Source of the DNA: an uncultured Brevinematales bacterium
Lineage (GTDB): Bacteria > Spirochaetota > Brevinematia > Brevinematales > JAOACQ01
Assembly (NCBI GenBank): GCA_964392785.1
Contig: CAYMRH010000003.1
Location: forward strand, 1 to 56,324
Length of the DNA stretch: 56,324 nt
Direction of reading: 5' to 3'
This document shows positions 1 to 56,324 of this stretch, in pieces. The notes beneath the pieces are model-generated. The model did no database searches, was not told the DNA's origin, and saw only the letters and a program-made list of their open reading frames with translations. Position numbers and translations under genes: made by a program. Numbering within the stretch: the stretch's first letter is position 1; each line of letters opens with the position of its first letter.

Positions 1-1
1 A

Positions 2-1033
2 ATCCTGGACGCTGACCGTGAAGGACAAGGACGGCAAAACCGTCCGGACCCTGACGAGGACGATCTTCCCCGCGCCGTGGAACTGCTCGCGCTGTCCCTG
101 ACCAACCGCTCTTTTCACGGGCTGGTCCTGGAAGAAAAGAAATTCAACGCCATCCGCGCGCTGGACGAATTCCGCCGGAACCCGGACGCAACCGCCCACG
201 CCCGCCACGAGATCCGGCGCATGGTTTACGGAAAGTCCGGACCCGGTCTGGACGCGTTCGCCACAGCCGCCGACTACCTGGACACGACCCTGACCAACAT
301 CCGGGACTATTACGACTCTTTCTACCGCCCGGAAAACATGGTTATCGTGGTGACGGGTCGCGTCCCGTTAAAAGAGGTCCTGGGGAAAATTTCCGCGTCT
401 TTAGGCCGATGGAAACCGCCCGCTCCGGCCCCGGACCGCGCCCTCAAACCCCGCGCGGCCCTGCCGCTCGCTCCCGAAAAGAACGCGACCAACCGCGTCA
501 CGCTCCCGGTCATGCAGTCCATCGTCATGATGGCCGCGCCGTCCGCCCCCTATTCCGACATGACGAACTACATTGCCCTGTCGCTGGCCAACCAGATCTT
601 CGGCGGCGGCGGCCTGACATCGCGCCTGTCCCGCACCATCCGCGACCGACACGGTCTCACCTACGGCGTTTACACCTACCTGGTCCCGGTCGGCGACGAA
701 AGCGTTTACTACCTGTTCATGCAGAACGCGGGGCGGGACGTTCCCCTGGCGCTCCGCCTGTACCGTGACGAACTGGAACGATACAGGACGGAAGGACCCA
801 ACGACCTGGAGATCGCCAAGTTCAAGACCAGCCTTCTGTCCGGCGTGGTGTTCCATTACGAAAACAGCCCCTCCATCGCGAACCAGCTCCTGTACTTCGA
901 GATGCGCCGCAACGACCCGCGCGGAGACGGGCAGTTCATCCGCATCCTGCACGGCCTGGACCGGGACCGGATCATGAACGCCGTGCGCAGCGGTTTTCCG
1001 GCCCGATATTTTATTTCCATAGCGGGAGAATGA
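2..1033 (+). CDS. M16 (insulinase/pitrilysin) family peptidase, C-terminal part; 5' end lies upstream of the window
   Basis: The reading frame is open from nt 2 with no stop, so the first listed start at 77 (GTG) is internal. The protein composition and length fit the inactive C-terminal domain of M16 peptidases. Stop at 1031-1033. Confidence 0.6.
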   Translation: MLDADREGQGRQNRPDPDEDDLPRAVELLALSLTNRSFHGLVLEEKKFNAIRALDEFRRNPDATAHARHEIRRMVYGKSGPGLDAFATAADYLDTTLTNIRDYYDSFYRPENMVIVVTGRVPLKEVLGKISASLGRWKPPAPAPDRALKPRAALPLAPEKNATNRVTLPVMQSIVMMAAPSAPYSDMTNYIALSLANQIFGGGGLTSRLSRTIRDRHGLTYGVYTYLVPVGDESVYYLFMQNAGRDVPLALRLYRDELERYRTEGPNDLEIAKFKTSLLSGVVFHYENSPSIANQLLYFEMRRNDPRGDGQFIRILHGLDRDRIMNAVRSGFPARYFISIAGE

Positions 1034-1034
1034 C

Positions 1035-1436
1035 ATGACGGAAGCGTCCCTGCGCCTGGACAAGTGGCTGAAAACCGCGCGGTTCTTCAAACGCCGCGAG
1101 GACGCCTCCGACGCCGTGGAAGGCGGGGCGGTCAAGGTGAACGGGGAGCGCGTGAAGCCCTCCAAAACCGTGAAAGCGGGGGACACGCTCACCGTCCGGA
1201 AGGGCAGCGCGTACAGGAATTACCGCGTGCTGGGCGTGGCGGCCAAACCCGTGAGCGTGGCCGACGCGCGCCGTCTTTACGAATGCCTGGACACGGATTC
1301 TGACAGCCGGACTCCCGAGCAGAAGGAAATCCTGAAGGAACTGGAGCGGATCGAGCGGGAGAACCGCAAGCTCTGGCGGGAAAAGCCGGACAAGAAAAAG
1401 ATGCGGGAACTCCGGAGCCGGAAGTACGGGCAGTAG
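1035..1436 (+). CDS. hslR: S4-domain ribosome-associated heat shock protein Hsp15
   Basis: Starts 2 nt after the previous stop. N-terminal RLDKWLKTARFFKRR plus VKVNGERVKPSKTVKAGDTLTV matches the Hsp15/S4 RNA-binding fold. Basic C-terminal tail. Confidence 0.7.
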   Translation: MTEASLRLDKWLKTARFFKRREDASDAVEGGAVKVNGERVKPSKTVKAGDTLTVRKGSAYRNYRVLGVAAKPVSVADARRLYECLDTDSDSRTPEQKEILKELERIERENRKLWREKPDKKKMRELRSRKYGQ

Positions 1437-1536
1437 AGAAACAGGACTTTTCTAAAAGTGCGCTCTATGGTCTCCCCGAGCCCTTCGTCTCCCGGTCTGC
1501 CGAACAACCCTTCCGGCACGGCTCATCCGGACGGAC

Positions 1537-1572
1537 TTGACAATTCGTACTATTAACAGTATTATTAATAGT
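1537..1572 (+). promoter_or_regulatory. Sigma70-like promoter overlapped by an 8 bp-arm inverted repeat; candidate autoregulatory operator of the YefM/RelE pair
   Basis: TTGACA at 1537-1542, a 17 nt spacer, then TATTAT at 1560-1565. Inverted repeat ACTATTAA (1549-1556) / TTAATAGT (1565-1572) with an 8 nt spacer. GGAGG ribosome-binding site at 1583-1587 before the ATG at 1593. Confidence 0.5.
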
Positions 1573-1592
1573 CCTGACAACGGAGGCCTTCC

Positions 1593-1850
1593 ATGAGCGC
1601 CACGATCACCGCCAACGAACTGAAAACCCGGGGCATCCGCGCCATTGGCCGCGCCATGGAAGACTCCGGAGAAGCCTTTATTACGGTCCGCGGAAAACCC
1701 GAGTTTGTGGTCCTTCCCGTCCGTTCCTATAACAAATTCCGGGAACTGGAACTGGAAATCGCCATCCAGGAATCGCGACGCGACCTGAAGAAAGGCAAAT
1801 TCCGCCGGGGATCGGCGGCGGAGCATATCAAGAGAATCCGGAATGCCTAG
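1593..1850 (+). CDS. Type II antitoxin, Phd/YefM family
   Basis: 85 aa with a YefM-like N-terminus (ITANELKTRGIRAIGRAMEDSGEAFITVRGKPEFVVLPVRSY). Overlaps the downstream toxin gene by 8 nt. Confidence 0.7.
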   Translation: MSATITANELKTRGIRAIGRAMEDSGEAFITVRGKPEFVVLPVRSYNKFRELELEIAIQESRRDLKKGKFRRGSAAEHIKRIRNA

Positions 1851-2115
1851 GCTGATCTTCACGGACAGTTACGAAAAGAGGGCCCGGCGCTTTCTCCGGC
1901 GCCATCCTGATATCCTCGGCGCCTACCAGAAAACCCTGGAATTGCTGGAATTGAATCCCCGTCACCCGTCCCTGCGTCTTCACAAACTCCGGGGTCGGTT
2001 GTCCGAATACTATTCCGTATCCATCAACATGAGCTGCCGGATCTGTATCGATCTGACCATGGAGCAGGACACCGTAATCCCCGTGTCCGTGGGCACGCAT
2101 GACGAGATCTACTGA
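1843..2115 (+). CDS. Type II toxin, RelE/ParE family
   Basis: 90 aa. FTDSYEKRARRFLRRHPDILGAYQKTLELLELNPRHPSLRLHKLRGRLSEYYSVSIN...RICI is the RelE/ParE consensus pattern. Translationally coupled to the upstream antitoxin. Confidence 0.65.
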   Translation: MPRLIFTDSYEKRARRFLRRHPDILGAYQKTLELLELNPRHPSLRLHKLRGRLSEYYSVSINMSCRICIDLTMEQDTVIPVSVGTHDEIY

Positions 2116-2151
2116 AGCAACGGGTTGTTCCACGCAATAAAAAAAGAAAAA

Positions 2152-2172
2152 GGGGGAGCCGAAAAGCTCCCC
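2152..2172 (-). terminator. Rho-independent terminator hairpin downstream of flgM; also closes the convergent toxin gene
   Basis: GGGGGAGC-cgaaa-GCTCCCCC stem-loop. A T-rich tract follows on the minus strand (complement of aataaaaaaagaaaaa at 2136-2151). Confidence 0.5.
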
Positions 2173-2208
2173 CTCTATTCCGTTACGGTGTTTTCTGATT
2201 GGGGCGGA

Positions 2209-2496
2209 TTACAGACCCAGCGCCTTCATGATGCGTTCGGCGACGGTCTTCAGGACTTCCTCGTTGTTGTAATCGCCGCGTTCGATTTTCGCCTTGACTT
2301 CGTCTATCTTGTCCTGGCGGATGTCCGGGGCCTTGTTGACCAGTTCCCGGATCTTCTCCTGTTCGGCCAGCTGTTTGGCTTCCCGGGAGATCTCGGCGAC
2401 ATCGGCACTTGTGGAAGTATCCGTCTTCCGCGTCACTTTACTGGTTTTCGCTTCCGTGTTGACCTTCTGGACTCCGTCCACTCCGCGAATTTCCAT
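2209..2496 (-). CDS. flgM: Anti-sigma-28 factor FlgM
   Basis: The C-terminal DIRQDKIDEVKAKIERGDYNNEEVLKTVAERIMKALGL is the FlgM signature. The preferred start is the ATG at 2496 (MEIRGV...), preceded by AAGGAGG. The ORF listed from 2514 adds 6 residues without a ribosome-binding site. Confidence 0.65.
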   Translation of the reverse strand: MEIRGVDGVQKVNTEAKTSKVTRKTDTSTSADVAEISREAKQLAEQEKIRELVNKAPDIRQDKIDEVKAKIERGDYNNEEVLKTVAERIMKALGL

Positions 2497-2523
2497 AAAG
2501 TGCCTCCTTTCCATCCATGGATA

Positions 2524-2551
2524 TTTTCGGCCTGTTTTTCACTAATCTTTA
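2524..2551 (-). promoter_or_regulatory. Sigma28 (FliA)-type promoter upstream of flgM
   Basis: On the minus strand TAAAG (2551-2547), a 15 nt spacer, then GCCGAAAA (2531-2524). Consensus is TAAA-N15-GCCGATAA. It lies about 30 nt upstream of the flgM start. Confidence 0.4.
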
Positions 2552-2607
2552 GGATCCTGACTGTTCCTTATTATACCCCCGGGAGCCGAATAAAGCCAAT
2601 CCGGGGC

Positions 2608-3297
2608 CTATTCCAATTCCTTCCCTGGCTTCAAGTTATTTCTCACGGCCAGGGTAAATTCCCCTCTTTCTTCCAGGGGTCCCTCCAGCAGGCGCTCCGC
2701 CGTGCCGGTCCTGAATTCCTCGTTCGCCTTGGTCATTTCCCTTCCCATTAATATTTCGGCATTTCCGAAAATTTGCTGAATCTGGCCCAGGACTTTCCTG
2801 ATCTGGTGGGAAGAGACGTATAAAACCAGGGTACAATCCAGTTCTTTATATTTATACAGCTCTTTCCGGATCTTTCCTTCCGATTTGGACAAAAAACCCG
2901 CGAAAACGACGGTCCCGCCGGAAAAACCGCACACGGACAACAAGGTTGTGAGCGCGCTCGGCCCCGGCACGGGCACCACGGCCATGCCGTTTTTCCGCGC
3001 TTCTTCCACGGCAAACCGGCCGGGATCGGATACGCCCGGAACGCCGGCGTCCGTCACCAGCGCCACGGATTGGCCCGACTGGAGCAGTTTGACGATTCCG
3101 TTCGCGCTGTTTCTTTCGTTGGCGGGAGAATACTCGATCAGGCGCTTATGGATGCCGTAATGGTTGAGAAGTTTCAGGTGGCGTTCCCGGTTTTCGCAGG
3201 CGATCACGTCCGCGGCTTTTAGGACCTCCAGGGCCCGGAGCGTGATGTCGGCCAGGTTGCCGATGGGCGTGGCGACCACGAAGAGCGTTCCGCTCAT
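2608..3297 (-). CDS. rsmI: 16S rRNA (cytidine1402-2'-O)-methyltransferase RsmI
   Basis: MSGTLFVVATPIGNLADITLRALEVLKAADVIACE... is the tetrapyrrole-methylase-fold RsmI N-terminus. The start ATG at 3297 overlaps the folD stop (ATGA). The listed 334 aa ORF carries a spurious 105 aa Arg/Gly-rich extension read through folD. Confidence 0.85.
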   Translation of the reverse strand: MSGTLFVVATPIGNLADITLRALEVLKAADVIACENRERHLKLLNHYGIHKRLIEYSPANERNSANGIVKLLQSGQSVALVTDAGVPGVSDPGRFAVEEARKNGMAVVPVPGPSALTTLLSVCGFSGGTVVFAGFLSKSEGKIRKELYKYKELDCTLVLYVSSHQIRKVLGQIQQIFGNAEILMGREMTKANEEFRTGTAERLLEGPLEERGEFTLAVRNNLKPGKELE

Positions 3298-4154
3298 TCC
3301 AGGGTCTCGTTCTGGAGGCGGGCCAGTTTCAGGGTGTTGTCCAAAAGCATGGCCACCGTCATGAGCCCCACGCCGCCGGGCACGGGCGTAATGGCGGCGG
3401 TTTTGGGCGCCACGGCGTCGTAATCCACGTCCCCGACCACTCGGTACCCCTTGGGCAGCGAGGTATCCGGCACGCGGTTGATGCCCACGTCCACGACCAC
3501 GGCCCCGTCCTTGACGAAGTCGGCCGTCACGAAGCGCGGCTTGCCGATGGCGGCCACCAGAACGTCCGCCTCGCGGCACACGGCCTGCAGGTTCCTGGTT
3601 TTGGAATGGCACACCGTGACCGTGGCGTTTTTCTGCAGCAGGAGAATGGCCGCCGGTTTTCCCACGATGTTGCTCCTGCCCAGCACCACCGCGTTCTTGC
3701 CGTAAAGGTCCACCTGGTAGTGGTCCAGCATGCGGATAATGCCCTTGGGCGTGCAGGGTTCCGCCACGGCGCTACCCGCGAAGAGCTTCCCGAAATTGTA
3801 GGGATGAAAACAGTCCACGTCCTTGCCGGGGTCGATCGCATCGATCACGCGGCTTTCGTCAATATGATCCGGCACGGGCATCTGCACCAGGATTCCGTTC
3901 ACGGTCGCGTCCGCGTTCAGTTCCCGGATTTTGTCCAGAAGCGCCGCTTCCTCGGTGTCCGCGGGCATGCGGATCACCAGCGACTGGATACCGGTTTCCC
4001 GGCACCCCTTTTCCTTGGAGGCCACGTAGCTGGCGGAAGCCCCGTCGTCACCCACCAGGATCACGGCCAGTTTGACCGGCTTGCCGAACGCGGCCACTTC
4101 CGTCTTGACCCGGTTGCGTTCGATTTCCGCGAGCGATTTACCGTCCAGGATCAT
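3294..4154 (-). CDS. folD: Bifunctional methylenetetrahydrofolate dehydrogenase/cyclohydrolase FolD
   Basis: 286 aa collinear with FolD (ILVGDDGASASYVASKEK..., GILVQMPVP, VVLGRSNIVGKP, PGGVGLMTVAML). Confidence 0.9.
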   Translation of the reverse strand: MILDGKSLAEIERNRVKTEVAAFGKPVKLAVILVGDDGASASYVASKEKGCRETGIQSLVIRMPADTEEAALLDKIRELNADATVNGILVQMPVPDHIDESRVIDAIDPGKDVDCFHPYNFGKLFAGSAVAEPCTPKGIIRMLDHYQVDLYGKNAVVLGRSNIVGKPAAILLLQKNATVTVCHSKTRNLQAVCREADVLVAAIGKPRFVTADFVKDGAVVVDVGINRVPDTSLPKGYRVVGDVDYDAVAPKTAAITPVPGGVGLMTVAMLLDNTLKLARLQNETLE

Positions 4155-4572
4155 CGGTTTCTCCGTCCTGTTTTTCTTTCGTGTCCTTTTCCGCTTTGTC
4201 CCCGGCCATGCCGGAAATCTGGTCCGCGGACAGTGTGACCGGTTCCCATTTTTTGATGTGAAGGACTTTTTCCTCGAATTCCCGCGCCAGCTTTTCCTCT
4301 TCCCGGTCGCGCCGGTCTTCCATAAGAAGCATGTGGACCACCGCGGCGGCCTTCTGCGCGAAATCGTCGATCACTTTCTGGTGCCCGGCCCTTTTGTAGA
4401 GCTTGACCGCGGCCACCTGCTTTTTTTCGTCGAAATAGAGGTGATCCGCCACGCGGATAATGCCGTCCCTGTAATCCGTGGCCAGATAGACCTTGAGCGC
4501 GTTCTTGAAATCGCCGCCGTTGAACAGCTCGTTGCCGCGCCGGATCAGCGCCGCCCGGTCGGATTCGTCCAT
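4138..4572 (-). CDS. Hypothetical protein, Lys/Glu-rich
   Basis: 144 aa ORF with protein-like composition and no recognised motif. Its stop overlaps the folD start by 17 nt. Confidence 0.4.
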   Translation of the reverse strand: MDESDRAALIRRGNELFNGGDFKNALKVYLATDYRDGIIRVADHLYFDEKKQVAAVKLYKRAGHQKVIDDFAQKAAAVVHMLLMEDRRDREEEKLAREFEEKVLHIKKWEPVTLSADQISGMAGDKAEKDTKEKQDGETDDPGR

Positions 4573-5696
4573 GGCGCCTTGCCTCCGGGGTGATTATAGC
4601 ACGGGGGGGAGGGTTTTGGAAGAATATTCGTTGCCACGGAGGGCCCCACAAAATTGCCACGAAGACACAAAGGCACAGAGAGCTCATGATAACCGCTCAG
4701 GGGGCCAGGCTACGAGTCATTTCGATTTGCGACATCCGCTCGCCCTCTCGACGCGGCTCGGGGCAGGCTCGCGGGCAAAAAGGGCTCCGCCCTTTTCAAA
4801 CCGTGCGATTGACGCAGCCCTTGCCTTGATTAAATATTATATCGATTTCACATCACGGTGCGGAACCGCCAACTTCAGTAGGGGCGCGACCACTACTGCA
4901 CCGCGCCATTTCTTTTCATAAAATCAGTGATCCTGGCAGGATGGGCATGCGCTCGCCGCGCGGGCGAAAAGGGCTCCGCCCTTTTCAATCCCTATTCGCG
5001 CCGCTCTCTCAAGGGTAAGAGCGTCGGGCAGAAACGCCTGGGGTGAGAATCGGGGATATTTCGCATCCGGAGCCCACGACGGGCGACGTACTTTCGCCGA
5101 CAGGATGTCCAGGCGAAAGTGCTTCCATGGATTGAATTGATATACGTAATCCCGCACTCACAACATCCTGTTCGTGCGGGACCTCCGCATCCTGCTTCGG
5201 TCCCCTCACCGAAGGACATCACGTTCGGCAGGCTCAGTGCAGGCCCTGTCCTTCTCAGAAGAGCCGCATTTCTTCCCTGAAGAAGAAGCGAGAGCTAAGC
5301 GCGCGGAGATTGTTTTGATTTGGGATTGGCCTCCCGCGCATACGAGTGGCTAAGGCGCGTGGGGGATAGGAACGGAGAAACGGGAGAACGAATAGGTGTT
5401 AAAGAAATCCCGCTCTCCGAGCGTGCAGCACCTGCACGCAGGTGCTGGACGGCCGAGGAGAGCTAAGGCGCGCGAGGGGTAATGAACGGAAGAACGAATC
5501 GGCATAACAACTCGCTCTCCGTGGTTCGACACGGCCGCCGCGATAAATCAATGATCCGCCGTCGCCAGTATTCCTTGGCCCGAAATCCGAAGAATACCAC
5601 CATATGGCGTCAGAACTGTTTATTGGAAAATTATAGATAGCTGAAAAGGCAATACCTGTAATATGCAGCAGGAAAACTAGAATTATGCCTAACTTC
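4573..5696. repeat. 1.1 kb non-coding, repeat- and hairpin-rich region
   Basis: No credible ORF in any frame. Two copies of a ~30 nt hairpin repeat, CGCGGGCRAAAAGGGCTCCGCCCTTTTCAA, at 4771-4800 and 4961-4990. Degenerate ~70 bp direct repeats at about 5346-5420 and 5461-5525 (GCTAAGGCGCGYG...GAACGGARAA...GAACGAAT...CGCTCTCCG). A long imperfect hairpin at 5412-5463 (GCTCTCC...CAGCACCTGC ac GCAGGTGCTG...GGAGAGC). One copy of the CCACGAAGACACAAAGGCACAGAGAG motif at 4657-4683. Confidence 0.5.
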
Positions 5697-7625
5697 CTAA
5701 TATTCACATATTACCCCGTTTATTGATTTTAAATATGTACTGCCATTAGTGAGCGTCGCATTAATTATCACGCTCTCATTATTTATCCCAATTACTTGTG
5801 TTGCTAATGCGTTTTTAAAAGTAACAACATTGATTATATTGTTTAACTTGTTCACAAGGACAATCAAACCTCTTTCTTCTCCTTTTAATACATAATAACC
5901 GTTGATCACACTAATATTATTATTATTTAAATAGACATTGTGTTCTCGCCCAGGAGAAAATAAAAAATAATACTGATCACTTACACCATTCTCAAAATCA
6001 TATCTTTTTCCATCAATCACAAGAGGTTTGTTCTTAAATACGTTATTATTTACGATACCTGATTTTCCTTTTAAATCTTTCACTTTCGCAAAAGCATTCC
6101 AGTTATTATATGCATCGATAATTGTCATGCCCGCTTTTTCAAATTCTTCTTTCTTGATATCAATATTAATATTGTAACCAGGCACTTCTCCGGTTAAATA
6201 GCCTTCCCAAACCGGGCCATTATAATCATTAATATATGGCACTATTAAAACAACATTCTTTACGGTGCCAACAGTAATCTTGGCTTCCTTTTCTGAAAAT
6301 ACTACCCGGTTATTTGGATTGTCATATAAATGCTCCAGCCCGGCTTCAACATGAAAATTACCATCTATCCACACTTCTTTTATCTTGTTCAGCGACGTGT
6401 CGTAACTATATAAAGTTATTCTAGTCTTTTGCACCCAGTTGTTTTTAACTACAATATTGTTAATCTGATTCATGTAGTAACGATAATCAGTCCCGTATTG
6501 TTCGCTATCGAATATCTTCTTCTCCAAATCAATAAGACCTGCCGGTTTGAATACTTCAAAAACAGCTATCATTCCATAAAAGTTGATTACTGGATAACGG
6601 AATAATGCATATTGAATACTGTTAATATTGGTGATTACGGGAATATCTTTATAGATCTTTCTGATATAGTTGAAGTTGTAGCCCAGAAGATCTTCCAGCA
6701 CAACTACTTTACCGTTTTTTCTGAGCAATGTTTTATCTTTTCTTGTGTTAGGAAATAACTTTGATGCTTCTGGAGTCTTATATTTCAATTTACCTATTAA
6801 TAACGTTTCGTCAATGTTTCCTCTGGAAAGATTTGGGTCAACCGAATAACCATTTGGCACAAAGAACTTTATATAATCGTTTTCTTTAAACTTTGTCTGA
6901 TTCGAATATTTTGTTGTGCTAGGAACTTCTACTGAAATAAACTTCTCAATCTGTACCGATTTCGCCACCAATTCCTTCGTTTCTATATTCTGAACGTTCA
7001 TCCAGCCCGTTTTCCCGCTGTCACTCACCACCAAGAATCTTTCCCCGTTGCCTTTCAACACGCGATATTTTTCGTTGGAAGTAACGGTTTCAATACTATT
7101 TTGAGACAACGGGTTGTCAAAATTATCTTTTGGAGAATAAGGCGTGTCATAGATCAAAGCCGGGCTTTTAGCAGTAAACACATTATCTTTTACTTTTAAG
7201 AATTTGCTTGAATCCCAATCTGCAAGAGCGCTTCTCAGCACCCAGCCACCCTTCGACAGGCTCAGGGTCCGGCTTTGTGCGCTTTGTGGCTTAGTGGTGA
7301 GCACTACCCTTGCCCAGCCGTCTTTCACCTCGTACATCCTCACCCTGTCGTACTTCATCACCTGCTCCGGGGCGTTTTTTCCGTCCCCGGCTTCAGGATT
7401 ATAAAATGCGGGCGTTTTGTCGGCCGGGATGTTTGGGAACAGGATCGCGTTGTTCTTGACGCAATACATGTCTTTGTATTTGCCGGAAGGGATGTCTGCG
7501 TCTTTTGTCTCTGCCGGGACCATGTCAGAGCCGGCCGTTTGATCAGCGGCATAAAGGGGTTTCTCAAATGCATTAATACCGAACAACGCCGCCAGAAAGA
7601 CAAGAATGGAAAGGATCAGTTTCAT
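5697..7625 (-). CDS. Secreted hypothetical protein with a compositionally chimeric gene
   Basis: 642 aa with signal peptide MKLILSILVFLAALFGINAFEKPLYAA. The 5' third (about 7000-7625) has genome-typical GC. The 3' two thirds (5697 to about 7000) are strongly AT-rich with Asn/Lys/Ile/Tyr-rich sequence. No known domain recognised. Confidence 0.6.
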   Translation of the reverse strand: MKLILSILVFLAALFGINAFEKPLYAADQTAGSDMVPAETKDADIPSGKYKDMYCVKNNAILFPNIPADKTPAFYNPEAGDGKNAPEQVMKYDRVRMYEVKDGWARVVLTTKPQSAQSRTLSLSKGGWVLRSALADWDSSKFLKVKDNVFTAKSPALIYDTPYSPKDNFDNPLSQNSIETVTSNEKYRVLKGNGERFLVVSDSGKTGWMNVQNIETKELVAKSVQIEKFISVEVPSTTKYSNQTKFKENDYIKFFVPNGYSVDPNLSRGNIDETLLIGKLKYKTPEASKLFPNTRKDKTLLRKNGKVVVLEDLLGYNFNYIRKIYKDIPVITNINSIQYALFRYPVINFYGMIAVFEVFKPAGLIDLEKKIFDSEQYGTDYRYYMNQINNIVVKNNWVQKTRITLYSYDTSLNKIKEVWIDGNFHVEAGLEHLYDNPNNRVVFSEKEAKITVGTVKNVVLIVPYINDYNGPVWEGYLTGEVPGYNINIDIKKEEFEKAGMTIIDAYNNWNAFAKVKDLKGKSGIVNNNVFKNKPLVIDGKRYDFENGVSDQYYFLFSPGREHNVYLNNNNISVINGYYVLKGEERGLIVLVNKLNNIINVVTFKNALATQVIGINNESVIINATLTNGSTYLKSINGVICEY

Positions 7626-7689
7626 GGTGTTGGCTCCAACAAATATTGATCTGCTGTTATTTTAGCCGTTCGCCCGGCCCTTCGATATA

Positions 7690-7862
7690 CGGCCTCGACT
7701 TCGGCCTCACCGGCGTCTCGATAGTCCGGCAAAGCAAGGAGCGGTGAACTCGACGACCGGTTCGGCCGAGACTTCGGTCCCCGAGCGATGCCCTGAGCTC
7801 AGCCGAACGGGTTTACGGCTTCCTCGTCCAGCAGCACTATCGAGGGGCCGAAGTCGAGGCCG
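7690..7862. repeat. Large imperfect palindrome between the ribD-like gene end and the start of the 642 aa gene
   Basis: Perfect 17 bp arms CGGCCTCGACTTCGGCC (7690-7706) and GGCCGAAGTCGAGGCCG (7846-7862). Nested arms TCGATAGT and CACTATCGA. Can fold into a ~170 nt hairpin. Confidence 0.5.
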
Positions 7863-7985
7863 CCACACTCCTTTATGAGTTCTCTGCGTCATCGCGTGAT
7901 CGGATTCCGCGCCTGCCCCAAGCCGTCACCCTGAGCGGAGCCTGCGGTGAGCTTGTCGAACCGTCGAAGGCAGCATTTTCATTAT

Positions 7986-8639
7986 CTACTTCCCGATCCG
8001 GTACCTCAGCCACACCGACCCGTCGGGCAGGGTTTCGGTGTGGAACAAAGTGACCGGCACGGTTTTTCCGCCCTTTTCCAGGTCGGGCGCGATGAAGATC
8101 CCGCTGTTGGTCTGCCCGCCCACAAGATAGGGGCACACCAGAAGGGAGAGTTCGTCCGCCAGGCCCTCGCGCAGGAGCGCCCCGTTGAGCGGCCCGCCGC
8201 TGTCCGTGCGGATGGTCTCGATGCGGTATTTCTTGCGGAGTTCTTCGAGGGCGCGGCGCAGGTCCACGAATTTTTTTCCGGCGCGGATGTAGGGCACGCC
8301 CAGGGACTTGAGAAAGGCGATGTGGTCTTCCGGAGTAATTTCCGAAACGAGGACGATCACGTCCTTCCAGAACGGTTCGCTGCGGATGCGCTCCAGGTTT
8401 TTCACCTGGCCCCGCGTGTCCACGATCACGAGCCACTGTCCGCTCGTCTTTTCCGCGTCGCGGGCCGGCGGTTTGCGGCCGTTGTCCCGGTAGGCGGCCA
8501 GGATCGTGCCGCTTCCGGACAGCATGGCGTCGGCCTGGAAGCGTCCGGCCAGTTCGTAGTAGAGGGCAATGTCGCCGCGGAAATGGTCCAGCCGTCCGTC
8601 CACGCTCACGGCGTTATGGATGATGACTTTCGGGAGCAA
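7986..8639 (-). CDS. RibD C-terminal domain / dihydrofolate reductase-like pyrimidine reductase family protein
   Basis: 217 aa. MLPKVIIHNAVSVDGRLD... and GGPLNGALLREGLADELSLLVCPYLVGG match the RibD_C reductase fold. Confidence 0.7.
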   Translation of the reverse strand: MLPKVIIHNAVSVDGRLDHFRGDIALYYELAGRFQADAMLSGSGTILAAYRDNGRKPPARDAEKTSGQWLVIVDTRGQVKNLERIRSEPFWKDVIVLVSEITPEDHIAFLKSLGVPYIRAGKKFVDLRRALEELRKKYRIETIRTDSGGPLNGALLREGLADELSLLVCPYLVGGQTNSGIFIAPDLEKGGKTVPVTLFHTETLPDGSVWLRYRIGK

Positions 8640-8773
8640 AACAACCTCCCGCGGAATATTTCACCACGAAGCCACAAAGAGCACGAAGATCATCTTTCGA
8701 ACACGGGCAGACACCAATTTTATCTTTCTCTTTGTGACTTTGAGTCTTTGTGGTTTAAGGAATCTATTGATTC

Positions 8774-9715
8774 TTATTTCTGGTCTCGAGACTCGGCAGA
8801 AGCCGGATTCATCCGGCCGAATTCCATGGTCCAGCACAGCGTGCCGGAGAGCGCGGCGATCAGGTTGTACTGCAGGCCCAGGGAAATCCGCGTGGGGATG
8901 CCGAACACGCTAAATCCGGAAAAATTCAGACCGCCGGTGGCGTTCCAGCCGCCGTATTCCAGGGTATAATTCCCGCCCGCCAGAAATGAAAATCCCGGCG
9001 TCACGCGGTATTCCAGTCCCGCCTTGAGCGTTTTGTAGTCTCCGTCCAGCGAAAAGGCGGCCATCAGGTCCAGGGCGGACAGCCGGTACAGCAAGGCGGC
9101 TTCCGCAAAAAAGGCGCGGATGTCAGACAGCCCGGCTGAAACCCCCACAAACAGGAAATCCAGCGCGTTCCACTGGCCGTATGCCCGCGCGCCGCCAACG
9201 GGATTGAACATGTAGGTGTATTCGGGAATCAGTTCCAGCCCGGCGTAAACGCCGGCACCGGCTAGCCAGCGGCCCGTTCTTAAAAAAGTCCACTGCCCTT
9301 TCAGGGCGAAAGAAAACGGAAAAACCATGTTGGAGGCGCCCGTGTCGTCATACGCGACAAAACCGGGCAGGTAAATCATGTCCGCGGCGAACGCCGTGTC
9401 CGGCAGTAAATCCGAAATCGTGAAGGTGTTCCGGAGCGCGGAAAAGTAAAACCAGGACGTGGCGATGTCCAGACGGCTCACGCGGTCCTGCGGCAGGCCC
9501 CGGTCCAGGGACAATATGCCGCCTGTGGCGATCACGTCCGTGCGGTTGGGCAGGAAGAATTCGGAGGAAAACAGCCCGTAGGCCGGCGTCCCGCCCGAAA
9601 AACTAACGGACCACCAGAACAGGATGGCGCACAGAAGAGGCGTCCACCGACACCACCAGGAAATAGATCCCCGGCTGGACGGTGCGCCCGAACTGGTCTT
9701 GACCATTCCAGACAT
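8774..9715 (-). CDS. Putative outer-membrane beta-barrel protein, possibly a PorP/SprF-like partner of the upstream T9SS-CTD cargo
   Basis: 313 aa with alternating hydrophobic residues, Gly/Tyr/Phe-rich, aromatic C-terminal region. A signal-peptide-like stretch (WTPLLCAILFWWSVSFSGG) lies downstream of a long N-region. The N-terminal ~37 codons overlap the 3' end of the S8 peptidase gene, so the start is uncertain. Confidence 0.45.
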   Translation of the reverse strand: MSGMVKTSSGAPSSRGSISWWCRWTPLLCAILFWWSVSFSGGTPAYGLFSSEFFLPNRTDVIATGGILSLDRGLPQDRVSRLDIATSWFYFSALRNTFTISDLLPDTAFAADMIYLPGFVAYDDTGASNMVFPFSFALKGQWTFLRTGRWLAGAGVYAGLELIPEYTYMFNPVGGARAYGQWNALDFLFVGVSAGLSDIRAFFAEAALLYRLSALDLMAAFSLDGDYKTLKAGLEYRVTPGFSFLAGGNYTLEYGGWNATGGLNFSGFSVFGIPTRISLGLQYNLIAALSGTLCWTMEFGRMNPASAESRDQK

Positions 9716-11702
9716 ACTCCTTGACCTGCACCGAATCGATGCGGGCCTCTCCGTAATCCCGGACCAGGCCGCCGTTTTTGTCGTACACGCGGGCCCGAAC
9801 GGTTTTTCCCACCTGCGCGTTGTTGGAGCGGAACAGGACGTAGAGTTTGTTGTCCTTGTCCCCGGTCGCGCTCAGGATATTGTTTTTGACGGACACGTCC
9901 AGGCGGTTGCTGACGGGCGCCGCGGTGAGCAGGAACGCAAGGTCCGCCACGCCGTAGCCGAAGGTGTTGGTCCACACGCCGGGGTTCGACTTGAAGGCGT
10001 TGGTCTTCGCGTTGGCCGTGAGGCGGATCCGCACGTCCTCCGCGGTCAGGTAGGGTTCCTTTTCCAGCATCTGGGCGATGATGCCCGTCACCACGGGCGC
10101 GGCCATGCTGGTTCCGCGCAGCGCGCGATAGTAGTCATTCACCTTGTCCGTAAAATTCTGACTGTAGGCCAGCGGCGCGATGATATAGGCGCCCGGCGCG
10201 GCCACGTCCGGCCGGTTTTTGCCGTCCCGCGTGGGTCCGCGGCTGGAAAACTCGGCAATGTCGGCCAGCGTCGATCCGGAGGCGACCGGCACTCCCAGGA
10301 AATTGGTGTAGTCCGTGCGCGTCACCATCGCGCCCACGGAAATGGCCTTCTTCTGGGCGGCCTGGCCTGTGAGAGTTCCGGAGTAATCCGGCGCGCTGAA
10401 CTGGTTCATGGTTGAGGAAGAGGAAACAATATATCCGTCCACCGCAACGGGAACAGGACGGTGCGCGAACACGATCTGCCACGTCCCGTTCTTGGATGAA
10501 TTCAGGTACAGGGACAGGCATTTTTCGTTCGCGCCGTTCGCATAGGACTGCATTTCCAGGTCTGAATTTTGATAGGATGAGAAACTGGACGTATTGGTAA
10601 ACCAGACATTCGTCTGGCCGTTCGGTTGAACCAGGGCTATTGTCAGATTGGAAAAATTATACCAGTATTCCATGAACACGCTGGAGCCGCCGCTGTAAAA
10701 GAACGACAGCGAGTTTGTCGATCCCACGGGCGTGAGATGCCGGGTGTGCACCGGTTCGTCCCCGCTGTTTCCGGCTGACCACACGACAATTTTTCCGGCG
10801 TCCCCGTAGAAATCCACCACGGCGTCCATGGCCATGTTGAAATCGTCGAATTCCGTGTGGCTTCCGGACATGGACCCCAAACTCAGGTTGATCACGCAGG
10901 GTTTGTTGTACTGCCTCGCCTTGTACATGATGTAACTCACCGCGTCCAGGATGCCGCCCAGGTTGTCGAAGGCGTATTTGACCACCACGAGCGTCGCCTG
11001 GGGCGAAACGCCCCCGTAAACTCCGGCTGAAGCGCTCCCGTTTCCCGCCGCGATCCCGGCCACGTGGGTGCCGTGGTAAATCAGTCCGTCTTCCATTGCG
11101 TCCCGGGAGGTGCAGACGCCGGTGTCGATGTCGTTCTTGGTCCACTCGCGCCCGTAGTCGAACCCGTACGGCCTGTTGCCGCCGGACTGCGTCTGGTCCC
11201 AGATAAACAGGATGCGCGACAGGCCGTTGTCCGTGGTGAAATCGGGATGGCTGATGTCGATGCCCGTGTCCACGATCCCCACGATCACGTCGTTGCCCCG
11301 GTAGCCGGCGGCTTCCGTCTGGTGGGCCGAAACGGTCACGCGCGCCTGGTCCATGTGCCTTTTCACGAAGGGCGTGTAGTTCAGGAAGTCCAGGGACGGT
11401 TCGGTTTTCAGCGCGGGCAGGGCGGTCAGCGGGACCAGCGCCGTGAAAAATTTCCCGGCGCGGGTCTGGACACGCGCGCCGTATTTCAGGAGGGAATTCG
11501 CGTCCCCTTTGCCGAACACCAGGATCTCCCGCGGCAGGGCGGTCCCCAGGGAAAACGCCTGCAGGAGGTTCCGGGACTTGTCCGGAAAACCGTCCAGTCG
11601 GCCCTGGCTCGCGCCGATCAGGCTCTCCAGGTAGGAATTGAACGTGGCCGCGCCCAGCGGAACGCAGAAAAAGAAAAGCAGAACGAACGCCCGGACCGTC
11701 AT
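9603..11702 (-). CDS. Secreted S8 (subtilisin-like) serine peptidase with a C-terminal T9SS-type sorting domain
   Basis: Signal peptide MTVRAFVLLFFFCVPLGAATF. Catalytic triad motifs GIVDTGID (Asp), HGTHVAGIAAGNG (His) and GTSMAAPVVTGIIAQ (Ser). The C-terminus VWNGQDQFGRTVQPGIYFLVVSVDASSVRHPVLVVR resembles the Por/T9SS CTD (also FlgD-Ig-like). Confidence 0.85.
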   Translation of the reverse strand: MTVRAFVLLFFFCVPLGAATFNSYLESLIGASQGRLDGFPDKSRNLLQAFSLGTALPREILVFGKGDANSLLKYGARVQTRAGKFFTALVPLTALPALKTEPSLDFLNYTPFVKRHMDQARVTVSAHQTEAAGYRGNDVIVGIVDTGIDISHPDFTTDNGLSRILFIWDQTQSGGNRPYGFDYGREWTKNDIDTGVCTSRDAMEDGLIYHGTHVAGIAAGNGSASAGVYGGVSPQATLVVVKYAFDNLGGILDAVSYIMYKARQYNKPCVINLSLGSMSGSHTEFDDFNMAMDAVVDFYGDAGKIVVWSAGNSGDEPVHTRHLTPVGSTNSLSFFYSGGSSVFMEYWYNFSNLTIALVQPNGQTNVWFTNTSSFSSYQNSDLEMQSYANGANEKCLSLYLNSSKNGTWQIVFAHRPVPVAVDGYIVSSSSTMNQFSAPDYSGTLTGQAAQKKAISVGAMVTRTDYTNFLGVPVASGSTLADIAEFSSRGPTRDGKNRPDVAAPGAYIIAPLAYSQNFTDKVNDYYRALRGTSMAAPVVTGIIAQMLEKEPYLTAEDVRIRLTANAKTNAFKSNPGVWTNTFGYGVADLAFLLTAAPVSNRLDVSVKNNILSATGDKDNKLYVLFRSNNAQVGKTVRARVYDKNGGLVRDYGEARIDSVQVKEYVWNGQDQFGRTVQPGIYFLVVSVDASSVRHPVLVVR

Positions 11703-11727
11703 GAAAACTTCCTTGACCGCGGCCGCG

Positions 11728-12375
11728 TCACAGCTCCCGGATTTTGGCGCAGAATTCCTCTATGTTTTTGTCCGTGAAAAACGCGGAGCCCATGACCAGA
11801 TAGTTCGCGCCGCAGGACAGCACCTGCATGTAATTGTCGCGCCCGATGCCGCCGTCGATCTGGATGTCCACCTTGCGGCCGCCGATGAGGTTCTTGAGTT
11901 CCCTCAGCCGCGCGAAGGATTCCGGCATGAATTTCTGCCCGGAAAAACCCGGTTCCACGCTCATCAGGAGCACCAGATCGATGCGGTCCAGGAACGGCTG
12001 CAGGTCCTCCACGGGCGTGGACGGTTTGACGGACACGCCGGCGGTTTTTCCGGACTTGCGCACGGCTTCCAGCACGGGAAAGATTTCCGAACGCGCGGAC
12101 TCGTAATGGACGGTGATGTGTTCCACCGGAAGTTCCAGGAACGCGCCGTAGCGTTCCGGCGTGTCCAGGTCGATCATGAGGTGCACGTCGGACGGGATTC
12201 CGCTTCTGGCCGCCACGTCCGCGATCACCTTGGCGCCGAAGGAAATATTGGGCACGAAGTGGTTGTCCATCACGTCGTAATGGATGCTGTCCACGCCCGC
12301 GCGCCGGAACAGATCCAGCGCCCGGGGCAGGTCGGAAAAATCGGCGGCAAAAAGCGACGGGGCGATCTTTCTCAT
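11728..12375 (-). CDS. rpe: Ribulose-phosphate 3-epimerase
   Basis: 215 aa collinear with Rpe (SLFAADFSDLPRALD, HYDVMDNHFVPNISFG, DGGIG...VMGSAFF). Confidence 0.9.
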   Translation of the reverse strand: MRKIAPSLFAADFSDLPRALDLFRRAGVDSIHYDVMDNHFVPNISFGAKVIADVAARSGIPSDVHLMIDLDTPERYGAFLELPVEHITVHYESARSEIFPVLEAVRKSGKTAGVSVKPSTPVEDLQPFLDRIDLVLLMSVEPGFSGQKFMPESFARLRELKNLIGGRKVDIQIDGGIGRDNYMQVLSCGANYLVMGSAFFTDKNIEEFCAKIREL

Positions 12376-12570
12376 GCCTCGACACCATAATAGAATATAA
12401 AAGCCGCATTGACAGACAGGTCATCCCGAGCGGACCTGTGGTGAGCGCTTCGACTTTGCTCAGCGTAAACTCCGTCGAAACAGACGAGGGATGCAATATT
12501 CCGATATGCAAATGGCCGTTTCTCGTCTCCGCTCGAAATGACCATTTGCTGTCCTGCCCAGGCGCTTCTT

Positions 12571-13680
12571 TTACGGGGCGTCATATTCCGTTTCCTTCAC
12601 GAAATTGTTGTTGATGACCAGAGACACGCGGGCTTTCCCGTAGGCCTTGAACGTGACCACGATGAATTCGTTGGGCACGGCGATCTTGGCCAGGATCTCC
12701 TGCTGCTGGCCGCGTTCGTCCGTCATGAGAACGCGCACCACGGGCTGTCCGGCCGCGGGATCGGCCGTTTCGTTCGTCACCGTCCCGCCCATGGAACCCA
12801 GCATATAGGAAAAGATGAAGTAATTGAACTTGCTTCGCTCCAGGTCGTCTTCCCCGTACACGCCCACCTGCAGCTTCAGGTCGGAATTGCGCGGGATCAC
12901 CGTGCCGGCGGCCGTGTTCTGGGACAAAATCATGCCGTCCTCGTCGGAATTCCTGGTCGGGATTTTCTCCAGGACGGGCTGGATGGAAGCGGCCAGAAGC
13001 GTTTTCACCACCAGGTCCGCTCCCTGCCGCGTGTAATCCTGCACGCGGAACTCCCCGCGCGCCACGTCGGAATTCACCAGGAGTTTCATCTTGACCGCGC
13101 GCTCCACTTCCCGGCCCTCCGCCAGGTCCTGGCTGATCACGGTGTCCACGGCGTAATCCGCGTTCTGGATGACCGTCAGTTCGTAGCCGATGTTTTTTTC
13201 CGAAAGGATTTTTTCCGCCTCGGCGCGCGAGATTCCCGTCACGTTGGGGACGGTATAGACGTCCCGGCCCATGCTGACCAGAAGCGTGACGGTGCGCCCC
13301 TTGCGGACGGTGATGCCCGAACGGGGAAACTGTTCGATCACGGTGAATTTTTCTATTCCGGCGTCGAACTTGCCGTCCACTTCCACGGCCAGCCCCTTTT
13401 CCTGCACCGCGATGGACGCGTCCACCACGTTCATACCTTTGACGGACGGCACCTTGGCGAGCGGTTTGGCAAGACTGGCGACCAGAAGGACCGCCACGGA
13501 CACCGCGGCGGCCAACAGCCCCGCGATGATCAGGAATAAAAACATTCTGCGGATGAACCGCGTGTAGATGTCGGCGCCCCTGGCGCTGAAATAATCCCGG
13601 GCTTTCGTTTCCGCCATTTTCACGGCGGCGCGGAATTTCCGGTAGGCTTCCCGCCAATCAAATTTCCGAGCTGCGTCCAT
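12571..13680 (-). CDS. Membrane-anchored PASTA domain-containing protein
   Basis: 369 aa. N-terminal cytoplasmic segment plus a TM helix (LFLIIAGLLAAAVSVAVLLVASLA) followed by repeated PASTA-like units (VPNVTGISRAEAEKILSEKNIGYEL...). Immediately upstream of fmt. Confidence 0.7.
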   Translation of the reverse strand: MDAARKFDWREAYRKFRAAVKMAETKARDYFSARGADIYTRFIRRMFLFLIIAGLLAAAVSVAVLLVASLAKPLAKVPSVKGMNVVDASIAVQEKGLAVEVDGKFDAGIEKFTVIEQFPRSGITVRKGRTVTLLVSMGRDVYTVPNVTGISRAEAEKILSEKNIGYELTVIQNADYAVDTVISQDLAEGREVERAVKMKLLVNSDVARGEFRVQDYTRQGADLVVKTLLAASIQPVLEKIPTRNSDEDGMILSQNTAAGTVIPRNSDLKLQVGVYGEDDLERSKFNYFIFSYMLGSMGGTVTNETADPAAGQPVVRVLMTDERGQQQEILAKIAVPNEFIVVTFKAYGKARVSLVINNNFVKETEYDAP

Positions 13681-13707
13681 GTCCTGCGTCTCCCAGTGTG
13701 GTCCGGT

Positions 13708-14649
13708 CTAAAAAGGCTTTCCGGCGGCCGGCCGGTAACCGTTCATGAACCCGGCAAAATCCATGTCTTTTTTCCCGGCGGGTTTGATTCTCCTCACGGA
13801 AACGGACCCTTCGCGGCAGGCCACCACCAGGGCGTTCCGGTCCGCCCGGATCACGGTCCCCGGCGCGCCGGATTCGCCGGACAACTCCACCTGCGTGAGA
13901 TAGACCGTTGTCCCTTCGCGCTCCGGGCCGCCGCGGTATTGGGTGAATACGCCCGGCCAGGCGCAATAAGCCCGCCATCTATTATAGATGTCCCGTGCCG
14001 TATTTTCAATAAACGAGACGCGGCCGTCCTCTTTCCGGATCAGGCGCGTCAGCGTGGCCCGGGATTCGTCCTGCGGCCTGGGGCGGGCCGTTCCGTTCTC
14101 CAGCTGCCGGACGGTTTCCTCCAGGATTTCCGCACCCATGCGCGCCAGCCGGCCGCACAGGCCGGGATATGTTTCGTCCGGCGCCAGGGCCGTTTCCTTC
14201 TGCAGGAGGATATCGCCGCGGTCCAGTTCCTTCACCATGGCCTGTACGGTCACGCCCGTCGTTGTGTCCCCGTTCGCGATCGCGGCCTGGATGGGAGACG
14301 CGCCGCGGTATTTCGGCAACAGAGATGCGTGGACGTTGACGGAACGCAGCCGCGGCAGGTGCAGCACGGATTCGGGAATGATCATTCCGTAGGACACGAC
14401 CGCGGACAGGTCCGGCCGCAGGGCCGCGAACTCTTGCTGGAAGGATGCGTCCTTCAGGTCGCACGGCTGGAGCACGGGAATACCGCGGTCCAACGCATAG
14501 CGCTTGACCGGGGTCATTCGGATTTCCTTCATGCCGCGACCGCAGCAGGCGTCCGTGTTCGTGATCACGGCCGCCACGCCGAAGGCCTCGTGGCAGAGTT
14601 CCAGGGAAGGCATGGAGAAATCCGAACTCCCCCAGAAAACCAGTTTCAT
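13708..14649 (-). CDS. fmt: Methionyl-tRNA formyltransferase
   Basis: 313 aa (MKLVFWGSSDFSMPSLE, SLLPKYRGASPIQAAIANGDTTTGVTVQAM). The conserved fmt-def gene pair. Confidence 0.9.
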   Translation of the reverse strand: MKLVFWGSSDFSMPSLELCHEAFGVAAVITNTDACCGRGMKEIRMTPVKRYALDRGIPVLQPCDLKDASFQQEFAALRPDLSAVVSYGMIIPESVLHLPRLRSVNVHASLLPKYRGASPIQAAIANGDTTTGVTVQAMVKELDRGDILLQKETALAPDETYPGLCGRLARMGAEILEETVRQLENGTARPRPQDESRATLTRLIRKEDGRVSFIENTARDIYNRWRAYCAWPGVFTQYRGGPEREGTTVYLTQVELSGESGAPGTVIRADRNALVVACREGSVSVRRIKPAGKKDMDFAGFMNGYRPAAGKPF

Positions 14650-15179
14650 AGCAGGATTTTCCCCAGTTTGGCGCGGTTTTTTTCCAGAAGGGCTTCCAGG
14701 ATTTCCGCGTTGGCGGTCTTGTCCTCGGGGGACAGGTGGTCTATGAAGAGAACGCCGTCCAGGTGGTCCATTTCATGCTGGAGGACCCGGGCGAACAGTT
14801 CGTCCGCGTCGATCACGAACGTCTTTCCGGACAACAGAGTCCCTTTCAGTTTGATGCTTTTGGGCCGGCGCACGCTGCCCCACACTTCGGGAAAGGAGAG
14901 ACAACCCTCCTGGTAGTCTTCTTCGTCGGCCGAACGGTGGATGATCTTCGGGTTGATGAGCGTGATCTTGCGTTCGCCGTTGGATTTCGTCAGGTCCACC
15001 ACCAGGATGCGCTTGCAGATCCCCACCTGGGGCGCGGCCAGGCCGATCCCGTTTTCGTCAGCCAGGGTGTCGTGAAGATCCGCGGCGATCCGGCGGATCT
15101 CGTCCGTAATGCCGCCGATTTCCTCCGATTTTTGCCTCAAAAGCGGGTTTCCGTAGGTGATAATTTCCCTTTTGGCCAT
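14646..15179 (-). CDS. def: Peptide deformylase
   Basis: GIGLAAPQVG, EGCLSFP and QHEMDHLDG motifs. 4 nt overlap with fmt. Confidence 0.9.
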   Translation of the reverse strand: MAKREIITYGNPLLRQKSEEIGGITDEIRRIAADLHDTLADENGIGLAAPQVGICKRILVVDLTKSNGERKITLINPKIIHRSADEEDYQEGCLSFPEVWGSVRRPKSIKLKGTLLSGKTFVIDADELFARVLQHEMDHLDGVLFIDHLSPEDKTANAEILEALLEKNRAKLGKILL

Positions 15180-15350
15180 GTTTTCCTGCCCTTCAGCCCT
15201 GAATATCAGCCCATATGATAAGCAAAAATCATCGAAATAACCACTATTTTAAAACCCTGAAAATAGGGCCCAAAAAGGTAATGGATTTAAGAAAACTTCC
15301 GATTTTTACTATGTTATCCGAGAGCCGCATTGGCGCAGAAGGAGAGGGTT

Positions 15351-16301
15351 ATGAAGTTCCAGAAACTCATCCTGACGGTCCTGATGATCTGCACGGGAAC
15401 CGCAGCGGGATTCTCCGTCATCAGCCGGACGCTGATCGATTTTTCCAAATACGATCAGAACCTGAAAGCCCAGTACACCGAACCCGAAGAGGGCTACGTG
15501 ACGAACATTGACGGCCAGCCCCAGGTCGTCCTGGGTTACAGGGACTACCTGCTGGAAAACTGGAGAGTGGACCTGAACGAAACTTCGTCCGGGATGGCCA
15601 ACAGGATTTACAGCTACTGCCGCCCCGTGGCCAGCCAGCGGTTCGAGACCGTCCTGGGCGCCCGGATCCACTTCCCGAACTGGCGTAACAATTCCTACGC
15701 GATCATCCGCCCGCCTTTCCCCATCCGGATTTACGACGAAAACGGCCAGTACGCCAACGCCGAAAACGGCGTGATGCCCAACGTGGCGGAAATCAAGACC
15801 ATGTCCATCTGGGTCAGCGGCCGGAACTACCGCTACGGCCTGGCCGTGCGCCTCATCGACCGCTACAGCAAGATCCACGAATTCTTCCTGGGCTGGATCC
15901 ATTTTGACGGATGGCGCAAGCTCGTGTGGACCAACCCCAATTATACCGAAACGGTGATCGCCAAGAGCCTGTCCCGCGAACCGCTCTACCCCTACGACAT
16001 CCCCTTCATGATGTTCGATTCCCTGGTCATCTACCGCCCGTCCGACCAGATCGGCGGCGATTTTGTGGTGTATTTCAAGTCCATCGAAATGGAATACACG
16101 CCGTACATCGTGGACACCACGTTCACCGACGACATCCGCGACGAAGAGGTGTGGGGCATCATCACCGCCAAGATGAAACGCCGCAAAGCCATCGAGGAAA
16201 AGCGGATGGTGGAAGACCTCTATCTCTATCAGCAGGAAAAGCGCCGCATCCAGGCCGCCAAGGACGAGGTCGGCGGACAGCGGACCGGGACCAACCGTTA
16301 G
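15351..16301 (+). CDS. Secreted hypothetical protein
   Basis: Signal peptide MKFQKLILTVLMICTGTAAGFS. The ORF listed from 15330 adds 7 residues. Aromatic-rich mature protein with no recognised domain. Followed by a strong terminator. Confidence 0.5.
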   Translation: MKFQKLILTVLMICTGTAAGFSVISRTLIDFSKYDQNLKAQYTEPEEGYVTNIDGQPQVVLGYRDYLLENWRVDLNETSSGMANRIYSYCRPVASQRFETVLGARIHFPNWRNNSYAIIRPPFPIRIYDENGQYANAENGVMPNVAEIKTMSIWVSGRNYRYGLAVRLIDRYSKIHEFFLGWIHFDGWRKLVWTNPNYTETVIAKSLSREPLYPYDIPFMMFDSLVIYRPSDQIGGDFVVYFKSIEMEYTPYIVDTTFTDDIRDEEVWGIITAKMKRRKAIEEKRMVEDLYLYQQEKRRIQAAKDEVGGQRTGTNR

Positions 16302-16324
16302 AACTGACGATTCATCATAGCCAC

Positions 16325-16363
16325 GGCGCCCCCGCTGACACCAGAGCGGGGGCGCTTTTTTTA
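16325..16363 (+). terminator. Rho-independent terminator
   Basis: GGCGCCCCCGC...GCGGGGGCGC stem followed by TTTTTTTT (16356-16363). Confidence 0.6.
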
Positions 16364-16462
16364 TTCCGACGGTCGCAGGCCGGAAACCCCAAACCTTCGA
16401 TGCGGTTTATTTGACACGATTTTTCCCAATTTCCACGCGGAATAATTTTTCCGTCCAAACTC

Positions 16463-16490
16463 TTTACAACGAAAGATTTTCCACTATAAT
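16463..16490 (+). promoter_or_regulatory. Candidate sigma70 promoter for the downstream membrane protein gene
   Basis: TTTACA (16463-16468), a 16 nt spacer, then TATAAT (16485-16490). Downstream direct repeats CAGTCAAAAATTTTCCG / CAGTCAAAATTTCCG (about 16507-16545) lie in the 5' UTR. Confidence 0.35.
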
Positions 16491-16652
16491 ATCGTTCGCC
16501 AATAAACAAAGCCTTCAGTCAAAAATTTTCCGGTCCAGTCAAAATTTCCGTGTTGTTGAAGCAGGACCTGTGAGCGGCAGGAACGCCAGAAAAACTCCCG
16601 GACGCAAAGCGCCGTTTTACCGGCGCCGGATGGGTGCCGGACGGAGCATCGA

Positions 16653-17360
16653 ATGAAAAAAAGCATGCAGGAATCCTTTGCGACCTATTCGTTCGCTCCG
16701 TTCATGCTCTCGCTGTACAAGAGCGATCTGGTCAAGCTGATCACGGTCACCAAGGGCCGTTTCCCGAAAGTGGACATCCAGATCGGGCGCAAACGCCTGG
16801 AAAACCGGATCAACGAACTGTCCGACCTGGAAGACCTGATCAAAAGGGACAAGTTCAAGCCGGTGGAGTACCGGTGTTTTTACATGAGCGTCCAGGCGTC
16901 GCTCGCCACCATGGTGGCCGCGAACCTGGTGCTGGAGATCTCGCCGGAATATTACAGCCTTTACGTGGCGGACTCGGCGGACGAAAACCTCAAGGACCTG
17001 GTCCGGGACATCAAGGCCATCGTGCGGAACCGGAACATTTACCGGTTTTTCCGGAACAAGGCCGTCACCGCGGCGGTTTTCGCGGTGGATTTCCTGCTGT
17101 TGGGTTATATCGTCCTGTTCAAGGATATGATCGAACGGAACCTGAACGTCACCATACCGGACGCGCTCTTCATTCTGTTCGCGGCCCTGGTGAACGGGAT
17201 GTTCCTGGTTCCGCACGGGAAGAACAAGATTTATCTCTTCCCGGAAACCCAGGTCCCGGCCCTGACGCGCAACCGGGAAATGCTGTTGGTGGGCGCGCTG
17301 ATGCTGGGCTTAGGCGTCACGCTGATCGTTGTTGTCCTGAGGGTGCTGAAGTTTATCTGA
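16653..17360 (+). CDS. Hypothetical integral membrane protein
   Basis: 235 aa with several predicted TM helices and realistic composition. The competing overlapping ORFs are Pro/Gly/Arg-rich shadow frames. Confidence 0.45.
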   Translation: MKKSMQESFATYSFAPFMLSLYKSDLVKLITVTKGRFPKVDIQIGRKRLENRINELSDLEDLIKRDKFKPVEYRCFYMSVQASLATMVAANLVLEISPEYYSLYVADSADENLKDLVRDIKAIVRNRNIYRFFRNKAVTAAVFAVDFLLLGYIVLFKDMIERNLNVTIPDALFILFAALVNGMFLVPHGKNKIYLFPETQVPALTRNREMLLVGALMLGLGVTLIVVVLRVLKFI

Positions 17361-17435
17361 TCCGATCGTCTGGACCGGAGTCTGTTGATAGGCCGGACCT
17401 GCAGTGGGATTGCAGACTGGGGAGGGGATTTTAAA

Positions 17436-19550
17436 ATGGAAGAACTCGTCCGGGACCTTGTCCGTTCCAAGAAATCCATCGACCAGGCCGCGTTCGTCAC
17501 CAAACGGGACGGGCGCGTGTCCGAATTCGACGCCGCCAAAATCGCCACCGCGGTCCACAAGGCCTTCCAGGCCACCGGCGAGGGCAACTACAACCAGGCC
17601 TGGGAAATCACGGCCATCGTGGTGAGCAAGCTCGACAAAAGCGTGGTGGAAATCGAATACATCCAGGACGTGGTGGAAGACACCCTCATGAACATGGGTT
17701 TCCGCCGGACGGCCAAGGCCTACATCCTCTACCGCGCCAAGCGGAACGAACTCCGGAACATCAGCAAAACCCTGAACGAAAGCCTGAATATCATCGAGAA
17801 TTACGTGAATCTGCGCGACTGGCGCGTGAACGAAAACTCCAACATGAGCTATTCCCTCCAGGGCTTAAACGCCCACGTGTCTTCCTCCATTACCGCAAAC
17901 TATTGGCTTTCCAAGATTTACACGCCGGAGATCGGCGAAGCCCACCGGTCCGGGGCCATCCATATCCACGACCTGGGGTCGCTTTCCGCCTACTGCGTGG
18001 GCTGGGACCTGGAACAGCTTCTGATCCAGGGTTTCGGCGGGGTCCCGGGAAAAATCGAGAGCGCGCCCGCGAAACACTTCCGCACCGCGCTGGGCCAGAT
18101 CGTGAATTTCTTCTACACCCTGCAGGGCGAGGCGGCCGGGGCGCAGGCGTTCGCCAATTTTGACACGCTGCTCGCGCCGTTCGTCCGTTACGACGGGCTC
18201 GCGTACGAGGACGTCAAGCAGGCCCTCCAGGAATTCGTCTTCAACCTGAACGTCCCCACGCGCACCGGTTTCCAGACGCCGTTCACCAACATCACCTTCG
18301 ACCTGGTGTGCCCCGGCATCCTGCGCGACAAGGGCGTGATCGTGGGCGGGGAAATCCGGGAGGAAACCTACGGCGATTTCGCGAAGGAGATCGAGTGGAT
18401 CAACCGCGCCTTTGCGGAAGTCATGCTGGCCGGGGACTCGAAAAACCGCCCGTTCACGTTCCCCATTCCGACCTACAACGTCACGAAAAGTTTCGACTGG
18501 TCCAACCCGGCTTACGACGCCATCTGGGCCATGACGGCGCGTTACGGAACGCCCTACTTCAGCAACTTCATCAATTCCGACATGAACGAGGAGGACGCGC
18601 GCAGCATGTGCTGCCGGCTCAGGCTGGACAACCGCGAGGTGAGGTCCCAGCTGGACCGCGTGTCCGCGGCGTCCGGCCATTCCGGAGACGAAGCGTCTTC
18701 CGGCGCCCGTCGCGGCGGGCTTTTCGCCGCCAACCCCATGACCGGCTCGATCGGCGTGGTGACCGTGAATCTGCCCGTGATCGCCTTCGAAGCGGCGGAC
18801 GAAGCCGATTTCTTCTCGCGCCTGCGCCACATCATGGAAGTGTCCAAGACATCGCTGGAAATGAAGCGCAAGGCCGTGGAGGAACTCACCGGCAAGGGAC
18901 TCTATCCCTACACGCGCATATACCTGAAGGACATCAAAAAGCGCAGCGGCCGCTTCTGGACCAACCACTTCTCCACCATCGGCCTCATCGGGATGAACGA
19001 GGCCGCCATGAATTTCCTGAAAGTCCCGTATCATTCCGCCGAGGGCCGCGCGTTCGGGCTGAAAGTCCTGGACTTCATGCTGTCCGTCCTGGAAACCTTC
19101 AAGAAGGAAACGGGCAATCTCTACAACCTGGAGGCGTCCCCCGCGGAAGGCGCGAGTTACCGCCTGGCCAAGGCGGACCGGAAAAAGTATCCGGACATCC
19201 TCGCGTCCGGTTCCGAGGAAACGCCCTACTACACCAACTCCGTGCACCTGCCCGTGAACGCCACGGACGACATCTTCGAGCTCCTGGACCACCAGGACGA
19301 ACTGCAGTCGCGTTTCACCGGCGGCACGGTCATCCATATTTTCGTGGGCGAGAAGATCACGGACCCGAAATCGGTGGCCAGCGTGGTCAGGACCGTCGCC
19401 ACCCGGTACCGCCTGCCCTATTTTTCCATCACGCCCACGTTCTCCGTGTGCCCCGTTCACGGCTACATTGCCGGCGAACACCCGTGCTGCCCCATGCCGC
19501 ACACGGAACAGGAACTGAAACAGTACGGCAAATACATCGAAGCGATCTGA
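17436..19550 (+). CDS. nrdD: Anaerobic ribonucleoside-triphosphate reductase (class III RNR) catalytic subunit, lacking the glycyl-radical tail
   Basis: Preferred start is the ATG at 17436 (MEELVRDL) after GGAGGGGA; the listed 17385 is a TTG. NrdD-typical blocks include GGVPGKIESAPAKHFRTALGQIVNFFYTLQGEAAGAQAFANFDTLLAPFV. It ends after a Cys-rich stretch SVCPVHGYIAGEHPCCPMPH without the RVxGY glycyl-radical motif. Confidence 0.85.
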   Translation: MEELVRDLVRSKKSIDQAAFVTKRDGRVSEFDAAKIATAVHKAFQATGEGNYNQAWEITAIVVSKLDKSVVEIEYIQDVVEDTLMNMGFRRTAKAYILYRAKRNELRNISKTLNESLNIIENYVNLRDWRVNENSNMSYSLQGLNAHVSSSITANYWLSKIYTPEIGEAHRSGAIHIHDLGSLSAYCVGWDLEQLLIQGFGGVPGKIESAPAKHFRTALGQIVNFFYTLQGEAAGAQAFANFDTLLAPFVRYDGLAYEDVKQALQEFVFNLNVPTRTGFQTPFTNITFDLVCPGILRDKGVIVGGEIREETYGDFAKEIEWINRAFAEVMLAGDSKNRPFTFPIPTYNVTKSFDWSNPAYDAIWAMTARYGTPYFSNFINSDMNEEDARSMCCRLRLDNREVRSQLDRVSAASGHSGDEASSGARRGGLFAANPMTGSIGVVTVNLPVIAFEAADEADFFSRLRHIMEVSKTSLEMKRKAVEELTGKGLYPYTRIYLKDIKKRSGRFWTNHFSTIGLIGMNEAAMNFLKVPYHSAEGRAFGLKVLDFMLSVLETFKKETGNLYNLEASPAEGASYRLAKADRKKYPDILASGSEETPYYTNSVHLPVNATDDIFELLDHQDELQSRFTGGTVIHIFVGEKITDPKSVASVVRTVATRYRLPYFSITPTFSVCPVHGYIAGEHPCCPMPHTEQELKQYGKYIEAI

Positions 19551-19588
19551 CAGGCGAAAGTCGCGCCTGAGCATAGTGGAGGGGAGTC

Positions 19589-19738
19589 ATGACCGAACAG
19601 AAGGAAAAAAAGCTCGTCGTTCCCACGGAAGTTTATTCCCGCGTGGTGGGCTACTACCGCCCCGTCCAGCACTGGAACACCGGCAAACAGCAGGAATTCG
19701 GGGAACGCAACACCTACGAAAAGAAACTGGGCTTGTAA
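19589..19738 (+). CDS. Small ORF carrying the class III RNR glycyl-radical motif (detached NrdD C-terminal tail)
   Basis: 49 aa: MTEQKEKKLVVPTEVYSRVVGYYRPVQHWNTGKQQEFGERNTYEKKLGL. RVVGYY fits the glycyl-radical loop consensus RVxGY. Its own GGAGGGGAG ribosome-binding site lies 5 nt upstream. It is in a different frame from nrdD and separated from it by 38 nt. Confidence 0.5.
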   Translation: MTEQKEKKLVVPTEVYSRVVGYYRPVQHWNTGKQQEFGERNTYEKKLGL

Positions 19739-19807
19739 TACCGCCGTTTCCAGCGGCTTCAAACGCCCCGGATTGAAAAAGATCGAGCGTCCGTTCGGGA
19801 GCGATTT

Positions 19808-20455
19808 GTGTTTAAGGGCATCCGGAGATCTTCCCTGATCGACTTTCCCGGCCTTGTCTGCGCCACGCTGTTTACGGGCGGCTGCAATTTTGACTGCCCG
19901 TGGTGCCACAACCGGGAACTGGTGGACCCGCACCTTCTCAATTCCATGCAGGACATTCCCGAAGACATGATCCGCGAATTCCTGGTTTCCCGCAGGGGAA
20001 AACTGCAGGGCGTTTGCGTCACGGGCGGCGAACCCACCCTGTGGGGCCGGAAACTGGGCGAATTTTTCACCTGGTGCAAGGACACCGGTCTCCAGACCAA
20101 GCTGGACACCAACGGCTACCTGCCGGACACCCTGGCCGAATATCTGGACGCGCGGGTCCTGGATTTCGTGGCCATGGACCTGAAAAACATTTTTCCCAAA
20201 TACTCCGAAACCGCCAACCTCCCGGACCTGGATCTGTCCCGGATCAAACGGTCCGTGGAACTGATCCGCAAAAGCGGCGTTCCGCACCAGTTCCGCACCA
20301 CGGTCGTACCGGGCCTGGTCGTGGAAAGCGAGGTGCGCGAATTTTTCAGCGATCTGGGGGAAGCGGTCGTGTTCCAGGAGTACCGGGAGCCGGTTCAGGA
20401 AGCGGTTGACAGGGGAACCGGGCCTTTACCCCGGGAATCCTCCCGTTCAGAATAA
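19808..20455 (+). CDS. nrdG: Anaerobic ribonucleoside-triphosphate reductase activating protein (radical SAM)
   Basis: GTG start. Radical-SAM cluster motif CNFDCPWCHN and a glycine-rich VCVTGGEPTL. Confidence 0.85.
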   Translation: MFKGIRRSSLIDFPGLVCATLFTGGCNFDCPWCHNRELVDPHLLNSMQDIPEDMIREFLVSRRGKLQGVCVTGGEPTLWGRKLGEFFTWCKDTGLQTKLDTNGYLPDTLAEYLDARVLDFVAMDLKNIFPKYSETANLPDLDLSRIKRSVELIRKSGVPHQFRTTVVPGLVVESEVREFFSDLGEAVVFQEYREPVQEAVDRGTGPLPRESSRSE

Positions 20456-20545
20456 CCTATCCCGCATTTTAACACTTCCGTTTCTGCCCGAAATCCCGGT
20501 CCAATAACGAAAATCCTTTCGTACACAGGTCAAATGGATCAAAAG

Positions 20546-20575
20546 TTGACAGTGTGCGTACACTTATACTATAAT
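20546..20575 (+). promoter_or_regulatory. Candidate promoter of the MerR-like gene with a dyad in the spacer
   Basis: TTGACA (20546-20551), an 18 nt spacer containing the imperfect dyad GTGTGCGTACAC, then TATAAT (20570-20575). Set in an AT-rich 150 bp intergenic region. The gene starts at 20605. Confidence 0.4.
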
Positions 20576-20604
20576 CTATAATTAACATATTCGTAAAGGG
20601 TTGC

Positions 20605-21297
20605 ATGGAAGAGCATTTGACACTGAACGACATCCTCTCATCGAGCCAACTGAGCGTCAATGACGTGATCGTACTGATGGACGAAGGCGTGATCAGCACG
20701 ATTGGCGAACCCCGGGAAGACAGCGAATGGTATTTTGCCCGCGATTCCCGCGCCGTGGTCATGTCCGTGGACAACCTCATGACCATGGGCTACCCCCTCA
20801 AAGACGCCGTCAAAATCGTGAAAAACTTCGGTAATCCGGAAAACAGGAAAAACCCCTCCGAGACCAGGCGCAACCGCAAGATCCTTTTTACCCCCAGCGA
20901 ACTGGCGCGGCTGTTCGCCGTATCCCCCCGGGCCGTGAAATACTGGGAGGAAAAACAGCTCATCCGCCCGTTCAGCCGGTCCAAGAGCGGCATCCGTTTC
21001 TACCATAAAAAAACCAAGATCGAGATCATGCTCCTGAAGGCCTTCCAGAGCCTGGGTTTTTCCCTGGACAAGATCAAGGTCTTCCTGGATTTGTACAACT
21101 TCATCCTGGAGGACGTGCCGGGAAAAAAGCCCGACACGAACAAGATCCAGAACTTCCTGGCCAACCTGGACTCCCTGGACCGAAAACTCGCCGAATTCGA
21201 AACCTCCGTCGAGTCGCTGAAAAAACTGTCCGGCAAGGGCCGGCAAAAGCTCAATCTCTACCTGAAACGGGACGCCCAGAAGGGAGACAAGTCATGA
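20605..21297 (+). CDS. MerR family transcriptional regulator
   Basis: Helix-turn-helix LFTPSELARLFAVSPRAVKYWEEKQLIRP with a long coiled-coil-like C-terminal region. Its stop overlaps the start of the downstream ferredoxin gene (ATGA). Confidence 0.7.
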   Translation: MEEHLTLNDILSSSQLSVNDVIVLMDEGVISTIGEPREDSEWYFARDSRAVVMSVDNLMTMGYPLKDAVKIVKNFGNPENRKNPSETRRNRKILFTPSELARLFAVSPRAVKYWEEKQLIRPFSRSKSGIRFYHKKTKIEIMLLKAFQSLGFSLDKIKVFLDLYNFILEDVPGKKPDTNKIQNFLANLDSLDRKLAEFETSVESLKKLSGKGRQKLNLYLKRDAQKGDKS

Positions 21298-21506
21298 GGC
21301 ATAAAGTCCTGATCGATCCCGAAATCTGCAAGGGCTGCCGGCTCTGCGTGCCGGAATGCCCGAAAGGCATCCTGTCCGTGGCGGAAAAATTCAATTCCAG
21401 GGGCTGGCAGTTCGTGGAAGACAACGGGAAAGATGCCTGCATCGGCTGCAAGAAATGCGCGATCGTCTGCCCGGACGTGGCCATCCGCATAGTCCGGGAG
21501 GATTGA
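21294..21506 (+). CDS. 2-oxoacid:ferredoxin oxidoreductase delta subunit (2x[4Fe-4S] ferredoxin)
   Basis: 70 aa with two CxxCxxCxxxCP clusters (CKGCRLCVPECP, CIGCKKCAIVCP). Confidence 0.75.
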   Translation: MRHKVLIDPEICKGCRLCVPECPKGILSVAEKFNSRGWQFVEDNGKDACIGCKKCAIVCPDVAIRIVRED

Positions 21507-21507
21507 C

Positions 21508-22560
21508 ATGGAAAAGACCGTCTTCATGAAAGGCAACGAGGCCATGGCCGAAGGCGCCATCCTGGCCGGCTGCCGTTACTATTTCGGCTACCCCATCACC
21601 CCCCAGAACGAAGTTCCGGCCTATATGTCCTGGCGCCTGCCCCAGGTGGGCGGCACGTTCGTCCAGGCGGAAAGCGAAGTCGCGTCGATCAACATGGTGT
21701 TCGGCAGCGCCGCGGCCGGCGGAAGGGCCATGACCAGCACATCCTCTCCGGGTTACAGTCTCATGCAGGAGGGCGTGTCCTATCTCGCGGCGGCGCAACT
21801 GCCCTGCGTGATCGCCAACGTGCAGCGCGGCGGCCCGGGGCTGGGCAACATCGCGGCCGGTCAGGCCGACTACTTCCAGGCCGTGAAAGGCGGCGGGCAC
21901 GGGGATTACCGCCTGATCGTGCTGGCGCCCAATTCCCCGCAGGAAATGATGGACCTGACCATGCTGGCCTTCGACCTGGCCGACCGTTACCGCATACCCG
22001 TCCTGATCCTGTCCGACGCCATCGTCGGCCAGATGATGGAAAGCGTCACGCTGCGCACGGACCGCAAACCCGAAACGACCCCGAAACCCTGGGCGCTTAC
22101 CGGCGCCTCCGACCGCCCCAAGAACGTGGTCCGGTCCCTGTGGCTGGACGACGACGGCGTGGCCGTCAACAACGACATCCTCCAGAAGAAATACCGGTCC
22201 GTCGAGGAACAGGAAGTCCGCTTCGAGAGCTTCCGGACCGAAGACGCGGAAGCGGTCGTGGTCGCCTACGGCGCCAGCGCCCGGATCGCGTACGGCGCGG
22301 TCCAGCAGGCGCGCGAAAAAGGCCTGAAAGCGGGACTCCTGCGGCCCGTCACGCTCTACCCCTTCCCGTCCCGCGAAATTGAACGGCTCGCCAACAGCGG
22401 AGCCAAAAAATTCCTGGTGGTGGAAATGAGCGCGGGCCAGATGGTGGAAGACGTGAAACTGGCCCTGAACGGAAAGGCGGCCGTGTCTTTCTACGGGAAA
22501 ATGGGCGGGAAATTCCCGGAAGAAGAGATCGTGGCGGAAAAGATCGCCGCCCTTTTTTGA
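21508..22560 (+). CDS. 2-oxoacid:ferredoxin oxidoreductase alpha subunit
   Basis: 350 aa. GNEAMAEGAILAGCRYYFGYPITPQNEV is the KorA/PorA/OorA N-terminus. Confidence 0.85.
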   Translation: MEKTVFMKGNEAMAEGAILAGCRYYFGYPITPQNEVPAYMSWRLPQVGGTFVQAESEVASINMVFGSAAAGGRAMTSTSSPGYSLMQEGVSYLAAAQLPCVIANVQRGGPGLGNIAAGQADYFQAVKGGGHGDYRLIVLAPNSPQEMMDLTMLAFDLADRYRIPVLILSDAIVGQMMESVTLRTDRKPETTPKPWALTGASDRPKNVVRSLWLDDDGVAVNNDILQKKYRSVEEQEVRFESFRTEDAEAVVVAYGASARIAYGAVQQAREKGLKAGLLRPVTLYPFPSREIERLANSGAKKFLVVEMSAGQMVEDVKLALNGKAAVSFYGKMGGKFPEEEIVAEKIAALF

Positions 22561-22585
22561 TCCGGGAATCCGGACAGGAGCGTAT

Positions 22586-23383
22586 ATGCCGGCACACACC
22601 GTATTTGACAAACCGGTCAGCCTGACCGAAAAACCCTTCAGCTACTGCCCGGGGTGCGGCCACGGGACCGTTCACCGGCTGATCTGCGAGGTGGTGGACG
22701 AACTGGGCGTGCGCGAAAAAACCGTGGCGATCGCGCCGGTGGGTTGCGCCGTTCTGGCGTACGACTACTGGGATTTTGACGTGAGCGAAGCCGCCCACGG
22801 CCGCGCGGCCGCCGTGGCCACCGGAATCAAGCGCACCCTGCCGGACCGGCTGGTGATCTGCTACCAGGGAGACGGGGACCTCGCGTCCATCGGCATGGCG
22901 GAAACCATCCACGCCGCCAACCGCGGGGAAAACTTTACCGTCATCTTCATCAACAACACCAACTACGGCATGACGGGAGGCCAGATGGCCCCCACCACGG
23001 TCGTGGGCCAGAAAACCGCCACGACTCCCGCCGGCCGCAATCCGGCCACGGAAGGGTATCCCATCCGCATGGCGGAACTGGTCTCGGGACTGGAGGCGGT
23101 GAAATATTGCGTCCGGACCACCGTGGCGGACTTCAAGGGCATCATCCAGACCCGCGCGGCCATCAAAAAGGCCTTTCAGCTCCAGCTGAACCCGGGCGGT
23201 TATTCCTTCGTGGAAGTCCTGTCCAACTGCAACACCAACTGGGGCCTTTCGCCCTCGGAATCGAACCGGTATATCATGGACGAACTGGTCAAAACTTTTC
23301 CCCTGGGCGTATTCAAGGACCAGACGGCCGGCGGCGCGCGAAGCCAGAAGGCCGCGCGGGAAAAAGCGGAGATGGCGTTATGA
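22586..23383 (+). CDS. 2-oxoacid:ferredoxin oxidoreductase beta subunit (TPP-binding)
   Basis: CPGCGHG and the TPP motif GDGD...NNTNYGMTGGQ. Confidence 0.85.
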   Translation: MPAHTVFDKPVSLTEKPFSYCPGCGHGTVHRLICEVVDELGVREKTVAIAPVGCAVLAYDYWDFDVSEAAHGRAAAVATGIKRTLPDRLVICYQGDGDLASIGMAETIHAANRGENFTVIFINNTNYGMTGGQMAPTTVVGQKTATTPAGRNPATEGYPIRMAELVSGLEAVKYCVRTTVADFKGIIQTRAAIKKAFQLQLNPGGYSFVEVLSNCNTNWGLSPSESNRYIMDELVKTFPLGVFKDQTAGGARSQKAAREKAEMAL

Positions 23384-23916
23384 CCAGCCGGATCATTCTT
23401 TCGGGTTTCGGGGGCCAGGGCGTTTTGTCGGCCGGAACGATGATCGGCGAGGCGGGCATGGCGCAGGGCTTGAAATCCACGTTTTACCCGTCCTACGGCG
23501 CGGAAATGCGGGGCGGCACGGCCAACTGTCACGTGATATTGTCCGACGGGCCCATCGCATCCCCCGTCATTTCCTCGAACGCGGATATCCTGATCGCCCT
23601 GAACAAACCGTCCCTGGACAAATTCCTGCCGCGCACAAAGGAGGACGGACTGGTCCTTCTGAACACATCCGTCGTCAGGGAGGCGGTGGACACCGGAAAA
23701 CGGACGGTGATCCGCATGCCCGTGGAGGAACTGGCGCTGGAAAAGATCGGCAACCCCAGAATGGCGAACGTGATCCTGCTGGGCGCGCTGGCCAAGGCGA
23801 CCGGACTTTTGAAACTGGACGAACTGAAAAAATCCATCGCGGAAAAGTTCAAAAAGAAAGGCGATCAGGTGGTCCAATTGAACTGGAAAGCTTTGGAGTT
23901 AGGATATCAGTATTAG
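23380..23916 (+). CDS. 2-oxoacid:ferredoxin oxidoreductase gamma subunit
   Basis: Start ATG at 23380 overlaps the beta stop (ATGA). MTSRIILSGFGGQGVLSAG is the gamma-subunit N-terminus. The delta-alpha-beta-gamma order matches OorDABC/KorDABG-type operons. Confidence 0.8.
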   Translation: MTSRIILSGFGGQGVLSAGTMIGEAGMAQGLKSTFYPSYGAEMRGGTANCHVILSDGPIASPVISSNADILIALNKPSLDKFLPRTKEDGLVLLNTSVVREAVDTGKRTVIRMPVEELALEKIGNPRMANVILLGALAKATGLLKLDELKKSIAEKFKKKGDQVVQLNWKALELGYQY

Positions 23917-24021
23917 TTGTCAGTTGTCAGTTGTCAGTTGCTAGTTTCCAGTGGATATTGGAAAAATGTTGTTCTTTAATACCGGCAACTGATCACTGAC
24001 AACCAGCAACTGACCACTCGC
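23917..24021. repeat. Heptamer-repeat palindrome (GTTGTCA)n and inverted copy between the oxidoreductase operon and the DEAD-box helicase gene
   Basis: TTA GTTGTCA GTTGTCA GTTGTCA GTTGCTA GTTTCCA GTGG, a ~30 nt centre, then CAACTGATCACTGACAACCAGCAACTGACCACTCG (inverted heptamers). Likely a bidirectional terminator or regulatory hairpin. Confidence 0.5.
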
Positions 24022-25305
24022 CTACCGCCGTCTCCTGCCGAACCCGCCGCGTCCCCGGCGTCCGCCGGAATGCCAGGATCGGGGCGCGCCCTTGGGTCCC
24101 CTGCTCTCTTCCGGGTAAGCCACAAACTCCTCCGTGGGCATTTCGGGATGACGGATCAGCGGAAGCTGCATCCGGATCAGCCGTTCGATGTTGGCCACGT
24201 CGTTCTTCTGGTCCGGTGTCGCGAAGGAAATCGCGCGTCCGGCGCGTCCCGCGCGGGCGGTACGGCCTATGCGGTGCACGTAATTTTCCCCCTCGTCGGG
24301 CAGGTCGAAATTCACGACCAGTTCGATCCGGGACACGTCAATGCCGCGCGCCGCGATATCCGTGGCCACGAGCACGCGGTAATAACCCGTCTTGAAGCCC
24401 TGCAGGGCCTCCTTTCTCTGGTTCAGCGAACGGTCGGAATGGATTTCCGCCGCGGAGTACCCCATGTCCCGCACGCTTTTGGCGATCTTGCGCGCGCGGA
24501 ACTTGGTGCGCGTGAAAAGCAGGACGGAGCCGGGATACTGCTGCAGGACTTTCTTCAACAGCCCCGTTTTCATGTCCTGGGACACGATATAGAGTTCCTG
24601 CGTGACGCGGTCCACTGTGGTTCCCGCCGGCGCCATTTCCACGTGCACGGGCAGTTTCATGTTATTTTCCACCATCTGGAGGATTTCCTCGGGCATGGTG
24701 GCGGAAAACAGCATGGTCTGGCGTTCGCGCGGAACGGACGCGAGGATCTTTTCCACCTGGGGCGCGAAGCCCATGTCCAGCATGCGGTCCGCCTCGTCCA
24801 GCACCATCATGCGCACTTTGTCCAGCCGGACCGTCCTGCGTTCCAGGTGGTCGATCAGACGGCCGGGCGTGGCGATCAGAATGCGCGGATGACGGCGCAG
24901 GTGGTCCATCTGGACGTTCATGGACGCGCCGCCGATCAGGCACGCCGTCCGGATCCCGAACGGCAGGGCGATGTGTTTCGCGGCTTCGTCGATCTGCAGC
25001 GCGAGCTCGCGGGTGGGAGCCAGGACAAGACCCGTGAAGTCGCCGCCCATGCGCGTCAGGTTCTGGACCATGGGAACGATGAACGCGTGGGTTTTCCCCG
25101 TACCGGTCTGGGCGATGCCGATCACGTCTTTGCCTTCCAGCGCCATGGGAATGGCGCTCGACTGGATGGGCGTGGGGTTCTGGAATTTTATCTTGTCCAG
25201 GATTTCCAGGATCTTGGGGGCTATCCCCAGCCCGAAAAATCCCTGACGGGATTCCGCGGGCGGTGTGTTTTCCGGGTTGTGGTTGTGGGTGTTGATGCCG
25301 AACAT
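24022..25305 (-). CDS. DEAD-box ATP-dependent RNA helicase (RhlE/DeaD-like) with an RGG-rich C-terminal tail
   Basis: Q-motif region, AQTGTGKTHAF (motif I), DEAD, SAT and HRIGRTARAGRAG (motif VI). C-terminus RSWHSGGRRGRGGFGRRRR. Confidence 0.9.
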   Translation of the reverse strand: MFGINTHNHNPENTPPAESRQGFFGLGIAPKILEILDKIKFQNPTPIQSSAIPMALEGKDVIGIAQTGTGKTHAFIVPMVQNLTRMGGDFTGLVLAPTRELALQIDEAAKHIALPFGIRTACLIGGASMNVQMDHLRRHPRILIATPGRLIDHLERRTVRLDKVRMMVLDEADRMLDMGFAPQVEKILASVPRERQTMLFSATMPEEILQMVENNMKLPVHVEMAPAGTTVDRVTQELYIVSQDMKTGLLKKVLQQYPGSVLLFTRTKFRARKIAKSVRDMGYSAAEIHSDRSLNQRKEALQGFKTGYYRVLVATDIAARGIDVSRIELVVNFDLPDEGENYVHRIGRTARAGRAGRAISFATPDQKNDVANIERLIRMQLPLIRHPEMPTEEFVAYPEESRGPKGAPRSWHSGGRRGRGGFGRRRR

Positions 25306-25424
25306 GATTCAAACCTCGTATCAGTCATGATGTTTTAACCGTTTATTATAAGAGAAAAACGGAAAAATCGGAATGAAATTTCCGGATTTATTTTCAGGCG
25401 GGAAGGAGCGGCCGGTTCGTTAAT

Positions 25425-25522
25425 CGACAGTTGCCAGTTGCCGGTTCCCGACCCGTGTTCGGGGCCGTTCACTGACAACTGGCAACTGATAACTGATTAA
25501 TGACAACTGATTACTGACAACT
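25425..25522. repeat. Second heptamer-repeat palindrome (GTTGCCA / TGACAAC units) in the 5' leader region of the helicase gene
   Basis: CGACA GTTGCCA GTTGCCG GTTCCCG acccgtgttcggggc CGTTCAC TGACAAC TGGCAAC TGATAAC TGATTAA TGACAAC TGATTAC TGACAAC. Same heptamer family as 23917-24021. Confidence 0.5.
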
Positions 25523-26054
25523 ACTTCTTAGCCGTCTCAGAAACCAGTTTTCCGACCACAGGGCGTTTGGACAATACGCCCTTGCCGTGCGGCGCGCCCT
25601 TGATCCGAGCGGTTATATCCGTCCCGATCTTTCCGCCGCGGTGTTCGCCTTTGGACCAGGCGCCCACGCCCGTCATGTCGTACACCAGTCCGTCCACGGA
25701 CAGATACATGGGCCGGCCGTCCTTGCCGTCATACTGGGCCAGTTCTTCGGCGGTAAACGCCGGGACCAGTTTGCCGACCACAGGCCGTTTGGACAATACG
25801 CCTTTTCCGTGCGGCGCGCCCTTGATCCGAGCGGTTATATCCGTCCCGATCTTTCCGCCGCGGTGTTCGCCTTTGGACCAGGCGCCCACGCCCGTCATGT
25901 CGTACACCAGTCCGTCCACGGACAGATACATGGGCCGGCCGTCCTTGCCGTCGAACTGGACCAGCTCGTTCGTCGTGAAATAGTTCGTGTTCCCGGCAAA
26001 CGCGATAGCGGCCGCGGTCAGGACCAGGCCCAGCGCCGTCAGTATTCGTTTCAT
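25521..26054 (-). CDS. Secreted protein with two tandem cytochrome b5-like heme/steroid-binding domains
   Basis: Signal peptide MKRILTALGLVLTAAAIAFA. Two nearly identical 74 aa units (FT.EEL.QYDGKDGRPMYLSVDGLVYDMTGVGAWSKGEHRGGKIGTDITARIKGAPHGKGVLSKRPVVGKLV) encoded by a near-perfect 222 bp tandem DNA duplication. Confidence 0.6.
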   Translation of the reverse strand: MKRILTALGLVLTAAAIAFAGNTNYFTTNELVQFDGKDGRPMYLSVDGLVYDMTGVGAWSKGEHRGGKIGTDITARIKGAPHGKGVLSKRPVVGKLVPAFTAEELAQYDGKDGRPMYLSVDGLVYDMTGVGAWSKGEHRGGKIGTDITARIKGAPHGKGVLSKRPVVGKLVSETAKK

Positions 26055-26115
26055 AGGTTATCCTCCGTTCTGATTTTCGTTACAACCGCCCCGGCCGGAT
26101 CCGGGACATCCGGTT

Positions 26116-26298
26116 TTACTTTTTGCAGGTGCTGATACCGAACGGAACGTACAGCGGGCACCAGCCGATGAGCGCGGTGGCCAGCGGCACGACGGCCAAG
26201 AGCCCCCACCAGGACTTGAAATAAATGCCCAACGCCGCGATCACGACGGCCAGAACGATGCGGATGATCCGGTCAACGGTTCCCACGTTCTTTTTCAT
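26116..26298 (-). CDS. DUF2892 / YgaP-like small membrane protein
   Basis: 60 aa. TALIGWCPLYVPFGISTC matches the DUF2892 C-terminal motif. Two TM helices. Confidence 0.55.
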   Translation of the reverse strand: MKKNVGTVDRIIRIVLAVVIAALGIYFKSWWGLLAVVPLATALIGWCPLYVPFGISTCKK

Positions 26299-26454
26299 AA
26301 ATTGCCTCCAGAATATTCCGGTGCGGGAATCCGTCCGAACGGTCCCGCCCGGTCCTGAAATTATAATCAGAAAAGGTGCAATCCGGCAAGCGCGGCCGCC
26401 GTTTGACAGGGAAGCGGTTCTCCCCTACCATATCCTGTTGAAAAGGAGGCCTCC

Positions 26455-27141
26455 ATGGCCCTGACCGCCGAACAGGTGAAAACCGAAACCCGCCACTACA
26501 TGCAGAAGGTTTTCGGATGGATGTTTTTCGGGCTCCTGATCTCGGCCGGGATCGCCTTCTACACGGCCATGACCCCATCGCTGTACCGCGTCATCCTGGG
26601 GAACCGGGCCCTGTACTTCGGCATCATCATCGGACAAGTCGCGCTCATCTTCCTCCTGTTCTGGCTGATCCCGAAAATCCGCGCCTGGCTCGCCGTCACG
26701 CTCTTCATCATCTACTGCGTCGCGACCGGGTTCACGCTCTCCGTCATTTTCGTGATCTACACCACCACCTCCATCGCGCTGTCGTTCGGGATCGCCGCCG
26801 TCATGTTCGGCAGCATGAGTGTGTACGGCTTTTTCACCAAAACGGACCTGACCTCCATCGGGAGCATCCTGGTCATGGGACTCTGGGGGCTCGTGATCGC
26901 CATGGTGGTGAATTTCTTCATGAAGAACGAAATCCTGCATTATGTCGTCTCCGCCGCGGGCGTGGTGATCTTCACCGGCCTCACGGCGTACGACACGCAG
27001 AAAATCAAGAACATGAACATCATCGGAAACGAGGGAACGGAAGAGGACCTGAAGGAGGCCGTGACGGGCGCGGCCATCCTGTACCTGGATTTCATCAACC
27101 TGTTCCTCTTCCTGCTGCGGCTGGTGGGACGCCGGCGCTGA
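26455..27141 (+). CDS. Bax inhibitor-1 / YccA family membrane protein
   Basis: 228 aa with seven TM helices. The conserved LTAYDTQKI motif near the C-terminus. AAAGGAGG ribosome-binding site. Confidence 0.8.
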   Translation: MALTAEQVKTETRHYMQKVFGWMFFGLLISAGIAFYTAMTPSLYRVILGNRALYFGIIIGQVALIFLLFWLIPKIRAWLAVTLFIIYCVATGFTLSVIFVIYTTTSIALSFGIAAVMFGSMSVYGFFTKTDLTSIGSILVMGLWGLVIAMVVNFFMKNEILHYVVSAAGVVIFTGLTAYDTQKIKNMNIIGNEGTEEDLKEAVTGAAILYLDFINLFLFLLRLVGRRR

Positions 27142-27168
27142 TCGGGAAACAAAACCGGGAGGTTCTCC

Positions 27169-28056
27169 ATGGAATGGAATTCCGTCTGGCCTTACGCCCT
27201 GGGCGCGGCCGTTCTGCTGATTTTCTTCTTTTCGGGCGTGCGGATCGTCCGGCCCACCCACCGCGGACTGGTGGAATTCCTGGGCCGGTATTCCGGGTTT
27301 GCGATGCCGGGGTTCCACTTCATTGTCCCGGTCTTCCAGAAAATCTACCTGGTGGACATTACCGAACGCATGGTGGACGCGGAACCCCAGGAAATCATCA
27401 CGAACGACAACCTGAACGCCAAGGTGGACGCGCAGGTTTACTACAAGGTGCAGGGCAACGAGGAAAGCGTCAAGCGCTGCCAGTATAACGTGAACAACTA
27501 CGAATACCAGATCGTGAACCTGGCGCGCACCACGCTCCGCAGCATCATCGGCACGCTCACGCTCAAATCCGCCAACAGCGAACGGAACAAGATCAATTCC
27601 GAACTGCACAAGACGCTGGCGGAAGAAACCGACAAGTGGGGAATCGATATTGTCCGCACGGAACTGAAGGAGATCGAACCGCCCAAGGACGTGCAGGAAA
27701 CCATGAACAAGGTCGTGAAGGCCGAAAACGAGAAGATCGCGGCCATCGATTTCGCCACGGCGCGGGAAACCGCCGCGGACGGGGAAAAGCGCGCCAAGAT
27801 CAAGGAAGCGGAGGGCGTCAAACAGGCCAACATCCTGCGCGCGGAAGGCGAGTCCCAGGCCATCCGCCTCATCAACGAAGCAGCCGAAAAATACTTCGTG
27901 GGCAACGCGCAAATCCTGAAAAAACTGGAAACGCTGGAATCCGCCCTGAAATCCAACACGAAATTCGTCCTGCCCACGGACCAGGAACTGGTGAACGTGA
28001 TCGGGGACATGGCGGGGGTCAACCCTCTGGTTCTCCGCGGCCAGGACAAGAAATAA
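27169..28056 (+). CDS. SPFH/Band 7 (stomatin/prohibitin-like) family protein
   Basis: N-terminal TM helix, then the SPFH core (VRIVRPTHRGLVEFLGRYSGFAMPGFHFIVPVFQKIYLVDITE...) and a coiled-coil Ala/Glu-rich C-terminus. Confidence 0.85.
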   Translation: MEWNSVWPYALGAAVLLIFFFSGVRIVRPTHRGLVEFLGRYSGFAMPGFHFIVPVFQKIYLVDITERMVDAEPQEIITNDNLNAKVDAQVYYKVQGNEESVKRCQYNVNNYEYQIVNLARTTLRSIIGTLTLKSANSERNKINSELHKTLAEETDKWGIDIVRTELKEIEPPKDVQETMNKVVKAENEKIAAIDFATARETAADGEKRAKIKEAEGVKQANILRAEGESQAIRLINEAAEKYFVGNAQILKKLETLESALKSNTKFVLPTDQELVNVIGDMAGVNPLVLRGQDKK

Positions 28057-28059
28057 TCC

Positions 28060-28578
28060 ATGACCGTCCTGCGCGCCCGGGTCCCCGCGTTTGCGTGGGT
28101 GGCGCATATTTCAGCCGTTCTGGCGCTGGTGTTTCTTCTGGCCCTGGTGTACGCCCGCATGGCGGGCCCGTCGCGGCCCGCGGCGCTCGTCCTGCTTTCG
28201 GGCGCGATCATCCTGTCGGTTTTTCTGCTCGTGGCCGCGCCTCTACTCGCCAAAGTCACCTTCGACGGCCGGACGCTCGTTCTAAGTTTCCCGCCCCAGA
28301 AATCCAGACGGTTTGACGCGGGCGCCATCCTGTCCGTAAGCGCCGCCGATTATTCCAATGACGCCGGCCTCAAGCCCGTTTTCAGGACGAACGGAATGTC
28401 CCTGGGTCCGTTCAAACTGGGTTTTTTCATCCTCGCTTCGCGAAAGCCCGCCATGATCATGACGGACCGCTCCCGTGTGCTCGTCATCCATACCGAGGAC
28501 ACGGACATCCTGATCGGCCACGATCACGCGGATGAGCTGGAGCGGGCCGTCCGCCGGTGCCTGGATAAAACCGGATGA
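28060..28578 (+). CDS. Hypothetical membrane protein
   Basis: 172 aa with two N-terminal TM helices and no recognised catalytic motif. Overlaps the next gene by 4 nt. Confidence 0.45.
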   Translation: MTVLRARVPAFAWVAHISAVLALVFLLALVYARMAGPSRPAALVLLSGAIILSVFLLVAAPLLAKVTFDGRTLVLSFPPQKSRRFDAGAILSVSAADYSNDAGLKPVFRTNGMSLGPFKLGFFILASRKPAMIMTDRSRVLVIHTEDTDILIGHDHADELERAVRRCLDKTG

Positions 28579-29201
28579 AAATATCCAACTACGATCGACT
28601 CGCTCCCTGGTACGAACTGCTGTCCGGATTGTCGGAACGGACATTCCGCAACAGCGGCATCGACGCGCTGGATCTGAAGAAAACCGATGCGGTGCTGGAA
28701 GTCGGCTGCGGCACGGGCGAAGGGCTCATCCGGATGGCCGAATCGATCGGACCGCGCGGTTCCGTCACCGGCCTGGATCTGTCCGAGGGCATGCTCGCCG
28801 TTGCGGCGAAAAAACTCCGCCGGAAGGGAATGGATAAACGCGTCCGGCTTGTGCGCGGCAGCGCGCTCCGGATGCCGTTTGCGAAGAATTCGTTCCAAAA
28901 AGTATTCTTGTCTTTTACGCTGGAACTCTTTTCGGATCGGGACATGGATAAACTGCTGAACGAAATCCGGCGCGTTCTTTCGCCCCGGGGAAGGCTTTCC
29001 GTCGTTTCGCTCGAGGCCCGGACGCGTTCCAACCTGATGACCAAACTCTATGTGTTCCTACACCGGAAATTCCCGTCCGTGATCGACTGCCGGCCGGTCC
29101 CCGTCCGAAACATCCTGGAACAAAACGGGTTCCGGGTTCTCCGCCACGATCAGAAGAGCCTCTTCGGCCTTCCGGTGGGGATTCTGCTGGCGGGGAAATA
29201 A
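28575..29201 (+). CDS. Class I SAM-dependent methyltransferase (UbiE/COQ5-like)
   Basis: SAM-binding motif VLEVGCGTGEG and post-I acidic residue (LDLSEGM). Confidence 0.8.
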   Translation: MKISNYDRLAPWYELLSGLSERTFRNSGIDALDLKKTDAVLEVGCGTGEGLIRMAESIGPRGSVTGLDLSEGMLAVAAKKLRRKGMDKRVRLVRGSALRMPFAKNSFQKVFLSFTLELFSDRDMDKLLNEIRRVLSPRGRLSVVSLEARTRSNLMTKLYVFLHRKFPSVIDCRPVPVRNILEQNGFRVLRHDQKSLFGLPVGILLAGK

Positions 29202-29204
29202 GCC

Positions 29205-29522
29205 CTATTCCAGCAATGCTTTTCGCCGGATCGAACTCCTGCTTTTCCCGGATTCCGAAACAGATGTGAACTCGTAAACCCTACCCCGCCCGTCTTTCAT
29301 GTCATAACCGGTCGTCCCGCCGTCCGTCGTCTCTTCGCAATACCATGTCCCGGGAACTTCCTTCAAATCCGAAACGAATTTTCTGAACTCTTCCCCGGTC
29401 ACCTGACGCCCGTCAATCTCATAGGCTTTTTCGGCGCCGGGGGTGTTCGTTTCCGGTTTGCCGTCTGCCCCGCAGGAAAACAAAGCCAAAACCGCCGCCG
29501 CCATCATGATGTTCCGGATCAT
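29205..29522 (-). CDS. Hypothetical lipoprotein
   Basis: Signal peptide with lipobox LFSC (MIRNIMMAAAVLALFSCGA). 105 aa. Confidence 0.5.
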   Translation of the reverse strand: MIRNIMMAAAVLALFSCGADGKPETNTPGAEKAYEIDGRQVTGEEFRKFVSDLKEVPGTWYCEETTDGGTTGYDMKDGRGRVYEFTSVSESGKSRSSIRRKALLE

Positions 29523-29595
29523 CCTGTCTTGCCTCCTATTCCGCCGGCGCCGCTTTTTTCTTCCTGCCGGACGGCTTCGATAACAATTCGATGAG

Positions 29596-29927
29596 TTATT
29601 CGCGGTGACCGTAGCACATCATCTCGTCGCCCGATTTCAGCACCATCGATCCGTGCGGCGCGCCGATGATTTCCTGCCGCTTTCCGTGCTTGCGGTTGAT
29701 GGCCAGAACCAGAATGAGCTCGAACCGGCCCTTGAGATCGGACAGCGACGGGTTGGTCACCACCGATTCGGATTCCGGGGAGTGAAACCGACGCCCGAAA
29801 ACGCCGACTGCGCCCGGGAAGAGGCGATTTCGTGCGAGAGACCCGTCATCTCGAGAGCGACGGAGCCAAACCGGACAACGATGATCGAGAGCAGAATGAA
29901 GACAAGCAGGCTGACGAGGGCTATCAT
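29596..29927 (-). pseudogene. TrkA-C (RCK_C) domain membrane protein gene disrupted by a -1 frameshift in a C4/G4 homopolymer
   Basis: Starts at the ATG at 29927 after GGAGG. The first frame reads MIALVSLLVFILLSIIVVRFGSVALEMTGLSHEIASSRAQSAFSGVGFTP and stops at 29757-29759. A second frame continues ...SPESESVVTNPSLSDLKGRFELILVLAINRKHGKRQEIIGAPHGSMVLKSGDEMMCYGHRE (RCK_C-like) to the TAA at 29596-29598. The frames join at the run 29777-29780. Confidence 0.5.
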
Positions 29928-30160
29928 GGCAAACCTCCGTTCCGGTTCCCGAGATGCCATTTTAACGGATCCCTCAATCGCTGTCATGTTTCTCAGCCGC
30001 GGACCCCCAAAAAAACAGGCCAATATTTTGGCATGAACCGTCATTCGGTGTAAAGTAAAGATGAGTCCGAAACGGGCCAGTGCAGGTCGCATCAGACCGG
30101 CCGGTTTTCCTGAAAATATCCGCGCGGGTTTCGCCGGACTCAATAAACAAGGGGGCTCCC

Positions 30161-31405
30161 ATGAAAATCGCGAAAATCCTGACCCTGACGATAGTTTCGG
30201 CACTTCTGTTTTTATCCGGATGCCAGGCGGGCAAAAACACCATTACCGTTATCGGCACCTGGGGCGGCAGCGAGCTCGAAACATTCAAAAAGATGGCCGA
30301 AGGATCGGGATATAAAATCCGGTTCGAGACGACCCGGGACCTGGACGCGGTTCTCGCGGCCCGGGGAAAGGCCGGCAACCTGCCGGACATCGGCATCCTG
30401 CCCAATCCCTCCAAGCTGAAGGAACTCGCCAGCCAGGGACTCATCCAGTCCATCGATTACTTGGACCACGGCAAACTGGAGAAAAAATATTCGCCCGTGT
30501 GGATCGATCTGGGCAGTTTCGGCGGGTTTCTCTACGGCGTGTTCATCAAGGCCGCCAACAAGTCCGTCATCTGGTACAGCCCGAAGGAATTCAGAAAATA
30601 CGGCTGGTCCGTTCCCCGTTCCTGGAATGATCTGGTCGCGCTGACCGACCGCATCCGCCGTTCGGGCAAAACCCCCTGGGCCATCGGCGCCGATATCGGC
30701 TGGCCTCTTTCCGACTGGATCGAAAACATCGTCGTCCGCACGTCCGGCCCGGAATTTTACGAAAAATGGATCCGCCACGAGGTTCCCTGGAACCATTCCC
30801 GCATCCGCAAGGCGTTCGAAACCTGGGGAGAGATCACGCTCAACTCCAACAACCTGGCCGGAGGAATCGACGGCACGCTGGCCGACTCGTTCCAGAACGC
30901 CGGCTTTTCCGTTTTTCTCGCGGAGCCGAAGGCCTACCTTACGTACGCGGGCGATTTCATGGGCGGGATCGTCCGTTCGCAACTGACCAACCTCGTGTCG
31001 GGCGAGGACATCGACTTTTTCCCCTTCCCGCCCGTCAAGGAATCCGTCACCAACCCGGTCGTGGGTGGGGCGGACGTGGTCGTGGCGTTCCGCGACCGGC
31101 CCGAGGTGCGGAAATTCCTGGAATGGCTCACGTCCGAAAAAGCCAACACGATCGCCGCGCAGAACGGGTTCGTGACGCCCCATAAGCTCGTTCCGTCCGG
31201 GGCTTACTCCGATCCGCTGAACCTCAAATCCGCCATGATGCTGCGGAACGCGGAAGTTTTCGTGTTCGACGCGTCGGACCTCATGCCGCCGGCGGTCGGC
31301 AACCAGGGCGGATTCTGGGACGCGTGCAAGCGCTATCTCCAGAACCCGGACAGTCTGGACGACATCCTTCTGCAGATGGAAAAGCTGGCCCGGCAGAGCG
31401 ACTGA
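30161..31405 (+). CDS. ABC transporter substrate-binding lipoprotein (extracellular solute-binding family 1, sugar-type)
   Basis: Start ATG at 30161 after AAGGGGG; the listed 30080 start adds 27 non-protein-like residues. Lipobox LFLSGCQ. Family-1 binding-protein architecture. Confidence 0.85.
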   Translation: MKIAKILTLTIVSALLFLSGCQAGKNTITVIGTWGGSELETFKKMAEGSGYKIRFETTRDLDAVLAARGKAGNLPDIGILPNPSKLKELASQGLIQSIDYLDHGKLEKKYSPVWIDLGSFGGFLYGVFIKAANKSVIWYSPKEFRKYGWSVPRSWNDLVALTDRIRRSGKTPWAIGADIGWPLSDWIENIVVRTSGPEFYEKWIRHEVPWNHSRIRKAFETWGEITLNSNNLAGGIDGTLADSFQNAGFSVFLAEPKAYLTYAGDFMGGIVRSQLTNLVSGEDIDFFPFPPVKESVTNPVVGGADVVVAFRDRPEVRKFLEWLTSEKANTIAAQNGFVTPHKLVPSGAYSDPLNLKSAMMLRNAEVFVFDASDLMPPAVGNQGGFWDACKRYLQNPDSLDDILLQMEKLARQSD

Positions 31406-31415
31406 CGGAAAACCG

Positions 31416-32549
31416 ATGAGAAACACCGGAAGAAAAAATCGGGACTGGTTCGCGTTCGTCTGGCTGGCCCCCGCGATCGTTCTGCTCTCGGCTTTTCTCC
31501 TCAAACCGGCCGTGGAAACGGTGGTCCTGAGCTTCTCCGAAAAACAGGTATCGGACGCGCGGCAGGTCCGCAGGGAACTTCTTTCCTACTTTTCCGAACG
31601 CGGAATCCGGGCCGAATCATCCTCTCGGTTTCAGTCCCTGACGGACTGGCAGGCCGCCATAACCGATTTTCAGGCGCGGCACCGGGTGTCTCTGGATCCC
31701 GGCTCCCTCAAAAGCGGCCTGTCACTGGAGCAGACGGCGGAATTCCTGACGACGCGCATGGCCCTCCAGAACCGCACGGGCGGCCGCCGGTTCGCCGGAT
31801 TCACCCACTACGCGCGACTTCTCGGGGATGCCAATTTCCTGACGGCCGTCAAAAACAATCTCCTGTGGCTTTTTTCCTTTACCATACTGACCGTCGTTTT
31901 AGGACTGGCCATCGCGTCGTTCGTGGAGAGGGTCCGCTGGTCGGGAATCGCCAAGACTCTCATTTTTCTGCCCATGGCCATCTCGTTCGTGGCGGCCGCC
32001 GTCATCTGGGCGCTGATGTACGACAAGGACCCGTCCGTCGGCACGGTCAACGCCGTCATCGGCGGCGTCCTGCGTCTGTTCGGTGCCGGACATTTTGACG
32101 GTATCGCCTTCCTGGGCCGGCCCGACACCGTCAACGCCGCGCTCATCGTGTCCGGAATCTGGATGTGGACGGGCTACTGCATGGTGATTTTCAGCGCCGC
32201 TCTGCGTTCGATTTCCACGGACGTGCTCGAGGCCGCAAAAATCGACGGAGCGTCCGTCCTGCAGACTTTTTTCCTCGTGGAAATTCCCATCATTCTGCCC
32301 ACGATTATCGTCGTCATCACCACCATGGCCATCATCATCCTGAAAGTTTTTGACATTGTCTATACCCTCACCGGCGGCGGGCCGTTCGGCGCGAGCGAAG
32401 TGATCGCCAACCGTATGTACCGCACGGCTTTCAACGAAGGACGGATGGAGTACGGCTCCTCCATGGCCGTCATCCTCTTTTTGGCCGTCCTGCCCGTGCT
32501 GATCCTGAATACCATCCACTATTCCCGCGAAAGGAAAAACGCGCGATGA
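31416..32549 (+). CDS. Sugar ABC transporter permease (MalF/UgpA-like) with a long periplasmic insert
   Basis: EAA motif EAAKIDGASVLQTFFLVEIPIILP. Six TM helices plus an N-terminal extracytoplasmic loop. Confidence 0.85.
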   Translation: MRNTGRKNRDWFAFVWLAPAIVLLSAFLLKPAVETVVLSFSEKQVSDARQVRRELLSYFSERGIRAESSSRFQSLTDWQAAITDFQARHRVSLDPGSLKSGLSLEQTAEFLTTRMALQNRTGGRRFAGFTHYARLLGDANFLTAVKNNLLWLFSFTILTVVLGLAIASFVERVRWSGIAKTLIFLPMAISFVAAAVIWALMYDKDPSVGTVNAVIGGVLRLFGAGHFDGIAFLGRPDTVNAALIVSGIWMWTGYCMVIFSAALRSISTDVLEAAKIDGASVLQTFFLVEIPIILPTIIVVITTMAIIILKVFDIVYTLTGGGPFGASEVIANRMYRTAFNEGRMEYGSSMAVILFLAVLPVLILNTIHYSRERKNAR

Positions 32550-33391
32550 AAACACGACGGCGGAAATTCTTCATATTCTCGAATCTTTTTCTGTTCCTTT
32601 TTACGGCCATCTGGTTTGTCCCGACCATCGCGCTCTTTGTCAGTTCGTTCCGCCTGCCCGCAGATCTCTCCGTCTCCGGCTGGTGGAACGCTTTTCTCCA
32701 TCCCGATCGCCTTACGCTGTCCAATTATAAACTCGTCCTCTTCCAGTCCGGCATCGCGCGGGCGTTTTTGAATTCCCTCATTATTTCCATCCCGTCCACG
32801 ATCATCCCGGTGGCCGTGGCGTCGCTGGCGGCCTATTCGTTCGCCTTTATGGAATTCCCGTTCCGAAAAACGCTGTTCATCACGATTCTCGCCCTGCAGG
32901 TCATCCCGCTACAGATCACCCTCATCCCCACGCTCGTCATGCTCAAAGATCTGCGCCTGGCGGGCACGTTCCCGGGCTTGTGGCTCGCCCATTCGGCCTA
33001 CGGCCTGCCGTTCGGAATCTACCTGCTCCACAATTTCTTTTCCAAAATCCCGTCCTCCATCCTGGAATCGGCGCAGATGGACGGCGCCTCCCACCGGCAG
33101 ATCTTCCTCAAGATCATCCTGCCGCTGTCCGTCCCGGCGCTGGCGAGCCTGGCGATTTTCCAGTTCCTTTGGGTTTGGAACGATCTCCTCATCGCGCTGG
33201 TGTATTTGGGCGGCACGCCGGACGTGGCCCCGCTCACCATCCGCATCGCGGGCATGAAGGGGTCGCTGGAATCGGGCTGGCATATCATGACGACGGCGGC
33301 GTTCATCTCGATGGTCCTGCCGCTTGCGGTGTTCTTTGCATTGCAGAAGTATTTTGTGAGAGGGATCCTGGCGGGGGCGGTGAAGGAATAG
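32546..33391 (+). CDS. Sugar ABC transporter permease (MalG/UgpE-like)
   Basis: EAA motif ESAQMDGASHRQIFLKIILPLSVPALA. 4 nt overlap with the upstream permease gene. No ATPase gene adjacent. Confidence 0.85.
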   Translation: MKTRRRKFFIFSNLFLFLFTAIWFVPTIALFVSSFRLPADLSVSGWWNAFLHPDRLTLSNYKLVLFQSGIARAFLNSLIISIPSTIIPVAVASLAAYSFAFMEFPFRKTLFITILALQVIPLQITLIPTLVMLKDLRLAGTFPGLWLAHSAYGLPFGIYLLHNFFSKIPSSILESAQMDGASHRQIFLKIILPLSVPALASLAIFQFLWVWNDLLIALVYLGGTPDVAPLTIRIAGMKGSLESGWHIMTTAAFISMVLPLAVFFALQKYFVRGILAGAVKE

Positions 33392-33480
33392 GTTTTTAGC
33401 CGCAGAGACACGGAGGACGCAGAGTTTACATAATAGTAGGGGCTATGAGCCCCTCTGGCCCCAAGTATTTTTTTCGCCTC

Positions 33481-33693
33481 GCCGGCGTGGCCATAAGGGG
33501 GCCTGCCCCCTTAAACCCCGGGTGCGCGCGGTGCCCTCTCACGGGCAGGACATTGCGAAAGAAACGCGCGGGGGTAAGAATCGCAAACACTCGCCATCGT
33601 GGCGAGGGTTTGCTCATCGAAAGACATCCTGTCTTTCTTAGAAATACTTCGTTTCCTTCACGGAGTAGAATCGAGGGCACAGCGCCGGAAGCA
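33481..33693. repeat. Left ~215 bp inverted repeat bounding the AT-rich island
   Basis: GCCGGCGTGGCCATAAGGGGGCCTGCCCCCTTAAACCCCGG...TGCGAAAGAAACGCGCGGGGGTAAGAATCGCAAACACTCGCCATC...CTTCACGGAGTAGAATCGAGGGCACAGCGCCGGAAGCA. About 75% identical to the reverse complement of 44400-44626. Contains the hairpin TAAGGGGGC-ct-GCCCCCTTA. Confidence 0.6.
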
Positions 33694-33722
33694 AGAACGG
33701 AGAAGGAGTATTAGATATCCAT

Positions 33723-36218
33723 TTATAATTCATTTGCACCAATCACTGTGTCATAGAGTCCAATATCTTCGCCTTCGTGCTTGTTGACTCCGGTATAAAC
33801 CAGACTCGAATCTTCATAGCGTTTGAATTTATAAACGGCATCATTCATTAAAGCGCTGTTAAAAACGTTAAGGCTGACCAATAACTCGAAATCTTTCACA
33901 TTCAATCCCGTTACTTTCTTGAAAAGGCCTGGTTCCAATTGGGTAATTACATCCCGCAAAGTTCTCTCACGGAAATCAGTCAAATACATGAAAATCGGTA
34001 TACGAGTCGCAAATTTAATGAGTTTTTCTTGAATCTGCTTTCTGAGATTTTTATAGGTCTTTTCTTCTTCCGTCAATTTCTTCAGCTCTTTTTTAGTTAG
34101 GTCTCGGTCATTCGCTTCATTCTTTAACTTCTTGATCGCATCCGACTTGTTTATTATAGTTTCAATTTCCTGATTCAGTCTGCGGAAACCCTCGATGTTC
34201 ATAAGCGCCTGCATGGCTTTTTCATTGTTCATAAGTTTTTGGAGTGTGTCATTATCAACATTGACGAGAAGCGCGCTTTCCCATCGGCGCGCCAGTAACG
34301 TAGCGGTGGTTCCGCTCATAGCGATATCTAACACACCCGCCGGATCAATCTCTTTCATGCTCATTCCGTCATAACACAGTACCGGCAAGAAATGAATGAA
34401 ATCCGCTACTTTCTTTTCAGGATTCGTTTCATAAACACTCAGACGGCAGCTATAATCCGCGATTTGCCTTAAAGCCCTGTCCGGTGCAAAATCGAACACA
34501 TAGCACTCACTTTTAATGATTTCTTCTTTATTGGGTGATGAATGATCCGGATTTCTCACCGTCCAGGGCGACTGAACACGGAAAGCCGCTTGAAAGTAAG
34601 TTTCCGGACTGGATGTATTTCTCAGCATGAGAATACCAGTCCACGGTTTTATCGTAACGCCTGTGGTCAGTTTACCGCAGGAAAGCGTGATGGTTTTTGT
34701 TTTCAAAGGGTCGTCCATTGCCTCCAAAACTGGAGGCAGTGCGTCAACTCCTATACCCGCATCGGAACCGGCTGCTACAACAACCTGATAATCATGATAA
34801 AATTTATTCTGCTTTTGGCCAATCAGGGATTTCATGGCATGGCAGGCCGAAACACTGGGCATAAACCAGAGAGTATGGGTTAGTATATTCAATAAACGAG
34901 CGTCTGAAAACGGTAATGGGGGTTTCTGCGCACCCAGTTTTAAATTATCGACAGTTGTTTCCAGTAAGGAACCACGTATCAGATCAAGCCACTTCTGGAC
35001 TTCGTTTTCGTGTACAAATTTCGCACGACTGCCCAATCCCTCGGCGGAGAAAAATTCGTTTAAGTCAAACTCGTTGAATTCTCCTTTCAGGGCGATTTCC
35101 CTTATACTGTCGGGAAGCTGGTAAGTCAGCATGACCATCCTAGGCAGGGCCGCGTAGGGATTTTCTCCGTCCTTCCAATCTTCCTTTGCTTTCTGTTCGT
35201 CTGAATAAGTCCAGTTGAATATCTGTTCTTCGATAAATTCCCCCGATGTAATGGCCCGAAACGGGGTGCCTGAAAGGTATAGATAGTGGCTTGTTGTTAG
35301 CGGCATGATGCTTTCATCAAAATATTCAATACCTTCGCCCTCTGCAAAGGCAGTTTCTTTTCTATCTTCCGCCTCAAATAATTCCTTGGCATTCTCGCGC
35401 CATGCGCCGTAATGATACTCGTCAAAAATAACACAATCCCAATGAATAGCATGAGCCCATTCGTTTTTTAGTTTGATTCCGCCCGCCTCGTTACGCCCGA
35501 GGAAATCCTGAAAAGACGCAAAACAAATGAAGGGTTTGTTTTTCTTCACTTCCTCATAAGTCAAACCGTTACGGGAAATGAATTGCCAGCCTTTGAAATC
35601 AATATGGGACTTCAAATCTTCTTCCCAAGCGCTCTGGACGGCGGGCTTGAAAGTCAATATCAGGACTTTTGACCAGCCCATGGATTTGGCCAACTGATAA
35701 GAGGCGAAGGTTTTACCAAAACGCATTTTCGCGTTCCAGAGAAAGTGAGGTGTTTTACGCGGATTTTCCTTTTTGAATGATTTGAAATAGACCATTGCTT
35801 TTTTGACGGCCTCTTTTTGTTCCGGCCGCATGGAAAAATCCAGGGTGCGGGATTCCTCATTCAATTCACCCCTTTTCACAGCCAACACGGCGGCTTTTAC
35901 CTTCTCAACCGAACATTGAAACCACTCGCCCTCGGGGTTTTTTATACCGATTAATCTTAAATAGCGATGAACATCATGGTCAGTAAAGGAGCTTCCGTCT
36001 CCCCGCATGGCCGATTCTTCAAGAACGATCCGGTAAGGTAAAGGCCCCGGCCTGACCGTTGGGTACTGCTCGGCCACCCGCTCTTGGGCACTTTTTGTCG
36101 TATAACCGACCTTTAATAGCCCCTTATACTGCGGATTGGTGTCTTCATAAGCATAAATGATCGGCTTGACTTCGGGCCTTTGTGGAAATATTTCTTTAAC
36201 GGCCACTCTTATCTCCAC
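33723..36218 (-). CDS. T5orf172/GIY-YIG-like nuclease domain fused to an SF2 helicase/ATPase (restriction-subunit-like), 831 aa
   Basis: The N-terminus PIIYAYEDTNPQYKGLLKVGYTTKSAQERVAEQ resembles the T5orf172/GIY-YIG domain. Walker A AKMRFGKTFASYQ and motif II VIFDEYHYG. Last gene of the five-gene operon. Confidence 0.6.
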   Translation of the reverse strand: MEIRVAVKEIFPQRPEVKPIIYAYEDTNPQYKGLLKVGYTTKSAQERVAEQYPTVRPGPLPYRIVLEESAMRGDGSSFTDHDVHRYLRLIGIKNPEGEWFQCSVEKVKAAVLAVKRGELNEESRTLDFSMRPEQKEAVKKAMVYFKSFKKENPRKTPHFLWNAKMRFGKTFASYQLAKSMGWSKVLILTFKPAVQSAWEEDLKSHIDFKGWQFISRNGLTYEEVKKNKPFICFASFQDFLGRNEAGGIKLKNEWAHAIHWDCVIFDEYHYGAWRENAKELFEAEDRKETAFAEGEGIEYFDESIMPLTTSHYLYLSGTPFRAITSGEFIEEQIFNWTYSDEQKAKEDWKDGENPYAALPRMVMLTYQLPDSIREIALKGEFNEFDLNEFFSAEGLGSRAKFVHENEVQKWLDLIRGSLLETTVDNLKLGAQKPPLPFSDARLLNILTHTLWFMPSVSACHAMKSLIGQKQNKFYHDYQVVVAAGSDAGIGVDALPPVLEAMDDPLKTKTITLSCGKLTTGVTIKPWTGILMLRNTSSPETYFQAAFRVQSPWTVRNPDHSSPNKEEIIKSECYVFDFAPDRALRQIADYSCRLSVYETNPEKKVADFIHFLPVLCYDGMSMKEIDPAGVLDIAMSGTTATLLARRWESALLVNVDNDTLQKLMNNEKAMQALMNIEGFRRLNQEIETIINKSDAIKKLKNEANDRDLTKKELKKLTEEEKTYKNLRKQIQEKLIKFATRIPIFMYLTDFRERTLRDVITQLEPGLFKKVTGLNVKDFELLVSLNVFNSALMNDAVYKFKRYEDSSLVYTGVNKHEGEDIGLYDTVIGANEL

Positions 36219-36245
36219 CTACTTAATTTTTATAGCATTGTAATA

Positions 36246-37751
36246 TTAAGCATTATCTGAATCCATGGGACGAATCATCGATTCGATGAACTCAATATCC
36301 TTGTCACTTAAACCAAAATGCGAGTATAACATTTTATCTGTCCATTTCTTTTTCATATTCATTTTTGGAACAAATGCAAATCTATCCTTTGTTATATGTT
36401 GCGTGTTTTTCCGCAACCCAACAAGAAATCTTACAAATCTTGTTCTTATATATCTGTTTAAATTATCCGCTTCATCCTGATTATCGTATGCACCAACGAC
36501 AATATATGTTTCGGTGCAGGCGCTCATAGGGGGCGCAATTATTGGTTTTCCCATAATCATACGTGGATAATCTCTGGTTTCACCGCCCTCACCATAGCCC
36601 ATAGATAGAAACACTTTCCATAAAGGAATTAATTCAAAACCATTTTCTATATCCTTTCTTTCGATCTTACCAACAGTTTTATTGGCATATAGCTTAATAT
36701 TACCTTTACCAGTTGGTTTGATAAACGTCCTTAGTCCGAAAGGTTTTTGCCGGGATACTTGTTCGCTGAGCGATGGATATTTTTTCTCCAATACCTTATC
36801 AAGGATTGATATCGCTTTGTTAAAACGGACAAATGTATCAAATTGATTAAGCTTTCGTTTCATCGAGTCTTCATTGTTATTCATATTTGTCGTAACAAGA
36901 CAGTCTCCTTGGTAATCGCGTTCCCATAAGAAGTAACAAACACCGCCAATAACTTTTACTCCGGGAAATACATCCGATGCAATAGGATAATCAACCAATC
37001 TTGATATTCTTTTATCATTCAACATGCTGTCTCTGAATTCATCAAGGCCTTTGCCTCCTGCAAACCAACGCGAAGGAATAATAAAGCTGAGATATCTTGG
37101 ATTTAATTTCTTGGCAGTATTGACAAATAATTGATAAATTGGGGATGAGCCTGTGCTATCACCGGCATCACTCAATTGATACGGCGGGTTGCCTACAATC
37201 ACGTCAAATTTCATATTAAATAACTCCTCCGTCTGTTCGGTATGGATAAACTGATACGCATGCGTTTCCAGCGTTTCGCCGCGATCATATTCAACTTGGC
37301 TTGCGCCACAATAAACACATTTACCGTCTTCCCATTTGTGTTTGATGCTTTTAAACATGATATTGCCAACTTCATTTGTAAAAGCACTGCAAACGGAATA
37401 CTTTCCATCCGCTATTTTTGAACAGTATAGCGACCTTCGTGATAAAAGAGCGGTCAGCTCGGTAATGGCAATACCGAATATCTGTTTGGTGTAAATATGA
37501 TTTAGACGCTTTTGCATACTCGGAATTTCTTTTTCAAGACCCGCAATAAGCCGTTTGGCGATTTCCCGCAGGAATACGCCTGATTTTGAAACAGGATCAA
37601 GAAATGTCACATTTTTGTTTTTCCAGAGATCTGCAGGCAGTAAATCCAGTATTCTGTTGGCCAACTGTGGCGGTGTAAACACCTCGTCACTACTTAAATT
37701 GGCAAGGCAAGATAAAACATCCGGGTTATAGCCGGTATTAATCAGCATCAA
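36246..37751 (-). CDS. N6-adenine DNA methyltransferase (gamma-class, Eco57I/TaqI-like), 501 aa
   Basis: Motif X DEVFTPPQLANRIL, motif I FLDPVSKSGVFL and motif IV FDVIVGNPPYQ. The C-terminal half is a probable target-recognition region. Confidence 0.75.
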   Translation of the reverse strand: MMLINTGYNPDVLSCLANLSSDEVFTPPQLANRILDLLPADLWKNKNVTFLDPVSKSGVFLREIAKRLIAGLEKEIPSMQKRLNHIYTKQIFGIAITELTALLSRRSLYCSKIADGKYSVCSAFTNEVGNIMFKSIKHKWEDGKCVYCGASQVEYDRGETLETHAYQFIHTEQTEELFNMKFDVIVGNPPYQLSDAGDSTGSSPIYQLFVNTAKKLNPRYLSFIIPSRWFAGGKGLDEFRDSMLNDKRISRLVDYPIASDVFPGVKVIGGVCYFLWERDYQGDCLVTTNMNNNEDSMKRKLNQFDTFVRFNKAISILDKVLEKKYPSLSEQVSRQKPFGLRTFIKPTGKGNIKLYANKTVGKIERKDIENGFELIPLWKVFLSMGYGEGGETRDYPRMIMGKPIIAPPMSACTETYIVVGAYDNQDEADNLNRYIRTRFVRFLVGLRKNTQHITKDRFAFVPKMNMKKKWTDKMLYSHFGLSDKDIEFIESMIRPMDSDNA

Positions 37752-38409
37752 TTAGCCTCAGAAAATGAGTAACGGGGTACTCTCTGACAGGATCGGGTAT
37801 AAATACATCATCCCCTAGGTCGGAAAAAAGCGGCTCGCTCTTTATTTCTTCATGGGCTAAAAGTCCGTGAAAAGTAAAATCGCGCCTTTTGATATTGCTT
37901 CCATTAACGGGCGACCATTCGGAAAATGTGATGGGATTCTGAGTCACCCCAACGGTTTTAAGAGTCAGCGCGTCGCCCCAAATGATATTTTTACTTAATA
38001 TGAACTTGACCGAATCGAGGCATTCTTTCTTGATCTGATTTTGGAATATAGTCACATATCTTTCATTAAATATCTCGAAAAGACGGTTCCGGCAGTCCTG
38101 AACGTTATCTTCCAGAATATCGATGCCGTAAACACTGGAAATAACCAAAACGGCATTACGCTCATATTCAATCTGGCTTTTAGCATACTTCGTTTCAACC
38201 ATGCTTAATTTGCGCCGGAGAATTACGGCTAAAAAGTTGCCTGCTCCACAGGCCGGTTCCAGAAAACGGGATTCAATTCTTTCCGTTTCTTGTTTGACAA
38301 GATCCAGCATAGCATTGACTTCCCGCGACGCGGTATAGACCTCGCCGTGGTCAGTTACACGCTGTTTGGAAACGACTTGGGATGCTTGTTTCATTTGCGT
38401 CATATTCAA
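37738..38409 (-). CDS. Truncated methyltransferase-like paralog (SAM-binding motifs X and I present, catalytic NPPY absent), 223 aa
   Basis: HGEVYTASREVNAMLDLV (motif X-like) and FLEPACGAGNFL (motif I). No NPPY/DPPY; the corresponding position reads NIIWGDAL. Overlaps the downstream MTase gene by 14 nt. Confidence 0.55.
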   Translation of the reverse strand: MNMTQMKQASQVVSKQRVTDHGEVYTASREVNAMLDLVKQETERIESRFLEPACGAGNFLAVILRRKLSMVETKYAKSQIEYERNAVLVISSVYGIDILEDNVQDCRNRLFEIFNERYVTIFQNQIKKECLDSVKFILSKNIIWGDALTLKTVGVTQNPITFSEWSPVNGSNIKRRDFTFHGLLAHEEIKSEPLFSDLGDDVFIPDPVREYPVTHFLRLIDAD

Positions 38410-39143
38410 TTCAATTGCCTTTCTTTTTTACTTAACTTATCGTTATCAATAATATAGTATTCGAGAGTTTGATTATTCTTTGTATTCTTATTCTTAAGAA
38501 TATTCAGAAATACAAAACCAGCTAAAGCCTGATGGTCTCTGATGGCATGTTTAAAATTGATAAAATGAAGAATTATTAGTACAACAGCAATTACTATAAC
38601 ACAAGTATCTTTGAAAATTATTGATCTAGAAACAATGCACAAAGTTATTAATAACCAGGCCGCTAATGCTGAAATTGAGGCAATACATATTGTACCTAGC
38701 GAGGTTGAAACATCTGCCAATCTTTTCATTCTGGTAATATCATATTTAAAATTCGTATTCGCTTTTGAATGATCAATCACTGAATTTACGATTAAATACG
38801 ACCTTTTCTTTTGATTAACAAGTTTAATATTATCTTTGTAATTATTAAATATAATTAGATTATTATTTACAGCATAATCAACAATATCATTGAAATTGCT
38901 TGAATAACATGAACGCCAAACAAAAGCATAATATATTACACCAAATATAAAACCTAATCCTCCAGAAGCAAGTAAGCCAGAAAGTATAATAATTGCATTT
39001 CCGAGCGAACCATTAACTAGTAATGAATGAAAATAATTGAGAACAGTATAACGATCTGATGAAAGTAAAAAATATAATATCAATTCAACAAAAAACACCA
39101 GGCTCGGTAAAATATAGCGAAAATAGCTTTGCATATCTTTCAT
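38406..39143 (-). CDS. Hypothetical polytopic membrane protein, 245 aa
   Basis: At least 4 predicted TM helices. AT-rich codon usage matches the island. 4 nt start/stop overlaps with both neighbouring genes. Confidence 0.5.
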   Translation of the reverse strand: MKDMQSYFRYILPSLVFFVELILYFLLSSDRYTVLNYFHSLLVNGSLGNAIIILSGLLASGGLGFIFGVIYYAFVWRSCYSSNFNDIVDYAVNNNLIIFNNYKDNIKLVNQKKRSYLIVNSVIDHSKANTNFKYDITRMKRLADVSTSLGTICIASISALAAWLLITLCIVSRSIIFKDTCVIVIAVVLIILHFINFKHAIRDHQALAGFVFLNILKNKNTKNNQTLEYYIIDNDKLSKKERQLN

Positions 39144-39757
39144 GATATGATAACCCCATATTCCTTCTGAAGCAATGATATTTCATTAGGTAACTTATAG
39201 TCTAAATCATTAATGAACTCGATTATTTCGCACACATGAAGAGTCTTTTTATTGTGAATTGGCAGGGCAATGTATTCGATTGGAATAACAATATTTATTA
39301 GATAATCAAGAGCCTCCTCGCTCCAATATCTTTTAGCCAAATTAACATCCAATAAACCGCTTTCAACAAAAACCTTAATGTTCATAAAATAATTAATTAT
39401 CTTTCTTCTGTAAGCATCTAAATTATTGTCATTATTTGAAGAATTTATACACTCAAGATATTTATTAACTAAAATAATTAATTTATCCTTCTTTACTATA
39501 TCAGTATCATCACTATAAATATAGCATTTATGATCCCTTGCAAAATCACAAAGTGATTTTATTGCTTGGTGCATATCTTTGGTTGAATATTGTTCAACTG
39601 CCTTAATAAAGTTGTTGTATTTTGTATCTTTTCTTGATTTTAAGATTGTGTATATTGATAAAATGAAAGCAAGCAACGCAATGATTACATCCGCATGATT
39701 TATGAGTAATCTGATTGGCCATAGAAGCCAATTAACAATAGTACAAAGATTGCCCAT
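39140..39757 (-). CDS. Hypothetical membrane-anchored protein, 205 aa; first gene of the island operon
   Basis: N-terminal TM helices (LCTIVNWLLWPIRLLINHADVIIALLAFILSIYTIL) and a soluble C-terminal domain with no recognised motif. Confidence 0.5.
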   Translation of the reverse strand: MGNLCTIVNWLLWPIRLLINHADVIIALLAFILSIYTILKSRKDTKYNNFIKAVEQYSTKDMHQAIKSLCDFARDHKCYIYSDDTDIVKKDKLIILVNKYLECINSSNNDNNLDAYRRKIINYFMNIKVFVESGLLDVNLAKRYWSEEALDYLINIVIPIEYIALPIHNKKTLHVCEIIEFINDLDYKLPNEISLLQKEYGVIIS

Positions 39758-39976
39758 ACATATCCAACTATTTATTATAATGCAATCACATTATACCCCC
39801 TCCCCCTCCATCTCGTCAAAGCATGATTAGGATTCAGGATATAGGATTTAGGGTTCAGAGGGGTAGGCAGGTCCTTGTTAGGGTCTAGAGGCCAAGATTT
39901 GGGATTCAGGGGGATAGACGGGTCATAGTAGGGATCAGAGGACTGGATTTAGATTTAGATAAAATATTCCGCTTGT

Positions 39977-40147
39977 CTAGAGTAATGATAAAAATACTGT
40001 AATGATAATTATTACTAAAAATAATACAACAGGAATAAGAATTAATAGTTGGCAACCGGTTAATTTTAATTTTGCGCCACAATTCGGACATATTTTTGCG
40101 CTAGAACTGATTTCTTTACCACATTCTCTGCAATTGACTAGAGCCAC
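39977..40147 (-). CDS. Small zinc-ribbon membrane protein, 56 aa, below the ORF-track cutoff
   Basis: Hand-translated: V(GTG)ALVNCRECGKEISSSAKICPNCGAKLKLTGCQLLILIPVVLFLVIIIITVFLSLL*. A CxxC-x12-CxxC zinc ribbon plus a C-terminal TM helix. AGGAG lies 6 nt upstream of the GTG. The overlapping 61 aa ORF listed at 39906..40091 is judged spurious. Confidence 0.35.
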   Translation of the reverse strand: MALVNCRECGKEISSSAKICPNCGAKLKLTGCQLLILIPVVLFLVIIIITVFLSLL

Positions 40148-40187
40148 ACCGCTCTCCTTTCAGCTCGTTTTCTAAGCGAAACCAATT

Positions 40188-40540
40188 ATACCCCCTCCCC
40201 CGCCCCGGCGTCAAAGCATTATTAGGATTCAGGGTCTAGGATTTAGGGTTCAGTTATATATTAACCAGCTGGCTGCCCCTAAATCCTGGATCCTGACCCA
40301 TAAACTGCCCTTAAAAACGAGGTCATCGGCCCAAATAACGAGGCTGTCCTCCTTAATAACGAGGACAACGCCCTTCCGAACGAGGTTACCGGCCTTCGGA
40401 ACGGCAATGCCGGGGTTCAGAAGGAGGATATCCTCCCTTTTCAGGGGAACAGCGGGGTTCTGAGGGGGAATGGCCTCGCTTTTTGGGGGAATAGTGGGGT
40501 TCTGAAGACCAATTTCGGGGTTTTGGCAGCCGCAGTGACA
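40188..40540. repeat. Composite repeat copy A upstream of the small zinc-ribbon gene: ATTATACCCCCTCCCCC box, TTAGGR-like degenerate repeats, then a 21 bp tandem array
   Basis: CCAATTATACCCCCTCCCCCGCCCCGGCGTCAAAGCATTATTAGGATTCAGGGTCTAGGATTTAGGGTTCAG at 40188-40260. About ten ~21 bp units follow from 40315 (AACGAGGTCATCGGCCCAAAT, AACGAGGCTGTCCTCCTTAAT, AACGAGGACAACGCCCTTCCG, AACGAGGTTACCGGCCTTCGG, ...GGGAATAGTGGGGTTCTGAAG). Confidence 0.55.
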
Positions 40541-40935
40541 CAGAGACGCAGAGGATAACCCTCGTCGAAGTTTATCCTGAGCGAGCGTTGAAAGCGCGAG
40601 TCGAAGGGCTAGGGATGACCATGCTCGTTTCCTGACGTCAGAGGCGCTTGGAGCGCCGGCCGCGTAGCGCCACGGACGCTCCTAAGAGGCGGGCTGGGCT
40701 CTGACTAAAGTGTCAGGTGAATACTCTCACGGTACAATTAATCATTTAACTCTACCTTTATAACTCTTTTCAAGAAATACCCCACAATGTTCTCACATAA
40801 CTGTTCGGGGCTTGGCGTAATGGGCGCTTTTCAGCACAAAACTTGATAAGAAACACAGTGTTTATATTTAGCACATAATTTCAAACGAAATACGTCCGCC
40901 CCTATTACATCAAGCACTTGTTAACGGTTCAAGTA

Positions 40936-43608
40936 TTACTGTAATTTTATTGTTTTTTTACAGTTGGGATAATTCGTGCAACCTAAGAAATCTCCATATT
41001 TCCCTGTTCTCTTTATCATATAGCCGCTATAGCAATTTGGGCAGAGGATTTCATCATCTAATATTTCTAAATTGTTAAACGTTTGATCGCAATTAGGATA
41101 ATGTGAACAGCCTAGAAAGTGAGTGCCATTTGATGGGTTTTGTCTAATAATAAGCTTCCCTGTTTTACAGTATGGACAATTTGTAGTTTTGAGCGATCCG
41201 TCAGCAGAAGTTAACAAATAAATATTATCATTTATTATTTCTTCAATAAATAATGAAGGTTCAGTCGGGGTAAGTAATACAACCTCATTTTTAGTTCTTG
41301 TTAACGCTACATAAAACAACCTACGTTCCTCCGCAAATCTAAACTCTTCGTCATCACTGAGCAAAAGAGATAAGATTGGGTCGTCAGTCATTTTATTGGG
41401 AAATCCAAGCAATTGATTCTTAAGATTTAATACGATTACATTGTCCGCCTCAGTTCCTTTTGACTTGTGTACGGTTAAATATTTAATGTCCATATCTTCA
41501 AATCCTTTAACTACTAATTTACCAGTTCTCTCAATGTATTTAACCCTACTATTTGTGGTTTTCTTTATTAATTCGTTAATATCAAACCCATGTCTGCCTA
41601 AAACTAAGATTGATTTGCTTCCATATCTATTTACAAGATTTTGTATTTCGTTTATGAATGAATCTTCCATCTCTTCTTGCGTGTAATAAACAATTCTAAC
41701 AGGGTCTTTCAAAGGTTCTTTCTTAGACTTAGGGGATTTTGATATTTGTTTGGGATTTTTTTGAATGTATTTTGATGCAATGTCAATAAGTGCTTGTGAA
41801 TTTCTGTATGTCTGTTCAATCAATAGTTGTTCATGTATTCCTAGGTATTTTTCGAAATTACTGAATAAAGATATATCGCTACCTGCAAAACGATAAATCG
41901 ATTGCCAATCGTCTCCAACACAAATCAATTTTGCACCAGATAAATCACGAATTTCCTTGATCAAATGAAATCGTGAATACGAAATGTCTTGATATTCATC
42001 TACTATTATATACTGATAGTTGAATTTTATTTTATTACTTTTTATGATACCAGTAGCCATATTTATCATATCATTGAAATCAATCTCATTTCTTTCTTTT
42101 AAAGTTTGGTCGTATTTTTCAAGAATTGGAAGCGCAAATTGCAAGAACATTGCTTGACGTTCTAGCATAAAGTCGCTTTGGAATTTTGTTTTATCCGAAA
42201 ACAATTTGACTAACGAAATCTTGTTTAAACCTCTTGATTTACTTAGATTAACAAAGCTTTCAATAAGGTTATTAATTTCCTTGCCGATATTTATGTCATT
42301 GATCGATATTTCTGTGTAAATTATTTTTGGATCTCTCGGCTTGAAAGCAACCTTTTCCGCTTCCAACATTTCCTTCAGCTTCTTTAACAATATTTTATCT
42401 CTATTGTAATAGGAATATGTTTCTAGTAATTTGGTGCCGTAGGCTTTGTGTGTTTCCCTTTTTAATTGCATAGTTTCTAAATATTTTTGTTCATTAAAAG
42501 GTGTGAGCCATTTTGCCCGATTATATTCGTCTACGCCAAAATGTTCTAAATATATTTCATAATCTGTTAGAAAAAAGTCAGGACGATACATTGCCTGTCC
42601 ATAAGGGTATGGTTTTTCATACTCATACTCAACTCCATTCAGATATAAATAGTTAGCTATTATTAGTTCCTCAACACTTTTAACCCTCTCTCCTTGCATG
42701 GTATTTAGATTTGGTTTTGAAACGATGTTTGAAGGTTCGCATTTTGATTTCAATGTTTGAAAATCAATCCCCTTTTCTGTATCTATTTTTTCTCCCAAAG
42801 ACTTGTAATTGTCAAATTCTTCAGGAATATTCATATAGCATGCAACGTATTGAATAAAAGATTGCAATGCTTCCATATCGTTGAAAATGTCTGTTTTTAA
42901 ATACTCTTTGATCACTCCACTCATTGTGTTTTCATTTGTAACGGCAGGAATGACCGAATAGTATTTTTTTATTATATCATAACCAAGTTTATGAAAAGTA
43001 GTTGCCAGTGCACCAAATCCTAATTTATGAATTCTTTCATTTAACTCTTCTACGGTTTTTTTTGTAAAAGATAATAACAAGATGTTATTGGGATTGATAT
43101 TTTTCTGTTCAATTAGATATTTCACTTTTCCAAGGATTGTAAGTGTTTTACCCGAACCCGCACCAGCAATTATTAAATTCGAGTATTCGTCTGTTATCAA
43201 TGCAGTCCGTTGCTGATCATCTAGCTTTTTTCCTTCGATATTGTCAAAATACTTTTCTAATATTTCTTTTTGTTTATTAACGTAATTTTGGTTATATCGA
43301 GCAATATATCCGTCAAAATCACTGAATATATCATTAAATGTCTTAACGGTTTCTTCTTTCTTGTAATAATAAGTTTTGTTAGCAAAATACTTACTCACAT
43401 CCGAATATTCTGTTTTTATCTGGTCACGGTGTACCCAAGTAACATAATCGTTAAGTGATTGAATACGATGAATAAATTCAGTAATCAGTTGTAAGTTCTC
43501 TAAATAAACAGCGTCTTGATACTTTCTCCTTTCAGATAGTTGCTGGAAAACAATAGAGAAAGCAATTATCACAAACAGGGCGAAAATAAGAGTTAGAATC
43601 GTAACCAC
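40936..43608 (-). CDS. Membrane-anchored UvrD/Rep-family (SF1) helicase with an internal restriction-endonuclease-like insert and two C-terminal topoisomerase-type C4 zinc ribbons, 890 aa
   Basis: N-terminal TM helix VTILTLIFALFVIIAFSIVF. Motif I LIIAGAGSGKTLTILGK and motif II YQYIIVDEYQDISYSRF. Insert around ...YRPDFFLTDYEIYLEHFG... . The C-terminus reads NCPYCKTGKL...GCSHYPNCD and LCPNCYSGYM...GCTNYPNCK. Confidence 0.7.
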   Translation of the reverse strand: MVTILTLIFALFVIIAFSIVFQQLSERRKYQDAVYLENLQLITEFIHRIQSLNDYVTWVHRDQIKTEYSDVSKYFANKTYYYKKEETVKTFNDIFSDFDGYIARYNQNYVNKQKEILEKYFDNIEGKKLDDQQRTALITDEYSNLIIAGAGSGKTLTILGKVKYLIEQKNINPNNILLLSFTKKTVEELNERIHKLGFGALATTFHKLGYDIIKKYYSVIPAVTNENTMSGVIKEYLKTDIFNDMEALQSFIQYVACYMNIPEEFDNYKSLGEKIDTEKGIDFQTLKSKCEPSNIVSKPNLNTMQGERVKSVEELIIANYLYLNGVEYEYEKPYPYGQAMYRPDFFLTDYEIYLEHFGVDEYNRAKWLTPFNEQKYLETMQLKRETHKAYGTKLLETYSYYNRDKILLKKLKEMLEAEKVAFKPRDPKIIYTEISINDINIGKEINNLIESFVNLSKSRGLNKISLVKLFSDKTKFQSDFMLERQAMFLQFALPILEKYDQTLKERNEIDFNDMINMATGIIKSNKIKFNYQYIIVDEYQDISYSRFHLIKEIRDLSGAKLICVGDDWQSIYRFAGSDISLFSNFEKYLGIHEQLLIEQTYRNSQALIDIASKYIQKNPKQISKSPKSKKEPLKDPVRIVYYTQEEMEDSFINEIQNLVNRYGSKSILVLGRHGFDINELIKKTTNSRVKYIERTGKLVVKGFEDMDIKYLTVHKSKGTEADNVIVLNLKNQLLGFPNKMTDDPILSLLLSDDEEFRFAEERRLFYVALTRTKNEVVLLTPTEPSLFIEEIINDNIYLLTSADGSLKTTNCPYCKTGKLIIRQNPSNGTHFLGCSHYPNCDQTFNNLEILDDEILCPNCYSGYMIKRTGKYGDFLGCTNYPNCKKTIKLQ

Positions 43609-43689
43609 AATTTATCTTCCCGAATTATGTTTATGTTACATCGGGTTTGTTTCTTTTGCCTGACCGCTAACTCATATATATACGAATCC

Positions 43690-44120
43690 CATTATACCTC
43701 CTCCCCCTCCGCAGCGTCAAAACCATATTAGGATTCAGGGGCTAGGGTTTAGGATTTAGGAGGGTAGGCAGGTCCTCATTAGGGGCCAGTATTTAGGATA
43801 CAGGGAAATATGCACCAACTGATGTGTTCCTGAATCCTAATCCCTAAAACCCGACCCCTAAACTCTAACCCCTAAATCCTAGACCCTAACCACCACCCCC
43901 GGAACCCTAAAACCTGAATCCTGACCCCTAACATGGCCTACGGAAGGGGAACGTTGCCACTCTGAACGCCATCATTGCCCTTCCGGATAGCAACGTTGCC
44001 CTACAGAACGAGGACATTGGCCTTCCGGACCCCAACGTCGGGGTTCAGAAGGAGGATGTCCTCCCTTTTTAGGGGAATAGTGGGGTTCTGAGGACCAATT
44101 TCGGGGTTTTTTGGTCGTAA
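43690..44120. repeat. Composite repeat copy B upstream of the UvrD-like helicase gene; includes an inverted block of TTAGGR repeats
   Basis: CATTATACCTCCTCCCCCTCCGCAGCGTCAAAACCATATTAGGATTCAGGGGCTAGGGTTTAGGATTTAGG... at 43690-43800. CCTAAATCC/CCCTAAAAC units read in the opposite direction at 43830-43930 (potential long hairpin). 21 bp array at 43940-44120 (AACGCCATCATTGCCCTTCCGG, AACGAGGACATTGGCCTTCCGG, ...GGAATAGTGGGGTTCTGAGG). The 3' part is near-identical to 40400-40540. Confidence 0.55.
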
Positions 44121-44399
44121 ACCACAAAGACACAAAGGAACACAAAGTCAGCTGCGGAGGGCGCGGAGAGCCGGAGGGTTGCCCTCGACCGCCCCCTTCG
44201 ACACGGCCGCCGCGGTGAGCCGCGTCGAACCGTCAGGGCATCGCCTCGGTCGCGGTTGGCGAGCGGAGCCTGCGGTGAGCGAAGCCGAGACTTTTACACC
44301 GAGCCTTGCCCCGAGCAACGTCGAGGGGTAGCCGAGGTGCCATCCTGGCTCCCGTGCACTGGCGCTAGAACATCCATGTTCGCGCCAGTACCTACGGCC

Positions 44400-44626
44400 T
44401 CGTGCCTCCGGCGCTGTGCTCACGATTCTACTCCGTGAAAGAAACGAAGCGTTCCTGAGAAGGGCAGGATGCCCTTCGATGAGCGCACCCTCCGCAGGAT
44501 GCGGAGTGTGCGCGATTCCCACCCCCGTGAGTTTCTTTCACAACGCTTTGCCCATGAAGAGAGCATAGCGCGATTCCGGGGTATAAGGGGGCGGGCCCCC
44601 TTAATGCCGGCGCGGCGAGCGCACGC
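44400..44626. repeat. Right ~225 bp inverted repeat bounding the AT-rich island
   Basis: Reverse complement aligns with 33481-33693 at about 75% identity. Contains the hairpin TAAGGGGGC-gg-GCCCCCTTA and CGATTCTACTCCGTGAAAGAAACGAAGCG, which matches CTTCACGGAGTAGAATCG in the left copy. Confidence 0.6.
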
Positions 44627-44653
44627 CAGCCCGGCGAGGGCACTCCAGCGGTG

Positions 44654-45499
44654 TCACCGCACAATCACATTATCAATCAACCTCGTCTTTCCAAAAAACA
44701 CCGCCAGGGCGATCACCGCTCCGCCGGTCACGGCCTTCAGGTCCTCCAGGGTTTCCGGGTCCGCGACGCTCACGTAGTCGATCTTCGCGTAGGGAATTTC
44801 CGTCCGGATCATGTCCCGCACGGTTTTGACGATCACCGAGGCGTCCCGTTCCCCCGTCCGGATCATGTCCGAACCGGCCGTCAGCGCCTGCCAGAGCACG
44901 GGCGCGTCCTTTCGTTCTTTTTCGCTCAAGTACCGGTTTCGGGAACTCATGGCCAGCCCGTCTTTTTCCCGCACCACCGGCATGACCCGGACCTGAACGG
45001 GCATGTTCAGGTCCTGGACCATTTTCCGGATAATCACGGATTGTTGGTAGTCCTTCTGCCCGAAGTAGGCCGTAGCGGGCCGGACAATATTGAACAATTT
45101 GGCCACCACCGTGGTCACGCCGCGGAAATGCCCCGGCCGGGACAGACCGCACAGGTGGTCGGGCAATTCTTCCACGTCCACGTACGTTTCAAATCCTTCC
45201 GGATACATGTGCCTTGCGGACGGGTAAAAAAGAAAATCGCATTTTTCCTTTTCCAGAAGCGCTTTGTCGTTTTCGAACGGCCGGGGGTAGCGGCTCAGAT
45301 CCTCGGCGGGACCGAACTGGGTCGGGTTGACGAAAATGCTCGCCACGACAATATTATTTTCCTTTCGCGCCTGCCGGACCAGGCTCAAATGCCCCTCGTG
45401 CAGGGCGCCCATGGTGGGAACGAACCCGATGGTCTTTTTTTTCCGGATCAGTTGCTCGGACAGGACCGACATTTCGGAAGGCTTCTTGATGATTTTCAC
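44654..45499 (-). CDS. panC: Pantoate--beta-alanine ligase
   Basis: 281 aa. FVPTMGALHEGHLSLV and the downstream FVNPTQFG are PanC signatures. Confidence 0.9.
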   Translation of the reverse strand: MKIIKKPSEMSVLSEQLIRKKKTIGFVPTMGALHEGHLSLVRQARKENNIVVASIFVNPTQFGPAEDLSRYPRPFENDKALLEKEKCDFLFYPSARHMYPEGFETYVDVEELPDHLCGLSRPGHFRGVTTVVAKLFNIVRPATAYFGQKDYQQSVIIRKMVQDLNMPVQVRVMPVVREKDGLAMSSRNRYLSEKERKDAPVLWQALTAGSDMIRTGERDASVIVKTVRDMIRTEIPYAKIDYVSVADPETLEDLKAVTGGAVIALAVFFGKTRLIDNVIVR

Positions 45500-45521
45500 G
45501 ATCTCCCCCGATGACGAAAAG

Positions 45522-45854
45522 TCATTGGTTCAGGAGTTTATCAATGGATATTTTCAATTTGGGAATTTCATCACGGATAGCGCTCCAGACCAGCGCCAGG
45601 TTGACGCCAAAATACTCGTGAATCAGTTTGTCTCGCATGCCGGTGATCTTACGCCAGGGAATGTCCGGATGCCCGGGTTTTTCACCGTCCGGGATGCTTT
45701 TAGCGGCTTCGCCGATGATTTCAAGACTTCGGATAAAGGCCCGCTGTTTCAACTCATCATTTTCCAAATCCTTAAAGGTCATGGCATTCGTTTCGCGAAG
45801 CAGGAATTCATTTTCCTTCGCAATGTGAGAGCAATAGAATTTATAGTTTTTCAT
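45522..45854 (-). CDS. HepT-like (DUF86) toxin, nucleotidyltransferase substrate-binding protein
   Basis: 110 aa. RDKLIHEYFGVNLALVW is the DUF86/HepT Rx4HxY motif region. Confidence 0.75.
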   Translation of the reverse strand: MKNYKFYCSHIAKENEFLLRETNAMTFKDLENDELKQRAFIRSLEIIGEAAKSIPDGEKPGHPDIPWRKITGMRDKLIHEYFGVNLALVWSAIRDEIPKLKISIDKLLNQ

Positions 45855-46137
45855 ATCTGACTTCTTTCATGATCTCGGGAAGGATCAGGGGGCTGATTTG
45901 TTCCTGCGTGAGAAGATCCACTTTCTTCTGAAAAGAGTCTTCCAGAAGAAAATAGAGCTCCATATAATGATCGAAACTGAGCTGGTCCGGCTTGAATTTG
46001 ACCAGGAGGTCTATGTCGGAATCCTCTTTTTGATCGCCCCGGGCGTAGGAACCGAACACGCCGATTTCCGATACGCCGAAATTCCTGATGGCTTCCCGGT
46101 TTTTCCTGAGAACATCTTCGATATCCCGCAGCGTCAT
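45841..46137 (-). CDS. MNT-type minimal nucleotidyltransferase antitoxin
   Basis: Start ATG at 46137 (MTLRDIEDV...) overlaps the pyrG stop (ATGA). Motif GVFGSYARGDQKEDSDIDLLV. 14 nt overlap with hepT. The listed longer ORF would overlap pyrG. Confidence 0.75.
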   Translation of the reverse strand: MTLRDIEDVLRKNREAIRNFGVSEIGVFGSYARGDQKEDSDIDLLVKFKPDQLSFDHYMELYFLLEDSFQKKVDLLTQEQISPLILPEIMKEVRYEKL

Positions 46138-47963
46138 GACGCGGAAGCCCCCGTTTTTTTGTTCCTGTATTTCAGCGCGGCGCCGATGAAGCTCGCGAAG
46201 ACCGGGTGCGGATCGATGGGAGAGGACTTGAATTCCGGGTGGAACTGGCCTCCCAGAAACCACGGGTGGTTCTTGATTTCCACCATCTCCACCAGCCCCC
46301 CTTCCGCCACGGCGCTCACGGACAGGCCCTTCTGCTGCAGCGTTTCCACGTAGTCGGGGTTCACCTCGTAGCGGTGGCGGTGGCGTTCCTCGATCTCCTC
46401 TTTCTGGTACACCTCGAACGCGAGCGATCCGCGCTGGATTTTCGACTTGCTGGCGCCCTTGCGCATCGTGCCGCCCATATAGACCACGTTTTTCAGGTTG
46501 GCCAGGAGTTCGATCACGGGGTTTTCAGCCGTCTCCACGAATTCCCGGGAATGCGCGCCGGCAATGCCGCACACGTTCCGCGCGTATTCGATCACCATGC
46601 ACTGCAGGCCCAGGCAGATGCCCAGGGTGGGAATCCCGTTCTCGCGCGTGTGGCGGATGGCCTTGATTTTGCCCTCGATGCCGCGGCTGCCGAACCCGCC
46701 GGGAACGAGAACGCCGTCGATCTCGTCGGAAATGAGCCCCTTGTAGCCGGTCGCCTTGAGGACGGCCTTGACCCGCTGCAGGTCCCTGTCGGTAATGTCT
46801 TCCTCCAGCACGCAGAAGCCGGTGGCCGTGTCGCGGTAATACATGTCGTCCAGGAAGTCCCGGTCGGCTTCGTCCGGGATTCTGTTCAACAGGCTTTCAA
46901 AGTGGTCCACGGCGGCCTGTTTCAACACGCCGTTCTCGTAGATCTCCCCCTCCAGGGACTCGGCGTCCACCTTGCGGATGGTCACTCCCACCCGGTTGGC
47001 AATCCCGCCGTGTTTCAGCGCGGCGTCCACGGACTTGTAGGTGTCTTCCAGGTTGATGTATTTGCCGATCATGGCTATGGTCACGCGCTCGGCGGGGTTG
47101 GATTCAATGTCCACCATCTTGCGCCATTTGGTCAGGTCCGGCTTGCGAACGGGGAGTCCCAGCTTGTCCAGGATGGTTCGGTCCGCGCCCTGGCTATGGA
47201 AAATGAGCGGGACTTCGTGCACGGTCTTTTTGACGTCCACAGCGGTGAAGATGCACTCCTCCTCGATGTTGCAGAAGAGCGCCATCTTGGTCTTGAGCGA
47301 CGCGGGCATCATGACTTCGCAGCGGCAGAACAGGAAATCCGGCTGGATCCCCATGGACATGAGTTCCTTCACGGAATGCTGGGTGGGCTTGGTCTTGAGC
47401 TCCCCGGAACCCTTGATGGTGGGCACCAGCGTCAGGTGGGCGAATTTTACGTTGGCGCGCCCTTCCTGGATGGAGAACTGGCGCACGGCCTCGATGAACG
47501 GCAGGCCCTCGATGTCCCCCACCGTTCCGCCCAGTTCCACGATGATGACGTCGGAATCCTTGCCCTCGTCCAGCACGCGGATGCGGCGCTTGATTTCGTC
47601 CGTGATGTGGGGAATCACCTGCACGGTCTCGCCCAGGTAGTCCCCGCGCCGTTCGGCGTCTATGACCGTCTGGTACACCTGGCCTGTGGTCAAACTGGAG
47701 AGTCGGGAGGTCTGGACCCGCACGTAGCGCTCGTAGTTGCCCAGGTCCAGGTCGGTTTCGGCCCCGTCGTCGGTCACGTACACTTCCCCGTGCTGGTAGG
47801 GGCTCATGGTGCCGGCGTCCACGTTCAGGTAGGGGTCGATCTTCATCATGTTGATCTTGTAGCCGGCGGCCTTGAGGAGGACGCCGATGGAGGCCGCCGT
47901 GACACCCTTGCCCAGGGAGGAACAGACCCCGCCCGTCACGAAAATGTACTTTTTACAGGCCAT
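46134..47963 (-). CDS. pyrG: CTP synthase
   Basis: MACKKYIFVTGGVCSSLGKGVTAAS N-terminus. Glutamine amidotransferase C-terminal domain (GICLGLQ). Confidence 0.9.
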   Translation of the reverse strand: MACKKYIFVTGGVCSSLGKGVTAASIGVLLKAAGYKINMMKIDPYLNVDAGTMSPYQHGEVYVTDDGAETDLDLGNYERYVRVQTSRLSSLTTGQVYQTVIDAERRGDYLGETVQVIPHITDEIKRRIRVLDEGKDSDVIIVELGGTVGDIEGLPFIEAVRQFSIQEGRANVKFAHLTLVPTIKGSGELKTKPTQHSVKELMSMGIQPDFLFCRCEVMMPASLKTKMALFCNIEEECIFTAVDVKKTVHEVPLIFHSQGADRTILDKLGLPVRKPDLTKWRKMVDIESNPAERVTIAMIGKYINLEDTYKSVDAALKHGGIANRVGVTIRKVDAESLEGEIYENGVLKQAAVDHFESLLNRIPDEADRDFLDDMYYRDTATGFCVLEEDITDRDLQRVKAVLKATGYKGLISDEIDGVLVPGGFGSRGIEGKIKAIRHTRENGIPTLGICLGLQCMVIEYARNVCGIAGAHSREFVETAENPVIELLANLKNVVYMGGTMRKGASKSKIQRGSLAFEVYQKEEIEERHRHRYEVNPDYVETLQQKGLSVSAVAEGGLVEMVEIKNHPWFLGGQFHPEFKSSPIDPHPVFASFIGAALKYRNKKTGASAS

Positions 47964-48090
47964 TTCGCTCTCCCCGTTAGACCGTTTTGAACGGACCCAG
48001 ACGGCCGTTCTATTATAAATAAAACTTGATTTTACCGCAAAAAGACCTTATTTTGATTCGCTTGGAAGCGCGTAATAAGCGGGAGAGCTG

Positions 48091-48543
48091 ATGATCTTCA
48101 AGTTCACGATCTCCGGCAAGGAAGAACAGGTCGTCGAATTCGAAAAGGAGCTCCTGGATATCCTTTTGCGCGTCGTCGGCGACAACGACATGATCGCCCA
48201 CGAGATCCATTTCTGCGTCCACGAAGCCATCCTGAACGTGATCCAGCACACCTACAAGTGGAACCTGGACCTCCCCCTGGACATCCGCATCGACGTGTCC
48301 AAGGCGGTCAAGGGAAAGCAGACCCTGGAGATCTCCATCAAGGACAACGGTCCCGCCATCGAGAAGCCGATCATCCCGCCCAAGCAGATCGAACAGTTCC
48401 AGCTCCGCAAGCGGGGGCTCTACATGATCAGCAAGATCATGGACGAGTTCACCATCGAACCGCAGGAGAAAACCGGCAACATCACCTACATGAAGAAAAT
48501 CCTCTCCACCAAAAGCGACAGCGTCGTGGAACCCCTGATATAA
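48091..48543 (+). CDS. Anti-sigma regulatory factor, Ser/Thr protein kinase (RsbW/SpoIIAB-like HATPase_c fold)
   Basis: N-box HEAILNVIQH and G1 box DNGPAI. 150 aa. Confidence 0.7.
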   Translation: MIFKFTISGKEEQVVEFEKELLDILLRVVGDNDMIAHEIHFCVHEAILNVIQHTYKWNLDLPLDIRIDVSKAVKGKQTLEISIKDNGPAIEKPIIPPKQIEQFQLRKRGLYMISKIMDEFTIEPQEKTGNITYMKKILSTKSDSVVEPLI

Positions 48544-48568
48544 GACGGCCGGACCGGAGGATTCTTTC

Positions 48569-48970
48569 TTGGAAAGCAAACTGAACGTTCAGGTCAGCCT
48601 GGTGCAGGACATCATCGGAGTGATCCGGGTGTCCGGGGAACTGACCGTCTTTGTTGAAGAATTCGACCTCCTGTACAAGGAAGTGGTGGCCTACAACAAG
48701 ATGGGCATTTTCCGGTTCGTGATCGACCTGAACACGCTCACCTACATCGACTCCTCCGGCGTGGGCATCATCATGCGGCTGGCCACCAACGCCATGAAGC
48801 AGTCCTCGGTGATCTGCGTAATCTGCGAACAGCCGCAGGTTCTCAAGATCCTGGCCGTGTCCAACGTGGACAAAATGGTCCGTTTCGTCAAAACCATAGA
48901 GGAAGGCATTGACCATTACCGCGAAAAAGACGGCATAACCGTCAAGATTTCCAAAAAAACGCTCAAGTAG
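48569..48970 (+). CDS. STAS-domain anti-sigma-factor antagonist (RsbV/SpoIIAA-like)
   Basis: 133 aa. The phosphorylatable serine context IDSSGVGI. Confidence 0.75.
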   Translation: MESKLNVQVSLVQDIIGVIRVSGELTVFVEEFDLLYKEVVAYNKMGIFRFVIDLNTLTYIDSSGVGIIMRLATNAMKQSSVICVICEQPQVLKILAVSNVDKMVRFVKTIEEGIDHYREKDGITVKISKKTLK

Positions 48971-49099
48971 CCCCTTCTAACTTCCGCCCCTGTTTACAGA
49001 TAGCTTTTCAATTCCCCCGCTTGATCCGCTAATCCCAATCCGATTTCTTCCGAAAATTAGAGGGTCCGCACCGCACAGGCCGGAGGTTTGATTATATCC

Positions 49100-50656
49100 A
49101 TGAACAAGCTGATTCACGCGCTGAAAACCGCGGCCCTCGTTCTGTCCGCAACCGCTCTCCTGTTTTCCCTCAGGCCCTTCGCGGAACTCAAAACGCTCTC
49201 GATCGAGGGAGACGCCTGGAAAGTGACGGACACGGACAACATCGTGCCCGGAACCCTGAACGGCCGGACGGTTTACCGCCTGGACGAAACGGCCGCGGAC
49301 CGTCCCGAATACCTGGACCTGGACCTGGATTTTGAAAAAACGGCGCGCCCCATTCCGAACTACAAGGTGATCCGTTCCCGCTTCGAGCTGAACCGGTACC
49401 AGTTCGTGAACGGCAGCTCGTCCGGCAAGTTCTATTATTCCGACCACGGCATTTCCCTGTTGCCGGACCCGTCCTCCATGTTCGCCCCGGGTAACGTCAC
49501 GGGCAGTTTCACCATCGAATTCTGGCTGTATCTCTACCAGACCTACAACAACCAGTACGTGATCCGCTACATGGGCAACAACCTCTCCGACGAACAGGAC
49601 CAGAACGTGTACGGCCTGTCCGTCTTTCTCCGCAACGGCCGGATCGTTTACCGGTTCGAGAATTTCTTCTGGTCCCAGGAACGCGACGGCCGCGAATCGT
49701 TCAGCGTGGAAGTGGGCGACGAGGAAAACTCCGTTCCGCACGCGTGGGAACACCACGCGGTGAGCTTCAACATCCTGAACGGCAGGATGTCCGCATTCAA
49801 AAACGGCGTGGAACAGGAAACCCGGTGGGTGACGCGGGACGGAAACATGCGGTCCCCCATCCTCATCCCCCGGGTCAAGCCGGAACTGTCCACGCCCATC
49901 CTGATCGGCCAGAACGGGTCCTTCGCCCTGGACAATCTCCGGTTCGCCCGGAATTATCGGGACCAGTTTTACCTGAAAAAACACCGGAACCGGGAATCAC
50001 GGCTGGTCACGGACGTGTACCGCCTGAGCGACCATATCTGCGCCCTGCAGAAAATCCGGTTCGATTTCGAGGCCCCGGACTACTCCCACCTGAAGCTCTC
50101 CTACCGGATTTCGGACCGTTATTTCAAGCCCGATAACGCGGTTCTCCCGTGGGTATCCGTGCAGAACGGGCTGGACAGTTTCCCGGCCGCCCATGCGGAG
50201 GGCAAATACGTCCAGTTCCGGGTCCTGGCCTATCCGTACGAGGACACGGACGGCGGCATCACCATCCGGTCCGTCCGCCTGGATTATACTGAGGACACGC
50301 CGCCCTACGCGCCGGCCATTGTCTCCGCCACGCCCCTGGATTCCGCCGTGCGGATCACCTGGGTCCCGAGCCCGGAGGACGACATAGCCCGATACGAGGT
50401 TTACTACGGCAATAAAACGGAACACTACATCTGCGCCGACGCCGCCGAAGGCAGGTCCCCCGTTTCCGTCCCGTCGTCGTCCGTCGGCAAACTGACGCCT
50501 ATGACCGTCACCCTGACGGGCCTGGAGAACGAAAAACCGTATTTCATTTCCATCCGCGCGGTGGACACAAAAGGGCAGAAGAGCCCCTACTCCCGGGAAT
50601 TTTACGCGCGGCCCAGCACGGTGGAAAACCCGGACCGCTTCAGCGTGGACCGGTAA
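49100..50656 (+). CDS. Secreted protein with a concanavalin A-like/LamG domain and a C-terminal fibronectin type III domain
   Basis: Preferred start is the ATG at 49100 (MNKLIHALKTAALVLSATALLFS signal peptide). A LamG-like core (GSFTIEFWLY...). An FN3-like region at the C-terminus (PPYAPAIVSATPLDSAVRITWVPS...YEVYYG...LTGLENEKPYFISIRAVD). Confidence 0.6.
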   Translation: MNKLIHALKTAALVLSATALLFSLRPFAELKTLSIEGDAWKVTDTDNIVPGTLNGRTVYRLDETAADRPEYLDLDLDFEKTARPIPNYKVIRSRFELNRYQFVNGSSSGKFYYSDHGISLLPDPSSMFAPGNVTGSFTIEFWLYLYQTYNNQYVIRYMGNNLSDEQDQNVYGLSVFLRNGRIVYRFENFFWSQERDGRESFSVEVGDEENSVPHAWEHHAVSFNILNGRMSAFKNGVEQETRWVTRDGNMRSPILIPRVKPELSTPILIGQNGSFALDNLRFARNYRDQFYLKKHRNRESRLVTDVYRLSDHICALQKIRFDFEAPDYSHLKLSYRISDRYFKPDNAVLPWVSVQNGLDSFPAAHAEGKYVQFRVLAYPYEDTDGGITIRSVRLDYTEDTPPYAPAIVSATPLDSAVRITWVPSPEDDIARYEVYYGNKTEHYICADAAEGRSPVSVPSSSVGKLTPMTVTLTGLENEKPYFISIRAVDTKGQKSPYSREFYARPSTVENPDRFSVDR

Positions 50657-50972
50657 CGGATGGCTCAAAGAGAAGCGGCTGTCCTAAAAGGTGAAACAAA
50701 GTGTCATGGCGAGGCCTTTTGAAAGCCTGTCCCGAGCTCTCAAACGCGAACCGGAAAATCAAAAAGAACCCCTGATTCTGTTTTTTAGGTGCGACTCTCT
50801 CATCTGTCATGCCCGCGGAAGCGGGCATCTCTCGCGGTGATAAATGATAAACAGACTCCCGCGTTCGCGGAAGTGACCACGCGGGATCGTGTCCTGCCGG
50901 AAGGTGCGGGTCAGGCCCAATTCCGCGGGACGCGCAATCACTTTCAGCAACCTTTCGGGTCAATCGATTTTT

Positions 50973-51848
50973 TCAGCGCCTGATTTCGGTTCCGATACCG
51001 GCGTCGGTGAGGAGTTCCAGCAGCACGGAATGCTCCACCGTCCCGTCGATGATGTGGACCTTTTCCACCCCGTTCTTGATGGCCTTGACGGCGGAATCGA
51101 TTTTCGGGATCATACCGGACGTGATGATCCCCTCTTTCTTCAGTTCCGCGATCCCCTGCTCGTCAATGCTCGGGATGAAGGAGGATTCGTCACCCAGTTT
51201 CCGGTAAATGCCCCGGATGTCGGTCATATAGATGAGCTTTTCCGCTTTGAGGCTTTCCGCGATCTCTCCCGCGGCGGTGTCCGCGTTCACGTTGTAGGTT
51301 TTGCCGTCCTCGCCGATCGCCACCGGTGAAATGACGGGAATGTACCCGTCCCGCGTGAGCGACTGGATGATGCCCGGATTGATCCGCACGATGGTGCCCA
51401 CCTGCCCGAAGTCCAGCCCCTTGCCGCTTTTGTCTTCCTTCTTTTTGGCCACGATCAGGTTGGAGTCCTTGCCGGAAACGCCCACGGCCTTCCCGCCGTT
51501 CTTGTTCGCCAGCGCCACGATGTCCTTGTTGATGAGTCCGCTCAAAACCATTTCGGTGATGTCCATGGTTTCCGCGTCGGTGACCCGGTGGCCTTCCACG
51601 AACACGGCTTCCTTGCCCAGCCGCTCCATCAGGCTCGTGATGTGCGGGCCGCCGCCGTGGACCACGACCACGTTCATCCCGATCAGTTTCAGGAGAACAA
51701 AGTCCTGGATCACCTTTTCCTTGAGCTCCGGGCTGTCCATGGCGTTGCCGCCGTACTTGATCACGGCGGTTTTTCCGCCGAACTCCCTGATATACGGCAG
51801 GGCTTCCATGATGATCCGGGCCTTTTCAATATACTTCTGCATGGTCAC
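50973..51848 (-). CDS. argB: Acetylglutamate kinase
   Basis: 291 aa. KTAVIKYGGNAM and VVVHGGGPHI motifs. Confidence 0.9.
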   Translation of the reverse strand: MTMQKYIEKARIIMEALPYIREFGGKTAVIKYGGNAMDSPELKEKVIQDFVLLKLIGMNVVVVHGGGPHITSLMERLGKEAVFVEGHRVTDAETMDITEMVLSGLINKDIVALANKNGGKAVGVSGKDSNLIVAKKKEDKSGKGLDFGQVGTIVRINPGIIQSLTRDGYIPVISPVAIGEDGKTYNVNADTAAGEIAESLKAEKLIYMTDIRGIYRKLGDESSFIPSIDEQGIAELKKEGIITSGMIPKIDSAVKAIKNGVEKVHIIDGTVEHSVLLELLTDAGIGTEIRR

Positions 51849-51911
51849 ACCTTATATATCAATATATCCTGATACACTTATATTAAGCAATACCTCTTCC
51901 CTTCCGTCATA

Positions 51912-52748
51912 TTATAACCGGAAACGGCCCTGACGGACAGCATTACAGCCCACGGCCACGGCCACGGGAAGAGTGGCGATATGACAGGGCATGGTTTTGA
52001 CGCGCACGTCCATCGCGGTTTCCCCGAAACGCAAACCCTGGAACCCGACGGGAAGGGCGTTCACCTTCTCCCGGATTTTTTCGGACAGTTTTTTTTCGGC
52101 CGGGGTCATGGTCTCTTCGTCCATGCGTTCCAGGAGCCGCTTCCTGGATTCCCGCACGGCTTTCTCCAGGTTGCCGCCCACGCCCACGCCCAGAATATAC
52201 GGCGGGCAGGCCTTCGCACCCACGGCCCGGACCTGGCCCGTCACCCATTCCGCGATCTCGTCCTCGCCGGCCGTGGGCAGAAGAAAACCGGCGCCGGACG
52301 CGTTTTCCGAACCGCCGCCCTTGATCAGCACGTCCGCGTCCAGGCTGTCTCCGTCAGTCGTTTCCATGTCGATGAAAACCGGCGCGCCCGTGCCGGTGTT
52401 TTCCCGGGTCAGCGGGTCCGCCATGGACCGCCTGAGATAATATTTTTCATAGACCGTTCTGACGGTTTCGTCCGCGGCCTTCTGAATGTCAAAACCGATC
52501 CGCACGTCCCGGCCCGCTTTCAAAAACAGCTGGACGTAACCCGTGTCCTGGCAGAGGGCGCGGTTTTCCGTTTGCGCGATCCGGGCGTTTTCCACGAACA
52601 CGTCCACGGCTTTTTTCCGGACGGGATCCTTTTGGGCGTCCCGCAATCGGGACAGATAATCCCGGACGTCTTCCCTGAGCCGGAAATTCGCGCGGACAAG
52701 TTCCTCTTCCAGTTTATTCCGGAAATCGGATTCGCGGATCTCTTTCAT
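51912..52748 (-). CDS. Fe-S hydro-lyase, tartrate/fumarate family alpha subunit (class I fumarate hydratase alpha-like)
   Basis: Start ATG at 52748 (MKEIRESDF) overlaps the FmdB stop by 1 nt. CQDTG and KGGGSEN motifs. No beta-subunit gene adjacent. Confidence 0.7.
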   Translation of the reverse strand: MKEIRESDFRNKLEEELVRANFRLREDVRDYLSRLRDAQKDPVRKKAVDVFVENARIAQTENRALCQDTGYVQLFLKAGRDVRIGFDIQKAADETVRTVYEKYYLRRSMADPLTRENTGTGAPVFIDMETTDGDSLDADVLIKGGGSENASGAGFLLPTAGEDEIAEWVTGQVRAVGAKACPPYILGVGVGGNLEKAVRESRKRLLERMDEETMTPAEKKLSEKIREKVNALPVGFQGLRFGETAMDVRVKTMPCHIATLPVAVAVGCNAVRQGRFRL

Positions 52749-53020
52749 CACTCGCCGTCTTTCGCGGCCGCGGCGGGGCAGTTCGCGCATTTCGGGCCGG
52801 ATCCGCTTTTCGCTTCGCAAACCGGGGACGCGCCCGCTTTTTTGGGGGAATCGGTTTTATAGAAGCCCGATCCCTTGAAAATGATCCCGGCGCCGCCGCC
52901 GATCAGCCGTTTGGCCGGGCCGCCGCATTCCAGGCAGTTCTCCAGGGGCTTTTCCGTAATGGACTGGAAAACCTCGAACGTTTTTCCGCATTGACCGCAA
53001 AGGTAGTCGTAATGGGGCAT
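52748..53020 (-). CDS. FmdB-family zinc-ribbon putative regulatory protein
   Basis: MPHYDYLCGQCGKTFEVFQSITEKPLENCLECGG is the FmdB zinc-ribbon signature. Gly/Ala-rich tail. Confidence 0.65.
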   Translation of the reverse strand: MPHYDYLCGQCGKTFEVFQSITEKPLENCLECGGPAKRLIGGGAGIIFKGSGFYKTDSPKKAGASPVCEAKSGSGPKCANCPAAAAKDGE

Positions 53021-53038
53021 GGTATTCTCCCGTGTCTT

Positions 53039-54268
53039 TCAGATCATCAGTCTTTTCATGCGTTCCACGGCTTCCGTTACGTCCTCCCGTTTCCCGAAAG
53101 CCGTGAGCCGGAAATACCCTTCGCCGCATTTGCCGAATCCGGACCCCGGAGTTCCCGCCACCTGGCACTGGGTCAGGAGCACGTCAAAAAACCCCCACGA
53201 CGAGGAGTTTCCCGGTGTCTTAAACCAGAGATACGGGGAATTCGTACCCCCCGAATACTTCAGGCCCAGTTTGTCCAGCCCGGCGGCGATAATCCCGGCG
53301 TTCTCCAGGTAATAATCGATATTCTCCCGGGACTGACGCTGCCCTTCTTCCGTAAAGACGGCGGCGGCCCCCTTCTGGATCAGATAGGCCACCCCGTTGA
53401 ATTTTGTGGACTGCCGGCGGAACCAGAGGGCGTTCAGCGAATGGGCTTTGCCGGCGCCGTCGTATGCCGAAACTTCCTTCGGCACCACCGTATAAGCGCA
53501 GCGCGTTCCCGTGAACCCGGCCGTTTTGGACAGGCTCCGGAACTCGATGGCCACTTCCCGCGCGCCTTCGATCTCGAAGATACTGTGCGGGATTTCCGGG
53601 TCCCGGATGAACGCCTCGTAGGCGGCGTCAAAAAGGATCAGGGACCTGTTTTTCCGGGCGTAATCCACCCAGGTTTTCAGGCAGTCCCGGGACGCGACCT
53701 GGCCCGTCGGGTTGTTCGGGAAGCAGAGGTAGATCAGGTCCGCGCGCTTTTTCGGCAGATCCGGGGTAAAACCGTTGGACTCCGTGCAGTCCATGTAAAT
53801 ATAGTTCCTGTAGCGCCCGCCGGCAAACGCCCCGGACCGGCCCGCCATCACGTTGGAATCGGAATAAACGGGGTAAACCGGGTCGGGTATGGCCACGGAT
53901 ACCTTGCCGGAAAACAGCTCCTGGATGTTGGCCGTGTCCTCTTTCGCCCCGGTGGATATGAAAATCTCGTCCGGCGAAAGCTTCACTCCGCGGGAGGCGA
54001 AATCCGATTTCGCGATCGCCTCGCGCAGGAAGTCGTAACCCTGTTCCGGCCCGTAACCCCGGAAAGTTTCGCCGTTTCCCATGTCCCGAACGCCCTCTTC
54101 CAGGCCGTTCATGACGGCCCGCGGCAGGGGTTTTGTCACGTCCCCGATCCCCAGACGGATCACCTTCCGGTCGGGATGGGCGGCCTGGTATTCCCGGACG
54201 CGCTTGTTGACCTCGGAAAAGAGATAACTGCCCTGCAGTTTCAGGAAATTCTCGTTGATCCGGATCAC
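53039..54268 (-). CDS. dapL: LL-diaminopimelate aminotransferase
   Basis: [18 protein letters not shown]-terminus and a PLP-lysine region [10 protein letters not shown]. The preferred start is the GTG at 54268 after GAGGAG. The listed TTG at 54283 lacks a ribosome-binding site. Confidence 0.85.
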
Positions 54269-54355
54269 GGCATCGCTCCTCAAATTACTCTATTTTCGGC
54301 CTGAAAGAGTCCGTTTCTTCTGTTTTTGGGCCTGTTTTGACGGTTCCTTTTCTCC

Positions 54356-54371
54356 TGTTTCACGTGAAACA
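54356..54371. promoter_or_regulatory. parS centromere-like site (perfect palindrome)
   Basis: TGTTTCACGTGAAACA, a 16/16 match to the canonical parS palindrome, about 275 bp downstream of parB. Confidence 0.75.
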
Positions 54372-54646
54372 TCAGGGGTAAATAGAACTGAAAAATGGTG
54401 GAAATCACGCAATCTTACTGCAATGAGCCGCATAAATCCCATCATAATATCGGAAAAAGCATTTTTATCAGGAAACCGCCCCAAAAGGCATGTGTAATAT
54501 AATCGTCATTCTGAGCCCGTCGAAGAATAACGATTTAAATCCTTGAGAAACAAACCTTCGACAAGCTCAGGGTGACCCCTGACAGTTCTTTTGGGGCGAT
54601 TCGTAGCACTGTTATCAATCAGACTACAAATCTGATTCCCCCGCCC

Positions 54647-55513
54647 CTACCGCGACTTATGCGCGATGTGGCGGTAAATGGTCTCCAGTTCCTGCTTCGA
54701 GAAGTAGAAGATCTCCACCCGCCCTTTCTTGTCCGTTCCCCGGATCTCGACCTTGGCGCCCACGGCCCGGACAAACTTTTCCTGGATGTCTGCCAGCTTG
54801 TGGTCTTTGCGCTTTTTTGTTTCACGTGAAACGCCCTTTTTCCTCGCACCGTCCAGCGCCTCGCGCGCGGCATCTTCCGCCTCGCGGACGGAAAGCCCCT
54901 TTTCCGCGATCCGGTCCGCCAGGGTGATCTGCTCGTCAATGTTGGCCAGGGACAATATCGCGCGGGCGTGGCCTTCCGTAATGACCCCGGTCATGATCTT
55001 TTCCCGCACGCTCTCGGGAAGTTTCAGGAGGCGCAGGGTGTTCGCCACGGAACTGCGGTCCTTCCCGATCTTTTTGGCGAATTCGTCCTGGGTCGCTCCC
55101 AACCGGTCCATGATTTCCCGGTAGGCCAGGGCACGCTCCACGGCGTTCAGGTCGTCCCTCTGGATGTTCTCGATCAGCGCGATCTCCAGCTTGTCTTCCT
55201 CGGAATAATTCCGGAGGATCACCGGGATTTCCAGAAGGCCCGCCATCTTGGCCGCGCGCAGCCGCCGTTCTCCCGCCACGAGTTCGTAGCGGCCGTCCCC
55301 CAGGTCGGTCACGATCACGGGCTGGATCACGCCCTTTTCCCGGATGGACCCGCACAACTCTTTAAGCGATTCCTCGGAAAACCGTTTGCGGGGCTGGTAG
55401 CGGTTGGGCAGGATTTTATGGATGTCCACCTTCGTGGCGCTGCCCTGATCGTCCGGCCGGATTTCGCCCTCGTTCACCAGGGCCATGATGCCTTTGCCGA
55501 GTCCGTGTTTCAT
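54647..55513 (-). CDS. parB: Chromosome partitioning protein ParB (Spo0J)
   Basis: GLGKGIMALV N-terminus, ParB box ...IQPVIV..., HTH. 4 nt overlap with parA. Confidence 0.9.
   Translation of the reverse strand: MKHGLGKGIMALVNEGEIRPDDQGSATKVDIHKILPNRYQPRKRFSEESLKELCGSIREKGVIQPVIVTDLGDGRYELVAGERRLRAAKMAGLLEIPVILRNYSEEDKLEIALIENIQRDDLNAVERALAYREIMDRLGATQDEFAKKIGKDRSSVANTLRLLKLPESVREKIMTGVITEGHARAILSLANIDEQITLADRIAEKGLSVREAEDAAREALDGARKKGVSRETKKRKDHKLADIQEKFVRAVGAKVEIRGTDKKGRVEIFYFSKQELETIYRHIAHKSR
54818..54833. promoter_or_regulatory. Second parS site within the 3' end of parB
   Basis: TGTTTCACGTGAAACG, a 15/16 match to the palindrome, inside the parB coding sequence. B. subtilis spo0J also carries an internal parS. 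Confidence 0.65.
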
Positions 55514-56286
55514 GCCGTCACCCCGCTTTTTTTCAGGAATTCCCTGCCGAACTGCAGGTAGGCGTCCGCGCCCTGGCTTTTGTAATCGTATTCGTAAATG
55601 GCCAGACCGTGGCTCGGCGCTTCCGACAGGCGGACGTTCCGGGGCACGATCGTATCGTACACCTTTTCCTTGAAGTAGTTTCTCACCTCTTCCACCACCT
55701 GCTTGGACAGCTTGGTCCGGGGATCGAACATCGTGATGACCACGCCCTCGATGGAGAGGTCCCTGTTGGGGCCGCTTTTCACGAGCTTGATGGCTTTCAA
55801 AAGCTGCGTGAGCCCTTCCATGGCGTAGAATTCGCTCTGCATGGGAATGAGCACGCTCTGCGCCGCCACCAGGCCGTTCAGCGTGAAGAGCCCGAGCGAG
55901 GGCGGAGTGTCGATGAGGATGAATTCATAATCATCCTTCACCGTGTCCAGCGCCTCGCGCAGGATGTATTCCCGGCGCGGCGAACCCATGAGCTCGATCT
56001 GCGCGCCGGCCAGGTCCAGACTCACCGGCACCAGGTGAAGGTATTCGTAACGCGTGGGCAGGATCACGTCTTTGAGCGTTTTCGCGCCGATGAGCACCTC
56101 GTAGATTCCGCCCCCGGTGCGATCCCGGAAATCCACGCCCAGCCCGCTGCAGGAATTGCCCTGGGGGTCAATGTCGATCAACAGCGTGCGTTTCTGTGCG
56201 TTGGATAAAAACGCGGCCAGGTTGATGGCCGTGGTGGTTTTGCCGACGCCGCCTTTCTGGTTCGCAATCACGATCACTTTCGCCAT
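55510..56286 (-). CDS. parA: Chromosome partitioning ATPase ParA (Soj)
   Basis: MAKVIVIANQKGGVGKTTTAINLAAFL deviant Walker A. 258 aa. Confidence 0.9.
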   Translation of the reverse strand: MAKVIVIANQKGGVGKTTTAINLAAFLSNAQKRTLLIDIDPQGNSCSGLGVDFRDRTGGGIYEVLIGAKTLKDVILPTRYEYLHLVPVSLDLAGAQIELMGSPRREYILREALDTVKDDYEFILIDTPPSLGLFTLNGLVAAQSVLIPMQSEFYAMEGLTQLLKAIKLVKSGPNRDLSIEGVVITMFDPRTKLSKQVVEEVRNYFKEKVYDTIVPRNVRLSEAPSHGLAIYEYDYKSQGADAYLQFGREFLKKSGVTA

Positions 56287-56324
56287 ATCGGGCTCCGGTA
56301 TTGCCGTATTGTCATGAGGGTGCG

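Follow-up and report, generated by a model that had tools for sequence, protein, structure and literature searches.

To our knowledge, class III (anaerobic) ribonucleotide reductase (RNR) has so far been treated as a single catalytic chain, NrdD, with a glycyl-radical domain that swings out of the barrel to the activase. Published cryo-EM and HDX work describes this domain of one-piece NrdD as a mobile module that leaves the barrel (PMC11226230). The one-piece NrdD/NrdG systems of E. coli, phage T4, Thermotoga maritima and Prevotella copri (NF006126/PRK08270) contain the same modules, in the same order, as the split version that we describe here: ATP-cone, NxN flap, barrel, MCCR finger loop, zinc-site region, RVxGY loop and WNxGK tail. 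The likeness extends to an adjacent NrdG2-type activase and to a modelled fold that matches solved NrdDs. What sets our locus apart from one-piece NrdD is a break in the chain that separates the zinc-site region from the glycine hairpin and would place the radical on a separate polypeptide of 49 aa. The second zinc pair also differs, being C-x3-H as opposed to C-x2-C, and is followed by a lineage-specific helical insertion that holds the break.

Three other described systems resemble this arrangement in part. GrcA/YfiD of E. coli and Y06I of phage T4 are small stand-alone homologues of a glycyl-radical C-terminal region that serve as a 'spare part' for pyruvate formate-lyase (PFL), being activated by the activase of that enzyme and supplying the radical in trans (PMC8683613 and PMC12338860). 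Our peptide shares with them its small size and independence, and their phage-borne versions are paralleled by the orphan NrdD-type peptides of many viral contigs. However, GrcA is PFL-type, has approximately 127 aa and backs up a full-length PFL with its own glycine, whereas our peptide is NrdD-type (Pfam NRDD, not Gly_radical), has 49 aa and is the only source of a glycine loop in its operon; the body beside it has no such loop. The split class II RNR of Pseudomonas aeruginosa, NrdJa/NrdJb, reportedly characterised by Crona et al. in 2015, is similar in that an RNR catalytic subunit is made from two adjacent genes whose products must work together, but it belongs to the B12-dependent class, is broken at another point and bears no stable protein radical on either piece. 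Finally, RNR genes are frequent hosts of inteins, and intein domains (Pfam PF14528/PF14890) occur in some relatives here (P0084 and P0149). Fractured genes joined by split inteins, in which one protein arises from two separate ORFs, are reported (PMC2677866); in contrast, there are no intein halves at the break studied here. A split intein was rejected given that neither product contains a Pfam intein domain and that the flanks, 15 residues after the zinc site on the body and 12 before the conserved core on the peptide, are too short.

We found no description of a split NrdD in the searchable literature on RNRs and glycyl-radical enzymes, a search that subscription-only papers lay beyond, and this form of the enzyme does not seem to have been described before.

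The locus and its two predicted products

In the stretch of DNA analysed here, which is 56,324 nt long and comes from a spirochaete-like genome (the window), the genes lie in the order nrdD body, small ORF, nrdG, and NrdD is encoded as two separately translatable pieces. An earlier note on this DNA, made by reading it alone, had placed the end of the nrdD ORF and, in another frame, a 49-aa ORF with the glycyl-radical consensus and a ribosome-binding site sharing its GGAGG core with that of nrdD; each of these was confirmed, as was its statement that nrdG is intact. The features are as follows, with the ribosome-binding sites and the spacer assigned by sequence reading.

17421 to 17428, plus strand: Shine-Dalgarno sequence of nrdD, GGAGGGGA; its GGAGG core ends 10 nt 5' of the ATG at 17436
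17436 to 19550, plus strand: nrdD body, 704 aa, from the ATG at 17436 to the TGA at 19548-19550, its C-terminus being SVCPVHGYIAGEHPCCPMPHTEQELKQYGKYIEAI; contains the ATP-cone, NxN flap, ten-stranded barrel, finger loop and zinc-site region and lacks the glycyl-radical loop
17493 to 17750, plus strand: ATP-cone, body residues 20-105 (PF03477, E 6.9e-21)
18609 to 18614, plus strand: finger loop Cys392-Cys393 (SMCCRL), the presumed thiyl-radical site, invariant in 56 relatives
19449 to 19502, plus strand: zinc-site region C672-x2-H675-x9-C685-x3-H689, a Cys-His-Cys-His variant of the usual site with putative metal binding
19551 to 19588, plus strand: spacer of 38 nt with the peptide's own ribosome-binding site GGAGGGGAG (19578-19586), the GGAGG core of which ends 6 nt 5' of the small-ORF ATG
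19589 to 19738, plus strand: predicted glycyl-radical subunit, 49 aa, MTEQKEKKLVVPTEVYSRVVGYYRPVQHWNTGKQQEFGERNTYEKKLGL, with an N-terminal strand, RVVGY hairpin and WNxGKxxEFxxR tail; its frame differs from that of the nrdD body
19649 to 19651, plus strand: codon of Gly21, the invariant G of RVVGY and predicted radical glycine, assigned by homology
19808 to 20455, plus strand: nrdG, radical-SAM activase with Radical_SAM and Fer4_12 domains, starting 69 nt downstream of the small ORF; 157.2 bits against TIGR02495 (NrdG2), cut-off 131.15

A search of the 38-nt spacer for a terminator, a promoter or unusual RNA structure found none (fold z-score 0.77).

The earlier note had proposed checking which residues are missing between the zinc site and RVxGY. 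None are: the matches of body and peptide adjoin each other on the family profiles, and no part of NrdD is absent. On NCBIfam NF006126 the body covers positions 4-653 of 684 (983.6 bits, cut-off 548) and the peptide positions 650-683. On Pfam NRDD (PF13597) the body covers positions 1-531 of 562 (E 1.7e-174), and the peptide alone clears the gathering threshold (38.2 bits against 26.2) at positions 533-562; this is its sole Pfam match, Gly_radical (PF01228) being unmatched even at E 0.1. Against TIGR02487 the body scores 487 bits (cut-off 326). With a barrel family match, a finger-loop cysteine and an adjacent NrdG activase, the locus has the hallmarks of a class III RNR. However, the RVxGY motif is not on the barrel's own polypeptide but on the separate ORF, and we therefore regard the locus as a split variant of class III RNR and not as a canonical member.

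The body retains its catalytic and regulatory motifs, with no variation across 56 relatives, both split and fused, at C187, C392/C393, the NxN flap, the ATP-cone or the candidate zinc ligands. The class of double-cysteine MCCR motif is reported in PMC9669993. The candidate zinc ligands are C672, H675, C685 and H689, while the nearest canonical relatives have the pattern C-x2-H...C-x2-C. The structural zinc site of phage T4 NrdD consists of four Cys.

In phmmer searches, neither the peptide nor the last 102 aa of the joined sequence recovered an NrdD chain among solved structures. As the break could not be mapped onto a solved structure in this way, we used the profile positions and AF2 instead. 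The AF2 input was the body and the peptide concatenated as a single chain, and the model is therefore no test of two-chain association or docking. In a first run with 56 alignment rows, only 15 of which covered the tail, tail pLDDT was 30-74; it rose to 70-89 after 47 peptide rows were added. In this second model pLDDT is 89 at residues 711-720 and 74-77 at residues 721-740, with a mean of 86. The model gives a finger-loop hairpin and a second hairpin at the glycine, with Gly21 at the turn between strands 718-723 and 726-729 (concatenated numbering). Among PDB entries it matches class III RNRs best (NrdD; E 1e-32).

Conservation and variation of the split

Split NrdD is conserved in many bacteria, archaea and viruses. 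The identical peptide and the split occur in three independent assemblies, one of which has a different spacer and a 94%-identical body. The finished genome of the cultured Thermodesulfatator indicus DSM 15286 encodes a 690-aa body and, 15 nt apart, the 58-aa Thein_0123 (WP_013906755.1). Two more split bodies, checked in reverse, are each adjoined by an NRDD ORF of 53 or 63 aa, such that a small ORF adjoins the body in all three glycine-less cases checked, T. indicus among them. The split that the earlier note had suggested seeking in related genomes was thus found, and its converse, an uninterrupted NrdD in all close relatives, is not what these genomes contain: the glycine motif is absent from 105 of the 120 nearest NrdD clusters, and 15 are fused. 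Most members of this large clade are likely to look 'truncated', with partner ORFs that are unnamed or labelled hypothetical, and this could lead to errors when pseudogenes are called automatically or when the metabolism of uncultured anaerobes is reconstructed.

The peptide is equally well defined as a protein in its own right. All 48 of its database homologues have 34-74 aa. In a profile search of 1.84 billion representative proteins the best 150 of 4973 matches all have 49-106 aa, and 140 of 145 newly returned sequences begin with Met. Twelve residues are invariant among the peptide homologues, YSRVVGY included. Peptide dN/dS is approximately 0.03-0.12, with synonymous sites saturated, and both pieces are under strong purifying selection.

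What varies is the junction. Across 43 split genome loci it ranges from overlapping ORFs to approximately 220 nt, all three frame relations occur, and nearly all of the small ORFs come with a GGAGG and an ATG of their own. Junction length and frame differ even between close relatives, and in one MAG (L004) an IS630-type transposase lies between the body and the peptide gene. The order body-peptide-nrdG is mostly retained. The break always falls within a variable linker, which in the window's clade is the lineage-specific insertion 3' of the zinc site; this insertion is helical (HTEEELKKYG...). In a neighbour-joining tree fused clades lie between split ones, fused lineages are also nested in the main split clade, and one fused relative retains an in-frame AGGAGG-N6-ATG within its linker, which suggests that NrdD has undergone several independent fissions and re-fusions.

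Orphan and viral copies of the peptide gene

The peptide gene also occurs away from any body. No NrdD body lies within 4 kb in 13 of 80 genome loci and in 50 of 80 viral loci. One MAG carries the split operon together with a second, orphan copy (L017 and L033), and one orphan sits in an oxidative-stress operon with Fur-family, rubrerythrin and desulfoferrodoxin genes. These positions, in a second copy, in an oxidative-stress operon and on viral contigs, suggest that the peptide is useful in its free form too, and the orphans may play a GrcA-like role in rescuing a partner. Those on viral contigs point to a new type of auxiliary metabolic gene; their neighbours are mostly of unknown function. 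Among GenBank phages there is one clear stand-alone case, the 144-aa AJP62049.1 of ANMV-1, and Methanobacterium virus PhiF1 encodes a full-length NrdD. PHROGs contains no family for the peptide and gave only weak matches, at the C-terminal end of phrog_487, its NrdD family.

At 50% identity, peptides of this type fall into at least 150 clusters, which span bacteria, archaea and viruses. It is conceivable, though we put it forward with reserve, that they represent a very large and so far unrecognised family of NrdD-type glycyl-radical peptides that act autonomously, as exchangeable subunits carrying the radical for anaerobic RNR. Such a peptide would be charged by an activase, insert into a barrel that lacks the glycine or has been cleaved by oxygen, and be discarded once damaged by oxygen, with the phage orphans sustaining the anaerobic dNTP supply of the host.

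A probable two-subunit enzyme and competing explanations

The analysis shows a real and conserved split whose pieces are under purifying selection and can each be translated independently. Given this conservation and selection, and that the peptide has its own ribosome-binding site, that the junctions are variable, that a cultured genome carries the same arrangement and that the split appears to have arisen independently more than once, we believe that the locus very probably encodes a natural two-subunit class III RNR with a radical-bearing subunit that acts in trans, the first of the two readings offered by the earlier note. The orphan peptide genes and the mobility of the glycyl-radical domain in one-piece NrdD also speak for it. 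The other element of that reading, a GrcA-like peptide, stands as a functional analogy but not as membership: the peptide is not of the PFL type, and GrcA serves an enzyme that has a glycine loop.

We propose the following model, in which assembly in trans, the docking geometry and Gly21 as radical site are all predicted. NrdG would take a hydrogen from Gly21 of the peptide. The N-terminal strand of the peptide (KLVVP) would pair with the last strand of the body (KYIEAI), and the hairpin would enter the barrel opposite the finger loop, just like the covalently linked domain of one-piece NrdD. With each turnover the radical would then pass back and forth between Gly21 and the cysteine of the finger loop. 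A radical loop carried by a free 5.8-kDa peptide would open activation, docking, exchange and repair to study with separate components, for which T. indicus offers a cultured source (Thein_0123 and its upstream neighbour).

Oxygen cuts the NrdD chain at the radical glycine. Because of this, the split may be advantageous in that the 49-residue part alone could be replaced after oxygen damage, and the free peptide might also be easier for the activase to reach; we regard such an advantage as possible but somewhat doubtful. The replaceable-part rationale draws on the orphan copies, the one oxidative-stress operon and the viral copies, and we hold it tentatively. Neutral fission is a serious contender, one to which we give a little under an even chance. 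It holds that the obligate heterodimer is equal to the one-piece enzyme, a stop and a start having arisen in a tolerant linker with no benefit in repair, activation or regulation. Drift would account for the adjacent split as well as the replaceable-part rationale does; the confinement of the break to a variable linker and, in our clade, to an insertion after the zinc site is in keeping with it, as are the usual retention of the order body-peptide-nrdG and the repeated interconversion of fused and split forms, which would be expected of roughly equivalent forms. However, split forms outnumber fused ones in the clade, and the peptide genes without a body, namely the second MAG copy, the one in the oxidative-stress operon and those on many viral contigs, speak against a purely neutral origin.

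The small ORF could instead be a GrcA-like backup of a full-length NrdD encoded elsewhere in the genome, with the truncated body inactive or in another role. The orphan copies show that a gene for the peptide can exist away from a body, and the visible part of the genome is the 56 kb of the window. We nevertheless consider this very unlikely given that the catalytic and regulatory motifs of the body are all invariant, that the body shares an operon with the peptide and nrdG, an arrangement retained in the 43 genome loci, and that a scan of ten window ORFs found no further RNR gene. As the body itself lacks a glycine loop, the peptide would be obligatory and not a backup.

Recoding, in which the ORFs are read as one normal NrdD chain by way of a programmed frameshift, a ribosomal hop or stop-codon read-through and are split in appearance only, is suggested by their adjacency and common orientation and by the relatives in which both are in the same frame with one stop codon between them. 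We judge it highly improbable as the general explanation: spacer length, sequence and frame relation differ from one close relative to the next, nearly all small ORFs have start signals of their own, the window's 38-nt spacer has no visible slippery site or significant RNA structure, an IS element separates the genes in one MAG, and orphan peptide genes exist. Low-level stop-codon read-through to a fused chain may occur in approximately ten same-frame loci (e.g. L011, L015 and L016).

The second reading of the earlier note, an indel or rearrangement that pseudogenised an ordinary nrdD, or an assembly error, would explain a bare stop codon and frame change inside a normally single gene, but it has a negligible chance and we exclude it on the recurrence of the split in three independent assemblies, in a finished genome and in most of the nearest clusters, on the selection acting on both pieces and on the peptide's own ribosome-binding site and start codon.

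The earlier note had also pointed to near-duplicate codon strings at the edges of the break (19503-19523 and 19592-19612), and a duplication or rearrangement scar was considered and rejected: the strings match at 14 of 21 nt, the repeat finder did not report them and the TEQ of the peptide is not conserved. We treat the likeness as a probable chance resemblance between two Glu/Lys-rich linker pieces.

Lastly, body tails are acidic in 32 of 38 cases and peptide N-termini basic in 26 of 38, a charge complementarity of the two ends that is a trend only and is weak in the window (-1 versus +1).

A two-gene NrdD

The glycine-loop gene of the window is conserved, under selection and separately translatable, and the full set of NrdD parts is distributed over two chains. 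Three co-oriented genes, nrdD, the peptide ORF and nrdG, make up the operon.

Features of the operon
17436-19550: nrdD body, 704 aa, C-terminal end ...CPVHGYIAGEHPCCPMPHTEQELKQYGKYIEAI (stop)
19449-19502: candidate zinc site C672/H675/C685/H689 of the body, pattern C-x2-H-x9-C-x3-H
38-nt spacer between nrdD and the small ORF, containing GGAGGGGAG
19589-19738: small ORF, 49 aa, in a frame different from that of nrdD
19808-20455: nrdG, product above the NrdG2 equivalog threshold

The GGAGG core of GGAGGGGAG ends 6 nt 5' of the small-ORF ATG. No promoter-like or terminator-like sites were found between the three genes, the 38-nt spacer has no unusual RNA structure (fold z-score 0.77), and there are no Rfam matches across the whole window. 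The coordinates, sequences and ribosome-binding sites recorded in an earlier note on this DNA all proved right on re-reading; the near-duplicate codon strings that it saw at the edges of the break share 14 of 21 nt, escape the repeat finder and are not conserved in relatives.

Body and peptide sum to exactly one NrdD, with no part missing and none duplicated. On Pfam NRDD (562 positions) the body covers 1-531, in addition to its ATP-cone, and the peptide 533-562 (38.2 bits; cut-off 26.2), while on NCBIfam NF006126 (684 positions) they cover 4-653 (983.6 bits) and 650-683, respectively; the profile alignments show no NrdD residues lost at the break. The NxN flap (NENSN), C187 and the double-cysteine finger loop SMCCRL (C392/C393) are invariant in 56 split and fused relatives, as are the four candidate zinc ligands. 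The motifs kept by the body are those to be expected of an active enzyme, and the zinc site of this NrdD clade appears to be Cys-His-Cys-His rather than 3Cys+His or 4Cys.

Recurrence, selection and translation of the peptide gene

The earlier note had left two readings, a natural two-piece NrdD or a gene pseudogenised by an indel or rearrangement. An identical peptide with the same split occurs in three independent public assemblies, one of which has a different spacer, a body 94% identical and an NrdG 82% identical, yet a peptide that is 100% identical. A collection of 5.8 billion proteins supplied the 120 nearest NrdD clusters, of which 105 lack a glycine motif at the end and 15 are one-piece; the same split is thus found again in relatives, and close relatives are not all uninterrupted. 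The cultured Thermodesulfatator indicus DSM 15286 encodes a glycine-less body followed after 15 nt by a 58-aa ORF, Thein_0123 (AEH44008.1, WP_013906755.1, UniProt F8A8W1), which databases call 'hypothetical' or 'anaerobic ribonucleoside-triphosphate reductase'; a cultured organism with a split NrdD is hence available for testing. A check in reverse, starting from two further glycine-less bodies, found an NRDD ORF of 53 or 63 aa next to each. Compared with its relatives, the peptide gene has a dN/dS of 0.03-0.12; synonymous sites are saturated. Together, the three assemblies, T. indicus, the 105 split clusters and the low dN/dS rule out an artefact or pseudogene.

Searches with the peptide return short proteins. 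All 48 homologues found by word index are 34-74 aa long. In a full HMMER scan, 4973 of 1.84 billion representatives match at E ≤ 1e-3 and 2756 at E ≤ 1e-10; the top 150 all measure 49-106 aa, and 140 of the 145 newly returned among them begin with Met. The peptide has twelve invariant residues: Y16, S17, R18, V20, G21, Y22, R24, P25, W29, K33, E36 and R40.

With each species represented by one genome, a scan for YSR[VI]VGYYR yielded loci of which the best 80 are 24 one-piece NrdDs, 43 small ORFs downstream of a glycine-less body and 13 orphans, that is, peptide genes with no body within 4 kb. Since the junction of the 43 split loci varies from overlapping ORFs to ~220 nt, all three frame relations are seen and nearly all small ORFs have their own GGAGG and ATG, a conserved frameshift or hop signal is ruled out; these features argue for independent translation of the peptide gene. 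In a Spirochaetota MAG (L004; CAWAOD010000009.1, 2800-3927) an IS630-type transposase gene (DDE_3 + HTH) lies between the body and peptide genes, the latter retaining its ribosome-binding site and having nrdG still next downstream. Recurrence, selection and separate translation signals all support the natural two-piece reading.

Break position, origins and orphan genes

The clade to which the window belongs spans Brevinematales, other Spirochaetota, WOR-3, Aquificota, Deferribacteres, Aminicenantes, Thermodesulfobacteria and others. Its second zinc pair is C-x3-H in place of C-x2-C, and the break falls within the lineage-specific insertion that comes after this pair (HTEEELKKYG..., 12 to ~50 residues). 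In a neighbour-joining tree of 62 bodies, fused lineages (L012; L019/L058/L072; L026/L043/L069) are nested in the large split clade, and separate split clades, a Treponema-like group with the canonical CPxC site and L028 from Aenigmatarchaeota, lie among fused ones. The archaeal splits L054 and L060 adjoin fused relatives, L054 within a fused Iainarchaeum clade. As this is a quick distance tree, the number of fission and fusion events can be put only roughly, at several.

The small ORFs of L054 (3926-4153), L060, L035, L051 and L056 start M..C(G)K..TEVYSR; because this start (M..CGKxTEVYSR in L054 and L060) would include the last zinc cysteine, the zinc site of these enzymes would bridge the two chains. 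The linker (KEEGKM) of the one-piece L012 (JBMFQR010000008.1, 3899-4048) still includes an AGGAGG-N6-ATG in frame, which looks like re-fusion via loss of a stop codon or an internal start still giving free peptide.

Some relatives differ in architecture. In the Treponema-like splits L055 (3929-4465), L067, L071, L074 and L078, the small protein is ~178 aa and joins the glycine loop to a glutaredoxin-like domain with a weak, sub-threshold match (PF00462, E 6.5e-4); the body C-terminus (KEKEARLREEI..LE.EL) and small-protein N-terminus (KEARLVELKAEL) both resemble amphipathic helices, which may tether the two chains as a coiled coil. A few small proteins (P0172, P0173, P0187) carry a tandem double glycine motif, for example ...CEVYSRVCGYFRPVSNWNKGRVCGYFRPVSNWNKGKKEEF, which would be either an assembly artefact or a real internal duplication. 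NrdD relatives of 1020-1140 aa also occur: P0084 and P0149 contain intein/LAGLIDADG domains (PF14528, PF14890) in the barrel, and L045 and L046 have a ~1 kb insertion in the body, presumed to be an intein likewise. The nrdD and peptide ORFs of the window contain no intein halves.

The MAG JAGVBZ01 has a split operon (L017) and a second, orphan peptide copy (L033, 3971-4156), which may be prophage-borne because it adjoins a D12 adenine methyltransferase gene. In a Saccharibacteria MAG (L053; CAZQIO010000027.1, 3264-5119), a stand-alone 102-aa zinc-ribbon and glycine-loop protein with no body within 4 kb is encoded between genes for a Fur-family regulator, a rubrerythrin and a desulfoferrodoxin, by gene content an oxidative-stress operon. 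Other orphans have rhodanese genes as neighbours or a promoter-like sequence of their own in front. In L065 and L070 (3081-5539) the orphan sits between a putative rhodanese-like gene (289 aa, identified from its C-terminal sequence) and a metallo-beta-lactamase + rhodanese gene (Pfam). The best 80 IMG/VR viral loci include 50 small ORFs without NrdD or NrdG within 4 kb, one directly after an amidase (endolysin-like) gene, as well as 4 split-adjacent and 14 one-piece loci. The archaeal virus ANMV-1 (GenBank KP703175.1, 25525-25959) has a 144-aa stand-alone CDS of this type, and PHROGs holds no family for the peptide. These contexts are circumstantial evidence for action of the peptide in trans and suggest that it is useful in its own right when free.

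Model, mechanism and known systems

Body and peptide were modelled by AlphaFold2 as one joined chain with 103 alignment rows (mean pLDDT 86.3); in an earlier run, on a shallow alignment, the tail was poorly predicted.

Mean pLDDT around the junction of the joined model
701-710: 68, junction of the two chains
711-720: 89, peptide strand 711-714 (KLVV)
721-730: 74, glycine hairpin
731-740: 77, start of the C-terminal tail

Strand 711-714 comes after the last body strand (699-702). The glycine occupies the turn between hairpin strands 718-723 and 726-729, and the finger loop is also modelled as a hairpin (388-398). Class III RNRs are the model's top PDB matches (E 1e-32). Being of one chain, the model is compatible with canonical docking and is no proof of association. 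By homology, NrdG would make the radical on Gly21 of the peptide, which would dock via strand pairing and hairpin insertion beside C392/C393. In the one-piece NrdD of Prevotella copri the mobile glycyl-radical domain leaves the barrel (cryo-EM, HDX; PMC11226230), which makes a detachable version plausible.

Activases accept short peptides, and E. coli NrdD is cleaved by oxygen at Gly681. Since the radical glycine is where oxygen cuts glycyl-radical enzymes, we tentatively suggest, as a possible rather than a probable benefit, that a split enzyme might need to replace only the 49-residue part and that the free peptide might be directly accessible to the activase. GrcA and pyruvate formate-lyase provide the established case for such replacement of a damaged part (PMC8683613, PMC12338860). 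The main alternative to such a benefit is neutral fission in a tolerant linker.

The window system has all the parts of a class III RNR and would work like one. However, the canonical enzyme carries the glycine loop on the barrel chain and the window body has no such loop, for which reason we would file it as a split variant. The GrcA-like peptide of the earlier note holds as a functional resemblance, to GrcA/YfiD and T4 Y06I, and not as membership: the peptide is NrdD-type, 49 aa and, from its operon, would be obligatory, whereas GrcA/YfiD is PFL-type, ~127 aa and a backup. Split class II NrdJa/NrdJb is reportedly a precedent for a two-gene RNR catalytic subunit, albeit in a different class and with a different break point. 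No description of a split NrdD was found in the RNR and glycyl-radical literature open to search, the main recent reviews included (subscription-only papers lie outside it), and we provisionally regard it as undescribed; the split is widespread and apparently unremarked.

Elsewhere in the window, a FlaA flagellar outer-layer protein gene (15330-16298) marks the organism as a spirochaete. Two low-GC islands (33000-44000 and 4000-8000) have a GC of 0.37-0.50 against ~0.59 in the rest of the window; the larger, which was probably acquired horizontally as a defence or mobile island, includes:

33723-36218, minus strand: T5orf172+ResIII protein
40936-43608, minus strand: UvrD-helicase with a topoisomerase-type zinc ribbon

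A MerR-family gene lies downstream of a perfect sigma-70 consensus, TTGACA-18-TATAAT (20546-20575), and is followed (region 20546-23383) by genes for a small ferredoxin and the two subunits of a 2-oxoacid:ferredoxin oxidoreductase.

Follow-up and report, generated by a model that had tools for sequence, protein, structure and literature searches.

A low-GC island in the genome of an uncultured Brevinematales bacterium, located between a sugar ABC transporter and panC and bracketed by two inverted repeats, raises the question of whether these arms are the ends or the targets of a mobile element, or host DNA that borders a site of variable content. The DNA analysed was a single stretch of 56,324 nucleotides, referred to here as the window. 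With a probability of about 0.6, the arms would represent a lineage-specific, structured intergenic repeat of the host chromosome that flanks a strain-variable slot, and not transposon ends.

Layout and gene content of the island

The island lies between two convergent host operons, and the flanking host genes are the ABC transporter, panC and pyrG. The sharp GC drop reported at 33694 in a preliminary description of this DNA was recovered at 33,700, where the GC content fell from 0.50 to 0.38 in 100-nt windows and which abuts the left arm; the recovery placed at about 44400, however, occurred already at about 43,700, and the roughly 700 bp that separate this point from the right arm (43,700-44,400) consist of GC-rich, non-coding repeats and promoter sequence. 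A patch of host-like GC also breaks the island at 40,100-40,700. The arm cores showed a GC content of 0.56-0.58, like that of the host, and the cargo 0.28-0.45. The window contains only two low-GC patches, this island and another one bordered by a third copy of the repeat. As the same description had stated, neither integrase, transposase nor tRNA could be seen: ARAGORN found no tRNA or tmRNA in the whole window, unlike what is expected of a tRNA/tmRNA-targeted genomic island, and no ORF of the island matched an integrase or transposase in Pfam, PADLOC, NCBIfam or PHROGs. Likewise, no recombinase was found in the island or in the examined neighbours (pyrG, panC, MNT/HepT, the ABC transporter, folD and others), and a comparison of the island and leader DNA with plasmids and phages gave no match.

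The cargo genes are all encoded on the minus strand. A foreign three-gene cassette (33723..38409), defined by family matches and by the occurrence of the same trio on an unrelated contig of about 38% GC with 74% nucleotide identity, comprises a 223-aa MmeI-type methylase N-domain protein (37738-38409), a 501-aa Eco57I-type methylase (36246-37751) and an 831-aa protein in which a T5orf172 (GIY-YIG-like) nuclease is fused to an SF2 helicase (33723-36218), the last of which is 77-84% identical in Peregrinibacteria, Planctomycetota, Cloacimonadota, Kiritimatiellia and others. Two very low-GC genes (38406..39757) head the operon of this trio, one (39140-39757) coding for a DUF4760 protein and the other (38406-39143) for a protein of 245 aa that matched no family. 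Further genes are a small ORF (39906..40091) with a zinc ribbon, a transmembrane segment and its own copy of the promoter module, and the gene of an 890-aa UvrD/HelD-type (GajB-like) helicase with two C-terminal topoisomerase-type zinc ribbons (40936..43608), which forms the second low-GC block. Judged by these matches, the cargo is a mosaic of horizontally acquired, putative anti-phage/defence genes.

Two GC-rich leaders are associated with these genes, both on the minus strand. Leader 1 (43609..44397) is non-coding and combines a spacer that holds REP-like pieces, a 21/42-nt tandem array at about 43940-44120, heptads in direct and inverted orientation at about 43725-43940, and a consensus promoter, TTGACG-N18-TATAAT, at 43691-43720. 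The leader 2 region (39758..40700) is a similar spacer with heptads and a 21/42-nt array (about 40300-40530), and contains promoter copies at 40185-40214 and 39790-39819. The three TTGACG-N18-TATAAT modules with their heptad arrays are near-identical and are best read as host-like promoter-leader copies that would drive the cargo genes. The GC-rich intergenic DNA of the window contains many short palindromic repeats. The presence of defence-type families of foreign origin, the housekeeping flanks and the divergence of a sister strain inside the right arm are together those of a predicted defence island, or hotspot, between core genes.

A structured repeat with three copies

The inverted repeats, previously described as imperfect and about 215 bp long, were aligned by gapped pairwise blastn over 224 nt at 78.6% identity (E 1e-51), an alignment that merges the two adjoining arm pairs detected by the repeat search, 33539-33696/44400-44557 (158 nt, 80%) and 33478-33539/44558-44619 (62 nt, 77%). 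According to nhmmer, the left arm (copy L, minus strand), which is supported by alignment, fold and covariation, extends over 33474-33698, and the right arm (copy R, plus strand, inverted relative to L) over 44398-44620, with covariance model scores of 183.8 and 201.1 bits, respectively. The shared sequence blocks quoted in the preliminary description are present in both arms, and so is the perfect GC-rich hairpin that it noticed in each, with an 8-bp stem and a 4-nt loop (33494-33513 in L and 44584-44603 in R); the longest exact word common to both arms has 17 nt. Copy R begins 34 nt past the panC stop codon, and a terminator-like hairpin (33438..33454, minus strand) is located between copy L and the stop codon of the ABC permease (33391). 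A spurious ORF of 89 aa lies inside the left arm.

The core fold, at 33524-33686 in L and 44410-44573 in R, is nested, with a 12-bp stem, an 11-bp stem and two hairpins, and is followed by the separate GC hairpin. In the alignment of L, R and an ortholog, 98.2% of the cells were paired and seven pairs had changed on both sides, values which, as well as the covariation score, were matched by none of 500 shuffles; when the partner columns were slid, pairing fell to 36-57%. RNAalifold detected nine compensated pairs, so that the covarying pairs between the arms are seven to nine overall, with support in four helices, and the single-sequence fold z-scores of the arms ranged from -3.8 to -4.5. This pattern of substitution indicates that the structure of the repeat is under selection, and since the stem differences between the arms are compensatory, the selection would act on the fold and not on a protein-bound terminal sequence.

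A third, more diverged copy (C3; 4949..5310, minus strand) was detected by nhmmer (E 3e-11 and 5e-9) at an unrelated locus 28 kb away; the preliminary description had made no mention of it. Its identity to the arms is about 65%, versus 79% between L and R, and insertions of ~113 nt and ~25 nt enlarge its internal hairpins. Despite ~35% divergence, C3 retains the outer stem, the second stem (11 of 12 pairs) and the GC hairpin. Since MAFFT could not align C3 globally, the stems were compared by hand and script. When the window was searched with the covariance model of L, R and the ortholog, no additional copy came up, and C3 scored only 10.9 bits on account of its insertions. Because this copy is 28 kb away, the element is best read as a dispersed repeat family and not as a pair of termini, a reading which rests on three copies in 56 kb and one ortholog. 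All three copies are intergenic, with L and R between the convergent ABC permease and panC, and the element can thus be classed, from its extragenic, dispersed and stem-loop forming predicted character and its position between convergent genes, as a REP-like intergenic repeat in the broad sense.

Four intergenic gaps border the two low-GC patches of the window, and three of them contain a copy, each with the same end towards the low-GC DNA: the inner end of C3 faces the low-GC gene at 5697-7625, and the far border of that small patch has no copy. This association is post hoc, with P of about 0.05 among long gaps and about 0.001 among all gaps. In L and R alike, the same end (the outer-stem arm ...CACAGCGCC) points inward, and it is for this reason that they look like inverted repeats.

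Folding appears to be better supported on one strand, which in copy L reads from the island to the ABC permease. On the island-to-host strand, the two long stems contain G.U pairs where the opposite strand would give A.C (two in the second stem of L, one in the second stem of C3, and one each in the outer stems of R and C3, that of C3 read by hand from the predicted fold), and the covariation term was -4.42 on this strand versus -2.87 on the other. These data suggest a modest preference for the island-to-host strand, resting on about five G.U pairs. There is no conserved promoter in front of the element and no U-tract after the GC hairpin, so that the latter is not a classical intrinsic terminator. 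No island-side gene is transcribed into copy R.

Searches outside the window gave no relatives. A strict 23-nt core pattern had no match in 185k species genomes; a looser pattern spanning the three copies had 9 genome, 39 metagenome and 1 viral match, all of which were due to chance according to nhmmer; and the 89-aa ORF of the left arm, used as bait, recovered nothing from a collection of 5.8 billion proteins. Rfam 15 had no match at gathering score in the window, and at E up to 10 only unrelated weak matches, which differed among the three copies; the families without a covariance-model match include CsrB/CsrC/RsmX/Y/Z, the IS605/TnpB- and IscB-associated RNAs and the group II intron domains. 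As far as its sequence can tell, the repeat is a well-supported new structured family, absent from Rfam and from the genome, metagenome and viral collections searched.

The arms as probable borders of a strain-variable slot

Comparison with the sister strain DRR438497 showed 100% identity to the window from 44680 to 44441, that is, over 240 nt from panC into the right arm, followed by 31/40, 22/40 and then background beyond 44441. As the identity collapses within the inner stem of the arm, the boundary of the variable DNA lies there, and as copy R remains 100% identical together with the panC flank, the right arm belongs to the conserved flank. The best reading of these data is that L and R delimit a slot whose content would differ between close strains. 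The Logan contigs of SRR12133404, DRR438497 and DRR438494 end, with one exception, in repeat-rich intergenic DNA, and neither an empty site, an alternative cargo nor the left junction was recovered for related strains by exact-protein look-ups of the flanking and island genes or from the Logan contigs.

The preliminary description had offered a duplicated REP-like module marking a variable hotspot as one of several options, and this one is supported by the third copy elsewhere, the host-like GC of the repeat, the conservation of R with panC and the different DNA inside it. In the favoured reading, L and R would be two old, diverged paralogues of a host-chromosome intergenic repeat, placed tail-to-tail between convergent operons. 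The element would work in single-stranded form, most likely as an RNA that runs out of the variable DNA, and its multi-stem cap and GC hairpin might end or insulate the transcripts of strongly promoted foreign genes before they reach the host genes; such a transcript-end or insulator function at the RNA level is proposed here tentatively. The allelic copies of the arms could double as conserved homology anchors for swaps of the slot by homologous recombination. If this reading is true, the inverted repeats are a by-product of two tail-to-tail host repeats and not a signature of mobility, which calls for caution with island and transposon callers. Foreign DNA adjoins each of the three known copies on the same side, and one copy has the sister-strain breakpoint in its inner stem, making the element a candidate boundary, insulator or recombination anchor, from a lineage so poorly sampled that matches to the host panC outside its own species do not exceed 63% identity.

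The same breakpoint, together with the position of every copy beside low-GC DNA, in a uniform orientation towards it, would also agree with an att-like target, in which a recombinase encoded elsewhere would use the inner stem to insert or exchange foreign cassettes, or to excise or invert the slot, and structured single-strand sites are indeed used by some recombinases (integron attC, IS200/IS605 ends). This is a rather improbable explanation. Cargo and element do not meet at a fixed junction, since they lie about 24 nt apart at L and some 390 nt apart at C3, and at R are separated by a host-like leader of about 700 nt; on its far side, the small low-GC patch lacks a copy; and no recombinase was found in the annotated part of the window, which comprises the island and its examined neighbours. 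In addition, the inner 40 nt of the sister strain are homologous but diverged, as in a homologous-recombination tract that ends in an allelic element and not as at a precise junction, and the inverted orientation of the arms predicts inversion and not excision. Invertible segments of the Hin/Gin/Fim type and shufflons likewise found no support (arms 79% identical, longest word of 17 nt, no recombinase found). Integron-like, dif/IMEX, retron, group II intron domain V and TnpB omega-RNA elements were rejected, since the partner gene was absent, the geometry wrong or a model match lacking.

The covariation-supported fold and the modest strand preference would likewise suit independent ncRNA genes linked to the defence cargo, such as a CsrB/RsmZ-type sponge or a regulator of a neighbouring system, which would be new since no described family matches. 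The hairpins present CAGGAUG with GGA in the loop, as such sponges do, and on the favoured strand those of L and R carry ACAGGAUGU, GCAGGAUGC or CACGAUG triloop hairpins; perfect-stem GGA-triloop hairpins number one to two per copy on that strand. However, among heptamers of the same composition CAGGATG/CATCCTG is the most frequent one in the window, with 39 occurrences that are mostly coding (ATC-CTG), and is weak evidence because it is common window-wide, so the CsrA-sponge idea was downgraded. C3 has the motif on the opposite strand too, no conserved upstream promoter or U-tract terminator accompanies the copies, and the CsrB, CsrC and Rsm models gave no match even at E up to 10. We regard independent ncRNA genes as unlikely.

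A defunct transposon, with the arms as the ends of a composite mobile unit or each arm as a transposed MITE, could account for the inverted geometry around foreign DNA, for the several copies present, for the outer-stem arms, which could pass as terminal inverted sequences of each core, and for the Logan assemblies breaking at the element as they do at repeats. It is nevertheless quite unlikely, given that no transposase was found in the island or neighbouring ORFs, that neither the outer flanks (...AAGTATTTTTTT and ...GGCTGGCGTGC) nor the inner flanks of the arms share a duplicated word, as a target-site duplication would require, and that identities of 79% between the arms and about 65% for C3 are far from the near-identity of recently moved MITEs. 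Furthermore, the arms have host GC and the cargo does not, R stays with panC in a strain with different inner DNA, and the compensatory substitutions in internal hairpins would be superfluous for a transposase. The remaining options of the preliminary description, a transposon relic and targets for inversion or excision, found no support, given that no recombinase was found in the island or its neighbours, that target-site duplications are absent, and that the arms are only 79% identical and have no common word longer than 17 nt. It would be similarly surprising if the element were the docking site of an undescribed cassette-capture system, a structured single-strand site bounding slots for foreign promoter-less defence genes, which would receive a standard host leader and promoter module on insertion; such a system would be integron-like in function, with a recombinase encoded elsewhere and sites unrelated to attC. 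Chance similarity, or unconstrained duplication of 3' flanking DNA, for which the short palindromic repeats filling the GC-rich intergenic DNA of this genome might speak, is effectively refuted already by the E values of the arm pair and the third copy (1e-51 and 3e-11) and by 98% pairing despite 21% divergence, with no match in 500 shuffles.

Comparison with known systems

The cargo resembles the dnmA-yeeB-yeeC cluster of defence islands, which combines an MmeI-like methylase, an SF2 helicase and a T5orf172 nuclease (PMC9973331). The island trio has the same three activities in one operon, at a local GC minimum, and is widely transferred horizontally, but here the helicase and the T5orf172 nuclease are fused (831 aa) and the methylase is split (223 and 501 aa). 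This likeness concerns the cargo and not the inverted repeat.

Integron attC sites are structured, imperfect palindromes with a fold conserved over sequence and one functional strand, located 3' of promoterless foreign cassettes; the repeat resembles them, L and C3 following foreign genes on the better-folding strand. It differs from attC in that no IntI integrase or attI was found, L and R have opposite orientations, the helicase cassette lacks a copy downstream, the cassettes carry their own promoters and the element is two to three times as long; it was thus not assigned to integron attC sites.

ERIC/IRU sequences (about 127 nt) and the Correia elements of Neisseria (about 100-155 nt) are longer imperfect palindromes of transcribed intergenic DNA, which form folds in the RNA and can influence where transcripts end and how stable they are. 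The element resembles both as a longer structured intergenic repeat, in other lineages and with other sequences, and differs from Correia elements, which have 26-bp terminal inverted repeats and a TA target duplication, in having no such duplication. To our knowledge, neither is known as a marker of island borders.

REP sequences are simple palindromes of 20-40 nt and REPINs are inverted doublets forming one long hairpin, whereas the present element has ~220 nt, with two long-range stems around a branched junction and a separate hairpin, and no sequence homology to them. Neither a RAYT-type transposase nor an IS200-like gene is present in the window, and the element is therefore not a REP, BIME or REPIN in the strict sense. 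The term REP-like holds by analogy and not by homology to any described repeat found. In P. fluorescens, strain-specific families of stem-loop repeats are enriched between convergent genes in a 'Tail-repeat-Tail' arrangement (PMC2718517). Both these repeats (R0, R2 and IR1_g, of REPIN type) and the enterobacterial REP/BIME sequences, for which roles as terminators or in mRNA stabilisation have been proposed, are, like the present element, dispersed, GC-rich, extragenic, stem-loop forming, lineage- or strain-specific and located between convergent genes.

Inverted arms and their third homologue

The inverted repeat that the preliminary description had placed between the ABC transporter and panC was recovered by repeat search, blastn and profile search alike. 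The repeat search resolved two adjoining pairs of segments, 33539-33696/44400-44557 (158 nt, 80%) and 33478-33539/44558-44619 (62 nt, 77%), gapped blastn joined the arms in a single 224-nt alignment (78.6% identity, E 1e-51), and the profile search set the limits at 33474-33698 (minus strand) for the left arm and 44398-44620 (plus strand) for the right arm. The GC content dropped sharply at 33,700, directly against the left arm, as had been described, whereas the recovery on the right was found at about 43,700, roughly 700 bp short of the right arm, and not at the arm edge proposed before. A patch of host-like GC at 40.1-40.7 kb splits the island, as we call the low-GC stretch of defence genes between the arms. 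The arm cores had a GC content of 0.56-0.58, the level of the surrounding chromosome. The left arm begins 83 nt past the stop codon of the ABC permease and the right arm 34 nt past that of panC; since these two genes converge, the copies of the element lie tail-to-tail.

Both blastn and nhmmer revealed a third, more divergent copy at 4949-5310 (minus strand; nhmmer E 3e-11 and 5e-9), oriented like the left arm and enlarged by two insertions (about 113 and 25 nt). The arms are therefore members of a dispersed family and not a unique pair of termini. This copy adjoins the sole other strongly low-GC patch of the window, a gene for a 642-aa signal-peptide protein (5697-7625), and turns toward the low-GC DNA the same end as the other copies do, while the opposite border of the patch has no copy. 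Of the four intergenic gaps that flank the two low-GC patches of the window, three are filled by copies of the element, with a post hoc probability of about 0.05 when the count was confined to gaps of 230 nt or more and of about 0.001 for all gaps. The tie between the element and the borders of foreign DNA is intriguing and statistically modest. Patterns covering all three copies retrieved no member of the family from 185k species-representative genomes, the JGI/ENA metagenome collection or IMG/VR, and a translated bait from the element had no match; as the organism is poorly sampled, this absence elsewhere is weak evidence.

The 642-aa protein is encoded at a GC content of about 0.32, has an N-terminal signal peptide and showed only a sub-threshold match to Pfam SH3_3, with none in NCBIfam or PHROGs. 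Its gene lies between the third copy and a GC-rich, REP-like stretch (7650-7975). A widespread palindromic intergenic repeat of the 'GTCACCCTGAGC...GTCGAAGG' type supplies GC-rich pieces at borders of low-GC patches (7790-7975 and 44190-44330; 1828-1855 in L051, a Logan contig of the sister strain DRR438497). The motif GGAACGG(A/G)GAAC stands just inside the inner end of the left arm (33697-33710), of the third copy (5362-5396, 5477-5503) and of the right arm of the sister strain (L051 1796-1826), and is missing at the inner end of the window's own right arm.

Conserved fold of the element

Whichever strand was folded, both arms were much more stable than their shuffled controls (z -3.8 to -4.5). 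RNAalifold applied to the two arms and the sister-strain ortholog of the right arm returned a single common architecture, in which an outer stem of 12 bp and a second stem of 11 bp enclose a junction bearing two hairpins (8 bp and 6+7 bp); a separate GC hairpin of 8 bp follows. RNAalifold reported nine compensated pairs, and a pair count for its structure gave 98.2% of cells paired and seven pairs changed on both sides. In none of 500 shuffles did the percentage paired, the count of doubly changed pairs or the covariation score reach the observed value, and sliding the partner columns by 1-3 lowered the pairing to 36-57%. The GC hairpin and both long stems are conserved in the third copy, where 11 of 12 pairs of the second stem (GGGAAGAAAUGC/GCGUUUCUGCCC) are kept and the internal hairpins are expanded.

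The long stems contain G.U pairs on the strand reading outward from the low-GC DNA, where the other strand would give A.C: two in the second stem of the left arm and one in that of the third copy, and one in the outer stem of both the right arm and the third copy (the latter read by hand from the fold). The covariation term was -4.42 on the outward strand versus -2.87 on the opposite one. This preference for the outward-reading strand is modest and not decisive. No Rfam family matched at gathering thresholds, and weak matches at E up to 10 were inconsistent between copies. Structured intergenic repeats are a known class; within it the element is new, and its covariation support is unusually good.

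Foreign genes behind host-like leaders

On the minus strand from panC, the island opens with a GC-rich non-coding leader (43609-44397) ahead of a GajB-like helicase of the UvrD/HelD type (890 aa), which carries zinc ribbons of the topoisomerase type; a second leader (39758-40700) follows before a small ORF with a zinc ribbon and a TM segment; the third promoter precedes genes for a DUF4760 protein, an unknown protein of 245 aa and a 223-aa protein with an MmeI-type methylase N-domain; and the order up to the left arm is completed by an Eco57I-type methylase of 501 aa and, at 33723-36218, a T5orf172 nuclease-SF2 helicase of 831 aa. GC3 was 0.21-0.48 in island genes versus about 0.8 in host genes. 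The nuclease-helicase showed 77-84% identity to more than 100 protein clusters of unrelated phyla (Peregrinibacteria, Planctomycetota, Cloacimonadota, Kiritimatiellia, Thermodesulfobacteriota), and the best identity of the host panC outside its own species was not above 63%. The trio of 223, about 500 and about 830 aa was also found as a unit on an unrelated contig of about 38% GC (74% nucleotide identity in the nuclease-helicase gene), which carries behind it further genes missing from this island. No near match to the island DNA was found among plasmids and phages. The cargo is foreign and mosaic, and its trio has a functional counterpart in the dnmA-yeeB-yeeC cluster of defence islands (PMC9973331). 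The conservation of the nuclease-helicase is unusually strong for a defence gene; NCBIfam holds no model for it.

In its non-coding parts the island is GC-rich and resembles the host. Three near-identical consensus promoters on the minus strand (39790-39819, 40185-40214 and 43691-43720) consist of TTGACG-N18-TATAAT with a G-rich GGGGGAGGRGG spacer and occur nowhere else in the window. Upstream of every one are direct and inverted heptads (TTAGGGT/TCAGGAT type), which look like an operator array for a putative heptad-binding repressor, and two of the three also have 21/42-nt tandem arrays upstream (40300-40530, 43940-44120) with CCTCGTT every 21 nt. Transcription of the foreign low-GC genes would thus start from host-like GC-rich leader modules.

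A motif of about 35 nt, CTCTGCGTC..GTGTC.CTGCGGCT..AAAACC (minus strand), heads both arrays (40525-40560, ~44125-44165) and recurs at 33400-33430, in the gap that separates the ABC permease stop codon from the left arm. Heptads of other sequence (CAGTTGT/CAACTGA type) stand in tandem between ordinary host genes (23915-23946, 25471-25522), so that the genome is generally rich in intergenic repeats. Heptads of this type also form the end of L051, and such tandem arrays appear to be a feature of intergenic DNA throughout the genome. On the minus strand, a gene encoding a small secreted protein holds a 222-nt tandem duplication (25543-25972; 1.9 copies, 95% identical), which is an internal domain duplication.

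Strain variation and interpretation of the arms

In L051, panC is 98% identical to that of the window, and identity is complete over 44,680-44,441, which covers the panC end and 180 nt of the right arm. Further inward it fell to 31/40, then to 22/40, and then to background. Within the inner 40 nt of the sister-strain arm, the outer-stem arm is still recognisable and paired differently, as would be expected if a homologous-recombination tract had stopped inside an allelic copy. Past the arm lies a leader of similar kind (21/42-nt array, heptads) with other sequence and continuation, its arrays (L051 1960-2200) being only 68-83% similar though the neighbouring arm is 100% identical. Because identity ends in the arm and different DNA lies beyond, the content of the slot is strain-variable and the arm is its edge. 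DRR438497 lacks the HepT toxin gene that is paired with MNT beside panC (45522-45854 versus L051 503-640): 138 nt stand there in place of 369 nt, and the MNT gene and panC are retained at 97-98% identity.

We consider it probable (about 60%) that the two arms are paralogous copies of a structured intergenic repeat of the host, specific to its lineage, and that, lying tail-to-tail between convergent operons, they bound a strain-variable hotspot of defence cassettes. The earlier suggestion of a REP-like module marking a variable hotspot holds in this broad sense, given the third copy and the variation past the right arm. A polymerase running out of the variable DNA would, on the better-supported strand, meet the multi-stem core first and the GC hairpin next, and a terminator-like hairpin follows the left arm (33454-33438). 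Tentatively, the element might cap or insulate transcripts of the strongly promoted foreign genes before run-off into host operons, which would be antisense into the ABC and panC operons and sense into the folD operon at the third copy. The sister-strain breakpoint would also fit a role as conserved homology anchor for swaps of slot content.

The main rival, in which the inner stem is the site for a recombinase encoded elsewhere, is unlikely. No ORF of the island or of the neighbours examined (the housekeeping pyrG, panC, folD, ABC transporter, POR and DEAD-box helicase, and the MNT/HepT pair) matched recombinase families, and no tRNA or tmRNA was found in the window, in agreement with the preliminary description, which saw no integrase, transposase or tRNA. 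A CsrB-like sponge is only a lead: hairpins of the favoured strand present CAGGAUG with GGA in the loop, but this heptamer is the commonest of its composition across the window because of ATC-CTG codons, both strands of the third copy carry it, and the element shows no evident promoter or terminator. The proposed site-specific inversion or excision is not supported: there is no recombinase in the island or the neighbours examined, and the longest exact word common to the arms is 17 nt, a poor RecA substrate. The proposed transposon relic, or MITE ends, is likewise not supported: no transposase was found in the same set of genes, there is no target-site duplication, identity is only 79% between the arms and about 65% with the third copy, the arms are host-like in GC, their internal hairpins carry compensatory substitutions, and the right arm stays with panC in a strain with different cargo. 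An integron-like array was dismissed, with no IntI, inverted arms, a helicase cassette lacking a 3' copy and cassettes that carry their own promoters.

The reading of the arms as paralogous host intergenic repeats has a parallel in Pseudomonas fluorescens, whose stem-loop repeat families show a 'Tail-repeat-Tail' bias (PMC2718517), and the geometry of the left and right arms fits this bias.

Follow-up and report, generated by a model that had tools for sequence, protein, structure and literature searches.

A probable sigma-70-type promoter module with heptad arrays precedes each of three low-GC transcription units in an uncultured Brevinematales bacterium

What is the role of a composite repeat that stands before every transcription unit of a genomic island? 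In a 56,324-nt stretch of DNA from an uncultured Brevinematales bacterium, here called the window, an island of 31–45% GC interrupts a chromosome of about 60% GC, and the initial annotation placed one copy of a repeat before each of three island units, reading it as a shared promoter or regulator-binding module or as a site of cassette exchange. All three copies are present where it put them, and each does lie 5′ of a minus-strand gene start. The units and their modules are as follows:

Unit A, 33723–39757, minus strand: low-GC five-gene operon encoding a DUF4760-like membrane protein, a 245-aa membrane protein, a methyltransferase N-terminal fragment, an Eco57I-type methyltransferase and a GIY-YIG (T5orf172) plus ResIII nuclease-helicase.
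Unit B, 39977–40147, minus strand: 56-aa zinc-ribbon protein with a C-terminal hydrophobic helix; AGGAG Shine-Dalgarno before the start.
Unit C, 40936–43608, minus strand: 890-aa UvrD/helicase IV-like (GajB-like) protein with two topoisomerase-type zinc ribbons.
Module 1, 39784–39960, minus strand, upstream of the five-gene operon: promoter, five contiguous heptads, GGTAGGCAGGTCC block, more heptads in the same orientation.
Module 2, 40179–40545, minus strand, upstream of the zinc-ribbon gene: promoter, C-strand heptad arm, loop, G-strand arm, 21/42-nt-period block.
Module 3, 43685–44125, minus strand, upstream of the helicase gene: promoter, heptads, GGTAGGCAGGTCC block, long inverted arm, 21/42-nt block.

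The 17-mer ATTATACCYCCTCCCCC occurs three times in the window (39790, 40185 and 43691, plus strand), with about 0.29 occurrences expected by chance. A repeat finder returns a 105-nt family with three copies at 39784, 40179 and 43685 (69–79% identity), and 16 of the 18 matches to TTAGGATTCAGG-like units (at most two mismatches) fall within the three places, against an expectation of 3.5. No further module copy was found in the window, the one genome region that these copy counts cover. A gapless alignment of the three copies runs from about −75 to +12, numbered from the −10 hexamer, so the core has a fixed spacing and not the variable 5–9 nt proposed for it, and 60 of the 88 aligned columns are invariant. 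Overall identity between copies is 65–87%, with longest exact matches of about 13–20 nt, and the best 50–60-nt windows are 82–87% identical in all three pairs. Homology stops 8–14 nt past the −10 element, at the start of the foreign, low-GC DNA, and GC content also falls; from 15 nt past it, identity between copies is 19–32%, the random level. Sub-blocks are distributed as a mosaic, with the GGTAGGCAGGTCC block in modules 1 and 3 and a 21-nt block in modules 2 and 3.

The core of every copy is a sigma-70-type promoter on the minus strand, the strand of the genes, in which TTGACG and TATAAT are separated by 18 nt ending in the 11 bases GGGGGAGG(G/A)GG. Because the core reads TTGACG-N18-TATAAT on the coding strand, the C-box is spacer and the GTCAAA box is the −35 element, neither being an independent motif, and the "CCCCCTCCCCC box" was rejected as a separate motif.

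Promoter 1, 39790–39819, minus strand: −35 TTGACG at 39819–39814, 18-nt spacer with GGGGGAGGGGG at 39806–39796, −10 TATAAT at 39795–39790; 11/12 match.
Promoter 2, 40185–40214, minus strand: TTGACG, spacer CCGGGGCGGGGGAGGGGG, TATAAT.
Promoter 3, 43691–43720, minus strand: TTGACG, spacer CTGCGGAGGGGGAGGAGG, TATAAT.

From the end of the −10 hexamer to the start codon downstream, the distance is 33 nt for the five-gene operon (ATG, 39757), 38 nt for the zinc-ribbon gene (GTG, 40147) and 83 nt for the helicase gene (GTG, 43608). Between 33000 and 45500 the three best sigma-70-type matches are the three module sites, all with 18-nt spacers, and sites matching at 11/12 or better number three against 0.5 expected from shuffles; as the copies are paralogues, these matches do not count as separate events. 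None of the 12 hexamer positions varies between copies (P ~0.007 if invariant columns were randomly placed), and 10 of the 11 G-tract columns and the 13-nt CCTGAATCCTAAT are invariant too. Outside the hexamers the copies differ at about a third of positions, with variation in the spacer's 5′ half and from −36 to −41. With an 11/12 match and invariant hexamers at each copy, the shared-promoter reading is well supported. By the consensus, transcription would start near 39783, 40178 and 43684.

Promoters of this type, often with a spacer of 18 nt, also precede native genes of the window, and the four sites below are each followed by a Shine-Dalgarno sequence and ATG:

20546: TTGACA-N18-TATAAT, before a MerR-like gene.
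2599: TTGGCT-N18-TATAAT, with GGGGG abutting the −10.
26389: TTGCCG-N18-TATAAT.
1537: TTGACA-N17-TATTAT.

The 18-nt G-rich spacer of the modules is suboptimal by E. coli standards; we infer the preference of the host sigma factor from this handful of native sites.

Upstream of the promoter, each module carries an unbroken run of five heptads (minus-strand reading YCCTRAA) from about −76 to −42, with six variable bases between the run and the −35 element. The heptad consensus from 41 units is T-Y-A-G-G-R-T, with an invariant AGG core and spacings in multiples of 7. The two promoter-proximal heptads are identical in all copies, the distal ones vary, and the distal arrays run long, with degenerate units and interruptions.

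Five heptads of module 1, 39827–39861, minus strand (about −42 to −76): TTAGGAT TCAGGAT ATAGGAT TTAGGGT TCAGAGG as read on the plus strand.
Module 2 heptad hairpin, 40215–40310, minus strand: adjoins the −35 of promoter 2 upstream; arms 40222–40248 and 40277–40303.
21-nt repeat block of module 2, 40309–40540, no strand assigned: about eleven CCTTnnnAACGAGGnnnnCGG-type units merging into 42-nt units; palindrome GGAGGATATCCTCC.
Module 3 hairpin of inverted heptad arrays, 43721–43940, minus strand: C-strand arm 43728–43805, G-strand arm 43829–43931.
21/42-nt-period block of module 3, 43940–44114, no strand assigned: palindrome-like GGAGGATGTCCTCC at 44051–44064.

The units of opposite orientation that had been noted in module 3 are present at 43829–43931, and the hairpin of about 230 nt proposed there is real, imperfect and 220 nt long (43721–43940; −94.7 kcal/mol, z = −4.35), with none of 200 shuffles as stable. 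To these we add the hairpin of module 2 (40222–40303; −36 kcal/mol, z = −3.67) and the 21/42-nt-period block common to copies 2 and 3 (40309–40540 and 43940–44114). No protein homologue was found for the open frames on either strand of 40309–40540. Module 1 lacks the inverted arm, folding of 39820–39976 gives no hairpin (z = +0.55), and its minus-strand RNA would be 34% C and 11% G. No U-run follows the hairpins, which are therefore not canonical intrinsic terminators, and since module 1 has no hairpin, any insulator role would not be uniform.

Other heptads occur in the window. Inverted GTTGYCA arrays form strong hairpins directly after native genes (23905–24022, z = −5.8; 25420–25530, z = −5.2), and the native heptad hairpins are located at gene 3′ ends, not at promoters. 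GTTGYCA heptads (23915, 25428–25522) and CACAAAG/CACAGAG heptads (8665–8750, 33400, 40535, 44120) lie in intergenic DNA. We regard heptad hairpins as a habit of the host. The concern raised at the outset, that the repeats might be ordinary simple-sequence DNA spread through the genome, thus holds for heptad arrays as a class, which are general in the intergenic DNA of this genome, but not for the TYAGGRT type, which within this window is restricted to the three modules.

Judged by sequence, the island's genes have a foreign origin, whereas the module does not. The helicase protein is 75–79% identical to proteins of Flavobacterium, Dysgonomonas and other Bacteroidota, and its closest relatives are Bacteroidota-type genes. 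Its DNA is 83% identical to a low-GC contig (L003), where homology is limited to the coding sequence and the module is absent upstream of the helicase homologue. The methyltransferase and GIY-YIG/helicase pair is a mobile two-gene unit carried on plasmids of many phyla. The island's two uncharacterised proteins resemble membrane proteins. The order is module 3, helicase gene, module 2, zinc-ribbon gene, module 1, operon, with the modules as direct repeats. The island is flanked by a 225-nt structured element in two inverted copies, at the boundary of conserved and variable DNA. A related strain (L004), whose panC DNA is 97% identical, has a diverged copy of the 21-nt block and heptad hairpin downstream of panC, with the hairpin loop GGTTAATATATAA in common with module 2; homology ends about 30 nt past the flanking element, giving way to the diverged module and then to different sequence that lacks TTGACG/TATAAT. 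The best matches to PanC reach about 63% identity and are proteins named from genomes of Brevinematales and Omnitrophota. In a separate assembly (L005), module 1 is joined to the low-GC genes, and the linkage in L004 and L005 shows that the arrangement is not an assembly chimera.

On balance we favour, with some reserve, the view that the repeats are one portable host-type promoter/insulator module, propagated before three separately acquired low-GC foreign units. The housekeeping sigma-70-type RNA polymerase of the host would start about 7 nt past the −10 element, and the module would give the imported genes a host-readable promoter; the helicase gene's own promoter was probably of Bacteroidota type, which would be poorly read by other phyla. 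The upstream heptad arrays would act as a boundary blocking read-through from the preceding unit, as a long hairpin in the RNA of modules 2 and 3 and, in module 1, as a C-rich, G-poor, unstructured tract that may resemble a Rho-loading site. The promoter-proximal invariant heptads and the G-tract would be the likeliest contacts for a putative shared host factor, through which the three units could be controlled together. A pre-existing module may have been duplicated or recombined at this variable locus (promoter propagation) to yield the copies, without a dedicated integrase. Additional roles in regulator binding or cassette recombination are possible.

Regulator binding is plausible given that the two proximal heptads and the G-tract are invariant. 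As an explanation of the arrays it is doubtful: the heptads would be operators for a small cooperative DNA-binding protein, like omega of pSM19035, with one factor repressing or activating all three units and the G-tract as a possible second operator, which fits the promoter reading and would add a regulatory layer. The contiguous heptads, their AGG core and 7-nt register, and the constancy of the promoter-nearest two beside varying distal units argue for operators, as does the precedent of pSM19035, whose heptads overlap three promoters and bind one dimer each (PMC9499535). However, no ribbon-helix-helix, HTH or other DNA-binding or regulator gene was found in the island, the heptad is unrelated to WATCACW, the degenerate, interrupted distal arrays are closer to decaying simple sequence, and the window's native heptad hairpins do not lie at promoters.

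Less probable still is that foreign cassettes were inserted or exchanged at modules of a chromosomal hotspot, the promoter being carried along within the site, either through homologous recombination between copies or by a putative site-specific enzyme acting on the hairpins. The case for such recombination sites is circumstantial. It draws on the direct-repeat modules flanking the low-GC units, the mosaic of common sub-blocks, the diverged module followed by different sequence at the same locus in L004, and the inverted 225-nt elements around the island. Against this, no integrase, transposase or other recombinase was found, whether in the island, in its flanks or among the other ORFs examined in the window, and a search for GTTRRRY/RYYYAAC (attC-type) core sites found none. 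Module 1 forms no hairpin, the last unit (the operon) has no module after it, and exact matches of 13–20 nt at 65–87% identity make a poor RecA substrate. Searches of 185,579 representative genomes, JGI metagenomes, viral contigs, plasmids and phages by exact patterns, a translated-repeat profile and blastn returned no further instance.

It is very improbable that the heptad and 21-nt arrays are non-functional products of slippage that surround promoters by chance and are alike through recent local duplication, with any G-quadruplex or i-motif potential incidental: several unrelated heptad families are dispersed in the window's intergenic DNA, distal units are degenerate, and the modules, contrary to the G-quadruplex suggestion of the initial annotation, lack a canonical motif of that kind, but hexamers, G-tract and proximal heptads are invariant despite about 22% overall divergence, the hairpins are much stabler than shuffled controls, and a copy stands at every island transcription unit and nowhere else in the window.

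The arrangement is not a new kind of system, and several known systems share parts of it. Integron cassettes and attC sites resemble it in their same-orientation units, imperfect-palindrome repeats between units and variable locus, but here there is no IntI gene, attI site or R′/R″ core site, one module lacks a palindrome, and each unit has its own promoter in place of the common Pc. Cyanobacterial STRR heptamers are another family of intergenic repeats. The TAACTGA repeats of Beggiatoaceae, Cyanobacteria and Bacteroidetes lie mostly a few nucleotides upstream of start codons, with a proposed post-transcriptional role (PMC4679880). Both types share with the modules tandem heptanucleotides restricted to intergenic DNA, several families per genome and suspected regulatory roles, and the native arrays at 25471–25522 are ACTGACA/TAACTGA-like; TYAGGRT units, in contrast, lie upstream of a promoter, often as inverted arrays.

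In pSM19035, the ribbon-helix-helix ParB protein omega has 7–10 contiguous non-palindromic heptads of mixed orientation at three promoters (PMC9499535). Its parS and the modules thus have in common contiguous non-palindromic 7-bp units, direct and inverted, at the three promoters of one element. They differ in unit (WATCACW versus TYAGGRT) and in the position of the arrays, which here lie upstream of the −35 and not over the core promoter; the present setting is chromosomal, and the island has neither a cognate ribbon-helix-helix gene nor a partition ATPase. Neisseria Correia elements, pneumococcal BOX and enterobacterial REP/BIME are short, modular, hairpin-forming intergenic repeats that can give neighbours outward promoters or terminators, and BOX elements contain internal sub-repeats in variable number. 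The likeness to these, drawn from general knowledge, is one of organisation: the module has no sequence similarity to them, no target-site duplication and, as the window holds no inverted copy of the promoter end, no terminal inverted repeat.

Putative mobile promoters are highly similar 50–100-nt upstream regions before non-homologous genes of one genome (PMC3488235), which Matus-Garcia, Nijveen and van Passel (2012) interpreted as reuse activating silent or newly acquired genes (PMC3488235). The 82–87% identity in the best 50–60-nt windows of the modules lies at the similarity level that defines that class (PMC3488235). Whereas mobile promoters are set by similarity alone, with no common architecture, the modules all have a heptad array as well, two of them also a hairpin and 21-nt block, and all copies lie in one island, before imported defence genes. 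The locus would be a natural example of a promoter reused for imported defence genes in a low-GC island of an uncultured bacterium.

Each of the three composite repeats (module 1, 39784–39960; module 2, 40179–40545; module 3, 43685–44125) carries, on the strand of the downstream genes, a predicted sigma-70-type promoter core of the form TTGACG-N7-GGGGGAGGNGG-TATAAT, that is, TTGACG, 18 nt and TATAAT. The −35 element is invariant across the copies and matches TTGACA at five of six positions, and the −10 element is a perfect TATAAT with an 18-nt spacer in 3/3 copies. The three cores are the best sigma-70-type matches in the region (11/12 each), and sites scoring at least 11/12 number three where about 0.5 are expected in shuffled sequence. 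The initial annotation had reported three copies with TTAGGR-like units beside the core, and both observations hold: the 17-mer ATTATACCYCCTCCCCC occurs at 39790, 40185 and 43691 (about 0.29 expected by chance in the window) with no fourth copy in the window at up to three mismatches, TTAGGATTCAGG-like units cluster in the same three places, and a repeat finder returns a three-copy family of 105 nt with 69–79% identity. The two boxes singled out there are likewise present, but neither is an independent motif; "GTCAAA" is the −35 element, and the "CCCCCTCCCCC box" is the G-tract that makes up the 3′ portion of the spacer, reads GGGGGAGG(G/A)GG and abuts the −10 element. All three cores are on the minus strand, separated by 33, 38 and 83 nt from the start codons downstream (39757, 40147 and 43608), an arrangement that agrees with the shared promoter originally suggested. 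Transcription would start near 39783, 40178 and 43684 on the minus strand, with predicted leaders of about 26, 31 and 76 nt; the second gene, encoding a zinc ribbon, has a clear AGGAG ribosome-binding site.

A multiple alignment of the copies, numbered from the end of the −10 hexamer, is gapless between about −75 and +12, and 60 of its 88 columns are invariant. Conservation is selective. The invariant columns include all 12 of the hexamers (P ~0.007 under random placement of invariant columns), 10 of the 11 in the G-tract and the 13-nt CCTGAATCCTAAT, and the variable ones fall in the 5′ half of the spacer and at positions −36 to −41. Past the −10 element, identity drops to 50–64% over 14 nt and then to 19–32%, and GC content falls where the between-copy identity is lost, so that the module ends and foreign DNA begins approximately at the inferred transcription start. 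This junction lies at almost the same base in all three units.

The genes behind the modules occupy a 10.7-kb island of 31–45% GC between a convergent ABC-permease gene (end 33391) and panC (end 44654). The surrounding window is chromosomal DNA of about 60% GC with housekeeping genes, among them parA/parB, pyrG, panC, a fumarase subunit gene, pyruvate:ferredoxin oxidoreductase genes and ABC-transporter genes; the other ORFs examined in the window are also of this kind. No named protein is more than about 63% identical to PanC, and the closest names are those of Brevinematales and Omnitrophota metagenome-assembled genomes; the host therefore belongs to an uncultured, poorly sampled lineage. All seven island genes (7/7) are on the minus strand.

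Genes of the low-GC island
33723–39757, minus strand: tightly packed five-gene operon (behind module 1), comprising the next five entries
within 33723–39757, minus strand: DUF4760-like protein
within 33723–39757, minus strand: 245-aa membrane protein
37738–38409, minus strand: methyltransferase fragment, 223-aa ORF
36246–37751, minus strand: Eco57I-type methyltransferase, full gene
within 33723–39757, minus strand: GIY-YIG and ResIII nuclease-helicase
39977–40147, minus strand: zinc-ribbon gene, 56 aa (behind module 2)
40936–43608, minus strand: UvrD/helicase IV-like gene, 890 aa (behind module 3)

The island genes are foreign to this chromosome. The helicase protein is 75–79% identical to proteins named for Flavobacterium, Dysgonomonas, Psychroserpens, Maribacter and other Bacteroidota, and its DNA is 83% identical to a low-GC contig (L003) over 2,677 nt, a match confined to the coding sequence; the DNA upstream of this donor-type homologue holds no trace of the module. 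The methyltransferase and GIY-YIG/helicase pair is a recurrent two-gene unit on plasmids of many phyla (46–55% protein identity). Exact look-ups of the island proteins returned only contigs identical to the window, or no match, and neither the island nor the flank proteins include an integrase, a transposase or a DNA-binding regulator. The 223-aa ORF, perhaps a remnant or part of a split gene in the operon, matches MmeI/type IIG methyltransferases in their N-terminal part alone and overlaps the start of the full Eco57I-type gene by 14 nt. Two further irregularities lie elsewhere in the window: a 642-aa ORF without a Pfam match (5697–7625, minus strand) shifts in composition inside its reading frame, from about 33% GC (5697 to ~7200) to 53–60% GC (~7200–7625), and could be either a second small island or foreign DNA fused to native DNA; and a 222-nt unit is duplicated in tandem almost perfectly (25543–25972, 95–96% identity) in GC-rich, apparently coding DNA.

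Native genes of the window have the same type of promoter, with predicted spacers of 17–18 nt, several of them 18 nt.

Native promoter-like sites
20546: TTGACA-N18-TATAAT, before a MerR-like gene
2599: TTGGCT-N18-TATAAT, with GGGGG abutting the −10 element
26389: TTGCCG-N18-TATAAT
1537: TTGACA-N17-TATTAT

Genes that cross phyla often bring promoters that the new host cannot read, and the standard example is Bacteroidota, whose promoters have a different consensus and function poorly in other phyla. An imported Bacteroidota gene would for this reason need a new promoter. The feature is genuine, and the explanation that suits it best is the reuse of a promoter on defence genes gained by horizontal transfer; the best-supported reading of its sequence is a portable, putative host-type promoter and, upstream of it, a boundary element, together copied three times before imported gene units. 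How the copies spread is something that we infer rather than read from the DNA. The locus may illustrate a natural solution to the problem of unreadable imported promoters, in which one host-type module stands before three separately acquired defence units. Should transcript mapping confirm the starts, promoter propagation on recent horizontal transfers would be documented in an uncultured lineage, and the promoter reading, if confirmed, would also supply a compact 90-nt promoter/insulator part.

The putative boundary element consists of heptads upstream of each promoter. Across 41 units their consensus on the G-rich strand is T-Y-A-G-G-R-T, with an invariant AGG core and spacings that are multiples of 7, and in each copy five contiguous heptads abut the promoter (about −76 to −42). 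These arrays would insulate each unit, and a common regulator would contact the invariant heptads or the G-tract. The outer parts of the modules are mosaics of common sub-blocks: modules 1 and 3 have in common the GGTAGGCAGGTCC block and extra heptads in the same orientation, and modules 2 and 3 an inverted G-strand arm that yields hairpins (z = −3.67 and −4.35) and a 21/42-nt repeat block with GGAGGAT(A/G)TCCTCC. In module 3, units of opposite orientation had been placed at 43830–43930 and an imperfect hairpin of ~230 nt proposed; we find the units at 43829–43931, and 43721–43940 folds as one long hairpin (−94.7 kcal/mol, z = −4.35). Module 1 has no RNA structure (z = +0.55), and a minus-strand transcript of it would contain 34% C and 11% G; a high-C, low-G composition of this sort is typical of Rho-loading tracts. 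The far ends of the three modules show no likeness, and the GC-rich tails past 40545 and 44125 have no homology to each other. Open frames run through the 21-nt repeats on either strand, yet the repeats probably do not code for protein, since a profile of their translations found among 5.8 billion proteins only the related strain's own ORF call and the frames of module 3 carry stop codons. All versions of the 21-nt block keep an inverted repeat, GAGGA-NN-TCCTC, with a variable centre (TA, TG or AT). A short run of T comes after it on the plus strand (CTTTTC or CTTTTT), and the repeat may serve either as a weak terminator for that strand or as a site that binds a dimer.

GAGGA-NN-TCCTC sites
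40341–40353, window
40423–40436, window
44051–44064, window
~2021–2036, related-strain contig L004

Two native intergenic regions of the window carry inverted arrays of another heptad (GTTGYCA/ACTGACA) directly after genes, and 7–8-nt units of the CACAAAG, CACAGAG and ACGCAGAG type form short arrays where intergenic regions end, and the outer edges of modules 2 and 3 each have one.

Native heptad hairpins and short unit arrays
23905–24022: heptad hairpin between convergent genes, z = −5.8
25420–25530: heptad hairpin between a gene end and the next gene's promoter region, z = −5.2
4655–4680, 8665–8750, 33400–33425, 40535–40560 and 44120–44147: CACAAAG/CACAGAG/ACGCAGAG-type arrays

The module heptads therefore form part of a host-wide class of intergenic elements typically 3′ of genes, and because the native heptad hairpins typically follow genes, we take the arrays to be, in the main, boundaries or terminator-like elements. 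The wide spread through the genome that had been raised as a counter-argument holds for heptad arrays as a class, but TYAGGRT itself is found, within the window, only in the three modules.

A related strain, represented by a contig from a different sequencing run (L004), is 97% identical through panC and a 225-nt flanking element up to window position 44371 and then diverges, so that close strains differ at this locus. Some 180 nt of unlike sequence precede a 21-nt block with 68–77% identity and a hairpin of heptads (z = −6.7), the loop of which, GGTTAATATATAA, matches module 2; the module is thus tied to the host chromosome in a second, independently assembled sequence. The match breaks off about 10 nt short of the expected −35 element, with CTGACAACTGGCAAC repeats continuing instead to the contig end, from which it follows that the repeat/hairpin part is separable from the promoter part. 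A separate assembly (L005) independently joins module 1 to low-GC genes. The flanking element is itself of note, as two inverted copies, 80% identical, bracket the island, each just 3′ of a host gene and starting with the hairpin AAGGGGGCCYGCCCCCTT.

Copies of the ~225-nt element
33478–33696, plus strand
44400–44619, minus strand
~4930–5070, plus strand, partial third copy, adjoining another low-GC stretch
1518–1745, related-strain contig L004

Beyond this element, homology with the related strain continues for about 30 nt. RNAalifold predicts 70 consensus pairs, 8 of them kept through two-sided changes (for example, CTCGCC...GGCGAG vs CTCCGC...GCGGAG), which suggests a structured RNA or single-stranded DNA element, and Rfam holds no match to it.

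Searches for further copies of the module were almost entirely empty. Among 185,579 representative genomes scanned with exact patterns of the promoter core, one match came up, TTGACG-N7-GGGGGAGGGGG-TATAAA in a Candidatus Sulfotelmatobacter metagenome-assembled genome (DATHOG010000213.1, 7470–7510, TTGACG-N7-ATAGGGGGAGGGGGTATAAA), in a divergent intergenic region beside a gene for a CsoR/RcnR-like repressor (MKVKHARPGLEKRALVVRLRRIKGQVEAIERMV...). This site has the ATA...TAT flanks typical of CsoR/RcnR-family operators and probably serves that repressor as a G/C-tract operator, in overlap with a promoter; the window copies lack such flanks, and we judge the match unrelated. Scans of JGI metagenome and viral contigs with the −35-plus-heptad and conserved 21-nt-block patterns found nothing, nor did blastn of module 3 against plasmids and phages. 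Rfam at gathering and E-value thresholds gave nothing relevant, and no tRNA was found.

Several other readings can be weighed against promoter reuse. It is conceivable, though we consider it improbable, that the modules and the two inverted 225-nt elements form an integrase-independent capture-and-expression locus, in which foreign defence genes would insert at a fixed junction, about 8 nt after the −10 element of a ready-made promoter/hairpin unit, and strains would swap cassettes at module boundaries. Such a locus would be a functional analogue of the integron built on different parts, and if the modules also mark cassette boundaries, the site would be a hotspot for defence-island building worth study. 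The defining features of an integron-like cassette system itself were tested and are absent: GTTRRRY (R′) and RYYYAAC (R″) occur on neither strand of any module, there is no adjacent IntI with attI and Pc, the island is flanked by ABC-transporter permease genes and by panC, no island or flank protein has a recombinase domain, and module 1 lacks the imperfect palindrome of an attC site. A MITE or Correia-like element is judged unlikely because the promoter-end 17-mer has no inverted copy in the window, even at three mismatches, and the modules thus lack terminal inverted repeats; nor do they have a target-site duplication. A MerR-type or CsoR-type operator in the spacer would call for dyad symmetry, which is absent, and the heptads are too degenerate, and the G-runs, only 5 long, too short, for a phase-variable tract. 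G-quadruplex formation, also raised initially, finds no canonical motif (four runs of at least three G, 1–7-nt loops) on either strand of any module; relaxing the loops to 12 nt yields only 39901–39933 (plus) and 43869–43907 (minus), and the G5AG5 of the spacer could form a two-tetrad structure at most. An assembly chimera is unlikely, as the two independent contigs support both kinds of junction.

Among known systems, the promoter-bearing Correia and BOX repeat elements are functional analogues of the modules, and the nearest architectural analogue of the arrays is the omega heptad operators of pSM19035 (PMC9499535). An array of that type calls for at least four contiguous 7-bp units at the promoters of the element, against five per copy here, and for direct and inverted units together, as with the inverted arrays of modules 2 and 3; the unit differs, however (WATCACW there, TYAGGRT here), and omega has a cognate ribbon-helix-helix protein, whereas the island proteins contain neither this nor another DNA-binding domain. 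For the host-wide heptad habit, the nearest analogue is the TAACTGA-type intergenic heptamers described in Beggiatoaceae, Cyanobacteria and Bacteroidetes (PMC4679880), and the native units at 25471–25522 include TAACTGA. The closest known category for the module as a whole is the putative mobile promoter, defined by upstream regions of 50–100 nt that share at least 80% nucleotide identity, precede non-homologous genes and belong to no insertion sequence, MITE or riboswitch (PMC3488235). In all pairs of modules the best ungapped windows are 84–86% identical over 50 nt and 82–87% over 60 nt, with 72–80% at 100 nt; the downstream genes are DUF4760-like, zinc-ribbon and UvrD-type helicase genes; and the modules have no Rfam match, no transposase and, within the window, no inverted copy of the promoter end. 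The sequence family is new, and the kind of phenomenon it represents is already known.

Follow-up and report, generated by a model that had tools for sequence, protein, structure and literature searches.

In an uncultured Brevinematales bacterium, two arrays of short tandem repeats lie on either side of a helicase gene within a low-GC gene island. The initial annotation of the 56,324-nucleotide stretch of DNA that contains them (here called the window) found this position suggestive and read the arrays as binding sites for a replication initiator (iterons) or a regulator. The locus therefore raises the question of whether the arrays are origin elements associated with the helicase, sites for a DNA-binding protein, parts of a gene or a transcript, or repeats that are simply carried along. 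We show that they are paralogous, noncoding tandem repeats with a strict 21-bp period and that each is the distal part of a composite intergenic block. This block belongs to the 60%-GC, spirochaete-like host lineage, where it lies downstream of panC; in this genome it has been fused to a near-consensus σ70 promoter and duplicated, so that foreign, AT-rich transcription units in a defense island have a copy in front of them.

The array units are spaced at exactly 21 bp

Position-weight matrices (PWMs), each trained on the other arrays only, together with a layout of the sequence in 21-nucleotide rows, resolved ten units in the first array (array B; unit starts 40316 through 40505) and eight in the second (array C; unit starts 43944 through 44091). 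A third array, of about 16 units, is present on L034, a Logan contig from a second sample (DRR438497) beside SRR12133404, whose short Logan contigs are identical to the window. Every unit was recovered at exactly 21-bp spacing with a score of 9 to 22 bits, and no spacing of 20 or 22 bp was found by the PWM scan of arrays B and C. The L034 array is also in strict register, which is exact over at least 11 units. The repeat is sharper than the annotated run of about ten units of 20 to 22 bp. Across the 56-kb window, only one further site reached 15.0 bits, and none exceeded that score.

Tandem Repeats Finder, which had been proposed as a check on the period, reported periods of 21 bp (40307-40403) and 42 bp (40411-40507) in array B and of 42 bp (43950-44029) in array C. 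Autocorrelation at lags of 21 and 42 was 0.50 to 0.63, compared with 0.25 for shuffled sequence (z = 7 to 11), and arrays B and C gave the strongest lag-21 signals of the whole window. At lag 7, autocorrelation was at background inside the arrays (0.22 to 0.25) and reached 0.44 to 0.47 in the flanking hairpins. The annotated arrays are confirmed, and the two-helical-turn phasing noted previously is real and exact.

Unit by unit, C4 corresponds to B3, C5 to B5, C6 to B6, C7 to B9, and C8 to B10, and array C lacks two units that are present in array B. Ungapped alignments of the two arrays gave identities of 83.3% (40370-40465 versus 43998-44093) and 88.9% (40453-40524 versus 44039-44110), so that the earlier estimate of 85 to 95% over the 3' 100 bp was essentially right, if slightly generous.

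Each unit is a degenerate palindrome

The unit consists of a degenerate 20-bp palindrome, in which a half-site of about GAAGGSCAAY is followed by RTTGSCCTTC, plus one base (N). Clear examples are GGAGGATATCCTCC, GAGGAATTCCTC, and GGACCCCAACGTCGGGGTTC. Mean identity between units is only about 50%, no column is invariant, and the best column holds 1.5 bits. Of the arm positions, 51% are complementary, compared with an expected 25%, and the dyad is fixed in register: arrays B, C, and L034 all place one axis of symmetry between register positions 9 and 10 and another on position 20. With one base after each 20-bp palindrome, successive dyad axes are 10.5 bp apart, and every axis faces the same side of B-DNA.

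In the L034 array, within-unit complementarity was 84, compared with 67.8 for shuffled arms, and 8 of 5,000 shuffles were as high. In array B, within-unit complementarity was no better than that of arms paired across different units, with no covariation beyond the consensus.

Minus-strand RNA folded better than shuffled sequence in arrays B and C (z = -3.8 and -4.6), and plus-strand RNA did so less strongly (z = -1.5 and -2.7), but in the L034 array the opposite strand was better than the minus strand (z = -3.3 versus -2.1). The G.T and A.C mismatches in the arms are balanced (33 versus 31), with no strand bias. Balanced mismatches and the lack of a consistent strand preference in folding fit duplex DNA rather than one RNA strand. 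The heptamer hairpins beside the arrays also folded better than shuffled sequence (z = -2.8 to -6.6).

The arrays are noncoding

The initial annotation described a heptad-like reading frame with no usable start codon and judged a DNA-level role more plausible than a protein. Array B is as described: the frame is open for about 150 codons, with no start codon in about 110 codons. Array C contains two stop codons. Only the L034 array has an ORF with an ATG, in a frame that is open for at least 160 codons and from which Logan calls a 128-amino-acid (aa) minus-strand ORF. Differences between near-identical units fall at codon positions 1, 2, and 3 in numbers of 35, 49, and 38; the second position is the most variable, and most differences alter the amino acid in both frames. 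A search of 5.8 billion proteins with the L034 ORF returned only the ORF itself, and a search of 1.84 billion representatives with the plus-frame peptide returned only two unrelated coiled-coil heptad or repeat proteins (E about 1e-4). Pfam had no match to six-frame translations. A concatenated six-frame query against the 5.8 billion proteins found nothing at E≤1, but this is a weak test, since short matches could not become significant.

The long open frames, and a register that is a multiple of three, are what a small heptad-repeat protein would give, whether encoded now or until recently by the L034 minus-strand ORF or by the plus-strand NEDIGLP frame. We rejected a heptad-repeat protein gene, and consider even a recent one very improbable, given the missing start in array B, the stops in array C, the absence of an excess of wobble-position changes, and the lack of homologs and Pfam matches. 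The heptad-like "N-V" appearance of the peptide on both strands follows from the palindromic center AAC/GTT. As the annotation judged, a DNA-level role is more plausible than a heptad-repeat protein.

Each array is the distal part of a composite block

Alignment and self-BLAST defined a larger module in three same-orientation copies, A (39784-39960), B (40177-40555), and C (43683-44147). In minus-strand order, a full block consists of GC-rich host-type DNA, a CACAGAG motif, the 21-mer array, a heptamer hairpin, a promoter, and an AT-rich gene (Table 1). The part with the promoter and heptamers occurs three times and the array only in copies B and C, copy A having the same promoter and heptamers without it. 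The initial annotation had missed the palindromic nature of the units, this larger repeated block, the minus-strand-facing promoter, and the third, partial copy at 39784-39960.

Table 1. Features of the composite block and its copies in the window
Feature	Coordinates	Strand	Description
Array B	40316..40525		Ten 21-bp units in strict register; degenerate 20-bp palindromes; GC 55%
Array C	43944..44111		Eight 21-bp units; paralogous and colinear with array B
Hairpin B	40222..40303		27-nt-arm inverted repeat of TTAGGRT/AYCCTRA heptamers, between array B and promoter B
Hairpin C	43728..43933		Longer inverted repeat of heptamers; separates array C from promoter C
Heptamer block, copy A	39827..39960		51-nt higher-order period; no complementary arm; no 21-mer array
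Promoter A	39790..39819	-	TTGACG-N18-TATAAT, 11/12; upstream of DUF4760/TM/methyltransferase/restriction-enzyme operon starting at 39757
Promoter B	40185..40214	-	TTGACG-N18-TATAAT, 11/12; upstream of 56-aa zinc-ribbon membrane protein gene (40147-39977)
Promoter C	43691..43720	-	TTGACG-N18-TATAAT, 11/12; upstream of helicase gene (43608-40936)
CACAGAG-type motif, GCAGCCGCAGTGACACAGAGACGCAGAGG	40526..40555		Abuts distal end of array B
CACAGAG motif variant, CACAAAGACACAAAGGAACACAAAG	44112..44147		Abuts distal end of array C
GC-rich host-type intergenic DNA	40556..40700		Within AT-rich island; CCTGAGC...GTCGAAGG hairpin motif
GC-rich host-type intergenic DNA	44148..44399		Between element X and array C

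Promoters A, B, and C, which are predicted from sequence, are the best three σ70 matches within 39 to 45 kb, with predicted minus-strand transcription starts at about 39783, 40178, and 43684. Both arrays lie upstream of such a promoter, at about 100 and 225 bp from the -35 element, and the identity between copies B and C is 83 to 89% in the array and 83% in the promoter. In all three promoters, the -35 and -10 elements are separated by a conserved tract of G-runs, read on the coding strand as GGGGGAGGGGG or GAGGGGGAGGAGG; such a spacer is unusual for a σ70 promoter and could be a candidate G-quadruplex or binding site.

The elements around the arrays recur elsewhere. The loop of hairpin B, TTAATATATAA, is conserved in the related strain represented by L034. 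Besides the pair that abuts the arrays, related CACAGAG-type copies occur at 33395-33425 and 4650-4680; the recurrent CACARAGA-type motif is GCCGCAGNGACACNGAGNACGCAGAG, and a solo copy lies precisely at the left island edge, beside the stop codon of the ABC permease gene. The CCTGAGC...GTCGAAGG motif belongs to a REP-like family of GC-rich hairpins in host spacers (7250, 7930, 40576, 54555, and L034:1833), and one copy is also inside the AT-rich island, between the helicase gene and array B. Other heptamer hairpins in host spacers, with heptamers such as CAGTTGT/CAACTGA and ACTGACA/ACTGATA, are found at 23913-24015, 25425-25525, and L034:2374-2406. A separate tandem duplication of a 222-nucleotide unit (1.9 copies, 95% identity) at 25543-25975 overlaps the ORFs at 25521-26054 and 25587-26135.

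The block lies in a foreign gene island within a host chromosome

Genes from about 33.7 to 43.7 kb have a GC content of 31 to 46%, compared with about 60% in the rest of the window, and all are on the minus strand. Pfam and PADLOC identified a type IIG-like restriction-modification (RM) system, a DUF4760 protein, membrane proteins, a zinc-ribbon peptide, and a UvrD/HelD-type helicase. The last is helicase-IV-like, with two topoisomerase-type zinc ribbons. It shares 70 to 79% identity with proteins whose named members come mostly from Bacteroidota, such as Flavobacterium and Dysgonomonas, which indicates that it is foreign. The RM system spans three ORFs at 33723-38409, encoding a T5orf172+ResIII protein of 831 aa, an Eco57I-type methylase of 501 aa, and an N-terminal fragment of an MmeI-type methylase of 223 aa; it may be frameshifted or genuinely split. 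The scanned island ORFs yielded no helix-turn-helix (HTH) or ribbon-helix-helix (RHH) gene. Nor did the ORFs scanned include an integrase, transposase, or recombinase, or those scanned in the window a RAYT (Y1 transposase). We saw no target-site duplications or terminal inverted repeats.

The island lies between panC and ABC-transporter genes in a host that encodes the spirochaete flagellar sheath protein FlaA, NrdD, and parAB with parS. Two canonical parS sites at 54356-54371 and 54818-54833 (TGTTTCACGTGAAACA, matched exactly by one of them and with a single mismatch by the other) are in and just downstream of parB (54647-55513), which is followed by parA (55510-56286) in a chromosomal partition locus. 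This locus is 10 kb from the arrays, the array units do not match parS, and there are no par genes in the island.

Inverted copies of an element that we call X, 79% identical to each other, bound the island. X is about 220 nucleotides long and forms several hairpins; copies are found at 33474-33696 (plus strand), 44400-44618 (minus strand), and L034:1531-1746, with a partial copy at 4944-5068 (plus strand). Its hairpins keep their pairing by compensatory changes at 16 of 63 predicted pairs, for example CTCGCCA..TGGCGAG versus CTCCGCA..TGCGGAG. X has no Rfam family, and every copy abuts a low-GC (foreign) gene block. A low-GC gene (34% GC, 642 aa, no Pfam match) at 5697-7625, in high-GC surroundings, adjoins the partial copy of X and likely represents a further foreign insertion.

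A related strain carries the array on a short contig that lacks the helicase gene

L034 is 97% identical to the window through panC and X and diverges just beyond X. Its array is colinear with arrays B and C, lies downstream of panC, and is followed by a heptamer hairpin and then by other heptamers, not the σ70 promoter. The short contig that carries it does not contain the helicase gene. Conversely, a second contig (L061, 34% GC) encodes a helicase 79% identical to that of the window and has no array, hairpin, or promoter of the block type. The presence of the array on a contig without the helicase, together with the repeat-free helicase locus, indicates that the array belongs to the spacer downstream of panC in the host lineage and is tied neither to the helicase nor to the island genes. 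Arrays stand on both sides of the helicase gene simply because every transcription unit has one copy of the block upstream of it, and the idea that this position matters is not supported. L034 also differs from the window in lacking the gene for a HepT-like (HEPN) toxin between pyrG and panC (45522-45854, versus L034:502-641), while the nucleotidyltransferase gene is kept.

Among the data searched, only two samples, both of this lineage, contained the array family. An exact scan of 185,579 species genomes (one per GTDB species) with a 19-mer from the array gave four matches, all due to chance by their context. In JGI metagenomes, the promoter-heptamer signature had no matches and the degenerate unit consensus had 26 single matches with no 21-nucleotide periodicity. 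Scans of IMG/VR gave nothing relevant. Rfam 15 had no match at the gathering score in the window and only noise-level matches at E≤5 in 39700-44700. The search of plasmids and phages for similar iterons that had been suggested returned no BLASTN match among 72,556 plasmids and 50,697 phages.

The replication-iteron reading is not supported

In favor of replication or copy-control iterons around an initiator or helicase gene, the 21-bp period and the two same-orientation arrays on either side of one gene resemble plasmid P1, in which the incC and incA arrays lie around repA. Beyond this likeness, the iteron reading is largely refuted. The flanked gene is no initiator but the Bacteroidota-like UvrD/HelD-type helicase, the homologous locus of which is free of repeats. 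Iterons are directly repeated, conserved units of 17 to 22 bp, whereas the array units are palindromic and share about half of their positions. Pfam and PADLOC searches of all island ORFs found no adjacent Rep gene. The arrays sit between panC and ABC-transporter genes in a chromosomal setting that includes nearby parAB and canonical parS sites, and cumulative GC skew is monotonic, with no inflection that would mark an origin. Together with the lack of plasmid or phage matches, these results leave a role as iterons scarcely credible.

A possible phased row of binding sites and the competing explanations

The other half of the original interpretation, an array bound by a regulator, is still the best functional guess, as a prediction. 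Our leading, though tentative, explanation is that each array is a phased row of dyad-symmetric sites. It would act at the level of DNA, its individually weak sites (9 to 22 bits each) being coated cooperatively by a putative dimeric host DNA-binding protein, and the coated array would separate the upstream gene from the strong promoter as a boundary or operator. The direct repeats of 83 to 89% identity, 3.6 kb apart, would also provide homology for gain or loss of the helicase unit. Nearly as likely, and itself only possible, is that the array is a functionless passenger minisatellite, a hairpin-prone palindromic unit whose copies are gained and lost in register through slipped-strand mispairing or unequal recombination and that was duplicated with the promoter when the island was assembled. 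The 34 units, which are only about 50% identical, contain no indels, where a rough estimate predicts several neutral ones, which suggests that the phase is constrained; the stops, missing start, and codon-position counts show that a reading frame is not the source of this constraint. In all three arrays the palindromic consensus and the colinear order of units are maintained, the dyad axes stay 10.5 bp apart, within-unit complementarity in L034 exceeds that of shuffled arms, and the mismatches point to duplex DNA. The information per unit is in the range of transcription-factor sites, both window arrays are 100 to 225 bp upstream of 11/12 promoters, and the related strain has retained the array. 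Against binding, the units have no invariant core and are more degenerate than typical operators or iterons, a feature also expected of a passenger; no HTH or RHH gene is among the island ORFs scanned; and pairing within the units of array B adds nothing to the consensus. Unit number (8, 10, and 16) and the distance to the -35 element vary, and the near-identical units D2, D5, and D7 of L034 imply recent in-register amplification. Copy A has its promoter without an array, so that this promoter, predicted to be active, does not require one. The promoter of the block does not follow the array and hairpin in L034. The similar B-C identity of array and promoter gives no sign of extra constraint on the array, and the region beyond X has been replaced, not conserved, between strains that are 97% identical in panC. 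The family is absent from all other data searched (species genomes, JGI metagenomes, IMG/VR, plasmids, and phages), with no deeper conservation than one lineage in two samples, and host intergenic DNA is so rich in other repeat types that a neutral origin is easy to imagine.

Third in rank, and unlikely, is an RNA-level cluster of hairpins in the minus-strand 3' tail of panC or the helicase gene, where the small palindromes and heptamer hairpin would stop or insulate read-through or protect the 3' end before the next promoter. All three arrays are downstream of a same-strand gene, and in the window a promoter comes next; no canonical terminator was found between stop codon and array; and minus-strand folding in the window is stronger than that of shuffled sequence. 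Such a structure would be REP/BIME-like or a "cluster of hairpins" terminator, a concept that has been described (PMC8355165). However, the preferred strand differs in L034, the mismatches are balanced, the arrays begin 410 to 540 nucleotides past the stop codons of the upstream genes and have no U-tract, and hairpins need no exact 21-nucleotide period. More improbable still is an integron-like capture platform, in which array, hairpin, and σ70 promoter form a junction module, foreign AT-rich defense genes are inserted cassette-wise behind a host-type promoter at an X-bounded hotspot, and the array is a candidate site for recombination or protein assembly. The block or a part of it does mark the 5' boundary of each transcription unit, with the CACAGAG motif at its far side and as a solo copy at the left edge; inverted X copies flank the island, strain divergence starts just after X, and GC-rich host-type DNA lies between the foreign genes. 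Yet the ORFs scanned include no integrase, transposase, or recombinase, target-site duplications and terminal inverted repeats were not seen, only two or three cassettes and one comparison strain are available, and ordinary homologous recombination explains the duplication equally well.

Several other candidates were rejected. CRISPR has a different period, and the arrays have no spacers. Against Tn7 or Mu transposon ends stand the lack of a transposase among the ORFs scanned and the tandem, palindromic nature of the units; integron attC sites would call for an integrase, and their core sites fit poorly; a MITE would have terminal inverted repeats or target-site duplications. An invertible promoter was dismissed because the promoter is outside the inverted repeat, a plus-strand promoter in the hairpin loop because there is no -35 element, and a CsrA/RsmA sponge RNA because the GGA motifs that are present come with neither a plus-strand promoter nor a strand bias. 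A ParB/parS or ParR/parC centromere does not agree with the mismatch to the parS consensus or the lack of par genes in the island.

At present the arrays are a well-defined, lineage-restricted intergenic minisatellite of unproven function and a worked example of how a two-turn "iteron-like" array need not be an origin. The strict two-turn phasing of indel-free degenerate palindromes is a clean signature of helical-phase constraint and would be an easy handle for fishing out a DNA-binding protein. Defense genes of Bacteroidota type with 30% GC, each behind one host-type promoter block in a 60%-GC host, also suggest a simple route to expressibility after transfer.

Comparison with known systems

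The arrays share with the iterons of P1 (incC/incA), pSC101, and R6K tandem units of about 20 bp spaced two turns apart, in two same-orientation arrays around one gene. Iterons, however, are direct, well-conserved repeats beside a rep gene, with an AT-rich unwinding element and DnaA boxes, on a replicon, whereas the arrays are palindromic, about 50% alike, chromosomal, without a Rep gene, and a property of the host lineage rather than of the island genes.

Phased sites for dimeric proteins are known from the ArgR ARG boxes (18 bp plus 3 bp), tandem MetJ boxes, and ParR on parC of pSK41 and R1. As in those systems, head-to-tail dyads face one side of the helix upstream of a promoter and, as individual sites, are weak enough that binding would need cooperativity. 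Here, however, there is no cognate protein, no par genes, and no arg or met regulon context, the sequences are unrelated, and there are 8 to 16 units rather than the 2 to 5 of ArgR and MetJ. The chromosomal ParB also has its own canonical parS sites.

The REP and BIME elements of enterobacteria and pseudomonads are likewise imperfect, GC-rich intergenic palindromes downstream of genes, prone to form hairpins and strain-variable in copy number (PMC3333891), and the array units are imperfect intergenic palindromes within the 20 to 40 nucleotides or so that characterize that class. BIMEs combine alternating REP orientations with variable linkers, number hundreds per genome, and are linked to RAYT transposases (PMC3333891). 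The arrays differ in their period of exactly 21 bp, in numbering only two in 56 kb, and in that no RAYT was seen in the window. Among dispersed, multicopy, modular intergenic repeats are the pneumococcal BOX element (A-Bn-C) and the mycobacterial MIRU minisatellites. Like these, the block is modular (a motif, variable tandem units, and a terminal hairpin), intergenic, and strain-variable in unit number, but unit length and sequence are different, and it was seen at one locus plus a local duplicate. Tandem heptanucleotide repeats of the TAACTGA type occur in Beggiatoaceae, Cyanobacteria, and Bacteroidetes (PMC4679880), and the other heptamer hairpins in the host spacers resemble these direct repeats, here in a spirochaete-like genome. 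The hairpins adjacent to the arrays are, like the TAACTGA repeats and the STRR repeats of cyanobacteria, made of tandem heptamers (TTAGGRT), and 21 is 3 × 7, but the 21-mer arrays have no 7-nucleotide periodicity and are a distinct repeat. In their broader affinities, the arrays belong to a known class, the bacterial intergenic palindromic tandem repeats.
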